DNA of 64,000 bases from Carpediemonas membranifera BICM (lineage: Eukaryota > Protista > Fornicata), in the NCBI GenBank assembly GCA_019828565.1, contig JAHDYR010000038.1, positions 875,781-939,780 of the forward strand, in the 5' to 3' direction. The translations under genes were made by a program, and so were the position numbers. Position 1 is the first letter of the stretch. Every line of letters begins with the position of its first letter. The notes under the pieces were generated by a model. The model saw only the letters and a list, made by a program, of their open reading frames with translations. It was not told the DNA's origin and ran no database searches. Shown here piece by piece: positions 1 through 64,000 of this stretch.

Positions 1-1723
1 TCGATGACATTATTGTCATGGGTCGGGACGAGCCTTCCTACATAAGGAACCTATGGGACGTCCTGAAACGTTGCCAAGAGTATGACCTACACCTAGGTCG
101 CGATAAGTGCGTCTTCGCCGCGGCTGAGGTCGAGTTCCTGGGTCGACTCGTGTCCGGAGACACCGTGAGGATTGCCGAAGACCGCATCGACGACATTAAG
201 AAGCTGAAACTACCGACCAGCAAGCGGTCCGCACAGGCACTCGTCGGTTTCCTCAATTATTTCCGTGACTTCGTGCCCAACTTCGCGTCCCGAGCTCATC
301 CTCTGTTGCAGGTGTCGGCTGGCAAGGCCGAACCCGGTGGGCCGGGTCAGCAAGCGGCCCTGGGCGACGTTATCGCCGAGCTCCTTAAGCGGGTCTCCCT
401 CGTTCACTTCAAGACGGACGCGACACATGTCCTCATGACCGATGCCTCAGACGTGGGATGCGGCGCCGTATTACTACAGGACGGGCAGCCGATCGCTTTC
501 ATGTCCCACGCATTCTCCGCGGTCCAGACTAGGTGGAGTACCACAGAGCAGGAAGCCTACGCAATCATCCTGGCCGTCCAGCGTTGGCGGAAATTCCTCT
601 CGTGGACGCACTTTACCATCCGTACTGATCACCGCAACCTGCTGTTCATGGCCAAGTCCATCAACCCCAAGGTCCGTAGATGGTACGACCAACTAGCTGA
701 CCTCGATTTCACCATACGTCACGTTCCGGGTGTTGACAACGGGGCAGCAGATGGCCTTTCTCGCGTGTTCGCTAACACCCTCGATACCCAAGTCGCGGAC
801 AGGCTGCAGAAGGCGCATCACTTCGCCGGGGCTCACTTGTCCGCCTGGGCGACCAAGAACCTTCTTCGAGACTGGGGCGTACGTGTCCGCCAGAAGGACG
901 TGGACGACTATATCGCCAAGTGCCCAATATGCCAGTTAAGGCGTAAGCCCCCGGCCTCTTCCGATGCGGGTTTGCACACCGCGGTCGAGCACCCCTTCGA
1001 CCGAGTGGCCATGGACACTATGTCCGCTACCTCGTGCACGGTCGACGGCACGACCTATAAGTATATCCTCGTTGTAATAGACATGTGCTCACGTTGGACT
1101 GAGCTTGTCCCGCTCCAGACTACCCGAGCGGTCGAGACGTCCAGGGCGTTTGTCAATAACTGGGTCCTCCGATACGGCGTACCGAAGGTACTGCAGACGG
1201 ATGGAGGATCCCAGTTCGTCAACGCAGTCTTTAACGACCTGAGTGCCCGACTCGGGTTTACAACGAGAAAGACGACGGCTCATCATCCCCAGTCGAATGG
1301 GTTAGTAGAGCGAGCGAATGTGTCGGTTAAGTCCATCCTGACAGCACGTCGTTACCAGTTTAGATCCAATGATTGGGTCCACAGCTTACCGATTGCCCAA
1401 TACCTTGTTAACTCGACCCCTCGAGTCCCTACTCGACTCTCCCCAGCCGAGATCCTGTATGGCACCGAGATGCGAGTGCCAAAGGACATTACCGTTATCG
1501 CGCCGGGTGAGACGTATATCGTTGACCAGCAAGAGGACTGGCTGTCCGAGGCCAAGGCGTACCGGCTCATGGCTGCCGAGCGCATTAAGAGCAAGCGGCT
1601 CCTACAGCAGTACAGGCCGGACGCCCGTGCCACGGTTTCGACTCCGTACGTCCTGGTGGCTTACCCCGACAGACCACCCGACAAATTCGCCGCCGGCCTG
1701 CGTGGCCCAATGGCACTAGTGTC
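1..1723 (+). mobile_element. Ty3/Gypsy (chromovirus-type) LTR retrotransposon 1, pol 5' part (RT C-terminus, RNase H, integrase); cut by the window start and interrupted by a LINE
   Basis: Window opens on the RT motif DDIIVMG. RNase H LMTDASDVGCGAVL...EQEAYAI...TDHRNL. Integrase HHCC (AHH...HLS...CPIC) and DDE core (AMDT, QTDGGSQF, SNGLVERAN). The frame resumes at 8881. Confidence 0.95.
1709..1723. repeat. Target-site duplication of the LINE (second copy 8866-8880)
   Basis: Identical 15-mer on both flanks; removing the insert restores the Gypsy integrase frame. Confidence 0.97.
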
Positions 1724-1757
1724 TTTGAGTTTTTGAGTTTTTGAGTTTATTTTTTGA
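1724..1757 (-). repeat. LINE 3' tail: poly(A)-signal-like AATAAA plus about 3 copies of CTCAAAAA
   Basis: Plus strand reads tttgagtttttgagtttttgagtttattttttga directly against the TSD. Confidence 0.85.
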
Positions 1758-2097
1758 TACAGTGCCGGGGTGTCCACCTCCAGGCACTGGCCACAACCCG
1801 AGCCAGACGAGCGGTGATCAGCCGCAGGAGGGCAACGGTTCTCATAACATTGGAAGCCAGAGCTGCGGCGCCCAAGAGTACTGTTCTGAAGCTGCAGGGA
1901 GAGGAGGGCCTAAAACCCCTTCGAAGAAGGGTAAAAAGATGACCCACGCGGGTCGGCCAGCTCACAACTTCCAGCTCTTGGCGCTGCGGGACTCTGTGCT
2001 CCGAGCCCGATGGGGCTCCCTCAGGACGATGATCGAGGAGGTCCTGAGACCGGGGAGGACGGTGGCGTTTTCCTATGTAAGCGAGGGAACCTACCAG

Positions 2098-4602
2098 TCA
2101 CGCGTCACAAAGTACACTCAACATATGTGTGAGCTTGGCGTCGTCACGCCTGCTCAGGGTCAGGGGGTCCTTGAAAAGGAGGATGGGGTTAATCTTGAAG
2201 TGGTCGCACTTAGCCAAGTGGGTCTGGTTCAGGACAACCCACGTCCTGGATCTCAGCACTGCTAAGGTCTTGGTAGGGGACGTCAGGATCTCAATCACAG
2301 CCGCGGCGATGGCCTCACCCTGACAGAGAGGACATGCCTCAAGAGCTGCGGCGGCTTCCGGTTCATCCTTCAGGTCCTGTAGGATTCCCCTGACCGGCTG
2401 CCACGCGTCAGGAAGAGCCCCTCTCGTTGGCATTGGTAGACACGATAGCCGTAGCATCGCGAGGCGCTTCGCTAGCCCAGCCGTTAGATGGTCGAGGTAT
2501 GGCTGCCTGGCCGGGTAGTTAGAGCGGGTAAAAGGGCGGGTGAGTGCCGACTCCGTGACGTATCTCCTGACAGCCACTTTGTTACCACGGCAGATTATGT
2601 CGTGAGAGAGCTGGGCTGCTCGACAGGCTGCTAGGTCAAGGCTGTCGGAGTGGGACAGGCCAAGGCTGCCTTGTGCCTCAGCAATGCAGTCTGGGAGATC
2701 CTTGCCCGGATGGATTCTCGCCCATCTCACCCCTTGCTTGAATCTGTCCAGCAGGAGCATTGCCTCTGGATGCAGCCAGCCTAGCTCCAGGTACTTCGCC
2801 TCCGATGCAGTTGGGCTGATCCTTAGGGCTGCCGATGCAAGCTTGCCTACCTGGGAGACAGCCTTATGATTAGCCCAGACGCTCCACCCGTACAGCAGCT
2901 TGGGGAGGGTGTAGACCTCTACAATGCGAGGACAGAACTTGGAGTGCATCACGCCGCTAGCTCTCAGTAGTCGTAGCTCTCTGTCTATCCTTTCGCCCAT
3001 AGTCCTATTCTGGGTGGAGAAGTCTCGGGACGTATCGAAGAGGACCCCTAGGAGCTTGACCGCGTCTCTCTTAATGACTGGATTGCCATGGATGGTGAGG
3101 GAGGGGGTGTCGTCCTCTGAGACATAGGTGGTCTTATCGTTGGGCTCCAAGGATAGCGCTAGCATGCATGTCCATGCCGCCGTAAGTGCTGCCTCCAACC
3201 ACTTAAGGGAGGGAGCTACTATTGTAATGTCATCAACGAACAGGACTGTGACAATCCAGGGAACGCACGGCCTTGCTGCCACTCGTCTCAGGGTCTCTAT
3301 GTCGGGAGGAAGCTTCTCAATTGCTTCCTTCCCTAGAGCGGTTAAGCTTGCAATGATGTGAGGGACTTCCGCAAGGTATCTTGTGAAGATGAAGGGAGCA
3401 GTGGTGCATCCTTGCCGTACTCCTGTGTTGGTAGCGGCGCTAGTGCTGCTACCTCGCATAGAGATCCTTGTGTGCAAATGCATCTCCTTCAACATCTCAA
3501 TGGCCCTTCTGTTCCCCCCTCAACGAGTCCAATGCATCTCTCCTCGGGACACGGTCAAAGGCCTTAGCCACGTCCAGAGTCCCAATGTGGGTCGCTTTGA
3601 ACCCACGTCTCGCGTGCTCAATAGCCCATAGTGCATCAACCGATGAAACACCCGGCCTTGCACCGTATTGTTCAGGGGGGAAGAGGGTTGTCTCGGTCAA
3701 TCGTGCGGATCATCATTGTGCCGAGCACCTTGTGGGCTGTGGAAAGTAGGGAGATAGGTCTGAACGCCACAGGAGCATCGCTAGTAGAGCCGGGCTTTTT
3801 CAATGGAATTACCACGGCGGTATGCCACTCTGCTGGGGTCTTGAGTTGGTCAATGCACTTCTGTAGCAGAGTCTTGAGCGCCTCCTTGAGGACTGGGCAA
3901 TATTTGAAAATTGCCGGGGTTAGTCCATCACTGCCTGGGGCTGATCTATTCTTGGCAGATTTGAGAGCCCCTTCCAGGAGAGTGTCCGTGATTTCGAGCT
4001 CTATATCGGGGCGAGAGATGGATGGTTCTACTGCTCCTGCCACATATGATACTGACGCATACCACTCCTCGAAGGCCTTGGCTACTTCTTCTCGGTTGGT
4101 GATCACTCTGCCTCCTACTGTGGTGGTAGCAGGAAGGCCGGGTCCTCTGAGTAAGCCTTCCAGGTCTCTGCGAAGACCAGACACTCTGGCCTGCCCCTTC
4201 AAAAAGCTTCCAATGGACGTATCTAAAGAATTCAGGGGACATGACATCCATGCTCTCAGAGACTCGCTTGGCTCGGGCATGGTAGGCTTTGAGTGTTGAG
4301 TGGGCGTGGCTCTCCGAGGATGCTAACGCTACTGATAGCATTGCTGATGATAGCTCAGAGCACACGAGAGCTTTGGGGCCTCTGCTCGTCCTCTCCTTGA
4401 GCTGATGTTGGTGGCGATGATCCTCAATGATGAGCTCATAGAGCCGTTCAGGGGAAATACCGATCTGCTCTCCGGCGACAAACCAGTGGTCGTAGTCTTC
4501 TGCTCTCTCGACTTCTCTCACTTCATGTGAGGCCGCAGTGTCCACCAACGCCCATCGGTTGATAGTCGACGTCAGGCTTTTGAAAGGCTTGGTCGACATC
4601 AA
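2098..4602 (-). pseudogene. LINE reverse transcriptase region (frameshifted as assembled) with C-terminal Cys/His motif
   Basis: SAPGSDGL, PAEWHTAVVIPLKKPG, FRPISLLS, QYGARPG, LDVAKAFDRV, GVRQGCTTAP, LFVDDITI, KLLGVLFD, then CPLC...HLAKC. Split across ORFs 3946-4602, 3672-4280, 3497-3700 and 2098-3495. Confidence 0.9.
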
Positions 4603-6187
4603 GGTGGCTGATGTTCCTCAGGAGAGTCCTCGCCTTTCGATGATCCTTGCTGCATTCAAGTACGTTAGCCACATGTCTTTCGTTGAGGACTGCTGTTGCC
4701 TTGCTCCTCGTGCGAAAGTAACCCGTTATGCCTGATCTTGCTACAACCGCTCTGTGTCCTTTGGGTTCAAGGGATACTGTGAGCGGCTTCTTGATGAGAT
4801 CAGCCAGCTTAGGTGTTGCTGCGATGCCATCAATTACTCTGTCCATGAAGGTCGGGCCGTCGGGCACTACCAGTCTCAAGCCACACTCCTTTAGGGTGGT
4901 AGCCCACAGCGTCGATGGATCTAGTAGGTTCGTGTTGAAGTCTCCCATGACAAGAACTTGGAGCCCTTGCTCAATAGCTTTCTTCACCTCGGAGGACAGT
5001 AGAGTGTGGAACTCTTTCTTGGCTTGTGCTCCCGTGCATGGACTATAGATGGACATGACACGGACCTTCAGTTTGCCAGCTGTTACAAACACGCAGCCTA
5101 GGTCAGCTTGAATCAACCTTGGAGAGTGGGGTTGGTTCTCGACGTATGTGCAGAGCTCAGCTAATTCCTTCCTCAGCATGATGCCTACGCCTAGATGCTT
5201 TGTCTCGGACTCTGACTTGATCACTCCGTGGTATAGCAGGACCTTGTCATTCGTTGTGGGCAGCTCCGGGGACTGGGCCCACCACCATAGCTCCTGAATG
5301 GCCATGATGTCCACGTCTTGTACTAGAGCAAGAGTCATCTTGGTGATGTTGAGTGATGTGCAATTCCACGAGTAGAGGTGACCATTTACTGGTCGTCTAC
5401 CTGCTTGACTTCGCCCTCTCTGATTCCTGAAGGTCGCAGGCGAGACTCGCGTGGCTAAGCTTGGAGCTGGCGTGGAAGAAGCCGGTGGCTCAACCTTACT
5501 CCAGTTACCGTCGTGAGCTCGGGCACTCTGGAGAGCTTTGAACACCGGAGAAAGGTCCCACGCTTCGCTGACCCATGCTGTTTCTGCCTTCTGTATGAGG
5601 GCATCCATGTCTCCTCGAGTCATGGGCCCTCTCAGTCTGACTTTGCGGAGCCCTCGCACTGGCTTGTTGGGGATTCTCGGGACTAGAAACCAATGATCCG
5701 GCGCTCTGTAGGACCTCTTGACTACTCCTTTGGAGTTGTCTGCCGAGGGAGGAACGTTGAGAGCCAGAAGCTCTGCAGCAGATTGCGGTAGGTCTCGGTG
5801 AGGAGGGCACTCCCAGTAAACTTGCTGAGCCGTCAACTGATTGCTGAAGGAGCTGTCGTTATTCACCGTCGCTATCCTGATGAATGGCTGTTCTAGGCTG
5901 TTTGGAGGGACTATGCCTGCCGCATCCGCCACCGCTATCATCTTGGCAAGAGGATCAAACCATTCCCACCCTCGCCGAGCTGGGCTCCGCACTGCAATAA
6001 ATTGACGGCACGTCATAGCCTGTCTGGCCCTATCACCTGTGGGGAAGGAGCAGCCACCCTTAGGTGCTATTACGTACTCCTTGAGGATGTGGTGCAGCTC
6101 CTCAAGCGTTGGCAGGTGGAGGTCTTGGAGTAGTAGCACGGCCAGGTCGGGCAGGAGAGAGGACCAGTTGCCGATGAGGACATCCAA
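4523..6187 (-). CDS. LINE polyprotein segment containing the apurinic-like (APE) endonuclease, about 4740-5380
   Basis: SWNCTSL, DIMAIQE, GVGIML, SIYSP, VMGDFN, PTF..RVID, GHRAV motifs. Confidence 0.88.
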   Translation of the reverse strand: MDVLIGNWSSLLPDLAVLLLQDLHLPTLEELHHILKEYVIAPKGGCSFPTGDRARQAMTCRQFIAVRSPARRGWEWFDPLAKMIAVADAAGIVPPNSLEQPFIRIATVNNDSSFSNQLTAQQVYWECPPHRDLPQSAAELLALNVPPSADNSKGVVKRSYRAPDHWFLVPRIPNKPVRGLRKVRLRGPMTRGDMDALIQKAETAWVSEAWDLSPVFKALQSARAHDGNWSKVEPPASSTPAPSLATRVSPATFRNQRGRSQAGRRPVNGHLYSWNCTSLNITKMTLALVQDVDIMAIQELWWWAQSPELPTTNDKVLLYHGVIKSESETKHLGVGIMLRKELAELCTYVENQPHSPRLIQADLGCVFVTAGKLKVRVMSIYSPCTGAQAKKEFHTLLSSEVKKAIEQGLQVLVMGDFNTNLLDPSTLWATTLKECGLRLVVPDGPTFMDRVIDGIAATPKLADLIKKPLTVSLEPKGHRAVVARSGITGYFRTRSKATAVLNERHVANVLECSKDHRKARTLLRNISHLDVDQAFQKPDVDYQPMGVGGHCGLT

Positions 6188-6203
6188 GTCTTTCCTCCAT
6201 GCA

Positions 6204-6968
6204 TCAGTGATTTCCAGAGTACGTGGATGTGATAGCTCCCCTAGATGTTCGGTCGAGACATGAGACTGTGTGCAGTACCGCCGCGAAAGCTACAGTGTCA
6301 CTGAGAGCACAATGGTAGCCTGGATCTGTTCCAATGTGGTACGGGCAGGGGCACTTCACCATTGTGAGACATTGGGCTATCGACATCGCCTCAGAGAACT
6401 CGGGTGAACGGCAGTAGTCATGGATATGCCCAAAGGATCTTTTGTCTATGGACTCTAGATCACTTATGTCATAGACCTTGTCAAGGAAGGGGGCATCGCT
6501 TTCCGAGACCCATGACTCTAGGACGGAGTTCTCAAGTCTCGGGTCTTTGGCGACCATGATGCAGTTCGGGAGGGAGCTCACTATGACCGTGAGGTGGTGA
6601 AGCCAGTCGGTCGGGCTGGGGAATGAGATCCCGGGGTGGTCGGGGTGTACTCTGAAGCTCATGGGAGGACACCCATGAACAACTGCCGCTTGGTATAAAG
6701 CTGTCTGCATTAACTGCGCTGGGATATCAACTTCTAAGCCGCCCCAGTGGACCCCTGCGACGTCCCACATCATTATCCCCGTTTCAGGATCCTTGACGCG
6801 GGCTAGGAGTGTGGCGCCGGCCTCTACGGGATATGAGACGCGACTCTGTTTGGTGGCTCTGCGGTCTACGGCAGTTCCTAGTCCTTCAAAGTCGACCACT
6901 AGGATATGAGAAACAGGACCCTCTCTCTTGCCAGACAAGCCTATGAGAGCGCCATGGACGCCATCACG
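6204..6968 (-). CDS. LINE polyprotein segment: Maelstrom-like DEDDh exonuclease domain
   Basis: ILVVDFEG, YPVEAGA, GVHW, VVHGCP, CPYH...HCALSD. This fits the DEDDh acidic residues plus the E-H-H-C-H-C set of Maelstrom domains. Motif-level call. Confidence 0.65.
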   Translation of the reverse strand, partial: RDGVHGALIGLSGKREGPVSHILVVDFEGLGTAVDRRATKQSRVSYPVEAGATLLARVKDPETGIMMWDVAGVHWGGLEVDIPAQLMQTALYQAAVVHGCPPMSFRVHPDHPGISFPSPTDWLHHLTVIVSSLPNCIMVAKDPRLENSVLESWVSESDAPFLDKVYDISDLESIDKRSFGHIHDYCRSPEFSEAMSIAQCLTMVKCPCPYHIGTDPGYHCALSDTVAFAAVLHTVSCLDRTSRGAITSTYSGNH

Positions 6969-7304
6969 GTTGTTGCGGGCCACACTAGAGGGGGGCGCTA
7001 TCGAGGCCTTCAGCGGCGATGTTGTTGCGGGCCACACTAGAGGGGGCGCTATCGAGGCCTTCAGCGGCGATGTTGTTGCGGGCCACACTAGAGGGGGCGC
7101 TATCGAGGCCTTCAGCGGCGATGTTGTTGCGGGCCACACTAGAGGGGGGCGCTATCGAGGCCTCCAGCGGCGATGTTGTTGCGGGCCACACTAGAGGGGG
7201 CGCTATCGAGGCCTTCAGCGGCGATGTTGTTGCGGGCCACACTAGAGGGGGGCGCTATCGAGGCCTTCAGCGGCGATGTTGTTGCGAGCCACACTAGAGG
7301 GGGC
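6969..7304. repeat. Tandem repeat, 51-bp unit, about 6.5 copies, coding a 17-aa repeat (PSSVARNNIAAEGLDSA) in the LINE polyprotein
   Basis: Unit gttgttgcgggccacactagagggggcgctatcgaggccttcagcggcgat. Copies differ mainly in G-run length. Confidence 0.95.
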
Positions 7305-8856
7305 TCTTCTTGGACGATATTCAGCATATTGCAGGCGCCTTGCTTCTGCGCTCCTCACAGACGGAAAAAGAGGCGTGAAGTGCAGAGCACTCAGTCTAAT
7401 GAGGATGTAATCGGTTTTGAGCATCGTTTTGAGCGCGTCAATATTGAGAGGAAGTGTAGAGAACTCGGATAATGCTGGGATGGTTACTGAGACTGTGTTG
7501 GCATCATATCGATGAGCAATAAGCACATTTTTTCCAAAAGAGCGATGCAATATTGCGGAGGTCTGTGGTGGATAGGAAGGCACTACCAATGTCGCTAGCG
7601 GTGGTGTGTGTGGTTAAAGTGCGCACCGTGGATCTCCACGAGGAGTTAAGATCCACTGTACCATTCTGGATGGCGGAGGCAAGTTTCGACACGGCTTCTC
7701 GTCTCGTCAGGCCCGTCATACCCAGAGAGACAGCAAGTGAGTGAAGGCCACAGTTGCCGTCGGCGTGAACTGGGATGCTCATGAGAGGGCCCCAACGGGC
7801 GTTAGGCTCCTCAGCTACGATCGGGGATGATGGATAAATGCTGTTCTCTTCGCAAGACGATATTTCTTTCCGAATCTGCCGCGCAACCTCTTCCACGCTA
7901 ACAGGGATCGGGCTTGCGAGCTCAACATCAGAGTTTGAACAGGAACTTATGGATATAGTAGAGTCATCGACTGGATAGGCCTTCCGGCGAATGGGAGAGA
8001 TAAGGCTGTCTGATAAGGTATTCGATAAGGAAGACTGAAGGTCGGCCGCTGTGGCTCCACCCCATTCGGCATAAAGCTCAGTCATCGCATGTCCTCCCAA
8101 CACGGGAGAGGCGCCATACAGTAAGTGGATTACCTCGAGGCCCATGAACGGCGTGAGGTTGAGACCATCCGGAGATACAATGGGGCCGGGCCGGCCGGAG
8201 TGAGCGATGCGGGGACCAAGAGGCTCTCTTTGACCGACTGCCTGCCATGTCAGGCTCGGAGAGTTCGGGACAGTGGATATGGTTGGAGGCCAAGGATCGT
8301 TCCGTTGGTCTAACACTGTAGGGCATCTGGCGGAGATGAAATCTGCGAACTTGCTCCAGTCCATGCTGCTAGCTGGGGGGAGTCCCGTGAACCTGCAGTG
8401 GATTAGGGCAGCCTTAAGCGTTCCAACCGTGTGGACAAGATCATAGGCAATGAGGGGAAAGAGTTTGAGGATACCTTCCCGGATGGAGAGCCCAAATGCA
8501 GCTGCAAGGTGCTCAGCATCTTGGAGTAGGTCATTACAGGCATCCTTAGCCCGCTTATAGCGGGCGTTGTCCCGTTTTAGGTTTGGGATTGCCACCGAGA
8601 CGAAATTGCCCGTCGATGAGTGTGTTGCAAGCTCAGTTTTGAAGGGATGGATGATTACGGGGTCCCCAATAAAGGCAATGCCTGCTAGTAGTTGTCTTTT
8701 GAGGACAGGAGGGGCGGATGAAACATATTTGAGGTGCTTCCTCGTCAGGAAGCGTTGGTCGGCGATACTGCTTTGAGCAGCAGTGGTACTTTGTGGTTGC
8801 GGACCAGTGTCTTTCGCTAAGATTGGGCCTCTGTAGCCAGAACTACTTTTGCCCAT
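7305..8856 (-). CDS. LINE polyprotein N-terminal region with OTU-like cysteine protease (about 7370-7775)
   Basis: Starts MGKSSS 9 nt inside the 5' end. PVHADGNCGLHSLAVSLG (catalytic Cys)...LRNIASLF, a frameshift near 7530 in homopolymer runs, then GKNVLI...ILIRLSALHFTPL (catalytic His). Confidence 0.75.
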
Positions 8857-8865
8857 GGTGCGGAA

Positions 8866-9232
8866 AATGGCACTAGTGTCGGTGCACCAGGAGTACAACA
8901 AGGTTGTTGCCTATACTGTGCGTGACCTTGAATCTCTGAAGCAGTTCAGGGTCGACGCTTCCCGGGTCCTCCCGTTCGATCACGGCGACATGTCCGTGGA
9001 GCAAGTTACTCGCTTGGCTAACACTGTTGCGGCCGAGTATATACCGAGCAAGATTGTGAAGTCCCGGCCCGACTCCGGTCCGGTCGAGAATCGCGAATAC
9101 TTGGTTGAGTGGCTGGGCTATGAGCCGGACGAAGCTTCGTGGGAGCCATTCGAGAATGTCGATGGCTGTGACAAGTTTGAGGACTTTCTTGAGCAGAGAG
9201 AACTACACCGTGCTGCGCACTCCAGGCAGTAA
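8866..9232 (+). mobile_element. Gypsy 1 pol 3' part: integrase C-terminus with chromodomain
   Basis: Continues GP-MALVS-VHQEY across the duplicated target. EYIPSKIV...EYLVEWLGYEPDEASWEPFENV is a chromodomain. Confidence 0.92.
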
Positions 9233-9251
9233 ACGGATTCTCAATCAAGAT

Positions 9252-10372
9252 TTATTGGTAGTCGTCATCGGACTCGTCGTCAGGGCCCTTGATCCAGTCC
9301 TCGAGCTCAAAGTCGATCAGATACTCGCGAGCCACGCTGACGGCAGCGAGGGTCTCGTCCAGACCAGTGCAGGTAGGGGCAGTGTAGCCCGCGTACTGAA
9401 CGTGAAGAATGAGTCGGCGGTCGGATCCAGCCGTCAGGATCTCGTGACCCAGCACGTCAAGGACCTCGTACTCGCGCTCAGGGTCAGAGACCTGCATGGC
9501 CAGACCGAGCCGCTCCGGCAGGGACGGAAGCTCGTCCATGGCGCGGAGGTTAGCGACCAGGGCGGCCCAGTGAGTGGCGGTGACTGAGACGTTCTCGCTA
9601 CGCTCCCCGTGGAGGAACAAGCGGTAGTAGTCTGGGGCGAGGGCCAAGACGGCGACCCGGTACAGGGTGCGGCGGGCCAGGCTCTGGCCGCAGCCGAGAG
9701 CGCGGGAGAGCGAGAACAGGGTCTCCGGGGTGACGTACCTGTTTGAGCCGTTGCCCTTGAGATCGAAAACGCCGGCGTCAACGGCGTCGCGGACTATGCC
9801 GGAGTCGGTTTCGGCACGGCTGCGAGACGCCTCCCGCAGGAAGCGGAGCGCACGATGCTCTCGCTGGAGCTGGACCAGCAGGCCGGCTGACAGATCGAGC
9901 AAGCCGCCTGCGTCCTTGCTCCACAGCGTGCCGGTGGAGAGGTGATCGAAGATCCCCTCGAGGGGCACCTCAACGAAGTTAACGTAGCCAGCCAAGCACC
10001 GTCGAACCACATCGGCGAGCTGGTCTGCCTGCTTCGTGAAGCACCCCTCCATCACACCCCCCACCGGCACACGGCAGAGCTCCCGAGCGGAAGTTGCCGG
10101 CACGGTGAAGATCCTAGGTAAGAAGAATAGAGGCGCACAAACCGCATCATGGGCATCTGGGAGGCATTCCCGCCGCTCTTGCGGATGGCCCTCTTCTGCA
10201 GGGCGCTCATCGTGCGGGCCTTATAGCGTTGCGTCCGAGCAATCGTCGCAAGGGCATTTTCGAGCACCTTGCGATAATCGTCATCAGTTAACTCCATCGA
10301 AAGCTCACGAATTTGGTCGAGCGCACGCGTATCCGCCATGTTTGGCCGCTTTTCCTCAGGAAAAAGCGACAT
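9252..10372 (-). CDS. Antisense accessory gene in the Gypsy 1 3' region, one 29-nt intron (10114-10142), C-terminal chromodomain-like fold
   Basis: Intron GTTTGT...CTTACCTAG joins ORF 10052-10423 to ORF 9252-10103 in frame (MMR|IFTVPATS). C-terminus EYEVLDVLGHE...LHVQYAGYTAPT...EYL. The start could be at 10423. Confidence 0.7.
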
Positions 10373-10724
10373 ATCCTGCACTTTTCCCAAATGACGAATG
10401 GAAGTGCCCATAGTGATCCCCATGACGGACTATTCACAATATTTATATCTCAAACACAGTCCACGAGACTTCTACCGTCCGTGGAGCAGTGCTTATGATG
10501 TTGGTTAACTTTCGGTACAGCGCAGAACAAAAAGAGTCAGAACTCGCCAACGAAGCCGAATTGGGGCTCGAAAACCCCTTTTTCGGGCACTGTGTAAGAA
10601 TGGGGCGGATCAGCCCAACGTACCAGAACTTTCTGTATGAGCGATGGCGAAATGCCTAAAAATGCTCGGGGCCAGAATTCCCGAGTCGAGCGCGAGCCCC
10701 AGAGTGCCCGCGAGGGGGCGGGGC

Positions 10725-11126
10725 TGTGGTACGTCCTTTTTATACTTATACAGGAGCTCCTGAACCCATATCTTAATTAGCAGCGCTGCATAGATCTTTT
10801 CCGAATCTTTTTGATATCATCCTCGAATCTTTCGGTCACACCTTACTACGCATAATACCTCACCTGGAGGTTGCAATAAGACGTAATCCCAGAAGTTGGT
10901 TGTCGTTATCCCGTCGATAATTCCAATAGTGGTTCGGCATGAGCGAGCGTAATCCCAAGTTCGATTGGTGGCTCTAGCCCCACGTAATACCAGATGTTGG
11001 TTGTGGTGATGGCCGCGCGACTGCTTGGCCATGGGGGGGAAGTGTAGTCAGTATTAATATCTACCAATATCCCTGGGAGGGTCCAAACCTCTTTTTACTC
11101 GTAAACTCTTTCTCTTCCAAACCACA
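10725..11126 (+). mobile_element. Candidate 3' LTR region of Gypsy 1 (TGTGGT...ACCACA), possibly LTR-PBS-spacer-PPT-LTR in tandem
   Basis: PPT GAGGGGGCGGGGC (10712-10724) precedes TG at 10725. CACA at 10840 is followed by the Gypsy 2 PBS-position motif TTACTACGCAT. A second PPT GGGGGGGAAG (11033-11042) precedes TGTAGT. The 5' LTR is outside the window, so limits are unverified. Confidence 0.5.
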
Positions 11127-11435
11127 CAAGCACGCGCTGCAGCGCGCGTGATATGCAGCGCACGATTGATAGAGTATGATGAACCACACTGCGATCCTGA
11201 TGCTGCTTGGATCACTGTGTGTTTTGGACTCAACAATTCTAATCCGCACCATCCACACCTACAACCACACCGCCCAACAGGACATCTCGTTCTGCCTGAG
11301 GCAAGGCTACTCGGCCGTTGATTACTAAGCACCCCACCCGCGCCTTACCCTTTACGTGAGTTGGCTCATAAATGGATCATTCTAATCCTGCGCAGCACAT
11401 CGCACGCAAGACAACCACCGAGAACAACGTCAATA

Positions 11436-12695
11436 ATGTTTGAAGCTCTTTTCAAACACGTTCAGGAGACCTTTATACGCTATGCTAAGGTTGCTACTGG
11501 TTCTGATCACGATTCACAGACTACCCCGTCAACTGCACGCCAGTTTGATCTTGCGAGGATGCTGGCCGACGAGCTCCTGGCACTGGATGTCCAAGGCGTC
11601 AATGTCAGCGAGCAGTGCGTCGTCACCGGCCACCTTCTCCCCCGCGGCCCCGGGAAGTCCACGGACGTCGTCCTGCTGAACTCACACATGGACACGAGCC
11701 CGGACGCCCCCAACGAACACGTAGAGCCCATCGTCCACGAGTACAAGGGCGGCGACATCGTCCTGCCCCGCAACGGCACAGTCATCCCCGCCGAGGACCT
11801 GGAGCGGTATGTCGGACAGCACGTCATCACGAGCTCCGGCGACACCCTCCTCGGGGGCGACGACAAGGCCGGTATTACCCAGATCATGAGCCTGCTGTGG
11901 ATGTTGAAGCAGCGGCCTGAAGTAAGCCACCCCGCGCTGTTTGTGATGTTCACGCCAGACGAAGAGGTGGGGCGTGGTACTGAGAGCGTCAAGGTCGAGG
12001 ACCTCGTCGTCCCTGGTCACGGGAGAGTCACCTGCGGCTACACCATTGATGCCTGTCACGTGGGGGAGGTCGAGGATAACACGTTCACGGCCTACAAGAC
12101 AGTTGTCAAATTTACCGGGCACCAAGTGCACCCCGGATTCGCCTACCACAAGATGGCCAACACCATCACCGCGATGGCCCACTTCATTGATCACCTCCCA
12201 GTGGACAACGCACCCGAGACGACCAAGGACAGCCAGCCCTACGTATTTGCCCAGCGAGTCGTCGCCGACGTCGAGAAGTCTGAGGTGCACCTAATTCTGC
12301 GTTCTTTCACCGACGACGACATGACCATGATGCAGCAGGCTGTGCTGGATGCCGCGGCGGCTGTTCGGGCGCATGCAGTCCACGGCAACGTCGCCATCGC
12401 CCCGTTCGAATTCATCCCCCAGTACAGAAACATGCAGGACGTCATCAGACGCCACCCCCGCGTCTGGAACAACCTGTGCGTCGCCGTTGAGAAGGCTACC
12501 GGGACCCCGGCGGTCTCCTTCCCCATGCGTGGTGGCACTGACGGGGCGATGCTGGCCGCCCAGGGTCTGGCTGTCCCCAACGTCTGGTCGGGCGGCGTCA
12601 ACTTCCACAGTGTGCGGGAGTACGTGCCCGTTGAGTCCATGGTGAAGGGCGTAGAGATGCTGCTCGAGTTGTGCCCCCTGTTCATGGCGCAATGA
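11436..12695 (+). CDS. pepT: Peptidase T (M20B tripeptide aminopeptidase), bacterial-type
   Basis: SHMDTSPD, LLGGDDKAG, FTPDEEVGRG, HPGFAY, RGGTDGA, NFHSVREY. Confidence 0.93.
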   Translation: MFEALFKHVQETFIRYAKVATGSDHDSQTTPSTARQFDLARMLADELLALDVQGVNVSEQCVVTGHLLPRGPGKSTDVVLLNSHMDTSPDAPNEHVEPIVHEYKGGDIVLPRNGTVIPAEDLERYVGQHVITSSGDTLLGGDDKAGITQIMSLLWMLKQRPEVSHPALFVMFTPDEEVGRGTESVKVEDLVVPGHGRVTCGYTIDACHVGEVEDNTFTAYKTVVKFTGHQVHPGFAYHKMANTITAMAHFIDHLPVDNAPETTKDSQPYVFAQRVVADVEKSEVHLILRSFTDDDMTMMQQAVLDAAAAVRAHAVHGNVAIAPFEFIPQYRNMQDVIRRHPRVWNNLCVAVEKATGTPAVSFPMRGGTDGAMLAAQGLAVPNVWSGGVNFHSVREYVPVESMVKGVEMLLELCPLFMAQ

Positions 12696-12928
12696 TGAGT
12701 TTTTGTTAAACAGCACTTTAGGTACTAACCTGCGGGTCTGTCACGATTCCGGCGTCACAGTCTCTTCGATGAAAGAGCAGTTTAGCACGACATAGAAATG
12801 AGATGAACATCGGTGTGGAACATCACTGTGGCTTCAGTCGTCTGATCTGAAGAAGAAGACGGGCTCGAAACTGGCATAGCGACCAACACACCTCAGCCAG
12901 CAGGGGCACCATAAATAATATATTTACA

Positions 12929-15900
12929 TTAGTGGCGGGCTACGGCACTCTCGCCGCACACCGAACACTCGCCGCCCCGCGACGCCACCAGGTTCCACTC
13001 CCGGCGGCCGCTGCGGGCACCGCATGAGCCGCATACGGTCTCTGGCGGCGTGATGGGCGCCCCCGACAGCGAGCTGCGGGGCCTGGCGAAACCGCAGTGG
13101 GGACACACAGTGTTGAAGGCGTAGTGCTCTGCATAGCAGCTCTCGCACGGCTGCTGCGGCGGGTCGCCGGCGTCGATCATGAGATCATCAACGGCACCCC
13201 AGATATCGTCGAAGATCCGGAGGGAGGGAGCGTCTCTGTCGGCGTACTCGTCGTCATTGATGAACGGCACGCTGACGACACTCACACCGGCGCCGCTGTC
13301 GATGCCCACCATCGGCCAATTGATGCAGGCGTCCTGGACGTCGGCGTTGTCGAGGTACGTGACGTCGGGCGAGTGGTTGGCGAGGGCGTGCACGTCGCGG
13401 TACCGATTGCCGACGAAGAACGCCATCGACTTGAACGTCGGTGCGAGGTCGTGGTCGAGACGACCGGCCCGGATGCAGAGGAGCGTGGCGAAGAAGTACG
13501 CCCGGTCGATCGGTAGGAGGGTGCCGGCGAACTCCAGGGCGCTGAGGGCCGCCTTGGCAGCAAGGGCAAGCGCCTCGTCGTCATCAGCGTCGACGGCGAG
13601 GTTCTCGGCGATGTTGGGAGAGAACCTGACCCGCATCGCCTCGCATAGGACGACGCCGGCCAGGTCGCGGTGTGCCTTGTCAGGCGAGTCGGCGAGCCCT
13701 GCGGCGTTGACAACCCGGAGCAGGCCGGGCATGGCGAGCTCATATTCGACAAGGGCGGGAGAGACGGCGTCGTTCTCAGTAAGGGGGAACTCCTGGCGGA
13801 TGACGGCATCGGCGAGGCGCGTGATGACTGCCACCGACTCCGCCTCGGCCGAGATGGCGACGTCCGTAATGGCGTTGATGGCGTCGCCGTAGAGCCCCAT
13901 CTCGGTCAGCTTTGACCCGATGGCGAAGGCGACGACGCTGTGGGAGACCTCGTCTGTCCTCCTCGCGGCGGCCGCGGCGGCGTTGAGCTCTTCAGCGGGC
14001 ACGCTGGTGCCTCTGATGATACCGAGGGCGTGGGCAACGTCTCCGCTGCGGACAACGCCCGTGAGGCTGGCCTCGGCCTCAGCCATCACCGTCGACGGCT
14101 GGACCGCACGCCTTTCAACACGGGGCTGGGCGCGGGTCTCGGTCTGCATGCTGTCGACGTGGTGCTGCAGCTGGACGTGTCGCTGGGCGAGCAGCAGGGC
14201 CTGGGCCGTCATGCCGCGAGAGGTGTAGACCTCGAGGGCCTTATCGTGCTCGTTCAGCTCGACGAACAGCTCGACAGCCTTGTTGAGGTCGGACGCGTGG
14301 TTGGATGCGGCGTAGTGGGCAGCCATGCCCTGCTTGACCTCCGTAACCATGCCCGGCGCGTGGCTCCCGGCGACCTTGAGGGCCGAGTCGAATTGGCCCA
14401 GATGGACCCACATGTGGACAGCCTCCTCGGGCTTCCCGCCGGCGATGAACTGCTCCTGCGCTTCCTCAACCAGCCCCTCGTTCTCGAGGTGACGGGCACG
14501 GCCGAGACAGATTTCAGCCTTGAGCTCGGGCGAGTTCTCCGCAAACAGCTCGGCCTTGGCGAAGTCGCCATGGTCTATCGCGTGCTGCACGGCCGGTCCG
14601 ACCAGACCCACGGCGGTCAGGCCGCGGCTACCCTCCTGCACGCCGTACTCAAAGGCGAGCTTCCGCAGCACCGCGGGGTCGGCCTGCTGGGCGACATCGA
14701 TCGCCTCGGTCCACTTCCCGAGACCCTTGTACATGGTGATCGCCTCCTCATGGAGTCCCGCGATGAGGTACATCCGGCGGGCGTCCGACAGCCGGCCCAG
14801 TTGCACACAGTCTCTCGCCACGTCGGCGACAAGGGCGGCGCGGCGAGTGCCGGCGTAGTTGGCGTTGATCGCTGCGATGCACTGGTCGAACATGGCAGCG
14901 GCCTTGAACATCCCGATGATGGCGTCGACGTCACCCGCCGCAGAGTACAGTGCCTTGGCGTCGTCAAACAGGCGGGCCCGGGCTCGGGCTCCGGCCACCT
15001 CGCGGAGGACGGCGCGTCTCTCGGCCTCGGGCATGCGGTTGGCGACCGAGATGGCCGAGCTGACGTCCCCTGCGCCGACATGCATGAGGACCGCGCGGCG
15101 GACCTGGCCTGCGTTGACGAAGGCGCCCTCCGCCATGACGAGGTTCTTCTTTCCCTCGTAGTGCTCGGCCAGCGCGATGTACTGGGCCGTGAAGGTGCTG
15201 CGGCTCCGCTCGTCGATCGCGTGTCTGGCGAGAAGGTCCTCTGCCTTGCTGATCTGGTTCGCCGCGATCGCCGAGTCAACAGCCCCGACGGTGTCCCCGG
15301 CTTCCTCAAAGAGGGTCACGGCCTTGGCGGGCTGGCCCTGCCGTGCGAGCTGGCGGCCATAGGCGCTGAGCAGCTGATTGAACTCGGGCCGGGTTACGAC
15401 GCCCTGGCCATCACGGGCCAGCTTGATGGCGAGTGGGTAGACGTTGCCGCGCTTGTACAGGCGGAAGGCGTCGTCGTTGCGGCCAAGGTACTCGTAGAAT
15501 TGGCCGAGCTCCTTAAACTGCGACCGTGACTCAAGCATGGCGCAGATCTGGTCAACGAAAGACGCCTGGGCGTCGGGGGTCATTGAGGCGCGGCCCGACA
15601 TGATGAGGCGGGCAGCGATGTGGGGGGCCCCGCCGCGGAGGTACGTAGCGACGGCGTCGACGTATGCGTGCTCGGCCTCCCTCATCTCTCCGATCCGGAT
15701 GAACTGCTTGGTCGACTCCAGCAGAGTGAGGTACTGTTGCTTGAGGGCGTCTGTGGTGTCCGCGGGGAGCCCCAACTCAGCGGCCAGGCTGAGGGCCTTG
15801 GGGTATTGGCCGAGGGTGACGTAGACATCGATCGCCTCCTGGTACTTGCCGATGCCGACCAGGGCACGTACCCCGTAGTCCACCTGCTCCCGGTCCATGA

Positions 15901-18100
15901 GGGCCATGCGGGCGTCCAGCAGACGGGACCGGTCAGAGCTGGTGCCCTCGAAGGCGTCGATCTCGGTCTTGACGCAGGCCTCGAGGTAGTGGAGGTCGGC
16001 TGAGGCGTGGCTGGCCGCGGCCGCCTGGATGGCGACGGGGAGGTTTCTGAGGGCAATGGCCCTGGCGAGCAGCTGGCGCCACATGCCCTTGGCCTGTGAC
16101 GCGCTCGAGTCGGTTGGGAGGGACGCCGCCGCCTGCTCGAGGGCATCCGACGCCATGGCTGTGTTGAAGCGGATCAGCGTGTCGTCCAGCGGCACGCGAT
16201 ACTCGCGACCGTCAGGGCACTCAACCACGACTTCCGTGGAGTGCTCAGACCGCTCGATATCGACCACACAGCCGTCGTCCCGCAGGGGAGTCACGTCTGC
16301 CCGGGTGGCCCCCAGGCTGTACCACGTGTGGACTGCCGGGCCGCACTGGGCGACGACGACGTCCGTGCCGGGTACCCACTGGACGTACGTCGCCTGCTGG
16401 GACAGCTGGGCGACTGTGGGCTGAGTCAGCATGTCCTCGCCGATGCCTAGGACCCACACGGCCCCGCTGACGTCCTGGAACAGCATCTGGCGGGCCGTGG
16501 CGTTGAGCTCCAGCCAGCGGACGGGCCTCACATGGGTGTACCGCGTGTGCTCCAGACAGGCGCTGATGTTGGTCACGATGATCGTCTTCGCGCCGACATC
16601 TCCGACGTGGGCGACGGCCATCTGGGGCAGCCCGTCGAGAGTGGCCCCCAGCGCGCTGATGAGCGACCTGTTCCTGCGGGGAGTGTGGGCCGGTCCGAGG
16701 ACAGCGTCGGCCGGGTCGACCGCCGCCTCGCCACTGATGTCAATGACGTAGATGTCTCCGGATGTGCCGACGTCGCCCGGGACGAACATGATGGCGATGC
16801 CCGGGGTGTCCAGGATGAAGCGGACGTCCGGGGCTGACCACGGGGCCTCGATGACCACGCCGGTGTCGAGGTTGGCGAAGATCACTGACCGCGGTGTCTG
16901 CGGCGTGTCGCCGCCGAACGCCGTGGCTATGGTGTCGAGACTCCGGTGGACACGGACCCTGGAGAGCGTGCGATGGTGGCTGGCGATGGTCACAGCGCGG
17001 GGGTCGCCCTCTCGCCCCTTGATCTCGACGCGGTTGTCCGCCCGGAAGAGTACGTCGAAGCCCTGGCTCACGGTGTGGGCGACGCAGACGTCGAACAGCT
17101 CGACGACACCAGTGCTCGACCCGACGACAAGGGCAGACGAGTCCAGCGAGAAGGCACACGCGGGGATGGCGCCCATGCCGGAGAACGGGATGGTCTTATC
17201 AACGCGCCACTCGCCCACGACAGGGGCGACCACGAATATGGAGTCGGGGGCGCACACCACGACACTGTCGCCAGACCTCGGGCCGCACAGGGAAAGCAGC
17301 GTCGGGGTGGGGACGTCGAGCCGGACAACGAGTGGGGCCGCTCTAGTGGTGGAGTGGAGGTAGAGGTTAGGGTCCTTGGCGTCACCAGAGATGGCGGCGA
17401 CCTGCCCGTCGCGGGTTGGGGCGATGGCGACAGGGGGCGACGGGTGCAGGCCGACGAGGGTCAGGCTCTCGGTCACGACATCGTATGCAACGATCTCGCG
17501 GCGCCAGTGGCCGGAGTACACGGTGTGGCCGTCAGGGCTGACGGCGAGGCAATTCACGGGCGACAGCGGGCGGCCCGAGACCGTACTCGACGCGCCGTAC
17601 AGCGTCGTGGTCGTGCGGTTGTCCGAACGCCCAGATCTAGACTGCGTGGGGTTGTCGATGCGCTTGACGTCGCCGTTGCGGGTGGCGATGTAGATGCAGT
17701 CGACCGTGCTACCCGCGCCCCTCGTCGTCCAGATCATGGCGATAACGTTGCTCTCGTCGATAGATCCGACCTTCTTCGGCTTATAATCGGGGTCCGTGCC
17801 GGTTCCCACGTCGTATATGGAGATGACGTCGCTGGTGACGACAGCAACCATGCGCTGATTGGTGGGGCAGCACTGCACGATCCGTGGAGCTGCTGCCTGT
17901 CCCTTCTTATCCTTGGATGCGAAGACAGATTCGCGGATTTTGCTTCCCTTGGGGTTCAGGATGGTGATTCGTGTCTCGGTCCCAACTGTGTTCGACGTTC
18001 CCATGAATATCCGGTCAGATGAGGTGAATGTGAGATCAAGAACGCCTGCGCGCTTTTTGGGCACATACAGGGCGCTATTGTTTCTCCTAGACAGTTTCAT
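12929..18100 (-). CDS. IFT172: Intraflagellar transport protein 172 (WD40 + TPR solenoid + Cys-rich C-terminus)
   Basis: About 1720 aa. YVQWVPGTDVVVAQ, LDDTLIRFNTA, EEQFI-like AGGKPEEAVHMW, DRAYF...FFVGNRYRD, C-terminal Zn-finger-like region. Confidence 0.88.
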   Translation of the reverse strand: MKLSRRNNSALYVPKKRAGVLDLTFTSSDRIFMGTSNTVGTETRITILNPKGSKIRESVFASKDKKGQAAAPRIVQCCPTNQRMVAVVTSDVISIYDVGTGTDPDYKPKKVGSIDESNVIAMIWTTRGAGSTVDCIYIATRNGDVKRIDNPTQSRSGRSDNRTTTTLYGASSTVSGRPLSPVNCLAVSPDGHTVYSGHWRREIVAYDVVTESLTLVGLHPSPPVAIAPTRDGQVAAISGDAKDPNLYLHSTTRAAPLVVRLDVPTPTLLSLCGPRSGDSVVVCAPDSIFVVAPVVGEWRVDKTIPFSGMGAIPACAFSLDSSALVVGSSTGVVELFDVCVAHTVSQGFDVLFRADNRVEIKGREGDPRAVTIASHHRTLSRVRVHRSLDTIATAFGGDTPQTPRSVIFANLDTGVVIEAPWSAPDVRFILDTPGIAIMFVPGDVGTSGDIYVIDISGEAAVDPADAVLGPAHTPRRNRSLISALGATLDGLPQMAVAHVGDVGAKTIIVTNISACLEHTRYTHVRPVRWLELNATARQMLFQDVSGAVWVLGIGEDMLTQPTVAQLSQQATYVQWVPGTDVVVAQCGPAVHTWYSLGATRADVTPLRDDGCVVDIERSEHSTEVVVECPDGREYRVPLDDTLIRFNTAMASDALEQAAASLPTDSSASQAKGMWRQLLARAIALRNLPVAIQAAAASHASADLHYLEACVKTEIDAFEGTSSDRSRLLDARMALMDREQVDYGVRALVGIGKYQEAIDVYVTLGQYPKALSLAAELGLPADTTDALKQQYLTLLESTKQFIRIGEMREAEHAYVDAVATYLRGGAPHIAARLIMSGRASMTPDAQASFVDQICAMLESRSQFKELGQFYEYLGRNDDAFRLYKRGNVYPLAIKLARDGQGVVTRPEFNQLLSAYGRQLARQGQPAKAVTLFEEAGDTVGAVDSAIAANQISKAEDLLARHAIDERSRSTFTAQYIALAEHYEGKKNLVMAEGAFVNAGQVRRAVLMHVGAGDVSSAISVANRMPEAERRAVLREVAGARARARLFDDAKALYSAAGDVDAIIGMFKAAAMFDQCIAAINANYAGTRRAALVADVARDCVQLGRLSDARRMYLIAGLHEEAITMYKGLGKWTEAIDVAQQADPAVLRKLAFEYGVQEGSRGLTAVGLVGPAVQHAIDHGDFAKAELFAENSPELKAEICLGRARHLENEGLVEEAQEQFIAGGKPEEAVHMWVHLGQFDSALKVAGSHAPGMVTEVKQGMAAHYAASNHASDLNKAVELFVELNEHDKALEVYTSRGMTAQALLLAQRHVQLQHHVDSMQTETRAQPRVERRAVQPSTVMAEAEASLTGVVRSGDVAHALGIIRGTSVPAEELNAAAAAARRTDEVSHSVVAFAIGSKLTEMGLYGDAINAITDVAISAEAESVAVITRLADAVIRQEFPLTENDAVSPALVEYELAMPGLLRVVNAAGLADSPDKAHRDLAGVVLCEAMRVRFSPNIAENLAVDADDDEALALAAKAALSALEFAGTLLPIDRAYFFATLLCIRAGRLDHDLAPTFKSMAFFVGNRYRDVHALANHSPDVTYLDNADVQDACINWPMVGIDSGAGVSVVSVPFINDDEYADRDAPSLRIFDDIWGAVDDLMIDAGDPPQQPCESCYAEHYAFNTVCPHCGFARPRSSLSGAPITPPETVCGSCGARSGRREWNLVASRGGECSVCGESAVARH

Positions 18101-18275
18101 CGCTTGGTTGGCACTCAAATTTTCTCACTGATTAGAGGGCTCGCGCAGCCCCCCATGCGGTGTGCCCGTCCCCTACCATGCATGTATCGACGCAGACGGG
18201 CCCATTTGACTGAGTGCAGTATAAGGATCATCACAACCGCGGCTGCTGAAGCCGTTATACTAGAACACGCAACAG

Positions 18276-20450
18276 ATGTCTTTAACAACCAATGATGATA
18301 TGGAGGCCCGCATTCTTGGCGCAGATCTCCCACAGGACTTCATCGCCTGGAAACTAGCATCCCTCACTCCATACGCCCGCTGTATGAACCGTATCGCCAC
18401 AGAGTTTGAACAGCGCTTCACAGAGCTTAAAGAGGCAGCAAATGCAGGAAAGGATCTCCGAAAGGCCGCGTTGGCGAAGCTTCCAACGTTCAAGACGCCC
18501 GAACAGATCGAGTTCTTCGTCTCGTGGATCGACCGCGAGCTCCTCAGCCTCACCACACAGTATAACCTGGCCGCCATCGCCGTCCAGGAGCCGCTGACGG
18601 CGATGCTCCGCTGGATGGAGCGCACCCCGCCCCGCACGCTGACGGACTTCAAGGCCGACCGGGCAGTGCTGGACCTAAAACTGCTCAAGGATGACGTCAG
18701 CCTAGTGCAAGCTAAGTACTACGAGATGCACCGGGAGCGGGTAAAGGAGCGAGCGGCGTTGAAGCGGGCGAAGGCATCGTCGGCCCAGTACAAGTGGGGA
18801 TACCTGGCCCAGCTGCTCCTCAGACGCGAGATCATCAAGAAGTCCAACAACATTCTCACGGCCACCAGGATCGCGGCGTTGAAGCGGTCCCGCCCGGTCC
18901 ACAAGGTGCTCGCCAGCGGGCCCGACCCTGCCCTGCTCGCGGACAAGCTCACCCCCGCCGAGATGGCCAACATCGGGGGCAGCACCGACGACATCACCTC
19001 GCCCCCAGCCCCCCTTAAACTGCGAACTGACTCCATGTCGACCCGACGGGAGGGGATGATGGCGATGGAGGGTGTCACGAGCCACACGACGTTCCTCAAG
19101 TCCCTGGCGGATAAGGAGGGCCGATGCAAGCGGGAGCTGGTTTCCCGACAGAAGACGAAGGGGACGCTGGCGAGCAACCTACGGATGGTGACGCACCGCC
19201 TAACCGAGCTCGAGGGCACCGCGGTGACGCCCACGGCGAGTGGCGACGACATGCCCGAGGTGTTCCGGCTGAACGCGGAGGCGACAATGCTCCGCAAGCA
19301 GATCTCCCGGCAGGACCGCGAGCTGCGGGCAGCCATGGACGAGTACTCGTCCATCGTAGCGAGGCGGGCAGAGGCGCAGAAGGCTGTCGACGACGCGCTG
19401 GACTCAGCCAACAGCATTGGCTCGCTGACGATGCTCAAAAGCCAGCCTGGGTCCAGGTTCAACAGCATCGTCGCCAGCCAAGACAGTGAGAGCGACCTAG
19501 GGCTGGGAATGTCTGTGTACGAGGTGGACGACGCCCCGCTGACCAGCAGGGCCCGGGGTACATCGCTGGACGACATGAACCTCGGCATGATGCTGCCCAC
19601 ACCCAAGATGGACTTCCCGGTGCCGTCGAACGCGGCGTCGGTGCTGGGCAAGCTCGACCACATGATCAACGGCGTCAAGTCAATCTACGGAGTTGACATG
19701 AGCAGGTCTGGCCGGTCAGTCGAGGAGTCGGTCGTGCAGACGGACTCGCCCGCCACGGCCACCCACACCGTCATGACGGACTCGATGCCCCCCATCCGAG
19801 AGGATCCCGCCGCCCTACCTTCCCCTGGCAGCGGCCGTCAGCCCAGGGCCGCGGAGATCCAGACCGACGGCGACGAGCTGCTTGACTTTTACGTCGACAT
19901 GTCGCAGAGGGCATTCCTGTCCGCGGCACCTGTCCGGCCGGGTCAGCTCGAGGGACAACCCGCGGGCTCGACGCCCATGACTGCCGGCCCGACGCTGTCA
20001 GCCGAGGACGTGGTCCGGTTCGAGCGGCTGGCGTCGGCCCGGCTGGTCGCCGCCCTGCCGACGGACGTCAGGGGGCTGATCCAGACTCGGCTCGAGCACG
20101 TCGACTACCAGACGCTGGTGGAGGTCTTCAAGGCGGGGCTCGACTCTGTGACTCGGGGGCAGACCGCCAAGACAGGGGCCAACGATGCATACGCTGGTGA
20201 GCTAGAGCCGACCGAGCCCAAAGCCGAGAGTCGGTGCGAGTCGAAGCTGACCGAGGACTCCGGGTTCGGGACGGACGTCGACGAGGGCGCCCTGGACCCA
20301 GACCTGCCTGTCTTGAGGTCGGGAAGGTTTGAGTTCGAGCCGCTGCCCTCGGAGATCGCCCAGAAGCCGCTCGGGCCGAGGAAGCCGCCGCTGCCGGCCC
20401 GGGGGCGGGGGCTTAGGGGGGCTGTGGTGTCGCTCGACCACGCCGACTGA
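18276..20450 (+). CDS. Hypothetical coiled-coil protein
   Basis: 724-aa ORF with host-like codon bias and heptad-rich segments; no family recognised. Confidence 0.75.
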   Translation: MSLTTNDDMEARILGADLPQDFIAWKLASLTPYARCMNRIATEFEQRFTELKEAANAGKDLRKAALAKLPTFKTPEQIEFFVSWIDRELLSLTTQYNLAAIAVQEPLTAMLRWMERTPPRTLTDFKADRAVLDLKLLKDDVSLVQAKYYEMHRERVKERAALKRAKASSAQYKWGYLAQLLLRREIIKKSNNILTATRIAALKRSRPVHKVLASGPDPALLADKLTPAEMANIGGSTDDITSPPAPLKLRTDSMSTRREGMMAMEGVTSHTTFLKSLADKEGRCKRELVSRQKTKGTLASNLRMVTHRLTELEGTAVTPTASGDDMPEVFRLNAEATMLRKQISRQDRELRAAMDEYSSIVARRAEAQKAVDDALDSANSIGSLTMLKSQPGSRFNSIVASQDSESDLGLGMSVYEVDDAPLTSRARGTSLDDMNLGMMLPTPKMDFPVPSNAASVLGKLDHMINGVKSIYGVDMSRSGRSVEESVVQTDSPATATHTVMTDSMPPIREDPAALPSPGSGRQPRAAEIQTDGDELLDFYVDMSQRAFLSAAPVRPGQLEGQPAGSTPMTAGPTLSAEDVVRFERLASARLVAALPTDVRGLIQTRLEHVDYQTLVEVFKAGLDSVTRGQTAKTGANDAYAGELEPTEPKAESRCESKLTEDSGFGTDVDEGALDPDLPVLRSGRFEFEPLPSEIAQKPLGPRKPPLPARGRGLRGAVVSLDHAD

Positions 20451-20614
20451 GATGTTCATGATGGCACTAACACGTAAATCCCATGGCCTGGCTTGACCAT
20501 CGCATTTATCATTCCGACTCTTGGTCGATTGGTTGGTGCTCCGGTTGGTCTGCCCGACCCTCGGCACAGCGACGGCGCCAACGTCGACCAGTTCGCCTTC
20601 CTTGCTGGAGTGGA

Positions 20615-21320
20615 TCACTGCTCCCGCTGGTACTGCCGGAACCGACCGAGCTTGGACGCCGTGCTCGGCTGGGACTCGGCCCCGCTCGCCGCAAGGTCGG
20701 CCTGCAGCAGGGTCATGGTGGTGTCCGGGTCGGTGGTCTCTACCTCGATCTCGTATGCGACGTGGTTGCCCGGGAATGTGGTCTCGTCGAGCTCAAGGGC
20801 CATGTCGTGCCACAGGAACGTGCGGCGATAGTTCTGGGTTAGCGGGGTTGATTGGACGAACTGTGAAGCTGCCGGTGCACTCCATCGTGTCTTCGTCGAC
20901 GCTGCCGAAGACCTGGGCGGCGAGCTCGCGGGCTTCCGCTGGGGCTCCACCGATGAGGATCGAGGGCACCGCTGACGGCATAGCCAGCATCGTCGCCGCG
21001 GTTTCATTAGTAGCGTCGAACTCGATCTCATGGTGGCGCTGGACGCCCCCTGCCATCGTCGAGACGCCTTGGATCGGGACCTTCATGGTGCAGACAAACC
21101 GGACGTCGCTGCCCTCTCGGATCTCACGCAGGCGGAGACCAATGCGTTTTTTCTCGAGATCGAAACCCTTTGTGTCGAAGAACGTGTTTGTCTGGTGCTG
21201 AGCCTTCAATTGGCGATGTCTGGCCGAGATATGAGCAGCGAAGCGCGAATAATCAGCTAAAGATGCCAAATGAAACTTAATCTCTATCTCTTTTGCCACG
21301 TGCTGCACGATATTGCTCAT
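20615..21320 (-). CDS. CYTH-domain (triphosphate tunnel metalloenzyme) protein, one 28-nt intron (20834-20861)
   Basis: EIEIKF, QTNTFFD, LRLRE, GSFT|NYRR across intron GTTCGT...GCTAACCCAG, LELDET, YEIEVE. Confidence 0.88.
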
Positions 21321-21465
21321 CTGGCCTTGATTGTCGTCTGACAATTATCTGTGTCTAATCTGGCAAAACTGCGGCAAAAGGACCAACAGCCCGAGTTCCT
21401 GACAGAATCGTCCCTCTACTGAACTGCTGAACCAGAAGTGCTTTACCCGATGCTCGACCGCCCCC

Positions 21466-22957
21466 TCACTCCTCTGTTATCTCCGGCTGCTGAACCGCCT
21501 GTGAGTCAGCCTCGTCCATCGGCTGGTCCATCGGTTCAGTCTGTTCAGTACGCTCAGTAAACTCGGCCTGCTGGGTCTGCTCCGTCAGCTCGGGCTGTTC
21601 AGTTTCTTGTGTAGGGTCAGGCTCCTCGGCTTGCCCGCTCAGCTCGACCTGATCCGTCTGCTGAGTCTGCTCAGTCTCGTCAGTTTGCTGTGCTATCTCA
21701 GTCTGCTCGGTGTGATCCGTCTGCTGGGTCAGGTCGATCTGCGGTGTTGGCTCCATCGGCTGACTCGGCCCCTCCGCCTCCTTCTGTGGCTCGGGCGGAG
21801 CCTTGCTCTCCCCCGGGCTTACCCGCATGGCGGCCCACAACCCCTCAATGACGGGCATCAGCTGCTCGGCAAGCATCCCCTGCCACTCTTCATCGGAGCT
21901 CAGCAGCGCCCGACCGTCCCTGTCGTAGCCCCGTATGGCGGCGTTGTGGGTGCCGTGTGAGGCCTTGGCGTGCGGCATGCCCTGGATGGCGGTGATTTCC
22001 GTATACGACGCCTCCCTCAGCATCGCGACGCTTCGGGGCACCTTATGCTTAGGCACCACCGCGAGGATGTGGATGAGGATGGCGTAGTAGACCTCCAGTG
22101 GGTAGAACCGCAGAAACAAGTCCGTTTCCTGGTGTACCTCGAGCAGCAGCGGGTGCGCCGCCTTGCACAGCTCGTTCCGGGCGGCGTGGATCGGTCCACG
22201 GAGCAGCGCCGCCTCTGCTGTGCGCTCGGCGTTGACCCTGCAGTACTTCTCCGCGGTGTTCTTCTCAACGATCTTCTCGAGCAGGCGGGGCAGCTTGACG
22301 AGCTCGCTGTTGACCAGCTTGAACAGCGCGTCCACGTGCATGTCGGGCATGAGTATGAGGTCGAAGTTGACTGTCAGTGCGAGGTGCCTTTCCCGTCTGA
22401 GAACGTTGTGCCAATGTGTCTTGGAGTACTTGAACGACGGGACGTGGATCTTCCCCGCAAACTCCAGCAGCAGCTCCCAGAACGAGCTGACCTTGACCTC
22501 CTTGAACCGGTCGTACGTTTTCTGGGCGACCCACAGCGCGGCAAACACGGTGACGAAGCCGCTGTACCACTGCGCCTCGGCCGCAGAGGGCATATCCCGA
22601 CTCACAGGGTTCATGTCGGACGGCGCGTGCTCTCTCCGTGCGAGGTCGACGCTGCGGGGGTCCGTGTAGTAGCGGCGAAGCAGGAGCATGGCAAGGATGG
22701 TGATCTTATCGCCGCTATGTGAGGGTACGGAGGGGGACAAACAGTTTCCGCTTAGCGCAGATCTTTCTAATAAGTCTGCAGTACTCGCTGAGGAGCTCTT
22801 GCTCCTCCTCGTATGATAATGGGATTCTCTTCGGTAAGTCAGGTCTTAACTCATCATTGGGGTTCCTTCCGCCTGAAAGGTAGTATAGCTCCTCAAAATC
22901 GAACACCCAATTCGAACATGGGCTTTTCCGTTGATGTTCTGGTGCGGAAGTCATCAT
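21466..22957 (-). CDS. Hypothetical protein with Q/E/T-rich repetitive tail, one 28-nt intron (22715-22742)
   Basis: Intron GTTTGT...CCTCACATAG joins ORFs 22715-22996 and 21466-22740 in frame. Confidence 0.7.
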
Positions 22958-23306
22958 CGCCACCAAGCCGTTCTTAACCTGCCCGCCGTGGGACACGAGT
23001 GCAAGGAACCTGGGTAGTGGTGACGAACAGGACCAGTGTGTCGACAGATGGTGTCAGATGCGCTCGTGTGCCTGTAAGGTAGCGCTGTGCCGCGCAGGAT
23101 TAGAATTGTTCAGTCTAAAAAGATCCCGCCCAGAACCGTCGCTCTTACCATCGCCGACGCCCTCATGTCCGCTACCCTTCTGGTGTACGACAGGTGGGCC
23201 GTCAGACTGAACCTGTTCAGTCCTCTGGAGTTCATCCCAGGGGGGTCGACAGCTTAAGTCACCTTTACATGAATCCTCCGCATAAACCCTCTAAATACCA
23301 CAAGCG

Positions 23307-23398
23307 TGTGCTATTGAAGGGTCAAACAATGTGTTTACTGAGGAGGTTTAGACCCGTGGTGGTGTAAATGGTCCAAACTAGGGGATTTGAATGCATCA
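23307..23398 (-). repeat. 3' LTR of Gypsy 2 (92 bp)
   Basis: Identical to 27860-27951; preceded on the minus strand by GAAGGAGGGGGGGTAG. Confidence 0.97.
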
Positions 23399-23424
23399 CT
23401 ACCCCCCCTCCTTCAATGCGATGT

Positions 23425-26400
23425 CTAATCCTGCCGAGTGCCATTTGATTGGCGGGCCGACATTCTGAGCTTCAAATCATCAAACCGCTTCATGGCTTCC
23501 TCTAGGGGTGTATTCACCTGCAGGTACTGCTGAAGTATCGCATTGCCTCTCATATCCTCGTCTGTTGGGTTTCTCCACGTGTCGTCTGCTGGTTCGTATC
23601 CTAACCAGCGCACCTTCACCTCTGGCGTCTTCATCACGTCCTTCTTGATCCTGTGCGTGACGATCTCTTTGATATACGTGTGCATACGGTCCTTGGCGCA
23701 TTCTGCCTTCGCCTTCTCCTCATCCCAGTCGCCTTCTGCGAGCTTCAGATGCTTCACGTGCTTCTTATACGTCTTGTTCGTCTCGGGGTCCCTTATCACG
23801 AACGAGCTGGCGTTTCCAGGTGCCTTCTTGACCACCTGAAGTGGGCCTCTCCATCGTAGCTGGTACTTCCCTCTCTGTTCTGCATCCCTGTCGACCATGA
23901 CCCACGCCTTGGCTGTGATACGGGTCGGTGTCCTCTTGTTGTGCTTGTCCTGTCTGGCCTTGGCCGCGTCGTACGTCTTCTTCGCCGCGTCCCTGCGCTG
24001 TTGAGCTCTCATCTTCTCGTTCCGGACCATCTTGTCAATGACGTCCGTAACGTCGGCTCTCTCCTGGTTCGACAGTGTCATCTTCCCTTCCCGCTCTGTG
24101 GACACCACTAGCTTCCAGGGTGACGTGCCTGTCGTGGCAGATCTAGCCTGGTTGATGATGTTCTGAACCGCTGGCAGTAGGCCCATCCATTGCTTCGTGC
24201 CGCGCTGATGCATCTCGTCCCTGAGGTGGCGGTTCACTTCGCGATTCCTGCGCTCAACGATCCCATTCTCCTCGTGATGGTACGGGGTGGTCGTCTTCGC
24301 GCCCCCGCCTAGCTCTGCCGCGAACGACTTGAACTCCTTCGAGTCGAACTGCCGTCCGCTATCGGTCACCCACTCGACCGGGGGCGGGAAGTGTGTGAGG
24401 TATCTTTCCCTGATTGCTCTGATGGTGGCGGCGGAGGTCACCGTCTTCAGTGGGCACAGGGTGACCCACCTCGTCGACTCCTCCACCAGCACCAGGATGT
24501 ACCGGTAACCCTGGTCTGCCTCTGCCATGTTGATGGTGTCGGCGAACACGCGACTGAACGGCGACGCTGGCATGCGCAGCTGCTCCTGATATTGCTCGCG
24601 TGACCGGTGTTCGGCGTTCTTCTGGCACACGGGGCACTCCTTAACCATCCTCTGGACGTCCGTGTCCGCAGTGTCCCAGCGCAATCCCTTATCCTCGAGC
24701 TTCCACAGCGTCTGGTCAACCCCGTGGTGACCGGTGCCAGGTCCGTGAACGGACTTGAAGCGTGGCAGCTTCTGGGACTCGGGTATGGCCGGGAACGTGC
24801 CCTCCTCTTCGGGCTCGGCGTCAAGGGTGTCGCCCTCGTCTGTCCCGGCTGCTTCCTCGGTGTCGCTTTCGTCTGCCTCGTCGCGCTCGCGGTCAGGCTG
24901 TCCTGCCGCCTCTTCGCGGAACCGAACTCTCGGCTCGTCGGCGGCGACTTCTTCCGACTCTTCCTCCGCTGCGTCGACTGCACACATCACGGACACGATC
25001 GCACCCTGCTGCTCTGGTGTCAGGCTCTCGGCTTCTGCGCGGGGCATTCTGGACAGGCCGTCCGCGACCGTATTAGACTTACCAGGCACGTGGGTGATGC
25101 TGAACTTGAGGTTGCCCAGCTCAAGTGCCCAGCGCTGCACCATGGGGTCGACGTTGCCCCACGTGTACACGAGGTTACGGTGGTCCGTGAACATCTCAAA
25201 CTCCCCTTGTGGCTAGGAACCGTCTCATCTTCCTCGTGGCCGCTATGATGGCGAATGCCTCCTTGCGGTAGGTGCTCCACTTGCGCTGGCTTGCTGTCAG
25301 GGCCTTGGAGAAGAACATCACAGGTCGCTTCGACCCGTCGTCCTCGACTCTGACCAGCACTGCGCCGACACCGGTGTCGGACGCGTCGGTGAACAGCTGT
25401 AGGCGGTCGTCAGGGCCCGGTGTGACCAACAGTGTGGGGGAGGTGACGATCTTCTTCAGTCTCTTGAACGCCTCTCTCTGGGGGTCGCCCCACACGAACG
25501 TCTGGCCCTTGATCTCCAGCTTGCGGATCGGCTCGGTGATGTCCGCGTAGCCGGGGATGAACTGGGAGAAGAAGTTGAAGATGCCCAATGTGGACCTGAC
25601 GTCACTCACGTTTGTCGGGTCGGGCAGCTCCTGGACACCCTGGACGCGCCATGGGGGATGCGCTTTCCCTCCGCCGACACTATCCATCCGAGGTACTCCA
25701 CCTCCGTCAACCCGAAAAAGCACTTGTTCTTGTTGAGCTTCAGCTTCTTCTCTCGCACCCGGTCCATCACCCGCATCAGGTTCGCCTGGTACTCTTCCCA
25801 GGTCGACCCATAGACGATGATGTCGTCCACGTACACAAGACACGCCGTGCCCAGCATGTCCGCGAAAGCCTCCTCTAAGGCCTCTTGCATATGGCCAGCC
25901 GCGGTGGCAAGGCCGAACGGCATCGTAGTGTAGGTATAGTGCCCCTTGGAGTACGTGAACGCCAGGTACTCCTGTGTGTCGGGGTGCACCGGGACCTGAT
26001 GGAAGGCCTTGCTGAGGTCAAGTGCTGCGAAGTACTTGTTGCCCCTCAGCCTCTCGATCAGCTCTTCCGTCGACGGCAAGTCGTGCTGAGTCATGGACGC
26101 CAGGAGCTCGTTCAGTGGCGAGTAGTCCATGCACGGCCGCCACGTCCCGGCCTTCTTCCGCACCATGACCACTGAGCTGCTCCAGGGAGACTTGGTTGGG
26201 ATGATGATCCCGCTTTCCTCCAGCTTCTGCATCTCTGACCGGAGTTCATCCTCCACCTGTCTTGGGAACCTTCGGGGCAGACGGAAGTAGGGTCGGGCGT
26301 CCTTCTTCAGCGTGACCTTGAACGGCTTAAGGTCTGCTGGTTCGCCTGCATCGCCGAAGCAGTCGCTGTATCTCTCGGCCCAGTCCTCTGTGAGCTTGGA

Positions 26401-27846
26401 GATGACCTGGATGGGGTCTGCTTCGGTGTCAAGGTTGCGGTTGATTAGGCCGAGGGAGTCAATCACCTCCATGTTGATGAGGAACGACTCGGCCTTGTCC
26501 ATCGCATACCAGGTCGGCGTCGCGGTGACCTCTCTGTCGAGGTGGAGGGTGATCGGCACATCTGACAACACTCGGTAGACCCTCCTCATCGACTCGTCAG
26601 CCAAGCGGACTGTCTCGCCCCGCGTGGCGATCTTCAGTCCCTTCTCGACGGCCCAGTCCCTCGGCACGACGCTGAACGAGGAGCAGGTGTCCATGCGGAC
26701 GATCAACTCTTCGCCCAGCAGACTGGCCTTCTCCTGCCAGATAGTCTTGGACGCTAACATAAAACAGAAAGGATACTCAGATGGCTTTACAACTGTGCAC
26801 TGGTGCGACTTGTGGCCGAACTCGCCGCACCTGAAGCACTTCGGCTCCTCGTGTGGGCAGTCGGCCGAGTCGTGACCCTTTTCGCCGCAGTTGAAGCAGC
26901 CGCGGCCCCCTTGCCGCCGCTCAGGCTTGGCCCCCTCGGCCGCGCCGTCATTGCGTCTGCGCTCTCCCGTCCTCGCTGGCATCTTCCGCTCCTCTCTCGG
27001 CTTGCTCTGCAGTGACTCGAGCTGCTTCTGTAGGGCCGCGAGCCGGCTGCTCGGCACCAGGTCAAACTCTCGCATGGCATCTGTTCGGGCCCGTAGGTAC
27101 TTTGCTATGACCTTCAACGACTTCGCGACTGTTGACTTGGAAAGAACAACAGAGCGAAGAGACGATGCGATCGTCTCGTCATCGAGGCTCGCCAGAACGA
27201 TCTCCTGGAGCTCTCTAGCATCCAGGGATCCGACCTTCTCGAACAGATCTACCATATCCGTGAACACATGGCGGTAACGGGTGAAAGAGGTCTCACGGAG
27301 CTTGCGAAGCTCGCGGTACGCGCGCTGAAGACTGATATTGGTTAGTGTGGCCTCAGCCATCACCACCCAGCGCTCATCGCGCTTCCTCCTCGTTGTCTTC
27401 GCCTCCTTCTTCTCTTGGTCTTGAGCCATGATGTACCGGAGCAAAGCGTCGTCCCGGGCGGTCGTCTTGCCGCTTGTCTTCTTCTTCCGGGCCGGGTTGG
27501 CGATGAGTGTGCTCCGGGCGTCATCCTCGGAGTCGCTCTGGGCGTGCGCGTCTTCGCCGCCCCTGCTGCTGTCGCTACCCTCGTTGGCGCTGAACATCTC
27601 CTCGTCGTCTTCACTCGAGCTGTCAGAGCTGTCATCGGAGCTTTCGTCGTCCTCCAGAGCTTGGTATGCGTCCTTGATACTTGTTCTCACTTTCGCGTCG
27701 ATGCACTCGAAGAGGGTCTTCGGCTTGACCTCATCTTCAGCATAGAGTGCGTAGCTCATGCGGAACCTCACCCAGTCGGCTGCAGTGTGCCGGAGATACT
27801 TCGGGTAAGTCCCTTTTGGGTCGTCGTCATCGTCATCCTTCTTCAT
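23425..27846 (-). CDS. Gypsy 2 gag-pol polyprotein (frameshifts near 25650 and 25200 at G/C runs)
   Basis: ORFs 25606-27846, 25196-25843 and 23425-25194 give the order gag-PR-RT-RH-IN-chromo. Confidence 0.9.
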
Positions 27847-27859
27847 GCGTAGTAATTAC

Positions 27860-27951
27860 TGTGCTATTGAAGGGTCAAACAATGTGTTTACTGAGGAGGT
27901 TTAGACCCGTGGTGGTGTAAATGGTCCAAACTAGGGGATTTGAATGCATCA
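27860..27951 (-). repeat. 5' LTR of Gypsy 2 (92 bp)
   Basis: Identical to 23307-23398. Confidence 0.97.
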
Positions 27952-27968
27952 AAGCGCGAATCCTTAAA

Positions 27969-28622
27969 ATGCGCAAGAAGCGACGCATGAGCACGGACGG
28001 CCCTACGCTCACGATTGTTCTTGAACAGGCGCAGTTTGAGCTAGTGAATGTTAAGAGAGGTGGTACTATGCGCACAGAACTGCTCTCCTCCGATCCTAGA
28101 ACGGCAGAGATGAATGTCCGCCCTGAGCTCGTCCATCAGACTCTTCTGAACCTTCTAGATTGCCCTTTGTGCAAGTCTGGGCATCTTAAGATTCTCATCC
28201 ACACTGAGAGTGGCGTCGTCATCTCCGTCTCCCCCAGCATCCGCATCCCCAGAACGTACGGCCGGTTCGCCCCGCTCATCGTCAAGGTCCTCGAGGAAGG
28301 TGTCCTCCGTACCGTCGTGGAGGGCGAGGAGGGCGAGACTCTTATGGAGCGGCTGGAGGGGTCGATCGAGCAGCACATGGCCGGCCGGCGCGTGGTCCTG
28401 GAGCCGAACCTGTCTAAGCTCGTCGAGATCAACCAGTACGTCAACCATCAGCTCGAGGCCGCAGCTGACCACACCTTCATCATTGGCGTCTCGACTGCCG
28501 AGGAGGTCGAGCTCGCCTACCATGTCGACGACTTCATCACCGTCTCCGAGTACGAGGTTGCCGCGTCGTACCTCGCTACAAAGGTCACCACCGCCTTCGA
28601 GAGGCTCTATGCTATCGAATGA
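27969..28622 (+). CDS. EMG1: rRNA small-subunit pseudouridine methyltransferase Nep1/Emg1
   Basis: IVLEQAQFE, RPELVHQTLLNLLDCPL, IRIPRTYGRF, AFERLY. Confidence 0.92.
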   Translation: MRKKRRMSTDGPTLTIVLEQAQFELVNVKRGGTMRTELLSSDPRTAEMNVRPELVHQTLLNLLDCPLCKSGHLKILIHTESGVVISVSPSIRIPRTYGRFAPLIVKVLEEGVLRTVVEGEEGETLMERLEGSIEQHMAGRRVVLEPNLSKLVEINQYVNHQLEAAADHTFIIGVSTAEEVELAYHVDDFITVSEYEVAASYLATKVTTAFERLYAIE

Positions 28623-28661
28623 TGCTCTCATTCATCGGGATAAATCGCGCACTTTATTGCC

Positions 28662-30308
28662 TCAAAAAAGCGGTGGCGGCAGGGCTGCGATACTGACGGC
28701 CATGAGCGTGTTGCCCTTAGGCGCGTGCTTCTTATCGACGTCCCGCATCTTGGGCACGCCGCTGCTCCACGTCAAGCGATGCCAGTGGCCACGGGGGTCT
28801 CGGAACAGGTGGCCAGGTGCCCACTCGAGCAGCTCGAAGGGGAGCTCATACGCCCCGGTGCTGTCGTGGCACACAGTCATGCCGTCGGTCGCCCAGTAGA
28901 GGTGGTCTACCTTGACGTCGATGCCCTTGACCCGGGTGGGGAAGCGGAGGGCCGTTGCCGTCATGCACAGATCGCCGATCTGGTGGCCGGGCAGCAGGCG
29001 GGGCAGTCCGGCGAGGTTGGGGAGTCTGCCGGCAAACAGCAGCTGCGTGTCCCCGAAGTAGTAGGCGAACGCAATGCCGGGGCCCGGTGTGAACATCATC
29101 ACGTGGTTGAACGTGTGCTGGGCGGATTCGAAGCGCCGCATCCTCCTCGCGTGGCCCAGCCCGAGCTGGCCACACTCGTTCTCCCCGCTGACGAGGAGCC
29201 GCTTGCCCTGTCCGAGGACGCACACCCGTAGGGCCGACAGACTCACCTTGAGCCCAGACACACTGCCGCCCGGCATCGCCACGGGGACGAAGCCCGCGGT
29301 GATCATGTGCTCGTGGCCGCTGAGCCAGGCCAGGTCGGCACCGCCCGCCACAAGCAGGCCGACGGGGGTGCACAAAAAGATGCGGTCCGAGAACTTGACC
29401 CAGGAGAGCAGCTTGTGCCGCCGCCACGGGTGCAGAGACCGCTCGTAGTCGGCGACCTTCGGGCACATGTCCCACGAGACCCGGGCGGGGTGGTTGAGCA
29501 CGTTGACCCGGTGGCGAGGGGCAAAGATCCCGAAGAGGTCAAACCCCCAGCCAACGAGGCCCCTGTACGTCGATGCAATGACTGTCGCCATGCGCTTGTC
29601 GACATGCAGGTTGACGAACCCGGCACCCGGCACCCGATTGAACACGCCGTAGTTGGTGGGCGCCACGCACGCCCGCTCGATGAGCAGCTGCCGGGGCACG
29701 CATATGAACACGCGGCCGCCGTACAGCCTGAAGTCGGACCAGGCGGCCCTGTCCCCGTCGACGTTAGTGTGATGGACCCGGGACCCCTCCCGCTCCGCCT
29801 GGTCCCGACTGTGCAGCGTCTTCTTGCATAAAAACCAGAGGCACCGGTCGTCGGGCGTGTACTTGCGCTGATTGTTTGTCTTGAGGTCCGGGTCGGCGCC
29901 GACGTGCATCATGATGGCCCACGTGGTCGTCGGCGACAGCGTGTGGAGGCGGTCGGTGCTCAGCTCGCTCACCAGCTGGGGTGCTGGCATGCTCATCTCA
30001 GATCCCCTCGCGAGGATGGAGCGGGCGATGTCGACGGCTGCCCTGGCGCTGCGGCGCAATTTCGGACGAAGAATCTTCAGCTCTGCCTTGAGATCCTTTG
30101 TTGTGCAGTGCTGGAACTTCTCTCGCAGCTCTTCAATGTTGTTCATCTCGGGTATCTCGCTTGCAGTCTCGTTTTTGAAGGCTACAGCAAGCTGTGTTGG
30201 AATGTCGCCCGGGATTTGCTCGGTGATGACTACTGCGTGCTGATATGCAAGAATGAGTGCATCTCTTGTGCGGAAGCGAGCAGAACCGCCATTCTCGTTC
30301 AGGGACAT
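28662..30308 (-). CDS. Lineage-specific protein with degenerate RCC1-like repeats (paralog of 35436-37100)
   Basis: GENECGQLGLGH; shares GADPDL, LWFLCKK, L(H/P)PW..H, TPVG and QLLFAG blocks with the second copy. Confidence 0.75.
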   Translation of the reverse strand: MSLNENGGSARFRTRDALILAYQHAVVITEQIPGDIPTQLAVAFKNETASEIPEMNNIEELREKFQHCTTKDLKAELKILRPKLRRSARAAVDIARSILARGSEMSMPAPQLVSELSTDRLHTLSPTTTWAIMMHVGADPDLKTNNQRKYTPDDRCLWFLCKKTLHSRDQAEREGSRVHHTNVDGDRAAWSDFRLYGGRVFICVPRQLLIERACVAPTNYGVFNRVPGAGFVNLHVDKRMATVIASTYRGLVGWGFDLFGIFAPRHRVNVLNHPARVSWDMCPKVADYERSLHPWRRHKLLSWVKFSDRIFLCTPVGLLVAGGADLAWLSGHEHMITAGFVPVAMPGGSVSGLKVSLSALRVCVLGQGKRLLVSGENECGQLGLGHARRMRRFESAQHTFNHVMMFTPGPGIAFAYYFGDTQLLFAGRLPNLAGLPRLLPGHQIGDLCMTATALRFPTRVKGIDVKVDHLYWATDGMTVCHDSTGAYELPFELLEWAPGHLFRDPRGHWHRLTWSSGVPKMRDVDKKHAPKGNTLMAVSIAALPPPLF

Positions 30309-30746
30309 GGGAACTGCGGGTTAAAAGAGGGCTTGCACTGTCAGATCGACTCTGCTCGGGTCGAGCTCACGGCAATCAGAGGGGTCAGCACAGTCATCAG
30401 AGTGTTGTCGGGGGGGGCCGTTAGCCAGCATGTTTGTGGTCGTCTTTCATTAGCTCGACGCATCCAGCCAGTGGGAGTCGCAGTGTCAATGTCAATTGAG
30501 TGAACTGATAAGGCAGTGACACTCTTGTCGCCAATCAACCTCACTTCAGTTGGGTCAGTCGGCCTCCTACTACTGCCTCAAATGTTTTGCCTCGAGGAAC
30601 AACGTGGTCCTGTTGCACAATCACGTGGTATCCCAATTGTTACCGGCAGTATCATGGTGGCGATTGAGTCATCATCCAATATTGAGATGATGATCCGTGG
30701 AGATCGGAAAATCGAGGTGCAAATCCAGACTATTAGAGCTACTTCC

Positions 30747-31397
30747 ATGTCTGAAAACGCCGAGACGGAAACAGTGTTCTTGGAACCATACAACGTCCAG
30801 TTTAGTGGCTACCAGCAGGACTTTGAGGCCGCAGAAGTAGCCCAACTCCCAGAGTCTGGCTATGAGTCCGAAACTACCGCTTCTGAAAGCTCCACGCTCG
30901 AAGTAGACATCAAGTACGGCCAATCGGATGGCGATAGCCCCGAGAACTTGCCCGATCCCGTGTCGTACCCCGCCACTGGTGCCCTCCCACCGGCCTTCGC
31001 CGGTCCCAACGCCTTCAAGACCCGCAGGCGGAACTTCAGGCTGATTAATATGGTTCTGCGCACCCTCAACATCGGTGCGGATGCTCTGTTCGTCTGCCTT
31101 GTCGCTGCCAGCCTCCCAGCGATGCTGACGATCCTCGTGGCCACCCAGGACTTCATAGCGCCCACGGTGGTGCTGTTCATCGGGCTGCCCTTCATATTTG
31201 TGGGCCTCCTTGAGATATGCGGCGAGGTTGTGACATTCAAGGCGCTCAATAGGGTGGGGAAACTGGTCACCCCCATATTCGTCATATCGTCGCTGTTGAA
31301 GATAGCGTGCGGCATCGTCTACACCTTCGGGGCCCCAGTGGTGATGGCCAAGGTATACATCTTCCTCTTCGTCCTGCTCGCATTCATCGGCCGATAG
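30747..31397 (+). CDS. Hypothetical membrane protein (acidic N-terminus, about 4 hydrophobic segments)
   Basis: Open frame with a hydrophobic C-terminal half; start uncertain. Confidence 0.6.
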   Translation: MSENAETETVFLEPYNVQFSGYQQDFEAAEVAQLPESGYESETTASESSTLEVDIKYGQSDGDSPENLPDPVSYPATGALPPAFAGPNAFKTRRRNFRLINMVLRTLNIGADALFVCLVAASLPAMLTILVATQDFIAPTVVLFIGLPFIFVGLLEICGEVVTFKALNRVGKLVTPIFVISSLLKIACGIVYTFGAPVVMAKVYIFLFVLLAFIGR

Positions 31398-31684
31398 GGT
31401 GGTCTAGATAATGGCTATTGTTAATACATTAACTATAAACTAGACGTCTCTGTCACGTGGGCGTCAGCGGCAGGGCTGGCCTGGTTCAATGTCCTTCCAT
31501 TCGGCATTGGAAGGCAGGGTGCCTCGTTCTGGTACTTGGTGTTTGATGTAATGTATGATGTTTTTCATCGTGAAGTCAAGCCCAGCAACACGGATGTTTA
31601 CAATCAGCACCTCAACGGCAGAACTACTTCTACTCCACCGGCTGTGTCTCCACCATGGCCACCGCACTTTAAGACACAATCGCA

Positions 31685-32269
31685 ATGTCGTCGCCCTCTT
31701 CAGAGTATAGCAGCTCTTCTGAAAGCGATGACGCCGAAATGATGGGTGAAATTGGTGAAATAACTCATGAGCAGATCGAGGCGATGATGAACGCCGCCGC
31801 TGAGGAGCCTTGTGAATATGTGCCACCTCCGGTCCAGGACGTCAGCAGCATCACTCTTCCTGATCATATTGCAACCACATGCATCGGAACCATCACAGGT
31901 ATTGTCGATGGGGCCGTCATGGTAACGAACTCGTCCGCCAAGGTCTTCGATCTCTCTTCGTTGCTCATCGTTCAGCAGCCCGATGGCATCCTCGTGCTCG
32001 GCAAGATCGATGACATCATTGGGCAGATCGAGAAGGCCATATACGTCATCTACAGGTCCGCCGAAGAGGCCGCCGCCTTCGAAGTTGGCTCCGAGGTCCT
32101 TGCTGTAGAAGGCCTGTCAACGGCAGTCAACGTCGACGTCCTCAAGCAGCAGAAGTTTACTGATGCCAGTGGGGCGAATGACAAGGAGAAGGAGGCAGAT
32201 TTCAGCGACGACGACGAGGAGCGTCGCCAACGGAAGGCCAGGAGGACTAGACGCCCGGCCGCACACTAA
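31685..32269 (+). CDS. NAF1: H/ACA RNP assembly factor Naf1 (Gar1/Naf1 domain)
   Basis: IGTITGIVD, LGKIDDIIG, TDASGANDKE...DFSDDDEER. Confidence 0.8.
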   Translation: MSSPSSEYSSSSESDDAEMMGEIGEITHEQIEAMMNAAAEEPCEYVPPPVQDVSSITLPDHIATTCIGTITGIVDGAVMVTNSSAKVFDLSSLLIVQQPDGILVLGKIDDIIGQIEKAIYVIYRSAEEAAAFEVGSEVLAVEGLSTAVNVDVLKQQKFTDASGANDKEKEADFSDDDEERRQRKARRTRRPAAH

Positions 32270-32413
32270 AATGTGTAAAACTCAAGCTAGTAGTGTCAAA
32301 CGCGGGTGGAAAGGAGGATGGACGCACTGAATCTAGCCGAATCACTCGAATCTCCATGAAACTTTTTCAGCGTTTTTTCTTTCAAACGTCGATAACAACT
32401 CGCAACCACGGTA

Positions 32414-33319
32414 ATGGCGTCATCTATCAGAGATAGCCCTATCAACAACTTTGAGGGTTCCGAGACTTCCGAAACTCCCAACGTGAACAGCCTTTCCTGG
32501 AGGAAGCGCTCCCAAAGCGCCACGACCCCCAAGGCTCTGAAGGTTAGTGGTTCTCCCAATGATTCGACACTTCTTTCTCCTTCCGTTCAGAAGCTCAGCA
32601 CTGTCTCTGGTCGTCTCTATGGCTTCCACAACACCGTCGAGACTGAGATTTCCCAGCGCCGTGTCGAGGAGGAGCAGCGTCTGCAGCTCATCAGGGATGC
32701 CGTCACCCACCTCGACAAGGTCCTGCAGGTCGAGACCAAGCGCCGTCAGGAGTCGTTTAAGACGCTGCAACTGATGTTCGAGCACCAGCTCTCCTCAATC
32801 CAGTCCCGCCTCACCGAGGAGATCCGCGAGACCTCCGAGGAGCTGTCCACCCGCATTGAGCAGATTGGCCACAAGATCGAGGACGTGGAGCGCCAAGTTC
32901 ACGAGGAGCGCGAGGTCCGCCAGGCCGAGTCCGAGGACTCTGTCGAGGCCGCTGTCAAGCAGGTCGCCGCCGTCCAGCAGGCCCTCGAGGCCGAGAAGGT
33001 CGCCCGTCTCGAGCGTGAGGCCGCCATTCTCAAGCGTGTCAGCGACGACAACTACCGCCTGCAGGAGAAGATCGAGTCCGAGCGCGTCGGCCGAGAGGGA
33101 ATTGTGTCCACCATCAGAGACGAGATCGAGTCCCTCGACCGCCAGCGCCAGCGCTTCGCCGAGCGCCAGCAGAGCACCCTCCTCGAGGAGATTGCTGAGA
33201 TGAAGGAGCGGCTTGACATGGAGATCAGCGGCCGGGAGAGTAGCGAGGCGCAGATCTGCCAGACCATCGATGAGGTGGTCGCCGGGCTTCAGAGCGGGAT
33301 TCACTTGATGTCTAAGTAA
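32414..33319 (+). CDS. SF-assemblin / beta-giardin family striated-fibre protein
   Basis: Short Ser/Pro-rich head, then a rod with LQVETKRRQES, EKVARLERE and ending LQSGIHLM. Confidence 0.85.
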   Translation: MASSIRDSPINNFEGSETSETPNVNSLSWRKRSQSATTPKALKVSGSPNDSTLLSPSVQKLSTVSGRLYGFHNTVETEISQRRVEEEQRLQLIRDAVTHLDKVLQVETKRRQESFKTLQLMFEHQLSSIQSRLTEEIRETSEELSTRIEQIGHKIEDVERQVHEEREVRQAESEDSVEAAVKQVAAVQQALEAEKVARLEREAAILKRVSDDNYRLQEKIESERVGREGIVSTIRDEIESLDRQRQRFAERQQSTLLEEIAEMKERLDMEISGRESSEAQICQTIDEVVAGLQSGIHLMSK

Positions 33320-33403
33320 TTGTTGTAAACCTGTATTCTACCTGGCTGAGGCTTTGAACGCCGTATTGGCTCGACTTCGTTCTCTGCGCAGTTTAGCCCA
33401 AGA

Positions 33404-35263
33404 ATGTTGGATACGTCAATATCTTTCGCAGACTACGTGCTTGCGGTATGTTCATGCTTTCAGTCTAATTTAATATGACACAGACGATATTGCGTATGTT
33501 CTCTGATCTCGGGGACAAGATGCTGCCCCAATTCAAAGAAATCGCTTTGCTCGTGTCCGATGGTGTGCAAGTTCGTCTATTTTCCTAAGTTTACGCAGGC
33601 AGGAATATCTACTGACAGGATGGTTCAGCTGATGGATGTCCGCGGAGCCATTCGCTTTTCTTTTGACGGCCAGCCGGGCCGAGGCGTGGCTTCTTTCCTG
33701 AGTCATGTCCTCACGCTGCTAGGCGAGGATGGTCTCACCACGGAGACAGTATACAACACCTTTGCGTCGCTCGAGATGCTGCTAGAGTCCGGAGTGTTCC
33801 ACCGCCGATCGCCCCTTGGCCGGCTGGTCACACTGAAGATCGCCGCACTCGATGCGACGCCCTTCCATATTCTTGTGCACAAGGTGGAGATGTGGAATGA
33901 CATGGCCTCCGCAGTGGTGGCTGGGGACCTCTCGCCGCTGTCAGTCGAGGTCGAGGCGGACGCCCAGCCTCTGCCCCTTACCACGTCCGTATGCTCGGCC
34001 GAGACACTCCAGAAGCTGAATGCGCTCATCTCCGAGGGCGACTTTGTGGCTGCCGCCGACCACCTGAGCGACCTGTTCAACGTGTCGATCGCGGCGGACC
34101 CCCACTCCATCGGGGTCGGCCTCGTCACCCTCTGCTGCCACTCAGACCACCCCTCCGCGTTCATACAGTCCCTCGCTGTGCAGCTCGAGCGGGACAACCA
34201 GCCCGAGTTGGCCGCCCTCGCCAGTGTCGTGCGGCTGTGCGGAGTCGGAGTCGACTCCAGCCACGAGTCACGGCGGACCGTGTCTGACTCCAACACAGTC
34301 GTCACCGCAGGGCAGGCGGGGTTTCAGACCATTCACGAGGCCGGCCGCGTTGTCCTGTGCGCGCTGACCGGGCCGACTGTGTGGGACGATGACATGGCGT
34401 CGGTCGCGGAGTCCCAGCTCCATGACGCCCTCCTACCTGCTTTCTGGTACAACGTCGGTTCATATCTTATATCTTGCGGTCAAATCTCTGCTGGATCGAC
34501 CCTTATCCGGCACTCAGGCGGCAAGGTCCCCCCCGTCCCGCCGTCCCTGCTCGCGCTGTGCCACCCGACCTGGACCATGACGACCAAGCCCTCGGACCAG
34601 CCCGGTGTCAACCATGCGCTGTGGATCATGGTCGGCCGCGGCTTCTTCGACCTACTCGCCCAGCCCATCGGGCAGGAGCGGGGGGTAGCCGCCCCCAAGA
34701 ACCAGTTCGCCGCCCTGGCCGCCCGCATCGAGGCGAGCGTGCCGACTGTGCTCCACCGCACGGGCCTGGCGAGGTATGCCGAGCCCGACTGCGTCCGGGC
34801 CATCGCCCAGGTCTTCAGGGCCCTCAGCCCCGCCCCAGCCGACCTGATCGCGGCCATCACCGTGGCCAAGGTCACCCCGGGTGCGACCCATGACGGCGCT
34901 GTCCGGACGGTCGGCGGGGCACACCCCTACCTGCTTCTGGGTTTGATGGTTTCATTTCTCACGGTGCAGTGGGCGATCGACATCACCCGCATCCACAACG
35001 CCCTGCACATCCTTCTGCCCATTGCTGATCGTCCAGAACGCTCGATGCCGCAGATGGTCGCCGTGCTGCTGATGAAGAGAATCACACTGGCAGGGTCAGC
35101 GGCGTATCCAAGAGAGATGGGCGATCTCTCGGCGTATCTTGAGATTGACAAGCGGGTGCAGGAGGCGCGGCGGAGCGAGGCGTTCGCCGGTCTCCGCCAG
35201 TCACCGGCGCCCTATGACCTGGCGACAGTGGCGGGCGTGGAGGCGACGACCCAGCTGAGCTGA
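33404..35263 (+). CDS. Anaphase-promoting complex subunit 5-like protein; introns 33446-33483 (38 nt) and 33571-33598 (28 nt)
   Basis: Both GT-AG introns splice in frame from ATG 33404. HRRSPLGRLV...LDATPF and GDFVAAADHLSDLF resemble Apc5 blocks. The family call is tentative. Confidence 0.55.
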
Positions 35264-35435
35264 GCATGAGGCTGTGTTCATTGTCCGGACGGGCGATCTT
35301 TAAAGATCTCGCCTGAGATTGTGACATCTTGATATTGTGACACGGCATATCGACTCACCGTGTTGTATGGCTTGGCTGTGGCAGCGTTTGTCTGCGGAGC
35401 TCGTGGTCGCCGAGTCGCGTAAGTCCGAATGAGAA

Positions 35436-37100
35436 ATGACAATTGACGATACAAACTTAGACGCCAAGATCTTGCTTACGGAGGCATATCGCCTTGCATT
35501 GATCTTCACTACGTGCATTCCCGGCGACGTGCCGGGGCATGTTCATCATGCTTACCAAAGACAGCTCAATGAACGCTTACCGAAGCGCATACGGTCGCGT
35601 AGACTCTTTCATGATATTCTTCTTGGAGATGTTACAACTGATACTGCTAGCGACGAAGGACTCGATGCCCTTCATCAAATTCTCTCACAGATTCCCCCTC
35701 TCAAACCATCCGCGCAAGTAATCCTCGACCGCGCCCGCTCAATCCTCGCCAGCAGCCCCCCGCTGTCCATGAACGTCGAGCTCACAGATGGCGAGGAGCT
35801 CCCGGTCGCCCTGCACACCCTGCTCCAGGGCACGCTGTGGGCCTGTCTTATGGGTGGCGGGGCCAACCCCGACCTCGAGGACAGGATGGTGGAGTGTCGA
35901 TCATGGCTATTCAATCCCAATATACATAACAATCATCGATGCATCCGTAACACTCTCGCCCCCGAGGCCAAGTATCTCTGGTTCCTCTGCAAGAAGTTCT
36001 TCTTCACCATGAACGTCGCCACGAAGGATGGCGAGAGCTATCAGTACAGTCAATACCACTATTTCTACCACCACTGCATGTACATGGGCCGACTCTTCAT
36101 GCTCCACATCGTCGACGATGGCGACAGCGATTTCGCCTTCAACAGGGCCACAATGCCCAGGGCCCTCGAGGTCTACAGCGACGAGATCACCCACATCGCC
36201 AAAACTCCCAAGGGCCTGTGGGGCTGGGGGGATAACAGACTTAGTCAGCTGGGGTTCGAGTCATCTGACTTCGCCGACCCGACCCGCCTCACCTTCCCCG
36301 CCTGCCCCAAGATCGCCGCGCTCGAGACCAGCCTGCCCCCCTGGGAGAAGCACAGGATGGTTACCGAGGCGTCTATACAGGGCAAACAGACGTTCATACT
36401 CACCCCGGTCGGCACTGTCATGGCTGGTGCGAGGTCAACGGCAGCGCGATTCGTCGGCACAGTCGAGGAGGAGAATAGATTCCTCTTCAACCCAGTCGCC
36501 GTGCCACATGACTTTGTCCCAGATCACATCATGCATGATAACTGGACCGTCATCCTCTTCATGGGCGATCGGCAGATGATTAACGGTTACAACCATCATG
36601 GCCAGCTGGGACTCGGGCACTTGGATGATTTGATTGGCTTTGTCGACCTGCCCTTCCGTGTCGACGGGGTTGTGGTTAAGGAGTCCGATTTCACCGTCTT
36701 CCTCAGCGGCGATCAGCTGCTCTTTGCCGGCTTGGTCCCACAGTCGATTCCCCTGCTCGGTTTGCTGCCAGGCTCCGTGTGGAATTACCGATGCAGCCTC
36801 ACGCCTCTCAAATTCCCGACGAGGGTCAAGGGCTGGGGGTATACCCGCAACTGGAACGGTGTCGTCTGGGTTGGCGACGGCGTCACACACTGCTGCAAGG
36901 GCAATGGCATTGTGCTCAACCTTGACTTCGAGGCGACATCATTCGACCCGGCCTGTCGGTCCTTCTGCAATCGGGCCGGCCAGTGGTTCGACTTTTACTG
37001 GGATGACGCGAAAGCGCGGCCGGTGAAGAGCAGTGTGCCTCGCTGCCCGCATGACGTGGTCGAGATCATCCCGGTCGACGTCGCACCCAACCCGCAGTAA
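35436..37100 (+). CDS. Lineage-specific RCC1-like repeat protein (paralog of 28662-30308)
   Basis: LWGWGDNRLSQLG and GYNHHGQLGLGH, plus shared family blocks. Confidence 0.78.
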   Translation: MTIDDTNLDAKILLTEAYRLALIFTTCIPGDVPGHVHHAYQRQLNERLPKRIRSRRLFHDILLGDVTTDTASDEGLDALHQILSQIPPLKPSAQVILDRARSILASSPPLSMNVELTDGEELPVALHTLLQGTLWACLMGGGANPDLEDRMVECRSWLFNPNIHNNHRCIRNTLAPEAKYLWFLCKKFFFTMNVATKDGESYQYSQYHYFYHHCMYMGRLFMLHIVDDGDSDFAFNRATMPRALEVYSDEITHIAKTPKGLWGWGDNRLSQLGFESSDFADPTRLTFPACPKIAALETSLPPWEKHRMVTEASIQGKQTFILTPVGTVMAGARSTAARFVGTVEEENRFLFNPVAVPHDFVPDHIMHDNWTVILFMGDRQMINGYNHHGQLGLGHLDDLIGFVDLPFRVDGVVVKESDFTVFLSGDQLLFAGLVPQSIPLLGLLPGSVWNYRCSLTPLKFPTRVKGWGYTRNWNGVVWVGDGVTHCCKGNGIVLNLDFEATSFDPACRSFCNRAGQWFDFYWDDAKARPVKSSVPRCPHDVVEIIPVDVAPNPQ

Positions 37101-37134
37101 AATGGAGCACCAAGCCTCACGGTTCAAAGATTCT

Positions 37135-38049
37135 TTACTGTTGCAATTGCTTGATGATCAAGCCCACGTAGCCAGCGACCTGGTCCGTGATCTCCTTGCC
37201 GGCCTTGGTCTCGAGCGAGTGCTTGGTGAAGTTCACACGATCCCCGGTACAGAATGTGAAGCTCGTGTGGCTCGAGCCCCAGGAGAGGATGTCGTTGTAC
37301 GAGTAGAACCCGTTGCCGTCCATCGTCGGGTAGTTGAGGATGTGGATGCCCTTGGACGAGACGCCGATGAACACCCGCTGCCCGATGCGGCGGGTGCCGG
37401 CGGACACGTACTTGCAGGGGTAGGTGGTGATGCCGTACACGGGCAGGGTCCGCGCGAGGTCGAGGAACTTGCTCTGGGCCTCGGTGTCGCTCAGACCCTT
37501 GTGCTTCTGGTGCTCCTCGTAGATGGCGTCCTCCCAGTCGGGGACGCGCTTGGACTTCAGGATACTAGCGGGGATGAACTCGGCGATGTTCTTCTCGAGG
37601 AAGCCAAGGACGTGGCGGTTGGCGTTGTGGTCCCCATACGTCGCCTGCATGCTAAGTCCGGCGAACTGGATCGCCTGCTCGGGTGACACGTAGAGCCGGC
37701 CAGTCAGGATGTCGTCGCGCGCCTGGATGAAGAGGAGGTAGACAGTGGCCTCATCCTTGGCGGTCTCGTTTGGCGCCATCAGGAAGAGACGCTTGAAGAG
37801 GAACTTGGCCTCGTCCTTTTTGCCGTTCCACTCGCTCATCACGTCAAAGGGCTTGGCTTCCGCCACAAGGGACTTCACCAACGCCCCGTTGTTCCTGGAC
37901 TCGCATATGCAGTATTGGTCGAGGTCAGAGACAATTTCCAACTTCTCGGCGAGAATCTCAACCAGTTCACGGGCGGATAGATCCTTGTCGATAACAATAG
38001 TCTTTGCGGACCCATCAACAAGCGCTACCTGGACGAAAGACTTGGACAT
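37135..38049 (-). CDS. Stand-alone FERM-domain protein
   Basis: Ubiquitin-like F1 (DGSAKTI), F2 LLFIQARDDILTG...AIQFAGLSMQATYGD, F3 LPVYGITTY...IGVSSKGI...ILSW. Confidence 0.88.
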   Translation of the reverse strand: MSKSFVQVALVDGSAKTIVIDKDLSARELVEILAEKLEIVSDLDQYCICESRNNGALVKSLVAEAKPFDVMSEWNGKKDEAKFLFKRLFLMAPNETAKDEATVYLLFIQARDDILTGRLYVSPEQAIQFAGLSMQATYGDHNANRHVLGFLEKNIAEFIPASILKSKRVPDWEDAIYEEHQKHKGLSDTEAQSKFLDLARTLPVYGITTYPCKYVSAGTRRIGQRVFIGVSSKGIHILNYPTMDGNGFYSYNDILSWGSSHTSFTFCTGDRVNFTKHSLETKAGKEITDQVAGYVGLIIKQLQQ

Positions 38050-38312
38050 GTGTGTTGTGGGAGAATCGGTCGTTTGCTCCGAAGTCGGCGACTGCAACCC
38101 AACTGCACCCAGTCATTATTCTGTCAACCATGACACGCTGCACCAACATTGACATCCGGCCGAGGCAGAGGCGAGACGTAGGAATATGGCGACCGTGGAG
38201 ATGTTCGAGGGCAACTGTTGGCTGTCTCTTTGAGACGATTAAGTCGAGATCGGGGCAATGATAAGAGCCTTCGCCGGCCGTTAGTGTGCACTCAGTCTGC
38301 ACCGCACGGCAT

Positions 38313-39713
38313 TTACAGCGCTAGAAGGGACTCCTTCACCCGCTCGCACAGGTCCTCGGCCTCCTCCGTCGACCGGGCCTCCGCGATCACCCGGAGGATC
38401 GGCTCCGTGTTCGACTTCCGGACGTGTACCCAGTGGTGGTCACCCTTGAGCTTGACCCCGTCCAGAGTCGACACAGTCGGCTTACTCTGCCCCGGGATGA
38501 GGTCGAGACCCCTCGCCTTCTCCAGGACAGCATCTGCGTCGAGGTTACCCAGGGGGACCTTGTGCTTGACTATTGCGAAGTGCGGCATGGCCCCGATCCT
38601 TCCCGACATGGTCCCCCCACCGACAGCCAGCCAGGCTAGGGCGAGGGTAGCAGCGACGGGGGCGTCACGGCCTATGTGGAGGTCCGGCAGCATCACACCG
38701 CCGTTTCCCTCACCGCCAATGACTGCACCGCAGCCCCGCATCGCGAGGGCGACGTTGATCTCGCCCACGGCGGCCTCGACCATCGTGCACCCGTTGTGGG
38801 CGGTGAACACGTCGGTCATCATCGAGGACGACAGGTTCTTGACGACACAGCCCTTCCTGCCGACATGGGTCAGGATGTAGTCGACGGCAATGGCGAGGGT
38901 GAACTCCTCGCCGAAGCACACGCCCCGCTCATCGATCAACACGCACCGGTCCACGTCCGGGTCGACCGCGATGCCGAGGTCCGCGTCACTCTGCTCCACG
39001 AACTTGCAGAACTCGGCGAGGTTGGCCGCGGTGGGCTCTGGGTCGCGGGGGAAGAGGCCGCTGGTCTCGAGGTTCTGGCCCAGTACCGTGGCGCCGAGCT
39101 GCTCGAGCAGCGTTCTCATGATGGGGCCGCCTGCGCCACACACAGTGTCGAGGGCGACGGTGAAGTGGCGCCCCTTGATGTCTTCCACCGGCACGACCGG
39201 GAGGCGAAGGAGATCGTCGACATGCTGCTGAGCGGCGTCGTCAATGAGGATGACATGGCCCTCATGGGTGGTGTTGACGCTCCGGGGGGCGTCATCCTTG
39301 AAGATCTCGGCACAGGCGTCGGGCGAGAGGAAGAGGCTGTCCGGTCCCACAAACTTCAGCCCGTTCCACTGCTTGGGGTTATGGCTGCTCGTGATGACGA
39401 TTCCCCCAGCCAGTGAGTGCTTCTTCACCATATACTGCACTGTCGGGGTCGGTACGATGCCAATGTCCCACACCGTCCAGCCCTGGGCCGTGAGCAGCTT
39501 GTGCACAGTGGCCGAGATCTCGGGTCCGCTCACACGGGAATCTCGTCCACAGACGATGATGCGTTTCACCTCAGCGCTGTGGTTCTCGTGAATAAAGGCA
39601 CCGAACGCTCCAGCATAGCGCTCGACGACGCCAGTTGTGAGGCTCTTGTCAGCAATGCCTCTGATACCACTAATAGTAACCATTAGAGGGTAAGTATTGT
39701 CTTGTTCTGCCAT
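38313..39713 (-). CDS. Phosphohexomutase (phosphoglucosamine mutase / phosphomannomutase), bacterial-type
   Basis: ISGIRG, TSSHNPKQWNGLKF, DPDVDR, GGEGNGGV, RKSNTEPILRV. Confidence 0.92.
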   Translation of the reverse strand: MAEQDNTYPLMVTISGIRGIADKSLTTGVVERYAGAFGAFIHENHSAEVKRIIVCGRDSRVSGPEISATVHKLLTAQGWTVWDIGIVPTPTVQYMVKKHSLAGGIVITSSHNPKQWNGLKFVGPDSLFLSPDACAEIFKDDAPRSVNTTHEGHVILIDDAAQQHVDDLLRLPVVPVEDIKGRHFTVALDTVCGAGGPIMRTLLEQLGATVLGQNLETSGLFPRDPEPTAANLAEFCKFVEQSDADLGIAVDPDVDRCVLIDERGVCFGEEFTLAIAVDYILTHVGRKGCVVKNLSSSMMTDVFTAHNGCTMVEAAVGEINVALAMRGCGAVIGGEGNGGVMLPDLHIGRDAPVAATLALAWLAVGGGTMSGRIGAMPHFAIVKHKVPLGNLDADAVLEKARGLDLIPGQSKPTVSTLDGVKLKGDHHWVHVRKSNTEPILRVIAEARSTEEAEDLCERVKESLLAL

Positions 39714-39829
39714 TTCGTTTGTTGCTTCTGATTGTCATTGCCGGATCCTCGCAGGATCTACCCGATTAGGCTCAAGGCAGTGCAGTGATTTAATCATAGT
39801 ATTACAGTTATGGTACAGTGCGGCCCAGT

Positions 39830-40351
39830 TTAGCGCTCGAATCCGTGCCCCACGCGGTAGGGCCCGCTGGGGGTGTAGCCCGAGACCCTGGGCGGCGGGG
39901 GCTGCCGCATAGGCATCAAGGCCATCCGGTCAGCGATGCCCAGCGCCTCCTGCAACCCCTTCGCGATCATCTCGCGGGGTGACCCGTGTGCAGGCGTCTG
40001 AGAAGGGGGCGGCTGCGACAGTGGAGCGGGCATGGGCGCCGGGTCTGTGTAGCAACGAGTGTGAGTAGGGGAGCGGTACTTGTCCCAGTTAAGCTCGGAG
40101 GCGGTGCGGGTGAGCTGGGCCACTGGGGTGTTGGTTTCAGAGGCGGACGAGAAGATTGTTGCCAGCGACTCAGTGGCGCTTTCAACTAGATCAGCAACCT
40201 CGTGCTCTAGCTGCACGATCTCGCGCATCCTAGTGGCGAGCTCGTCCTTTGTCCGCAGCTGTGAGGGCGAGGAGAACTCGATCGGGGACTTGCGGACAGG
40301 ACCGGCCTCAAGAGAGAGTGGCGAGTGAATTCGAAGTGAGAAATGCGACAT
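39830..40351 (-). CDS. Hypothetical protein
   Basis: ORF filling the gap between known genes; no motif recognised. Confidence 0.5.
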   Translation of the reverse strand: MSHFSLRIHSPLSLEAGPVRKSPIEFSSPSQLRTKDELATRMREIVQLEHEVADLVESATESLATIFSSASETNTPVAQLTRTASELNWDKYRSPTHTRCYTDPAPMPAPLSQPPPSQTPAHGSPREMIAKGLQEALGIADRMALMPMRQPPPPRVSGYTPSGPYRVGHGFER

Positions 40352-40582
40352 TAGAGAGAGAAAAAGTGCTGGCCGAATGCGGCCGTATTGTGGTCTCTTA
40401 GCCTGCGATGTAGGGAATGGGTGATGGAGAGAGCGATCTGCGCCGCCAAGACAGAGTAACCGGGATAATGACCTTCGGGCTGCCGACCTTCCCAACAGGC
40501 ATTGCCACTATCAGCCTGTGTGTCAAATCGACCGGAGTTCTTTACAACGGCGCGTAGCCACACATCAATATATACATCCCCT

Positions 40583-41014
40583 CTACAGAATATCGAACGC
40601 GCTGTCGGTGGTCTTGGCGAAAGTCTTCATGCCAGCCTCCACGGACTTGAAGATGGGTAGCCTGAAGAACGGACCCACATAGGGCGCATTCCTGAGTACC
40701 ATGAGGGCCATGCTAGCGAACGGGCCGAACAGGTTGAGGGCGCCGAAGACCTCAACCATGAATCCAATGAAGGGCCACCTGACCAGGATGAGGAGGATCC
40801 CAAGGAAGAAGCAGGTGGTCCCAACAACCTTGGACCGCTTAAAAAAGAACTTTGCAGTCTTTTGAAGGCCCAATATCAGCGGGACACCGCAAATAAAGAG
40901 GAAATTGCCAATCACAAGGAAGCCACGGTCAAAAAGCATCAGTACTGCGAGAAAGCAGAAGAACGCGCCAAACACGCAGAACCCAAGGCCAATTCTCTGG
41001 TTATCGTTGAACAT
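40583..41014 (-). CDS. GOT1: Got1/GOLT1 vesicle transport protein
   Basis: NQRIGLG...LFDRGFLVIGNFLF...FFLGILLIL..WP.IG...E.FG...LF. Confidence 0.93.
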   Translation of the reverse strand: MFNDNQRIGLGFCVFGAFFCFLAVLMLFDRGFLVIGNFLFICGVPLILGLQKTAKFFFKRSKVVGTTCFFLGILLILVRWPFIGFMVEVFGALNLFGPFASMALMVLRNAPYVGPFFRLPIFKSVEAGMKTFAKTTDSAFDIL

Positions 41015-41209
41015 TGTTGGTTTCCTTCACCCTGATGACGAGTGCTGACGGAGCACTTTATGCGAAATGATCAGGTCGGCCCGCATGACCGAATGGGGCC
41101 TGGTTAGCGTCTTGGCAGGCGTTATCCGTCGTTTCGGCCGGCGTACTGTAGACAGTTGGAAAAAATTCGTTACACATTGTCACCGGGTACGCAACGGCTG
41201 GTAGATCGG

Positions 41210-43621
41210 ATGGACCAGCTTATTTCCCTGCCCAACCCCCTCAGCTATTGTACAGATGCGGATGGGACACTTCTTAACGCCGACGCCTTCGAGGTACGCG
41301 CCATGGAGGTCCCCGTACGTCAGCCATCCCTCTTCCGTCAGTGGAAGGCCATTGACGGTGGTAACGCTACCGCGAGACACATTAGACCAACTATTGCTGG
41401 ATTTCCCGAGCGCCAGAACATCTGCAAGTCGACAGATCTGCCCTTTGGGTTCCACTGGCGCCCGGTCGCCAACACCTACCCGGACGAGAGCCCCGTGGTC
41501 CAGATCGCATGCCCTAACGACGGGCCGCCCCGCTGTGCTCGCTGCAGGGCCTATCTTTCGCCGTTTGTGGAGGCGAACCCGAACGGCAAAGATGGTCAAT
41601 GCCCCTTCTGCACCATGACGAACCCCATCCCCCCGCCGGTGGACGCTCTCAACGCGGCCCTGGACATGCGGGCGGGGCGACCCGAGCTGATGTACGGGAC
41701 CTACGAGTACGTGGTCGGCATAGACCCCCGCCACTTGCCCCCGGACTGCCCCTTCGGCCAGATGACAGTCGAGGAGGAGCCCAAGCCCCAGGGCGTCGTC
41801 ATGGGCTCGGATAAGGAGCCGTCACTGCCAACTGTGGTTGCGGTGGTCATCGAGGCGACCGCGGCCACCCTCCAGTCGGGCATATTCAACGCGGCCGTGG
41901 AGGGCGTGAGGGCCGCCCTGAAGAGCCCCAACCCGCACACCCGCCTAGTCTTCTTCCTGGCCGCCGAGTCCGTGAAGGTGCTGGATATCCGGCCGAGTGG
42001 GGCCCTGACGATCGTCGACATCCCCGACGCCGACAACCCCTTCTCCCCCCTCCCCGTCGAGACCGCCGCTATCCCTATGACCGAGGGCGCCAGGATCATT
42101 GAGGCGCTGGAGACGGCCGGCAAGGTGCTCAAGGGGACCCGGGCCGCCTCCCCCAACACCATGGGCGCCGTCGGGGTCGCGTGCGAGATGATCAAGGAGG
42201 TGGGCGGCCGTGTTGTCGCCCTCGTCGCCCACCGCCCCTCCACGGGTGCGGCGGCCCTCAAGGCCCGTCCGAGCACCGAGCCCGGGAAGGACGACCACAA
42301 GCTGCTGCAGCCCGCCGAGAAGGCGAAGTGGTACACCGACACGCGGGACAAGTGCAGAAAGCACAACGTGTCGGTCGACGTCATCGCACTCGGCCCCGAG
42401 CCGGTCGACCTGGCGACGATCGACGTCCTGGCGACCGGCACCGGGGGGCAGGTGACGTTCATCCACCACCGGCACCACGCGGCCAACGCCACGGGCCGGG
42501 TCACGGCCGCGGTGAAGGACGCCCTGCTGACGGAGCACGCTCGGGCGGTGATGATGAAGGTGCGGTGCTCGCGGGGCCTGGCGCTGGGCAACTGGTACTC
42601 CCCGCAGACCCACGGGGACCACGAGAAGTTCGCCCCCGCCGTCGCCCCCCACAATACGATGACGTTCGACCTGCTCTGGGAGGACAAGGTGATCTCGGGC
42701 AACTTCGCATTCCTCCAGGCCGCTGCGGCGTACACTGCCGTCGACGGGACCCGCCGTCTCCGCGTGAGCACCCTCCGCATGCCGGTCCTCCGGGACCAGC
42801 TCCGCGTGTACAAGGCGGTCGACGATGTCGCCACTGCGCTGCTCCGCGTGCGGTCGGTGACTCCCCGCATCCAGCTCGAGGGCGTCCATGCCGTGCGGAA
42901 GGAGCTTGGCGGGGCCATCGTCAACCCGCTCGCGCACTACCGCATGACGGAGGTCGACGCCACGAATCGGGCGCTGACGATGCCCGAGTCGCTCTCTCTG
43001 CTGCCGCTCATGTACTACGTGCTCGGAAAGAACCCCGCCCTGCACCCCCGCCGCGACCCCACCGAGGGCGGCTCCATCACGGCCGACGAGCGGCTAGCGG
43101 CCATCCGGGAGCTGCAGACGTGCAGTGCCGAGCGGGCAGCGATGCGGGGCTACCCCCTGGCGGTGATGCTCGACGGGGAGGAGCTCGCCCCGATCCGCCT
43201 CAACACGCTGATCCACACCGACCTCACCAGACATGTCCTGCTGCTCATCGACGGCCGCGACGCCTGGGTGCGCATCGGCCGTGAGGCTGTCCGTAACCCC
43301 TGGCTCACGGAAGTCTTCGCCACCGGGCTCGACCAGGCGAGCCAGCAGCGGACGATCCTCGAGGGCCCGCTGGTGCTGAGGGACACGGCGGCCGCCGAGC
43401 TGGTGCAGGCGACCATCGACCACCTCCGGGCCTTCATCGCCACAGACGGGCCAACGTTCGCCGCGCCGGGCGTCATCTGGGAGGCGAACTCCGAGGACTG
43501 GCGGATCAAGTGGCTCATGGCGGAGGACAAGACCCGCATCGACCAGACGTACGGCGAGTTCCTCTCGACGTGCCACAAGACCATCCTCACCAAGACGGAG
43601 AACTCAGAGTCCCTCCACTAG
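41210..43621 (+). CDS. SEC24: COPII coat protein Sec24 family
   Basis: LPFG..WRP, Zn finger PPRCARCRAYLSPF...CPFC, RPELMYGTYEY, trunk VDLATI...TGGQV, RRLRVST, PESLSLLPL, EDK...Y.EFL. Confidence 0.92.
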   Translation: MDQLISLPNPLSYCTDADGTLLNADAFEVRAMEVPVRQPSLFRQWKAIDGGNATARHIRPTIAGFPERQNICKSTDLPFGFHWRPVANTYPDESPVVQIACPNDGPPRCARCRAYLSPFVEANPNGKDGQCPFCTMTNPIPPPVDALNAALDMRAGRPELMYGTYEYVVGIDPRHLPPDCPFGQMTVEEEPKPQGVVMGSDKEPSLPTVVAVVIEATAATLQSGIFNAAVEGVRAALKSPNPHTRLVFFLAAESVKVLDIRPSGALTIVDIPDADNPFSPLPVETAAIPMTEGARIIEALETAGKVLKGTRAASPNTMGAVGVACEMIKEVGGRVVALVAHRPSTGAAALKARPSTEPGKDDHKLLQPAEKAKWYTDTRDKCRKHNVSVDVIALGPEPVDLATIDVLATGTGGQVTFIHHRHHAANATGRVTAAVKDALLTEHARAVMMKVRCSRGLALGNWYSPQTHGDHEKFAPAVAPHNTMTFDLLWEDKVISGNFAFLQAAAAYTAVDGTRRLRVSTLRMPVLRDQLRVYKAVDDVATALLRVRSVTPRIQLEGVHAVRKELGGAIVNPLAHYRMTEVDATNRALTMPESLSLLPLMYYVLGKNPALHPRRDPTEGGSITADERLAAIRELQTCSAERAAMRGYPLAVMLDGEELAPIRLNTLIHTDLTRHVLLLIDGRDAWVRIGREAVRNPWLTEVFATGLDQASQQRTILEGPLVLRDTAAAELVQATIDHLRAFIATDGPTFAAPGVIWEANSEDWRIKWLMAEDKTRIDQTYGEFLSTCHKTILTKTENSESLH

Positions 43622-43734
43622 GGTATTGTAAAGTCAGAATTCGTACCGGGCGGTTACTACTGCCACGGCGGCCTTCAGGTATCGAAGTCAATGAGTCTGA
43701 AGTATCATAGAGTGCACAGTGCAAGCACTGCGTC

Positions 43735-43825
43735 TCTCCACTTCAATTAGCTTGCCCGGAGGCGAAGACTGGCGGCTGGTTAGCCGTAATTGGTGTATTG
43801 GGGTTATAGTTGGGAAGACGGGCTG
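43735..43825 (-). ncRNA. Candidate omega-RNA scaffold overlapping the 3' end of Fanzor 1
   Basis: CAATTA[CGGCT-AACC-AGCCG]...[GCC-TCCG-GGC]...TAATTG; same architecture as copy 2 with compensatory changes. Boundaries approximate. Confidence 0.6.
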
Positions 43826-45217
43826 GATTTCTGAAAGCACTGGCTTGATACTGTGCATCCGTCATGAGGCCGCAATCCAAGATGTTCTGTGCAGCAGTCT
43901 TGTCTCTGTGGGAGAGATTGAGCCAAGTGGATGTAGTAGGATCGGAATTGAGGCGTTGCTGTCTGTACCATGGAGCACCTTGACAATTCGGGTTGTGGCA
44001 TCGCATCGTGCGCCTCGTGTAGCGAGTTCTACGGAACCTCGCGCGGCAGAAGGGGCAGACGAGTGAGGTTCGGAACTCGTTAGTCATCCGCACTTCAGCA
44101 GTGATGTTGAAAGCTCTCATGATGTGTGCTAGTAAGGTAGCAAAGCGACCATGCGGCGCGCATGGATGCACCCGACGGGGCGTCTTGAATCTAGCGCTTC
44201 CGTAGAAGACAACCAGCCTGGTGGGGGCTGCCCGGGGAGGAGCAATACCGCGAGGGAGTCGCCGAGGAGTCCATCCTAGGGTGCGAGCAAGCTGCTCCCC
44301 AGCTCTGTGGAAGTGCTTTTGACGCAAGATGTGGTTCGTCAGGCGCACTCTGCGGAAGCTCTTGACCATCCCAGCGTCGAATATTTCCTGCTCGTGGAGG
44401 AGCACAAACCTAACCGAGTTTTGTAGACTATCTAGATTTGTACTTTTGAATGACGCAGGAGTCATATCGAACGCGAAGCTGGGGGTCTTGGTGTACCCAC
44501 ACTTCGGGACCACACCGGAGGTGATGCCATCTGGGTGGCGGATGAAGAATCCACCCAGAGCCCGAGCACCCGGGTCGAACCCATGAGGTGGGCATCGGGG
44601 TCTGGCGCGGGGCGAGCATCCGCGTCATCCACACCCAGACGCTCCCGAGCCTTTCGCTTCATCGTCGGGTTGCCACTGGCACGTCTGCTGACGTATGGCA
44701 GAGCACCAACTTGGACCGTGAGGTCCACGGCGACCCCATCTGTCTTGACAGACAGCACCCGACGGATGTTCGGAGGAAGAGCCTCCAGCTGCTCTCGCGT
44801 CATGCGCTCAGTGGCGTGATGCTCCGGGTCGACCCCAAGTTGGGCAAGCCAAGCCGGGTTCAGCACGTTGAGAGAACAGGGAACGTGCATGAACCCGGGG
44901 CGGATCGGAGCCATCGGGACAAGCGGAACAAGCTTGGGGCCAGCCAGCGGCTTGTCACCCGGAAGAGGTGGATGGGCGGTGTTGAATGCCGCAACCATAT
45001 CCGTGAGCTCTCCCAGAGCCGCGGAGATCCGCCAGACGCAGGGCAGCGTGAGTAGAACGCCCTCGTCGACTCGTCCCGGAGTTGAGATCTTTGCCTTCGT
45101 GAACGAGCAGAGCTTGTTCTCCAATCCGGCGTAGAAGTCCGCGATGAAAGGAATCACGTTTCTACGGTTATGGAGAATGGAGGATATGGAGAACTTGACC
45201 GTATAGATGCTGGTCAT
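43743..45217 (-). CDS. Fanzor (TnpB-family RNA-guided nuclease), about 491 aa after restoring one G near 44580
   Basis: RuvC-I GFDPG. RuvC-II has Gly in VVFYGS and a relocated Glu in TNEFRTS. Zn finger CPFC...CHNPNC, RuvC-III HRDKTAAQNI. No transposase or RT in the element. Confidence 0.88.
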
Positions 45218-45710
45218 GTGAAGCTCTGCGTTTTGCGGTGAATGAACCGATCACTAACAACACACATCAAAGACGACAGACGTTTAATGAACGAGACTAT
45301 GCAGTGATAATGGCGAGAATTAGAAGAACTGAAGTGTTTTATCTTCAGGCAGCGGCATAGAAGAGCCCGCTGTGCGATGGAAGGCCATGGTGATGATTGC
45401 AAAGACGTCATGATCAAGACCCCGAAATCCGACAAGCAGAAGAGAGCGGATGGAAGTAAGATGGGGTAGACGATAGGTGGGAAGCTAGTTGCTTGGCGAG
45501 AGGACTGGAGAAGCACTGATTGATGACCCCCGACGATGATGACTGACTATCGAAATATCACTCTCAAGAAGAAGGAAGGGAGAGCGGGAAGGGGTAATGA
45601 AGTATCATAGAGTGCACAGTGCAAGCAGTAAAACAGACTCTCAATCGTCTGTAGCAGACTTCAGAGTCGTTCTTCGCAGGATAAGGTCAAGTGCGCAAAA
45701 TCGAGAACTC

Positions 45711-46583
45711 ATGTTTGAAGCTCTCCTTGAAGAAGCCGGTGTTCTTAAGCGCATTCTTGATGCTGTGAAAGAACTTGTGAACCAAGCAAATGTCTCTTTC
45801 TCGCCTACGGGCATCACAATCCACAGCATGGACAGTTCATGCGTAGCGTTGCTCCACCTTGTCCTATGTGATGATGGTTTCCAGCACTTTAGATGCGACG
45901 CCTCCACCGTGGTTGGCATCAACTTTGTAACAATGTCCAAGATTCTCAAAGGCGCCCGCAACGACGACAGCGTCACCATCCGGAAGAAGGACGAGGACGA
46001 CTTCCTCACCCTCATCCTCGAGTCCAAGGACGGCAAGGACGTCGTCTCCTTCGAAATGAAGGAGATGGACATCGACGCCGAGTCCCTTGGCGTGCCCGAG
46101 ACTGAGTACGAGGTCACCGTCTCTATGGACTCCGCCTCCTTCCAGAACAAGATGCGCTACCTCGCACAGTTCGGCGACGCCGTTACCATTGAGGCCGAGC
46201 CGTCCTGCGTGAAGTTCAGCGTGAACGGCGAGCAGGCCTCCGGGTCGATCTCGCTCCGGTCCTCCTCCTCAGGTGACGAGGACGACGGGCTCGACGAGGG
46301 TGTCAAGATCAACCGCAAGAACGACGTTTCGCTGTCGTTTGCCCTCCGGTACTTGCAGACGTTCACCAAGGCGACGACGCTCTCGAACCGTGTCCGCCTG
46401 TCCCTCTCGAACGCCGTGCCCCTCTCCGTGAGCTACGATATTGAGGGCCTCGGCTTCATCACATACTATCTCGCGCCCAAGATTGACGACGATGAAGATG
46501 ATGAGGAGGACGAAGACGAGGAGGTTGAGGAGAACGCCGAGGAGCAGGACGTCAAGGAGGAGGACGAGGAAGAAGACTACTAA
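45711..46583 (+). CDS. PCNA: Proliferating cell nuclear antigen with acidic C-terminal tail
   Basis: MFEALL...SMDSSCVAL...FALRYL..FTKAT.LS...YYLAPKI followed by about 30 mostly D/E residues. Confidence 0.97.
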   Translation: MFEALLEEAGVLKRILDAVKELVNQANVSFSPTGITIHSMDSSCVALLHLVLCDDGFQHFRCDASTVVGINFVTMSKILKGARNDDSVTIRKKDEDDFLTLILESKDGKDVVSFEMKEMDIDAESLGVPETEYEVTVSMDSASFQNKMRYLAQFGDAVTIEAEPSCVKFSVNGEQASGSISLRSSSSGDEDDGLDEGVKINRKNDVSLSFALRYLQTFTKATTLSNRVRLSLSNAVPLSVSYDIEGLGFITYYLAPKIDDDEDDEEDEDEEVEENAEEQDVKEEDEEEDY

Positions 46584-46678
46584 GCGATAAAAACTGCAGA
46601 ATCGGGTCGGGTCGTGACATTTACATTGTTAATGGTACGAATGTATTGCTCTCTACTCCAGCAGTAGCAAGCGATCAG

Positions 46679-47146
46679 ATGCTGTTTCGACGCAAAACTA
46701 TCGTTCCAGAGGAAGTGAAGAACCCAAGATACAGGCATTTGCCATCTACACATGCTGACGGCACAAACGACATGATGACGAAGTGGGTAGGCCGTTTCTT
46801 CCTCTCCATGGAGGAACGACGCCGTGCGGTGATTGGAAGGTATCCAATGTTCGACAGACCGCATACTATCACCTTTGTGGAAGCGCTTACACCCTATCTC
46901 GGCGCATCCTTCCTATTTGGCACCGTTGTCGGCGGTTCATTCGGGGCCACGGTTGCAGCCTCGAACAGCCGGCTTTACCCCAACTGGCGAACCCGCGTGG
47001 ACGCATCCTTCTTGGCCTTCCTCCGCTACGGCTTCAAGACTGGCCTGTACTGCGTTGCCGCCGCTCCCGTCGTCCTCGGCAGCACAGCTTTGGTGACGAA
47101 GCTCATCCCCACAGAGGGCGAGGAGGCCGGCACTAAGGAGCCCTAG
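46679..47146 (+). CDS. Small membrane protein, possibly Tim17/22/23-like
   Basis: FLFGTVVGGSFG GxxxG helix, then RTRVDASFLAFLRYGFKTG; weak resemblance only. Confidence 0.4.
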   Translation: MLFRRKTIVPEEVKNPRYRHLPSTHADGTNDMMTKWVGRFFLSMEERRRAVIGRYPMFDRPHTITFVEALTPYLGASFLFGTVVGGSFGATVAASNSRLYPNWRTRVDASFLAFLRYGFKTGLYCVAAAPVVLGSTALVTKLIPTEGEEAGTKEP

Positions 47147-47378
47147 TCCGTCTGTTGAATATCAAGGGCCCCTGACACGGTCGGAATAAAGTCAGCCGGC
47201 CACAGCCGCGATGCTGGTGGATACGTGCAGTGTTATATTGAGCCGCCAGTAGCTCCATCCAGGCGAGAGCGAGAACTTAAATCGACAGCGAGGGTCATCA
47301 GAAGATTCGCCGTTGAAAATTTTGGCGTGATGATAAGCAACGAAGGGGTGTCGTTATGCGTCACCAGTACCTCGCTAA

Positions 47379-48109
47379 TGATGGAACGAATGAATGAAGC
47401 CACTCCGCAGAAGAAGAAGCCCTCCACAGCCCCTTCTGGGCGAAAGGTGCAACGAATCCGCCCTACTCCACGAGCTACCCCTGCACCGGACACAAATGCG
47501 ATGCCAAAGACTGTTATACCGCGATCAAAGCCGCTGCCGTCCTTCCTGCACGGCTCCACGGGCACGGTGGCCCACGAGTCCCCAGCCATCCGCCTCCGCC
47601 GGGAACTGCACGCCGACATGGTCTCCAAGCGCATGGAGGCGGCCCGGCTACAGCGGCCAGTGACGGAAATTGCTCAGAACCGTCGCATTGACGTCGATGT
47701 GATTCAGCGGGCTAGGACGATCGACAGTCAGAGCATCGAGCGGGTCGTCACCTCGAGGGGCGGGCTCCGTTCTCAGCGCACCATGGACCAGATGCGGCCA
47801 ATGGCCAGGAAGAAGGCCGTGGAGAAGCCCCCGGCTCCACCTGTTGCCCCGCCCGAGTTCGTCGAGGAGTCGTGGGTCGCCAGCCCCCTGATGGCCAAGC
47901 AGGCGCGCATAGTGGAGGAGAATCAGACGCCGAGGGATATGCGGGATGTCCGGTCGTTCATGGAGCGGCGGTTTAAGGTCAGCCGCATGAAGGACAGCGA
48001 GGCGATGGCCCGTGACCAGCTCGGGCGACCCCTCAGCGCCATCAGCGGGCTGCTCGCCCTGGAGACCGTGAAGATGGCGGAGGAGATCAATGCAAAGGCC
48101 GGGATGTGA
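47379..48109 (+). CDS. Hypothetical basic protein
   Basis: Open frame with host codon bias; start uncertain. Confidence 0.6.
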
Positions 48110-48309
48110 GGTCCGGCCCACTGTGCTATAGTAAACGCGTCGGGCATCCTCGCGCAGCTTTGTGTTTCGATGGCCGCGGTTGGTTGGTTGAGAATCTGTG
48201 ATGATCGTCTATAACGTTCTATTCCAGGTCATGTCGCTTTTAATTGTCTCACTGATCATATGGGACCTGTTTGTTCGCCTATCGTCTCTTATTCAGCATC
48301 AGCAAGTGC

Positions 48310-48780
48310 ATGAAAGCTAACCCCGCTCCTAATAGCCCCACAGACGAGACAAAACCACCGATCGAGCGTCCTGTCACGCAGGAGGAGTTCACTGACAACA
48401 TGAGTGACTTCTTCTCCGCCCGCCTGGCCCAGCTGGGCAGCAGGCGGATGGCCCGGCAGACCCTGCTGGCCGACGCCCAGGCCAGCCACCCCCACGGCGC
48501 CCACAGCACAGAGGACACCATGACAGTGAGCCCGGCGATGATGCAGCAGGTCATGGCAGACATCAAGGCGGACAACGCGTTCCTGCAAAGGGCCGTGGAG
48601 AAGCTGGAGGAGGACGACGAGGAGGCGAAGAAGGGCCTGTTCCCGCCGCTGACGATGGAGTTCTTCAAGAGAAGGCTTGATGCGCAGGACGCCATCAAGG
48701 CGCGAGAGCGACGCATGAAAGAGGTCGAGCAAACGGGGAAGAAGGGGGGCATGGCGACCGGGGAGAAGAAGGAGGACTGA
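48310..48780 (+). CDS. Hypothetical protein
   Basis: Open frame with host codon bias. Confidence 0.6.
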   Translation: MKANPAPNSPTDETKPPIERPVTQEEFTDNMSDFFSARLAQLGSRRMARQTLLADAQASHPHGAHSTEDTMTVSPAMMQQVMADIKADNAFLQRAVEKLEEDDEEAKKGLFPPLTMEFFKRRLDAQDAIKARERRMKEVEQTGKKGGMATGEKKED

Positions 48781-48827
48781 GTGATTGGCCCAAAGACCTG
48801 CCTCAGAACCATGGCACCGCGTGATTT

Positions 48828-50042
48828 ATGTTACCCCGCCGTAAATGGACAGAAGCAACGATGAGCGAACCTGAAACAAGCGATCCCGTGAGGAATGTGC
48901 TCAATATGATCAATGAGTATGAATCTGTATGCTCAGAGATCCGCAAGAAGGAGATGGCGATCCACGCAGCCCGCCGGTGCGTCGCAAAACTCAAGGCCCA
49001 GCGAGATCACCCCGACAAGGCTGTCTGGGAAGCGATAACAAGGAATACAGTGGCGGAGTACGTTGAAAGAGACATCTCCAAGCGCCGAGACCAGGAGCGC
49101 GCGCTAGTGTCCCGTTTGGTGGCCGACAACCAGACCTCGCTCGCCCCCTCGGTCGCCTTCGAGACACACACAGCAGGATCCAGCGCCACACACACTTCGA
49201 CCCCGGTGATGCGGATCAACGTGGTCGGTACGGCCCACACGGGCTTCCACAAGCGGTTTGAGGCGCCCCGCCAACCGTTCCTCGGCAACGCAGCCGAGGC
49301 CGAGGGCCACCTCACACTCACTGCACCCAGCCTGATCCCCCGCGATCTCAAGCCGGACGACCACCTGTGGATCCTGTTCTGGTTCGACCGGAACGCCCAC
49401 TTCCGCCTGGCGGTGCTTCCCCCACGGGCCACAACCAGACACGGAATGTTCGCGACCCGGACGCCTCATAGGCCCAACCCCGTCGGCCTGACACTGGTGC
49501 GGGTGGGAGACATCGACCGGGAGGCGGGTGTAATCTCAACTATCGGGGCCGATCTCCTCGATTGCACCCCGATCCTGGGGATACGGCGATACGACCCAAC
49601 GATGGACGACCTGTCTTCCCGGCCCATGGGGTGGCTGAGCGACCAGACCCTCCCCCTGCACTACGACGAGGTCAAACGGGACGTCCCCGACCTGCTCCGG
49701 CCCCGGGAGGTCCGCGGCATGGATGACCCCCCGATCGTGGCCAGGCTGGCCGCAGTACAGGCCATACACAGCTCGCTGGACGTGACGGCGTTGGTCCGGG
49801 CCCATCTGGGCCGGTATGCAGACGTCACACACACCCGCCGGGTCGGGGCGAAGAAGGAGGACTCGCGGTTCCCCGGGCGCCTGACCATGGCGGTCGGGTC
49901 CTTCCGGGTGGTCTATCGCGTGGGGGAGGCCGAGGTGTTGGTGGAGGACGTCGTGTCCTCGTTACCCGCCCACGTCGACCAGGCCGAGCCCGAGGCCGCC
50001 GCTCATGCACGGTTTACCGCGCAGTTCCAGCCGCTGGTATGA
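48828..50042 (+). CDS. trmO: TsaA/TrmO (YaeB)-like tRNA m6t6A37 methyltransferase with N-terminal coiled coil
   Basis: RFEAPRQP, HLWILFWFD, GMFATRTPHRPNPVGLT, GADLLDCTPIL. Confidence 0.88.
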   Translation: MLPRRKWTEATMSEPETSDPVRNVLNMINEYESVCSEIRKKEMAIHAARRCVAKLKAQRDHPDKAVWEAITRNTVAEYVERDISKRRDQERALVSRLVADNQTSLAPSVAFETHTAGSSATHTSTPVMRINVVGTAHTGFHKRFEAPRQPFLGNAAEAEGHLTLTAPSLIPRDLKPDDHLWILFWFDRNAHFRLAVLPPRATTRHGMFATRTPHRPNPVGLTLVRVGDIDREAGVISTIGADLLDCTPILGIRRYDPTMDDLSSRPMGWLSDQTLPLHYDEVKRDVPDLLRPREVRGMDDPPIVARLAAVQAIHSSLDVTALVRAHLGRYADVTHTRRVGAKKEDSRFPGRLTMAVGSFRVVYRVGEAEVLVEDVVSSLPAHVDQAEPEAAAHARFTAQFQPLV

Positions 50043-50532
50043 GCGCGGTGTAGTAGCAGTAAAGCCATCCCCCGGAAGCGCCGTGATGATGGCTCCAACT
50101 CGGCATAATATAACAGTAACCAATCTGGCGGCTTGCTCGGCCGGGCTGAGGAGAGTGGAGAGGTATGACTTGTGATGTACTAGGACCGTGAATTTACGAA
50201 AATCCCCCAAGAGATGGACACGATGGACAAGGGTCAAGGAAGATTATGTAAGCTGAATGGACATAAAACTCACACATGTTGGCCGCATGGGCGGTACCTC
50301 GGTAAAACGCAGGTTAGCCGCTCAGCTCCTGTGCTATTGAAGGGTCGAACAATGTGTTTACACTGCGCAACACTGCCCTGTCTCCCTCCTACTCACGTCT
50401 TAAGTCGGTAGGGAGATCGTCTTCTCCAAGGCTTCCACAAAGCGTCTTCTTCGTGGACGTCAGCACAGCTGCAAACATCACAATCGCTCACACGTCGTCT
50501 CATTGTCTTCTATTCCACATTAAATTCACTTC

Positions 50533-51560
50533 TTGGACAACCCCAGGTCAATGGGCCGTCTGCTCAGCCTGAGCACCGATGGGGTCTGTGTGGCGGTGAC
50601 GGTTAAGCGAGGCGGCCACTATCGACCACAACATGATGCGAGCATGCCTGTTCGAAAGCGAGCGAGGGGGCGGGAGAAAGAGCGCCCCCGACTCGGGACC
50701 AATAATGCCGAGGCTCCGCCCGCGCCGGATCCTGATGCCCACCTCATGGGGTTCGACCCGGGCGCGAGGTCCATCGAAGGGTATTACATCAGGCACCCCG
50801 ATGGCACCACCAGCTCCGGCGTCCTTCCAAAGTGCGGATACACTAAGACGCCAAGTTTCGGCTTTGATATGACGGCCGCGTCGTTCAAGAGCACAAGACT
50901 AGTGAGTATCAACAACTCTATTAGGTTTGTGCTGGACAACGCGAACGACATTTTCGAGGCTGGAATGCGTAAGTCTTTCCGCCGAGTGCGCTTTGCGAAC
51001 CACATCCTTCGCCAGAAGCACTTCGCCCGCTGCGGCCAACAGTTGGCTCGGGAGTTCGGTCGCCACCATCCCGTCGCCACCCCCATTCGCCTGAAAGTCT
51101 TCTATGGGAGCTCGGGATTCAGTCCACGCCTGCTGGTATGTTCATTCCTTGCGCGCCATATCGAAAGTTCGCGAGAGAGATAGTTCCCCTTCCCAAGAGG
51201 TATAACATTGTCGTCGATCTTAACATGGTTAACGAAGATCGCACCACCGTCGTCTGCCCTCACTGCCACGCCCCCTACAAGCGAGTTCGTCCGCGTGATG
51301 ACCAGCACGTTCACCCACATCGTGTGATGCTCTGCGAAAATCCACAGTGCCGTGGTGCTCAGTGGCGCGCAACAGTTCCTGATGCTCTGAATGTTGATCA
51401 TCGGGACAAGAGTGCTGCAGAGAACATCCTGTGGCGTTCTCTTGCCACGGAAGATGAGCTCAGTGGCTCTCCGTTCAGTCGCACATTGATCCCGCGCCTT
51501 CCAACATCATTCCAGTATCATCAATTGGCTAACCGCCAACATTCGTCTACGGACGGATGA
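50533..51560 (+). pseudogene. Fanzor copy 2, N-terminally deleted and frameshifted near 51130
   Basis: STDGV, HLMGFDPGARS, KVFYGSSGF, VNEDRTTVVCPHC...CENPQC...HRDKSAAENIL. Collinear with copy 1 but lacks roughly the first 155 aa. Confidence 0.85.
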
Positions 51561-51575
51561 TGTTGTACAGTTTGG
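51495..51575 (+). ncRNA. Candidate omega-RNA scaffold overlapping the 3' end of Fanzor 2
   Basis: CAACATCAT...[TTGGC-TAACC-GCCAA]...[GTC-TACG-GAC]...ATGATGTTG. Boundaries approximate. Confidence 0.6.
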
Positions 51576-51676
51576 CACTTTGATCGTTCCTTTCAGGCCC
51601 TGTCTTGGAGGTTCGAAAAATGTGTTTATTCTGCGCAACAGCTCCGACCTTACAGCCCGTTTGCCACCCTCGGCTG

Positions 51677-52378
51677 ATGAAGCGAGATACTGGTGAGATG
51701 AAAGACCTTGAAGGGATTGCATATGATCAGCCGCTGGTCCCACCAGTCCGCAGGCCGTATCCCAGCGACATTCCACAGGATGAGCAGAAACCGCCGCGAA
51801 AGATTCCTGAAGCATACTCGAAGCTGCTGAAAAACAAGAATCTGAGCGGCGATAAGTTCGTGCATTCGAACTTCAACCCGGTGTACTCCGATGACGACGA
51901 CTACATGAGCGAGGAGGACTACGAGCAGCCACGGTGGGTGGCCGACAGCGAGCAGCAGACGCTATTGGCCTGCCCCGACCTGTCCCAGGAGCAGAAGCAG
52001 TTCATGATTATGTGGAACGCCTTCATCCGGGAGACGTTCCCGCCCGGCACCGTCATCCTCGAGCACTGGTCGAAGGACGTCTGCATGGACTTCGTGGTGT
52101 ACGCCCACAAGCGGAGGATGTTTACGTCGTCCATCCGGCGTCATCTGGGTATCCACATGCTTCTGCTGCTGAAGGACCACCGCCTCTCGTCCCTCGACGT
52201 CCTGACAGTCTGCCATCTGGCGGACACATTGCTGGGGCACAGGGGGAGCGTGCTGGTGTGCGAGAAGGCGATGAAGCCGTATATTGCTGTCCAGAAGGCC
52301 CGCATAGACAAGCATGACAAGGAGGTGCTTCTGAGGCGCGACAGAAAGGAGCAGAACAAGGGCGGCAAGAAGAAGTAG
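51677..52378 (+). CDS. VEFS-box protein (Su(z)12/PRC2-subunit-like)
   Basis: FVHS...SEEDYEQPRW...DLSQEQKQFMIMWNAFI...CMDFV...RRHLGIHML resembles the VEFS box. Confidence 0.75.
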   Translation: MKRDTGEMKDLEGIAYDQPLVPPVRRPYPSDIPQDEQKPPRKIPEAYSKLLKNKNLSGDKFVHSNFNPVYSDDDDYMSEEDYEQPRWVADSEQQTLLACPDLSQEQKQFMIMWNAFIRETFPPGTVILEHWSKDVCMDFVVYAHKRRMFTSSIRRHLGIHMLLLLKDHRLSSLDVLTVCHLADTLLGHRGSVLVCEKAMKPYIAVQKARIDKHDKEVLLRRDRKEQNKGGKKK

Positions 52379-52492
52379 CGCGGGTGGTGTCATATAGTAA
52401 ACTTACAGCCGGGGTGGAGTGGGGTGAGTCATTTATGTCCGTACATGCGATATGTTTCGGGCCGATCATCAGCTAATTCCAACACCTGTACG

Positions 52493-53185
52493 ATGGAGAA
52501 GTACCTTGTGCCACCGGAGTTGCGAAAATACATGGGAAACAAGCGTGGGCCCGTCCGTATCCCCCGAATTGAGCTCACGGCCGACACGGCCGTTGTCTAC
52601 GTCCTCCTGACGTTGTTCACGACGCTCGTGCCCATGCTCTTCTTCATCAAGCGCCCATCGCTGGATACTGTCCCCCTTGTGGTGCTGATCCACACCACGC
52701 TCGCGGCCCTCGTCACCTACTCGATCGATTCCGTCAACCTCGCGCAGAGCAAGGGCAGGCGCGGCTATGTCCTCCTCTGGGGCCTCTGCTTCGGATTCAT
52801 CGTGGTCTACGCCGTCTGTACGGCGACCAAGATGGCCTCCGTCACCCCGGACTTCTTCGCCCTCTGCGTCGTCGTCGGCGCCACTGTCACCATGCCGCTC
52901 GCCGCCCACCGCGGCCAGACCCTGCTGAGGCTCGTCAGGGGCGGCCTGAGGACGTATGCGGACATATCCATCGTCCTGCCCGCTTTGACTGCGCTGTCGT
53001 TTACGATGGGCTTCACGGTGCTGTCCCTCCTCGATCAGCACGGGCTAGTCAACACATGGCCGACCTCCCCCGCCCTGGCTTGCATGGTGGGGAAGGCGGT
53101 GGGGTGCGTGGCGGCCCTGGCGTTCATCGGCTTCAGGGTGGCCGCCGTCATGGTCAGGAGCCGGCATGCTCGGGTCAGGGAGTGA
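52493..53185 (+). CDS. Polytopic membrane protein, possibly PIG-F/Gpi11-like
   Basis: About 6 hydrophobic segments; LLDQHGLVNTWPTS resembles the PLDW...WP motif. Confidence 0.45.
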   Translation: MEKYLVPPELRKYMGNKRGPVRIPRIELTADTAVVYVLLTLFTTLVPMLFFIKRPSLDTVPLVVLIHTTLAALVTYSIDSVNLAQSKGRRGYVLLWGLCFGFIVVYAVCTATKMASVTPDFFALCVVVGATVTMPLAAHRGQTLLRLVRGGLRTYADISIVLPALTALSFTMGFTVLSLLDQHGLVNTWPTSPALACMVGKAVGCVAALAFIGFRVAAVMVRSRHARVRE

Positions 53186-53403
53186 GCGGTATAGACAGGG
53201 CTAGGCCCCGGACCGAGTGATAAATAGAGTTTTTATGATCCCAGATTAGTCTGCCGCCGCCCCAATAGGCCCCGGGCGCGATCAACCACGCAGCAGTGAC
53301 CAGCAGCAGCATGCAGGCGGTCAGACGGCGCCCGGGTGTGTCACAATCGGTCGCCAAATTGGGCTAGGCTGCACACTACAGCAAACTACCGAACCTCAAC
53401 TTC

Positions 53404-54585
53404 ATGTTTTCCCCGCGAAGCGGCAGGGAAACATGGCCACAATCAATGCAGAACGATGTCGTCGTGCATTTCATCACCTGGAACATGAACGGCGCTCTCC
53501 CACTGCAGCGCATGATCGACGGCCTGTTCGCTTCAATCAACTCATCTATCAACGTTGTAGTGTTCGCGACGCAGGAGAGTGTGAACTCCATCGAGCGCTC
53601 CATCCTGTTCCGGTCCAAGGACCAGTGGATCCGAGTCCTCACCACGGCACTCGGCGATGGTTGGACGCTCGTCGCACAACACGGCATGCAAGCCCTGCAC
53701 ATCGCTGTGTACGTCCGCGACGAGCTAGACGGCCGTGTAACATGCGTTCAGCCCGTCCACATCCCCACCGGCCCCGCGGGACTGGCTACGAAGGGGTGCG
53801 TCGCAGTGGGTCTCTGCATCAGCGGGACGCCCTTCATGTTCATGGGGTCCCACTTCACAGCGTTCCAAGAGCAGGTGGCGGCCCGCAACGCCGACTACAC
53901 CCGCACGTACAACGAGCTGCCTGTGACGCGGTGCCCCCACCAGATCGTGTCGACACGACGCACGCTCAGGGGCATCAACCCGCTCTCCCCAAACCAGGGC
54001 AGGCGGTCCAGCATTCTGGCGACGATCTCGCCCCTCCACTACCAGTACCAGGAGCAGGAGACGCCGCTCTCCCGCTTCGACAACATCATATGGGGCGGCG
54101 ACTTCAACTACCGGTGCAACGTCGATAGGGATGAGGCTGACGCCCTCATCGCCCACCGGGACTTGAAGGGCCTGCTCGATACAGACCAGCTGGCCGCCGC
54201 CCGGTTCGACGACGGTGTGTTTGAGGGCTTCGTGGAGCCCAAGATCGCGTTCCTCCCGACGTACAAGTTCGACAGCGGGTCTAACATCTACGACACCTCG
54301 TCCAAGCGCCGCATCCCGTCCTTCTGCGACCGCGTGCTGTTCCGGTCCCGGGCGAAGTACCGTCCGGTCGTCGAGGCGTACACGTCCCACCCAAACATAC
54401 TCTGGTCCGACCACAGGCCCGTCTCGCTCACACTCAGGCTCAGCCTCACACCAGAGGCCTCCGAGCCGGCTGTCGCCAGTCCGAGAGCAGTCCGCCGCAC
54501 GCCGAAGTCCGCCTGGGGGGAGCCCGAGGGCATCGTCGTCAGCCGGGAGATCCAGCGCAGGAGCACCGTATGCTGTGCCATGTGA
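53404..54585 (+). CDS. Inositol polyphosphate 5-phosphatase with C-terminal CaaX (INPP5E-like)
   Basis: TWNMNG, TKGCVAV, WGGDFNYR, PTYKFD, RIPSFCDRVL, SDHRPV; ends CCAM. Confidence 0.9.
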   Translation: MFSPRSGRETWPQSMQNDVVVHFITWNMNGALPLQRMIDGLFASINSSINVVVFATQESVNSIERSILFRSKDQWIRVLTTALGDGWTLVAQHGMQALHIAVYVRDELDGRVTCVQPVHIPTGPAGLATKGCVAVGLCISGTPFMFMGSHFTAFQEQVAARNADYTRTYNELPVTRCPHQIVSTRRTLRGINPLSPNQGRRSSILATISPLHYQYQEQETPLSRFDNIIWGGDFNYRCNVDRDEADALIAHRDLKGLLDTDQLAAARFDDGVFEGFVEPKIAFLPTYKFDSGSNIYDTSSKRRIPSFCDRVLFRSRAKYRPVVEAYTSHPNILWSDHRPVSLTLRLSLTPEASEPAVASPRAVRRTPKSAWGEPEGIVVSREIQRRSTVCCAM

Positions 54586-54809
54586 AGCGCGTAGGGTGAT
54601 GCCATGTAGAGGCCTGCCTGATGCCGGCCATAAACTATCGCAGCATTTATTGATCATCAGCGCATCATTTGATTTATATAGCCCATTATACTGCGGAGGG
54701 TTGTAGCTGTGTGGAACTGAGATACCTAGGCAAGGTCTTGCTTTGATTAACTGTGCACTTTATGTCATCAGTTTTGCAGGGTTCCTCTTGCGCCTCCAAT
54801 ACTTATCAA

Positions 54810-55417
54810 ATGGTCTTCAGCTTCACAAACTGGTTCCTCAACATGCTTTCCTACCTTGGGCTCTATAACAAGAAGGCCAAGCTGGTATGCTCCTTCTACC
54901 ATTACTCACATAGGTTTTCCTGGGCCTCGACAACGCAGGCAAGACCACCCTCCTTCATATGCTCAAGGACGGGAAGCTTGTGCAGCACCAGCCGACTCTG
55001 CATCCCACAAACGAGGAGATCCGCATGGGCAAGATCACCTTCTCTGCCTTCGACCTCGGAGGGCACAAGGAAGCCCGCCGTATCTGGCAGGACTACTATG
55101 CCAAGTGCGACGCCGTGATCTACATTGTTGACGCTGCTGACCACGAGCGCATGCAGGAGTCTGCCGATGCTCTTCGCGAGCTGCTTGAGTCCGAAGAACT
55201 GGCTGGCGTGCCCTTCGCCATCCTTGGCAACAAGATCGACCGGCCCGACGCCTGCTCCGAGCCCCAGTTTATGCAGATGATCAACATCCACACGACTGGC
55301 AAGCACGCGACCAAGGAGGAGCTCGGCACGACCCGCCCCATCGAGGTCTTCATGTGCTCTATCCTGCGCAAGACTGGCTATGCCGAGGGCTTCCGCTGGA
55401 TCGGGCAGTACCTCTAA
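54810..55417 (+). CDS. SAR1: Small GTPase Sar1, one 29-nt intron (54885-54913)
   Basis: KL|VFLGLDNAGKTT after splicing GTATGC...ACTCACATAG; PTLHPT, FDLGGH, GNKID. Confidence 0.97.
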
Positions 55418-55816
55418 GGTGATGGCCCGGCAGGGCGGCCTGCCATCGTCATGTGGCCATTTAGCGGGCGCATACTAAATTTTACCTTTTCTGCTTTGTG
55501 AACTTCGATTTATGACCTCTAATCGCATGCCCGGACACTAATGCTATTTCCGGTACCTCTCGAGCCGTCGACAATGACGAGAGACGGCGCAGCGGGGCGG
55601 GGGAGCTCCAAGCATGCCCGGGGTGGGGGCAGTTGGATCGGACTAGATATGGCCGATATTCACCGTATCGCATTGGTTCCCAGAAACGGCATGGGCGGCC
55701 AATATTGGCGACGGGGGAAGTCCGACGACGTTTCTTTAGCGCTCTTAGTAGGGCATTACTGCGCTAGATCACGAAAACCAGTGGAAACGATCGTCACGCC
55801 TCCGCTCACCGGCTCC

Positions 55817-57157
55817 ATGTCGCTATTGCCCTTGATCTCGTCGAACTCAAGCGCAAAGTCGTCACAAAGCTTTGATCAATCATCACACAGCTATGAAGAA
55901 AGTCCCTCGCTTGTGCGCCAGGCCTCCACGGTCTCCATGCGCTCGTCCGACACTGCCTCGACAGGTGCTGAGTTCCCCGGCCACAGTCTGCGGCGGCGAG
56001 TGGCCGAGGACCCCATAGATACCGCATACATGGGCACGATCGACCTGCTGATCGTCCGCCTGGAGTACAGTCGGGCTAAGTGCCCGGCGCGCATCGACAC
56101 GAAGGCCATCGTCGGGCTCAACTCCATCAAGCGGACGGCCGAGCTCAGGATCAGGGCGACCCTGGAGAACCTGGTTACACAGATGCGGAGGGGCGACGAG
56201 ACAGCCAAGGCGCGGCTGCTGGAGCTGAGGCCGCTGGAGGGGTTCCTCGAGGCCTACTGCCAGGATGACGCCGTCCGCCACCACTACGCGACGCTCACTG
56301 GCCACCACATCAGCGCCGCGGTCAAGCGGGCCTTTGCGAAGGGCACCCCCGCCCCCGCCTCCACCCCCGCCCCCGCCACCCTCGGGACGCCCGCTCCCTG
56401 CACACCCGACGACTTCTCCCTCGGCCCCGCCGCCCGCTACGTCCGCCTGTTCGGGGCCCCAGAGGCGTTGTGCTCGTCTGTCGGCGCTGTCCCCCCGTCC
56501 TTCGCGCTGGGCTGGGTGGTCGTGCTTCACCGCTGGGCCGCCCTTGTCCGCGCCGAGGCCCCTTTCGTCGCGAACTTCTTCCTCGACTCAGCCGACTCGG
56601 TGTTCTCCGAGATGCTCCCTGCCGCCGCCCGCGTGCTCCAGGGCCGTCTCAGCCGCTGGGTCCACGGGTCGACCGATGCCGCGGCCGTTCTTGCCGTATA
56701 TGCTGGGGTGCATGCCGTTCGGGCCCTCCTGGCGGCATCCGACGTGGGCGGTGCCGACCGTGTGCTGCAGGCCATGGCCCAGTCCTGCTGGGACAGGTTC
56801 GAGGTGCTCTTGGGCCGCCACATCTCCTCTCTCGCGCAGCAATCGCCCAACTCTGATAGAGAGAGAATCATCGCCGTCGCCGCACAGTATGCCGCTCTCC
56901 AGCGGACCCAGTTGACGTGCCAGCTGGTCTGCCGCAGCGCAGCCCTCTCCGCCGCAGTGGCCATGCTCCGAGACGCAGCTTGTGTGTTCCTGACCAGCTG
57001 TGGGAAAGCCTTCACCGACCCCGCCGACCGGGCCGGGGCCTTGTCCGCGGCACATGAGGCCGTGGTTGCGGAGGTGGACGACATCACGCCCATCGAGGAC
57101 GTGGCGCAGCTGGTAGCGTACCATCTCGCGTTGCGGGATCAGCAACTTGTATTGTAG
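55817..57157 (+). CDS. Vps52/Sac2-like GARP subunit
   Basis: FSLG, EAPFVANFF, TDAAAVL, WDRFEVLLGRHISSL and QYAAL resemble Vps52 blocks; start uncertain. Confidence 0.55.
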   Translation: MSLLPLISSNSSAKSSQSFDQSSHSYEESPSLVRQASTVSMRSSDTASTGAEFPGHSLRRRVAEDPIDTAYMGTIDLLIVRLEYSRAKCPARIDTKAIVGLNSIKRTAELRIRATLENLVTQMRRGDETAKARLLELRPLEGFLEAYCQDDAVRHHYATLTGHHISAAVKRAFAKGTPAPASTPAPATLGTPAPCTPDDFSLGPAARYVRLFGAPEALCSSVGAVPPSFALGWVVVLHRWAALVRAEAPFVANFFLDSADSVFSEMLPAAARVLQGRLSRWVHGSTDAAAVLAVYAGVHAVRALLAASDVGGADRVLQAMAQSCWDRFEVLLGRHISSLAQQSPNSDRERIIAVAAQYAALQRTQLTCQLVCRSAALSAAVAMLRDAACVFLTSCGKAFTDPADRAGALSAAHEAVVAEVDDITPIEDVAQLVAYHLALRDQQLVL

Positions 57158-57199
57158 CACTCATTAGTAAATTCCTCAGGTTCATAGGTCAGCCGGCCT

Positions 57200-60100
57200 C
57201 GTAGCAGGTCGATCAGCCACGGGATAGGGCAATTCTGGTGAGTTCTGCAGCCATATTCATGTTCACAGCGGCCATTTAATACCTTATATTACCCATGGTT
57301 CCGGTTTGGCGCTCTGCTGCTGCCCCATCCGCGGGCATCATGCTGGTCTGGCCTCCAAGCTCTCCAACCATCCAGGCCGAAATGAGACCTCTTGCGCCCC
57401 TTTTAGCCCGTATAGACTCGTTTGGACAGGCTGCTGGTTCCCTGGTGGCCATGGCCGACCGAGTCGATTTTCAGCGAATTGGGTCGCAGAGCTCGAGCGA
57501 TGGTTTGAAGGTGTTGGTGAGGTCATCAGAATCGCGTGAAAGCGAAGCAATGAGGCTAATATGACTTTAATAATGCTGCTTTGTGGTTCAAGCGCTTGAA
57601 GACATCTCACTGTGCCACTTTCGGCGATGACACCGAGAACCCGCTATACTCAGAAGTACTGCAAGCACAGCCCTCGTGATATGTCTTCTAGTATCACTAT
57701 ACGCTCTCTGTTAGCTTGTTCATCTATGTAGCTCTCCCCAAGGGTAGAAATTTGGCCCAGGAGTTCCATCCGGAGCACACCCCAGCCACGCCGCCCTGGA
57801 GCACCTCTCGGCACGCCATATGACAGTATGAGGATCATCTAACACATTGCTACCTTTATAGGTACTGTACCTCCCGCGGTGCCCCCGTCCTCCGGTGCCG
57901 GCCCGCACCATGCCCATGCACGGCCCCAGCCCCGGCACCAACTGCCGATCCCAGCTGTACTAAGCAACATCAAGGTCTGGGGCAATTTTCGTGCTGTCTC
58001 CCCGTGACGGATTTTAATCACTACTTGTCTGGCGTCATGGCTAGTCGGAGAAAGCTGAGAGCAACTATAATCTTTTTGCCAGCGCAAACCTTTTTGGCAG
58101 ACGGCGCTGGGTCCTTTTACGCCGTCTACGGGCTTGTCTCAGTCCCAATCGTCAGTACTGAGGTGGGAGACCACTCGGGAATACGGGATGTCGTAGACTT
58201 TTGCCTTTTGCGCCCGTTCATCGCCCACACTATGCGCCATCGTGTTCAGCGCCCTTCATTGCATACCTGTAGCCGTTCTCTCTGCCATTCTTTCATTCGT
58301 TCAGTCAGCCAGCCGTCAGTCAGCCCAACCCGCCCCCAGCCCGTCCGAACGCCGGGAGAGAGGGAAGGAGAGGAGAGGAGAAGAGAGGGGGGAAAGAAAG
58401 AAAGACTAGCCCACCATCCCGGCATGTATACCGGGCCCCGCCCCCTGTAATATGTAAATCGAATACCAATTTGGGCAGAACTCGGGCTACAGGCCGAATT
58501 GGGTCCTAAAACTGCGGGAGCATGCTTATCTAACCGCGTAAAACACCCTGGCGCAGCGCGGGAGCTCAACTACCCCTCCTTCGTGAGATACGTCGATTCC
58601 AAGGTTGAGCCGACCAAATTCCCGAGTAGCGCAGCTGCGAGGGCGGAGCCTGGGGCAGTCGACGCGGGGGAGGGGAAGGACCAAGCGTGTGCAAGGGCAG
58701 GCCGGGAGGCCGGCCCTTTGGCACACAGCAAAATCGGTCTGGGTCGGTCAGACCCCATGTCATCCCAGACTCCATCACTCAAAATGGTGCGTGCATGCAT
58801 GCTTTAGAGCCCATTCCGAAGCTATATCGACCATCAATTTGGTTGGTGACATGTTCACCTGACTTTCGAAATCCTCCCGAGACTGCGGGTCCGAAGCTGA
58901 GCGATGCCGTCACCTCGACTACTACCATCGAATCGCTGTCGCTCTGCCATAATGCTTGTATAGCCCTCTAACATCTGGATCCGGGCCATTACCAGCGGGC
59001 GCACACTGGAAGTATGCGTTTGGAGTCGGCCCAAACTTCGATTTCGACCGACATCGAACATGACGAGTAGAGGTCGGAGATGGCTGAAACTCACACCATT
59101 GCACTATAAGAGAAGCTCATACAGGATGGCTGACCCATATTTATTTTTTAAACTCCCAACCTTAATTTCTGGAGTCGTCGAAAATGACGACTCAGTTTGA
59201 CTCAATACACCCTCAGCCTGCACCCACTGGCGTAACTACAGCTACTAGGCCTGGATAGAGTGCGATTGCCCCACTAACAGCTTTGAACTCAGTGTCAGCC
59301 GTGATCGCGGTGGCGACGCTGAGCACCGAGTTCGGCACCACTGAATTCGGATGACACCCAGCCAGAGACTGTAAGTGGGGCAATAGCCTTAGATACGTCT
59401 AAAACTAGGATGGACGTGGGCTGGGTGCACACTGACACTCCAGCGGCTCTAGGCGAAAAGTGAATTTCGACCGACTCGACTTGACTCCATCAGACCTCAG
59501 ACCTCGGATCTGACCATAACGCCGCCATCTAGGGCCATATAGAGTGCATTTGCCCAGGAGCCAGGCCTGAACTCGATGGTCAGTTTCACCCGGTTCAGCG
59601 GCCCGGAGCCTTCGGACAGCCACTTTCGGAATTCAGTTGGGACGTCGTAGAGGGCTGAAAGTGGGGCAATAGACTTGGATTGGGCTAAACACTGGGATGT
59701 TAGTGGACTGAGTGAATACTGACACTTGGGCGGGTCACTTTTGAGATGGTCGAAATCCGTGCTCCAGTCAAGACCTTTGAGGTGTGGGAGCGCGGGACAC
59801 GCAGTGAATCCATGCTCTAGAGCCAGTATTAGGACTATCTGTGCACTTGCTCGTGTCTGGCATCTCTACTGACCGATTTCTGGAAGCGCCAGGCTGACTT
59901 CAGTTTGACTGAATCAAAGTGTCCGCTGACACAACCAGTACCACCAACCCAATTAGTAAGCTTAGTTAGAGCGATGGTGGCACTTTAAGCCATCTAGAAT
60001 GTCTACAGCGTTCACACGGTCGCGATCAAGGTCGATTTTGGTCCCGCCAAGAGCGATCTCCAACGACGGGCAGATGCGAGCTGGAGCCAAACCAATGGCA

Positions 60101-61388
60101 AAACACAACACTATAGGACATAGAAAGACGTATGGTACACACGCTACCCAATACAGATGCTTTCTTTAATTATCTTTGATCGCGTCAAGTGACAGGCAAG
60201 CACCATCCAGTCTGGCCGCCAGGAATAAACCTGAGGCTAGCCACTCTACCATGCATCCTTATACCTATAGTAGTTATGTGATCGGCAATTGGCACGGTTC
60301 TAAAAAGCCTCCTTGGGGGGTCGACCTCGCGGATCCCAACTTTGAGCGACCTCAGCTCACCCAATAAGCAAGCGATAGAGCTGTCTCTGCACCCATTACT
60401 AGAGCTATATAAGCCCTCTAGGATGGGTGAGACAACGGTTGCCAGCTCCAGGTCTGCCTGAGTTATTCAAAGAAAAGACATTTTTTCAGTCTTCCTTGGT
60501 CAACAAGGACCTCAGCCCACCAACCACCATTACTATAAAGCGTAGTTATGTACCAGACGGGGCTTGTTTCAATCCCGAATCACTGGCTGCACTTCCCCGG
60601 CCGCTGAGCTCGATGGCAGTTTTAGGTCGCTCCGAGGGGGCAACGACTCGACTAGTTCTAGTCGGAGGTGGTAGCTGAGAGTTCCTGAGGATCATTTCTA
60701 GCTAAAACTACGGGGGGGAGGTCCGAGTCACTTTTTTGACCAGCGTTGACTATGCCCGGAAAAGGCACTTAAATTAAAAATTGTGCCTCGGCAATATCAC
60801 AGTCCTCTTTTTCACCCCAACATTGCTCCCGAATCGGCAATGGGGCACCTCCCAGCTCCCCCGTGAGCATGCGTACTCGATCAAACTGGAGTTTTCAAAA
60901 ATTCCGCGTTGGTACCTATGAGAGAGGTAGTTAGTAAACTGAAGTAGCGAAAGTGAAAAACAGCGAAAAGCTCTCTCATGCTTAGGGTTCCGAAAGGAAT
61001 TCTGAGAGACCCACTTTCCGAATGGAAAGGTTCGTAGCGAAAGTTACGGACTGACTGTAAGGAATGGTTCGTAAGACGACCGTCGACAAACGGGCGCGCT
61101 GAACGCGGGTTGGTTGCATTGCTAGCTAGTAGCGTTGCTATTAGCAAGAAACAGGACGGAAAGCGCCGAGCGAAAGCTCAATGCGAACCGTCTTGGGGTG
61201 GTTTTCGGCGGACATCGTTCGTCGGAAGCTTCCAGCACGTTGAGAAACGTACCTTCACGAAACATGGTCGGCTTGCCGGCGATGGAAACGCTAGAAAACG
61301 TTCGTAGCACGCGTAATGGACGGCCTTGAGGCCTTCGCAGCGTGCATGTCGTAATTCGCTGTTCGCAAACAGTGTCGGCACAGATCGT
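57200..61388. other. Non-coding region upstream of rDNA (intergenic spacer and 5' ETS)
   Basis: No credible ORF; degenerate subrepeats; dense hairpins in the last 500 nt before 18S. Confidence 0.65.
59373..59726. repeat. Degenerate spacer subrepeats, about 67 bp (59373-59439 and 59659-59726), with an inverted relative near 59205-59280
   Basis: AAGTGGGGCAATAG...ACTGACACT is shared by both direct copies. Confidence 0.7.
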
Positions 61389-62478
61389 CATCTGGTTGAT
61401 CCTGCCAGTTGTCATATGCTTGTCTCAAAGATTAAGCCATGCAAGTGAACTAAGTATGAGACTCTATACGTCGAAACTGCGGACAGCTGGGCAATCAGTT
61501 GGAATCTCCGTGGCCATCCCTACTCCGAAGTGGATAACATCGGAAAAGCTGATGCTAATACGTGCTGTAAACGAGGGCAACCTCGGCACTTATTAGATTA
61601 AGCCTCCCGCCTTCGGGCGTTTGGTGAATCATAATAATTCAGCGGATCGCACGCCTTGAGCGGCGACGGGCCACTCGACCTTCTGCTCTATCAAGTACCG
61701 TTGGTAGGATCGGGGCCTACCAAGCTTGTGACGGATACGGGGTTTTAGGGAACGACTCCGAAGAGAAAGCATGGGATTCAGCTTTCATTTCCAAGGAAAG
61801 CAGCAGGCGCGCAAATTACCCAATGCCCACAGGGCGAGGTAGTGACAAGAAATATCGATGCGTGGCTTTTCAGTCATGCAATCGAAATGAGTACAATCTA
61901 AAAACCTTAACGAGGAGCTACAGGAGGGAAAGTCTGGTGCCAGCAGCCGCGGTAATTCCAGCTCCTGAAGCGTATGCAAATGCTGCTGCAGTTAAAAAGC
62001 TCGTAGCCGGAACTCGGCGTAGCTTCAGGGTTCCCCAACATTGTTGGGGTGACCCTTAGGGCTGCGCTTATGCACGCGGAACTACGGGCCCATTCATTTG
62101 GGTTCGCAGGAAAACGTGCCGTTTACCATGAGTAAATGGGAGTGTTCAAAGCAGGCGTAAGCCTGAACTTTTCAGCATGGGATAATAGAATAAGACTGCG
62201 TCTTATTTCGTTGGTTTGCAGGACAGCAGTAATGATTAATAGGAGTGAATGGGGCGATTTGTATTCCTTGGGGAGCGGTGAAATGCGCAGATCCAAGGAG
62301 GACATCCGGAAGCGAAAGCGTTTCGCAAGTTCATTTCCATTGGTCAAGAACGAAAGCTGGAGGATGGAAGGAGATTAGACACCTCTGTACTTCCAGCCGT
62401 AAACGATTCGGACTCGGGATCGGTGAGCGAGTCTTTTCCCCATCGGTATCGTAACAGAAATGAAAGTTTTTGCGTTCT

Positions 62479-62525
<47 letters not shown>

Positions 62526-63155
62526 AACACACAAGAAGTGGATACTGCGGTTCAATTTGACTCAACACGGGGAACCTCACGCGTCCAAGACACAGGTAGG
62601 ATTGACAGATTGAAAGCTCTTTCTTGATTCTGTGGAGAGTGGTGCATGGCCGTTCTTAGTTCGTGGAGTGATTTGTCTGCTTGATTGCGATAACGAACGA
62701 GACCTCCGCCTGCTAAATAGCGCTGCGAATCACGTATTCGTAGACGCTTCTTAGAGGGACAACCACCGCAAGGTGGGGGAAGCTGGAGGCAATAACAGGT
62801 CTGTTATGCCCTTAGATGGATGCGGCCACACGCGTTATACATTGAAGGAGTGAATGAGTAGAACCTGGCTCGGAAGGGTTGGGTAATCTTGGAAACTTCT
62901 TCGTACTGGGGATTGCTGCTTGAAATTTTTCAGCATGAACGAGGAATTCCTAGTAACTGTACGTCATCAACGTACGGTGATTACGTCCCTGTTCTTTGTA
63001 CACACCGCCCGTCGCTCGATCCGATTGGATGTAATGTCGAGTTTGACAGATGTGCAGGGCTCACGCCCCGCGCAGAAGTTACGCAAGATTTTGCATCTAG
63101 AGGAACGAGAAGTCGTAACAAGGTAGCCGTAGGAGAACCTGCGGCTGGATCATTA
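61389..63155 (+). rRNA. 18S rRNA
   Basis: CTGGTTGATCCTGCCAG start, GTGCCAGCAGCCGCGGTAA, AAACTTAAAGGAATTGACGG, GTACACACCGCCCGTC, GGATCATTA end. Confidence 0.98.
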
Positions 63156-63262
63156 CCATACAGGGCTTGCCCTGGATACCTTCGCGAAACACCTCGGCTT
63201 CGGCCGTTGTAACTAACACTCACAACAACCAGTGCGCCCGGGAAACCGGACGCGTAACGATA

Positions 63263-63415
63263 CAACTTTCAGCGGGGGATGCCTCGGCTGGTGCGTCGAT
63301 GAAGAGCGCAGCAAAACGCGAAATGTCATGCGAACTGCAAATACGCGAGAACATCGAATCCTCGAACGCATATTGCGCCTGCGGGAAACCGGCAGGCAGG
63401 GCTGTTTCAGCGTCA
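63263..63415 (+). rRNA. 5.8S rRNA
   Basis: CAACTTTCAGCGG...GTCGATGAAGAGCGCAGC...TCGAACGCA; flanked by ITS1 and ITS2 of about 110 nt each. Confidence 0.93.
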
Positions 63416-63528
63416 ATTGATACATGACAGCGAAAGCTGTTGGATGCGATTAGCATGCTAGTCGTCAAATACATTGCGGAACTGCGCAGACGGTGTTTCA
63501 TTGTCTGGTAGACTGCCGTACATTCCAA

Positions 63529-64000
63529 TTTGACCTGAAATCAGGCCAGGGTACCCACTGGATTTAAGCATATTAATAAGTGGAGGAAAAGAAACTAACT
63601 AGGATTCCCTTAGTAGCGGCGAGCGAACAGGGAAGAGCTCATCCTTTTAGGCTCACGCGTTGTACGCGTGCGCGATGCGGGGTGCGGAGCGGTTTCCTCA
63701 GGCCGTCCTGGCATAAGTGGACTGGAAAGTCCCGCCAGAGAAGGTGATAGCCCTGTGTGCTGTCAAGGACTGGACTGAATATGGGACCGTTTCTACGAGT
63801 CGGGTTGCTTGGGATCGCAGCCTTAATGGGTGGTAAACTTCATCCAAAGCTAAATACTGTGCACCAGACCGATAGCGAACAAGTACTGTGAAGGAAAGGT
63901 GAAAAGGATTTTGAAAAGAAAGTCAAATAGAACCTGAAACCGCTGGAAGGATAACGCTAAGTTCGTGCGTCAACATCAACGTCACTTGTGGCGTTGTTGA
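63529..64000 (+). rRNA. 28S rRNA, 5' part (truncated by window)
   Basis: GACCTGAAATCAGG, TTAAGCATAT, GGAGGAAAAGAAACTAAC, ACCGATAGCGAACAAGTAC. Confidence 0.97.

Follow-up and report, generated by a model that had tools for sequence, protein, structure and literature searches.

Putative Fanzor nucleases in non-autonomous element families with Ty3/Gypsy-like ends and precise insertion near a gene-start motif in Carpediemonas membranifera

Anatomy of the two loci

In the analysed window, 64,000 nucleotides of a contig of C. membranifera BICM (JAHDYR010000038.1), two related loci each contain a TnpB/Fanzor-like gene remnant and no transposase (Table 1), as the first-pass annotation had recognized. 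Both are decayed copies, with an internal deletion and a frameshift, of two high-copy families of this organism, F1 and F2. Copy 1 (F1) has lost about 500 bp at ~45089-45094 and one base near 44577; other F1 copies have an extra base after 44577. In copy 2 (F2), about 618 bp are gone at ~50534, and the frameshift lies near 51120-51140. Direct repeats of 30-43 bp had been proposed to bound both loci. Such repeats are present in both, but the second repeat X of copy 1 is internal, because the target site duplication (TSD) GAGTC lies outside position 45663. The true end of copy 1 is thus 45663 and not, as first placed, 45627 or 45635. The extension Y occurs in mosaic variants among the F1 copies, and at the opposite terminus the flanks directly outside repeat X differ in every copy. 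The two repeats of copy 2 (41-43 bp) are only ~75% alike, and in the one on the motif side, 16 nt separate a motif-like G|TTTA from the inner end of the repeat. The purine tract reported against one repeat in each copy was seen, as was the perfect TSD of copy 2, which has the same length as that of the resident Gypsy element. The non-coding block said to be shared by both loci exists as a weak similarity of ~60% identity.

Table 1. Features of the two Fanzor-like loci and the resident Gypsy element (window coordinates; the bar in a motif marks its junction)
Feature	Position	Strand	Remarks
Resident Ty3/Gypsy	23307..27951	-	gag with CCHC, RT, integrase with chromodomain; 92-bp LTRs
TSD AAGCG of resident Gypsy	23302-23306 and 27952-27956
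Motif GCGCAT|TTTA	27952-27974	-	exactly 17 nt from Gypsy end 27951
TSD GAGTC, left, copy 1 (F1)	43693..43697	.	identical pentamer at 45664-45668
30-bp repeat X, outer terminus (TG...) of F1	43698..43727	-	3' end in Fanzor sense
F1 Fanzor/TnpB-like gene remnant	43743..45217	-	two ORFs (44462-45217, 43743-44513)
RuvC-III HRDK of F1 remnant	43899-43910
Zinc finger of F1 remnant	43983-44057
RuvC-II NEFRTS of F1 remnant	44064-44081
Purine-rich (PPT-like) tract adjoining inner F1 repeat	45570..45597	+	pyrimidine-rich 5' UTR in Fanzor sense
Second, internal 30-bp repeat X	45598..45627	-	exact match to 43698-43727
36-bp extension Y, true F1 end (...ACTTCA)	45628..45663	-	imperfect inverted repeat of opposite terminus
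TSD GAGTC, right, copy 1	45664..45668	.
Host gene-start motif CGCAG|GATA of PCNA gene	45675..45683	+	PCNA ATG at 45711; junction 45679|45680 exactly 16 nt from copy 1 end
Host motif CGCAG|GTTA	50308..50316	+	junction 50312|50313 exactly 17 nt before copy 2
TSD GCTCC, left, copy 2 (F2)	50325..50329	.
F2 terminal repeat, motif side	50330..50372	+	first 31-32 nt match outer Gypsy LTR end
Pyrimidine tract adjoining F2 repeat	50373..50389	+	complement of PPT-like purine tract
F2 Fanzor/TnpB-like gene remnant	50533..51560	+	GFDPG, NEDRTT, zinc finger and HRDK present
F2 distal repeat (...CAACA)	51600..51640	+	outer part differs consistently from other repeat
TSD GCTCC, right, copy 2	51641..51645	.

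Copy number and termini

F1 and F2 are related, recently proliferated, non-autonomous mobile-element families with at least 60 (F1, solo units counted) and about 56 (F2) copies. Identity to the window copies is 95-99% at no fewer than 30 F1 and no fewer than 40 F2 loci in the genome. The 30-mer X matches the genome 118 times, in at least 100 cases exactly, as opposed to no match in a reversed control. The TG...CA ends, purine tract, and 5-bp TSDs predicted for other copies were recovered: the termini are exact, and perfect 5-bp TSDs flank 17 of 28 F1 and 16 of 25 F2 copies, far beyond chance. Of eight F1 copies without the terminal A, seven have a 6-bp duplication. The 66-bp solo units of F1 carry TSDs of their own. 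The termini of F1 are imperfectly inverted over 15-16 bp, whereas those of F2 show no inverted repeat beyond TG..CA. Fixed targets or inverted termini in place of direct repeats and a purine tract had been named as observations that would speak against a retroelement; a fixed motif and the imperfect F1 inverted termini do occur, but alongside the direct repeats and purine tract rather than replacing them. In most copies the nuclease gene is dead.

Identity of the nuclease

The sole gene of each element encodes a very divergent RuvC nuclease of the TnpB/Fanzor type. The F1 and F2 proteins are 44% identical and have a split RuvC triad D..E..D, the last two residues of which are separated by a zinc finger, in the order GFDPG (invariant D), (S/N)E(F/D)RT, CPxC..CxNPxC, and HRDK. 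This order aligns in three Carpediemonas subfamilies and is present in both window copies. Because the protein is so divergent, its direct match to Pfam PF07282 (E 0.01-0.018) stays below the cut-off; a direct match to Cas12f is weak (E 0.15). A family profile searched against 1.8 billion proteins retrieved P0050-P0052 (E 1e-4 to 9e-4), which pass PF07282, and P0052 matches the Fanzor1 structures 8GKH (E 1.9e-7) and 9CER. Hhalign gave a probability of 95%. Similarity to established members is significant transitively and weak directly. The AlphaFold2 model has a mean pLDDT of 37.5.

A guide RNA would be expected at the 3' end of the gene. Folding of this region gave z = -4.0 for F2 and z = -0.7 for F1. 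RNA-like contigs, presumed to be RNA, cover the element ends strongly and the middle of the ORF hardly at all; over the 3' terminal 370 nt of F1 (43698-44067) these contigs, which do not reveal the strand or the true RNA ends, are far deeper than in the mid-ORF. By codon position, the differences between F1 and F2 amount to 39/31/60%, and the nuclease appears to have been kept by selection over the long term. Variation among recent copies has no codon-position bias; thus, the nuclease was not needed in cis for the recent spread. The literature that we searched mentions no Fanzor from metamonads, and a divergent Fanzor clade in Metamonada extends the known range.

Insertion at a fixed distance from a gene-start motif

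Both families insert at a precise distance from a host gene-start motif, YGCAG|TTTA, a targeting pattern that is new here. F1 lies 16 nt upstream of the motif junction, exactly so in ~30 of 34 copies, and F2 lies 17 nt downstream, exactly so at 21 of 25 loci. A genome-wide pattern for the F2 motif spacing had 57 matches and none in the control. A third family, F3, is found 16 nt from the junction. The families use differing sides and distances (-16, +16, +17), in fixed orientation, and the sequence between motif and insertion point is not conserved. Gypsy occupies the exact position of F2 (+17) in ~4-5 of ~18 copies of the one Gypsy family inspected, about a quarter, namely in the window and at C3:174101, C11:582186, C1:208009, and C65:166782. 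A fixed distance is observed in F1, F2, F3, and Gypsy. The motif is probably a core-promoter or start-site element, as suggested by its position before ATGs and by the contig starts of one gene: RNA-like contigs of PCNA, presumed to be RNA, begin at 45689, 10 nt after the motif junction.

Relation to Gypsy and mode of copying

The end of the F2 repeat and the LTR end of the chromodomain Gypsy in the window are identical at 31 of 32 positions, with a single mismatch. The purine tract adjoins the inner repeat in F1, F2, and Gypsy, where it lies next to the 3' LTR. TG..CA termini, 5-bp TSDs, and the exact insertion position also match the resident Gypsy. A blastn comparison gave no similarity to Gypsy outside the terminal 31-33 nt. 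The genome has at least 150 rve integrase matches (716 candidates), which are possible helpers; a family with F1-type ends was not found, and no transposase for F1 or F2, Ginger-like included, was identified.

The terminal repeats do not behave like LTRs. Replication of LTR elements regenerates identical repeats in each cycle, and the LTRs of the resident Gypsy are 100% identical. In F2, by contrast, 22 of 24 copies have a pair of repeats that are unlike in the 28-nt core, with variants that recur across copies, and 8-10 of 15 outer positions differ in all copies. In F1, all copies share the asymmetry X..X-Y, with the 36-bp extension at one end only and yet inside the TSD. The repeats are inherited as two different sequences, and therefore the integrating DNA does not stem from canonical two-jump reverse transcription. 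Sequence inspection revealed no TGG-type primer site after the outer repeat in F1, F2, or Gypsy itself.

We consider it probable that the two loci are dead copies of Fanzor-only families with Ty3/Gypsy ends, which are integrated by an integrase acting in trans at the gene-start motif and are copied in a non-canonical way. The elements acquired their ends from Ty3/Gypsy LTR retrotransposons, and integration likely relies on a retrotransposon integrase supplied in trans. Tethering of this LTR-retrotransposon integrase to the core-promoter-like motif would account for the landing sites of F1, 16 nt upstream of the junction, and of F2, 17 nt downstream. In both families, the Fanzor gene is oriented with its 5' end towards the motif, and the captured motif could drive Fanzor expression. 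Integrases act on linear DNA ends; the integration-competent DNA might arise by unconventional copying of a terminus-to-terminus RNA or might have a DNA-level origin. The nuclease most likely would use a guide RNA to cut sites that are empty or damaged, and recombinational repair of the cut would then copy the element. Against the model stand the 6-bp duplications of F1 copies with a lost terminal A, which are atypical of integrase joining, the location of most copies of the inspected Gypsy family away from the motif, the failure to find a family with F1-type ends, and the lack of codon-position bias among recent copies. Taken together, the first-pass annotation was largely right in what it observed, and its mechanism is half supported: non-autonomous elements with Ty3/Gypsy LTR-derived ends do carry Fanzor as their only cargo, but canonical copying does not hold.

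Among the alternatives, the best, although unlikely, is that F1 and F2 are DNA transposons, cut-and-paste or copy-and-paste, which are moved by a Ginger-like or other integrase-like DDE transposase encoded elsewhere, with Fanzor homing restoring the donor site as TnpB does in IS200/IS605. Both ends are inherited unchanged, the F1 termini are imperfectly inverted, the 66-bp solo units might be mobile in the manner of miniature elements, and the established role of TnpB/Fanzor depends on excision (PMC13565253). However, a transposase of this kind was not identified, the F2 termini are not inverted beyond TG..CA, the purine tract and near-identity with the Gypsy LTR end point to retrotransposon parts, Gypsy itself uses the same insertion position, and excision footprints were not noticed. 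Somewhat less likely again would be a new class of element that parasitises a retrotransposon integrase and is copied at full length with asymmetric ends by a route distinct both from canonical LTR reverse transcription and from DNA transposition as known. Its Fanzor RNP would help to make or place the copy, for example by producing a linear intermediate or by homing into motif sites, and the host core promoter would be captured for Fanzor and replaced for the host gene by the motif-like sequence in the distal repeat.

The first-pass annotation had instead proposed a TRIM-like element copied by the Gypsy RT and integrase, which would involve packaging of a retro-sense R-to-R RNA, reverse transcription with two strand transfers, and integration. 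The ends and TSDs fit this scheme, the purine tract lies exactly before the inner repeat and is followed by the sequence of the outer terminus, as plus-strand priming predicts, the solo units resemble solo LTRs, and the two F1 30-mers are identical in nearly all copies. We nevertheless regard it as improbable given the inherited differences between the F2 repeats, the one-sided F1 extension inside the TSD, the absence of a TGG-type site after the outer repeat, and the confinement of Gypsy similarity to the termini. Least probable of all is that Fanzor itself picks and cuts the site, with linear element DNA, occasionally Gypsy cDNA, captured in a staggered break at a fixed motif distance and the overhang filled in: the fixed distances recall TAM-distal staggered cleavage by TnpB/Cas12, nearly all Fanzor carriers but a minority of Gypsy copies use the motif, and the occasional 6-bp duplication with terminal base loss resembles end joining, but no constant guide could pair with the non-conserved sequence between motif and insertion point, F1, F2, and F3 differ in distance and side, almost every copy has exact termini, classical end joining is missing in the host, and the nuclease is mostly dead.

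Comparison with known systems

Known Fanzor carriers are DNA transposons of the Mariner, Helitron, Sola, IS4-like, MuDR, and IS607-like types (Bao and Jurka, 2013, PMC3627910; Saito, 2023; Jiang, 2023, PMC10530073; Yoon, 2023, PMC10711439). Like the Fanzor1-carrying eukaryotic transposons, F1 and F2 are multicopy, have defined ends and TSDs, and contain a TnpB-like RuvC nuclease as their only gene, the 3' end of which harbours a region that might encode a guide RNA and that reaches the element end. They differ in having the ends, TSD, and target position of Ty3/Gypsy LTR elements and a protein too divergent for the Pfam threshold. TRIM and LARD elements resemble them in TG..CA ends, short direct repeats at the termini, the purine tract, 5-bp TSDs, solo repeats, and a likely dependence on an autonomous element. 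However, the repeats of F1 and F2 measure 30-43 bp and are not kept uniform, one end of one family is longer by 36 bp, and the nuclease gene that they carry has an intact frame and lies in antisense.

Several LTR retrotransposons are position-specific: Ty3 inserts at Pol III start sites, Tf1 in Pol II promoters, and DGLT-A is a Dictyostelium example. The fixed, nucleotide-precise distance from a transcription-start feature, presumably through integrase tethering, is common to these elements and the families described here, whereas the target here is a short motif before protein-coding genes and its sides vary by family, with the orientation fixed. Ginger DNA transposons have an integrase-like transposase related to the Gypsy integrase. 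TG..CA-type termini, short TSDs, and DNA-level inheritance of the ends recall Ginger, but a Ginger-like transposase was not found, and neither the purine tract nor near-identity with a Gypsy LTR end would be expected of Ginger. The likely logic of homing, with a guide from the 3' flank and a cut that is repaired by copying the element, resembles that of TnpB-omegaRNA in IS200/IS605. Unlike these, F1 and F2 make TSDs, are without TnpA, and have no conserved TAM beside the insertion point.

Significance

The usual view is that Fanzor and TnpB nucleases are worth carrying only for elements that excise. This expectation is challenged by a Fanzor lineage that appears to be under long-term selection inside more than 100 carriers built from Gypsy LTR ends. 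The nuclease would therefore have another role, or the carriers would move in an undescribed way; possible roles are homing into empty sites, making a mobile intermediate, or conflict with other elements. The architecture had been thought new in the first-pass annotation, in agreement with a 2026 review, according to which no Fanzor-encoding retrotransposon is known and none is expected (PMC13565253). The nucleotide-precise targeting also exposes a probable core-promoter motif in a protist of deep-branching descent and, with it, a putative integrase tether that might be identifiable. Finally, the host lacks ORC and classical end joining (PMC8516963), and break-induced recombination may therefore especially favour such nucleases in this organism.

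The nuclease and its carriers

That the Fanzor genes of Carpediemonas membranifera travel as cargo of Gypsy-derived, non-autonomous carriers was the core claim of the first-pass annotation, and it stands, carried by the match to a Gypsy LTR end, by the target site duplications (TSDs) and by the position of insertion. The window (G000:C26:875781-939780) belongs to a 24.2-Mb assembly; sequence was read in the window and in 88 loci (364 kb), and elsewhere searches used coordinates or short patterns. The window holds, as described before, two related nuclease-gene remnants on opposite strands. Copy 1 belongs to family F1, with at least 30 loci at 96-99% identity and a complete length of about 2.49 kb, and copy 2 to family F2, with at least 40 loci at 95-99% identity, the longest about 2.2-2.3 kb. 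The F1 and F2 proteins share 44% identity. Both window copies are damaged: in copy 1, some 500 bp are lost near 45089-45094 and a single base near 44577, and in copy 2 some 618 bp are lost near 50534 and the frame is shifted near 51120-51140.

The order of D, E, zinc finger and D is kept across three Carpediemonas subfamilies. All 23 database homologues of the nuclease are C. membranifera proteins with J8273 locus tags. Direct database similarity is marginal, and a direct search against solved structures gave only marginal matches, to Cas12f. A family profile run against 1.8 billion proteins reached three outside proteins, all scoring above the Pfam cut-off for the TNB domain of TnpB/Cas12f; one of them also matches solved structures of Fanzor1 from Spizellomyces and Guillardia. 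Profile comparison gave a 95% probability, and an AlphaFold2 model based on 21 paralogues was unreliable (pLDDT 37.5). Between F1 and F2, 60% of third codon positions differ versus 39% of first and 31% of second positions, and half of the identical residues are encoded by different codons; this pattern shows long-term purifying selection on the nuclease. Among recent copies, variation is even over the codon positions and carries no signal of selection; thus, the protein is not needed in cis for recent spread.

In RNA-like contigs, from runs guessed to be RNA and with contigs that carry neither strand nor ends, coverage of the 370 nt at the 3' terminus and of the 5' untranslated part far exceeds that of the middle of the ORF. 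This coverage is compatible with abundant end-derived RNA, for example a candidate guide RNA. One locus (L055) is a short, internally deleted F1 derivative in which the 3' terminal ~370 nt are joined to other sequence and the 5' UTR end. The RNA-like contig with the deepest coverage corresponds to it, so that most expression may come from a deletion derivative.

Coordinates of carriers, associated elements and loci (plain positions refer to the window; C, contigs; L, loci)
Feature	Position or loci	Strand	Remark
Copy 1 (F1)	43698-45663	minus	
Extension Y of copy 1	45628-45663		36 bp
Copy 2 (F2)	50330-51640		
Third carrier end (F3)	~23090-23304, end at 23304	minus	reads TGTGGTATTT..., resembles Gypsy/F2 end
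Ty3/Gypsy element	23307-27951	minus	
LINE-like element	2101-6187	minus	
Tandem array	6969-7354		in ORF region
Motif instances (among others)	45675-45683, 50308-50316, 12772-12784, 31660-31675, 33383-33395		
PCNA start codon	45711		next to copy 1
Gypsy copies with 17-nt spacing	C3:174101, C11:582186, C1:208009		
Gypsy copy, opposite orientation	C65:166782		
TSD halves pairing across copies	L073/L080		C65, 22 kb apart
TSD halves pairing across copies	L062/L072		
TSD halves pairing across copies	L065/L068		
TSD halves pairing across copies	L004/L029		
F1 right ends without terminal A	L004, L006, L021, L031, L036, L045, L049		
Deleted F1 derivative (L055)	G000:C39:482300-484300		
Segmental duplication (L051)	G000:C13:710300-718300		
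Three F1 copies (L028, L029, L030)	G000:C7 31-103 kb		

Ends of the carriers

Copy 1 is flanked by the exact 30-bp direct repeat reported for it (X), and a purine tract adjoins one repeat in both window copies, as had been noted. The outer boundary first assigned to copy 1 had to be corrected. In the end alignment of many F1 copies, the flanks on the Fanzor 3' side diverge directly outside the 30-mer, and on the opposite side homology runs 36 bp past the second 30-mer. The real end of copy 1 is thus ...ACTTCA at 45663, with the TSD GAGTC. Once the end is set there, at the end of the extension Y, 17 of 28 informative copies show a perfect 5-bp TSD and five others one with a single mismatch; F1 is thus laid out as X-body-X-Y. 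Over 15-16 bp, the two termini (TGAAGT... and ...ACTTCA) are imperfect inverted repeats of each other. Eight copies end in a base other than A, and in seven of them this base is identical to the sixth one before the opposite end. In these seven the duplication is 6 bp long and the terminal A is lost, a pattern that integrase joining does not usually produce.

X occurs 118 times in the genome (at least 100 occurrences exact), in many cases as part of a 66-bp solo X-Y unit with its own TSD; such units could be products of X/X recombination or miniature elements. Some further readings of Y and of the X-Y unit were rejected. The X-Y unit shows no sign of forming a hairpin or other RNA structure (z scores -0.56 to +1.17). 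Given the GTAAAG at the start of Y and the CAG that closes the host motif, Y as an intron after a 30-mer mini-exon, or a spliced-leader-like gene, was likewise considered and abandoned: the joint 45627>45680 is absent from the RNA-like contigs, and the PCNA contigs begin past the motif. Complementarity of Y to the TSD was dropped as giving no general rule; 4 of 28 copies contain the reverse complement of the TSD within Y, with about one expected by chance.

Variants of Y are mosaic and independent of the element body. Three loci (L004, L006, and L007) hold one common deletion derivative with different Y variants; they all lie within 75 kb, and local gene conversion is therefore the simplest explanation of this mismatch. 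Three further F1 copies (L028, L029, and L030) have an identical right flank and differing left flanks, and represent a locally duplicated promoter region that carries F1. At L051, a 5.45-kb tandem segmental duplication was found, whose units each hold a sequence resembling Y at the customary distance of 16 nt from a motif, preceded by sequence unlike the 30-mer.

For copy 2, the pair of 41-43 bp repeats described before is present, but its members are only about 75% alike; the 5-bp TSD was recovered as the pentamer GCTCC on both flanks. F2 elements end in TGTGC... and ...CAACA, and 16 of 25 paired copies have a perfect 5-bp TSD. Non-matching TSDs occur in about a quarter of copies, with halves that match those of other copies, and the seven discordant F2 pairs include reciprocal swaps among nearby copies, which indicates that ectopic recombination between elements is frequent. 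Ku-dependent end joining is absent in metamonads, and C. membranifera has alternative end joining and recombination (PMC8516963).

Insertion at a host gene-start motif

Each family is inserted at a set distance from the junction (marked by the bar) of a host motif, (G)YGCAG|TTTA, with variants such as GCAC, GCAT, |GATA, and |GTTA. In about 30 of 34 copies, F1 stops exactly 16 nt short of the junction on its upstream side, with Fanzor directed away from the host gene. The F2 start lies exactly 17 nt downstream in 21 of 25 loci, and here Fanzor runs in the same direction as the host gene, the ATG of which comes after the element; a 35-place pattern with this spacing found 57 sites genome-wide versus 0 in the reversed control. 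In both families the Fanzor 5' end adjoins the motif. The third carrier end, F3, is at +16 from the motif junction, and F3 ends are also present in L011, L014, and L056. Insertions of the window Gypsy and of two F1 copies lie within a few bases of an F3 end, and several families thus stack at the same promoter sites. At L056, a solo F1 unit at -16 and F3 at +16 share a single motif.

In the form (G)YGCA(G/C/T)|(T/G)(T/A)T(A/T), the motif precedes many ATGs of the window by 3-56 nt. Contigs of the neighboring PCNA gene, from two small runs behaving like transcriptomes, begin at 45689, 10 nt past the junction. On these grounds the motif is a candidate core-promoter or initiator/start-site element of Carpediemonas. 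Enrichment is uninformative in this respect, as the relaxed motif lies ahead of 34% of long ORFs in the window versus 27% of random positions. No description of the motif was found in the literature searched. A sequence resembling the motif, G|TTTA, lies in the distal F2 repeat, 16 nt short of the element end, and could stand in for the displaced host promoter.

Relation to Gypsy and mode of replication

The Ty3/Gypsy element of the window (4.6 kb) encodes a gag with CCHC, a reverse transcriptase, and an integrase with chromodomain; its two LTRs, 92 bp long, are identical, and its TSD measures 5 bp. Its family comprises at least 16 full copies, the LTRs being identical in all. At 31 of 32 positions, the outermost 31-32 nt of the F2 repeat agree with the outer end of the Gypsy LTR; beyond this stretch, blastn found no similarity of the element to Gypsy. 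A purine tract next to the inner repeat is common to F1, F2, and Gypsy. The other end of the window Gypsy lies exactly 17 nt from a minus-strand motif junction, and short-pattern searches found the same spacing at further Gypsy copies, one of them in opposite orientation. The exact position of F2 is thus occupied by about a quarter of some 18 Gypsy copies, where chance would give essentially none.

The first-pass annotation had also proposed TRIM-like retrotransposition of the carriers. In LTR reverse transcription, both repeats are rebuilt from a single template every cycle. Two features look like reverse transcription: the purine tract stands exactly at the start of the inner repeat, and both F1 30-mers are identical. 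However, the proposal fails because the repeats of the carriers are not regenerated identical, as the Gypsy LTRs are. In F2, the two repeats within one element are unlike in a 28-nt core in 22 of 24 copies, all copies mismatch at 8-10 of 15 outer positions, and identical variant states recur in many copies. In F1, Y is found at one end only, yet inside the TSD. Therefore, the two ends are inherited separately, as with DNA-level copying or terminus-to-terminus template copying.

Implications for Fanzor mobility

Integrase (rve) searches of the 24-Mb genome gave at least 150 matches among 716 candidates, many in open frames of 1000-1500 residues, so that the genome offers many further possible helpers. 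The load of LTR retrotransposons in C. membranifera is large and diverse. A LINE-like non-LTR retrotransposon, with ORFs for reverse transcriptase and endonuclease/exonuclease/phosphatase domains, is also present in the window, as is a tandem array of 51-52 bp period with six overlapping 129-nt register copies.

Published surveys place Fanzors in DNA transposons only and mention neither Carpediemonas nor metamonads (Bao and Jurka, 2013, PMC3627910; Jiang, 2023, PMC10530073; Yoon, 2023, PMC10711439). For the Fanzor carriers of C. membranifera, the best-supported step is insertion by a retrotransposon integrase at the promoter motif.
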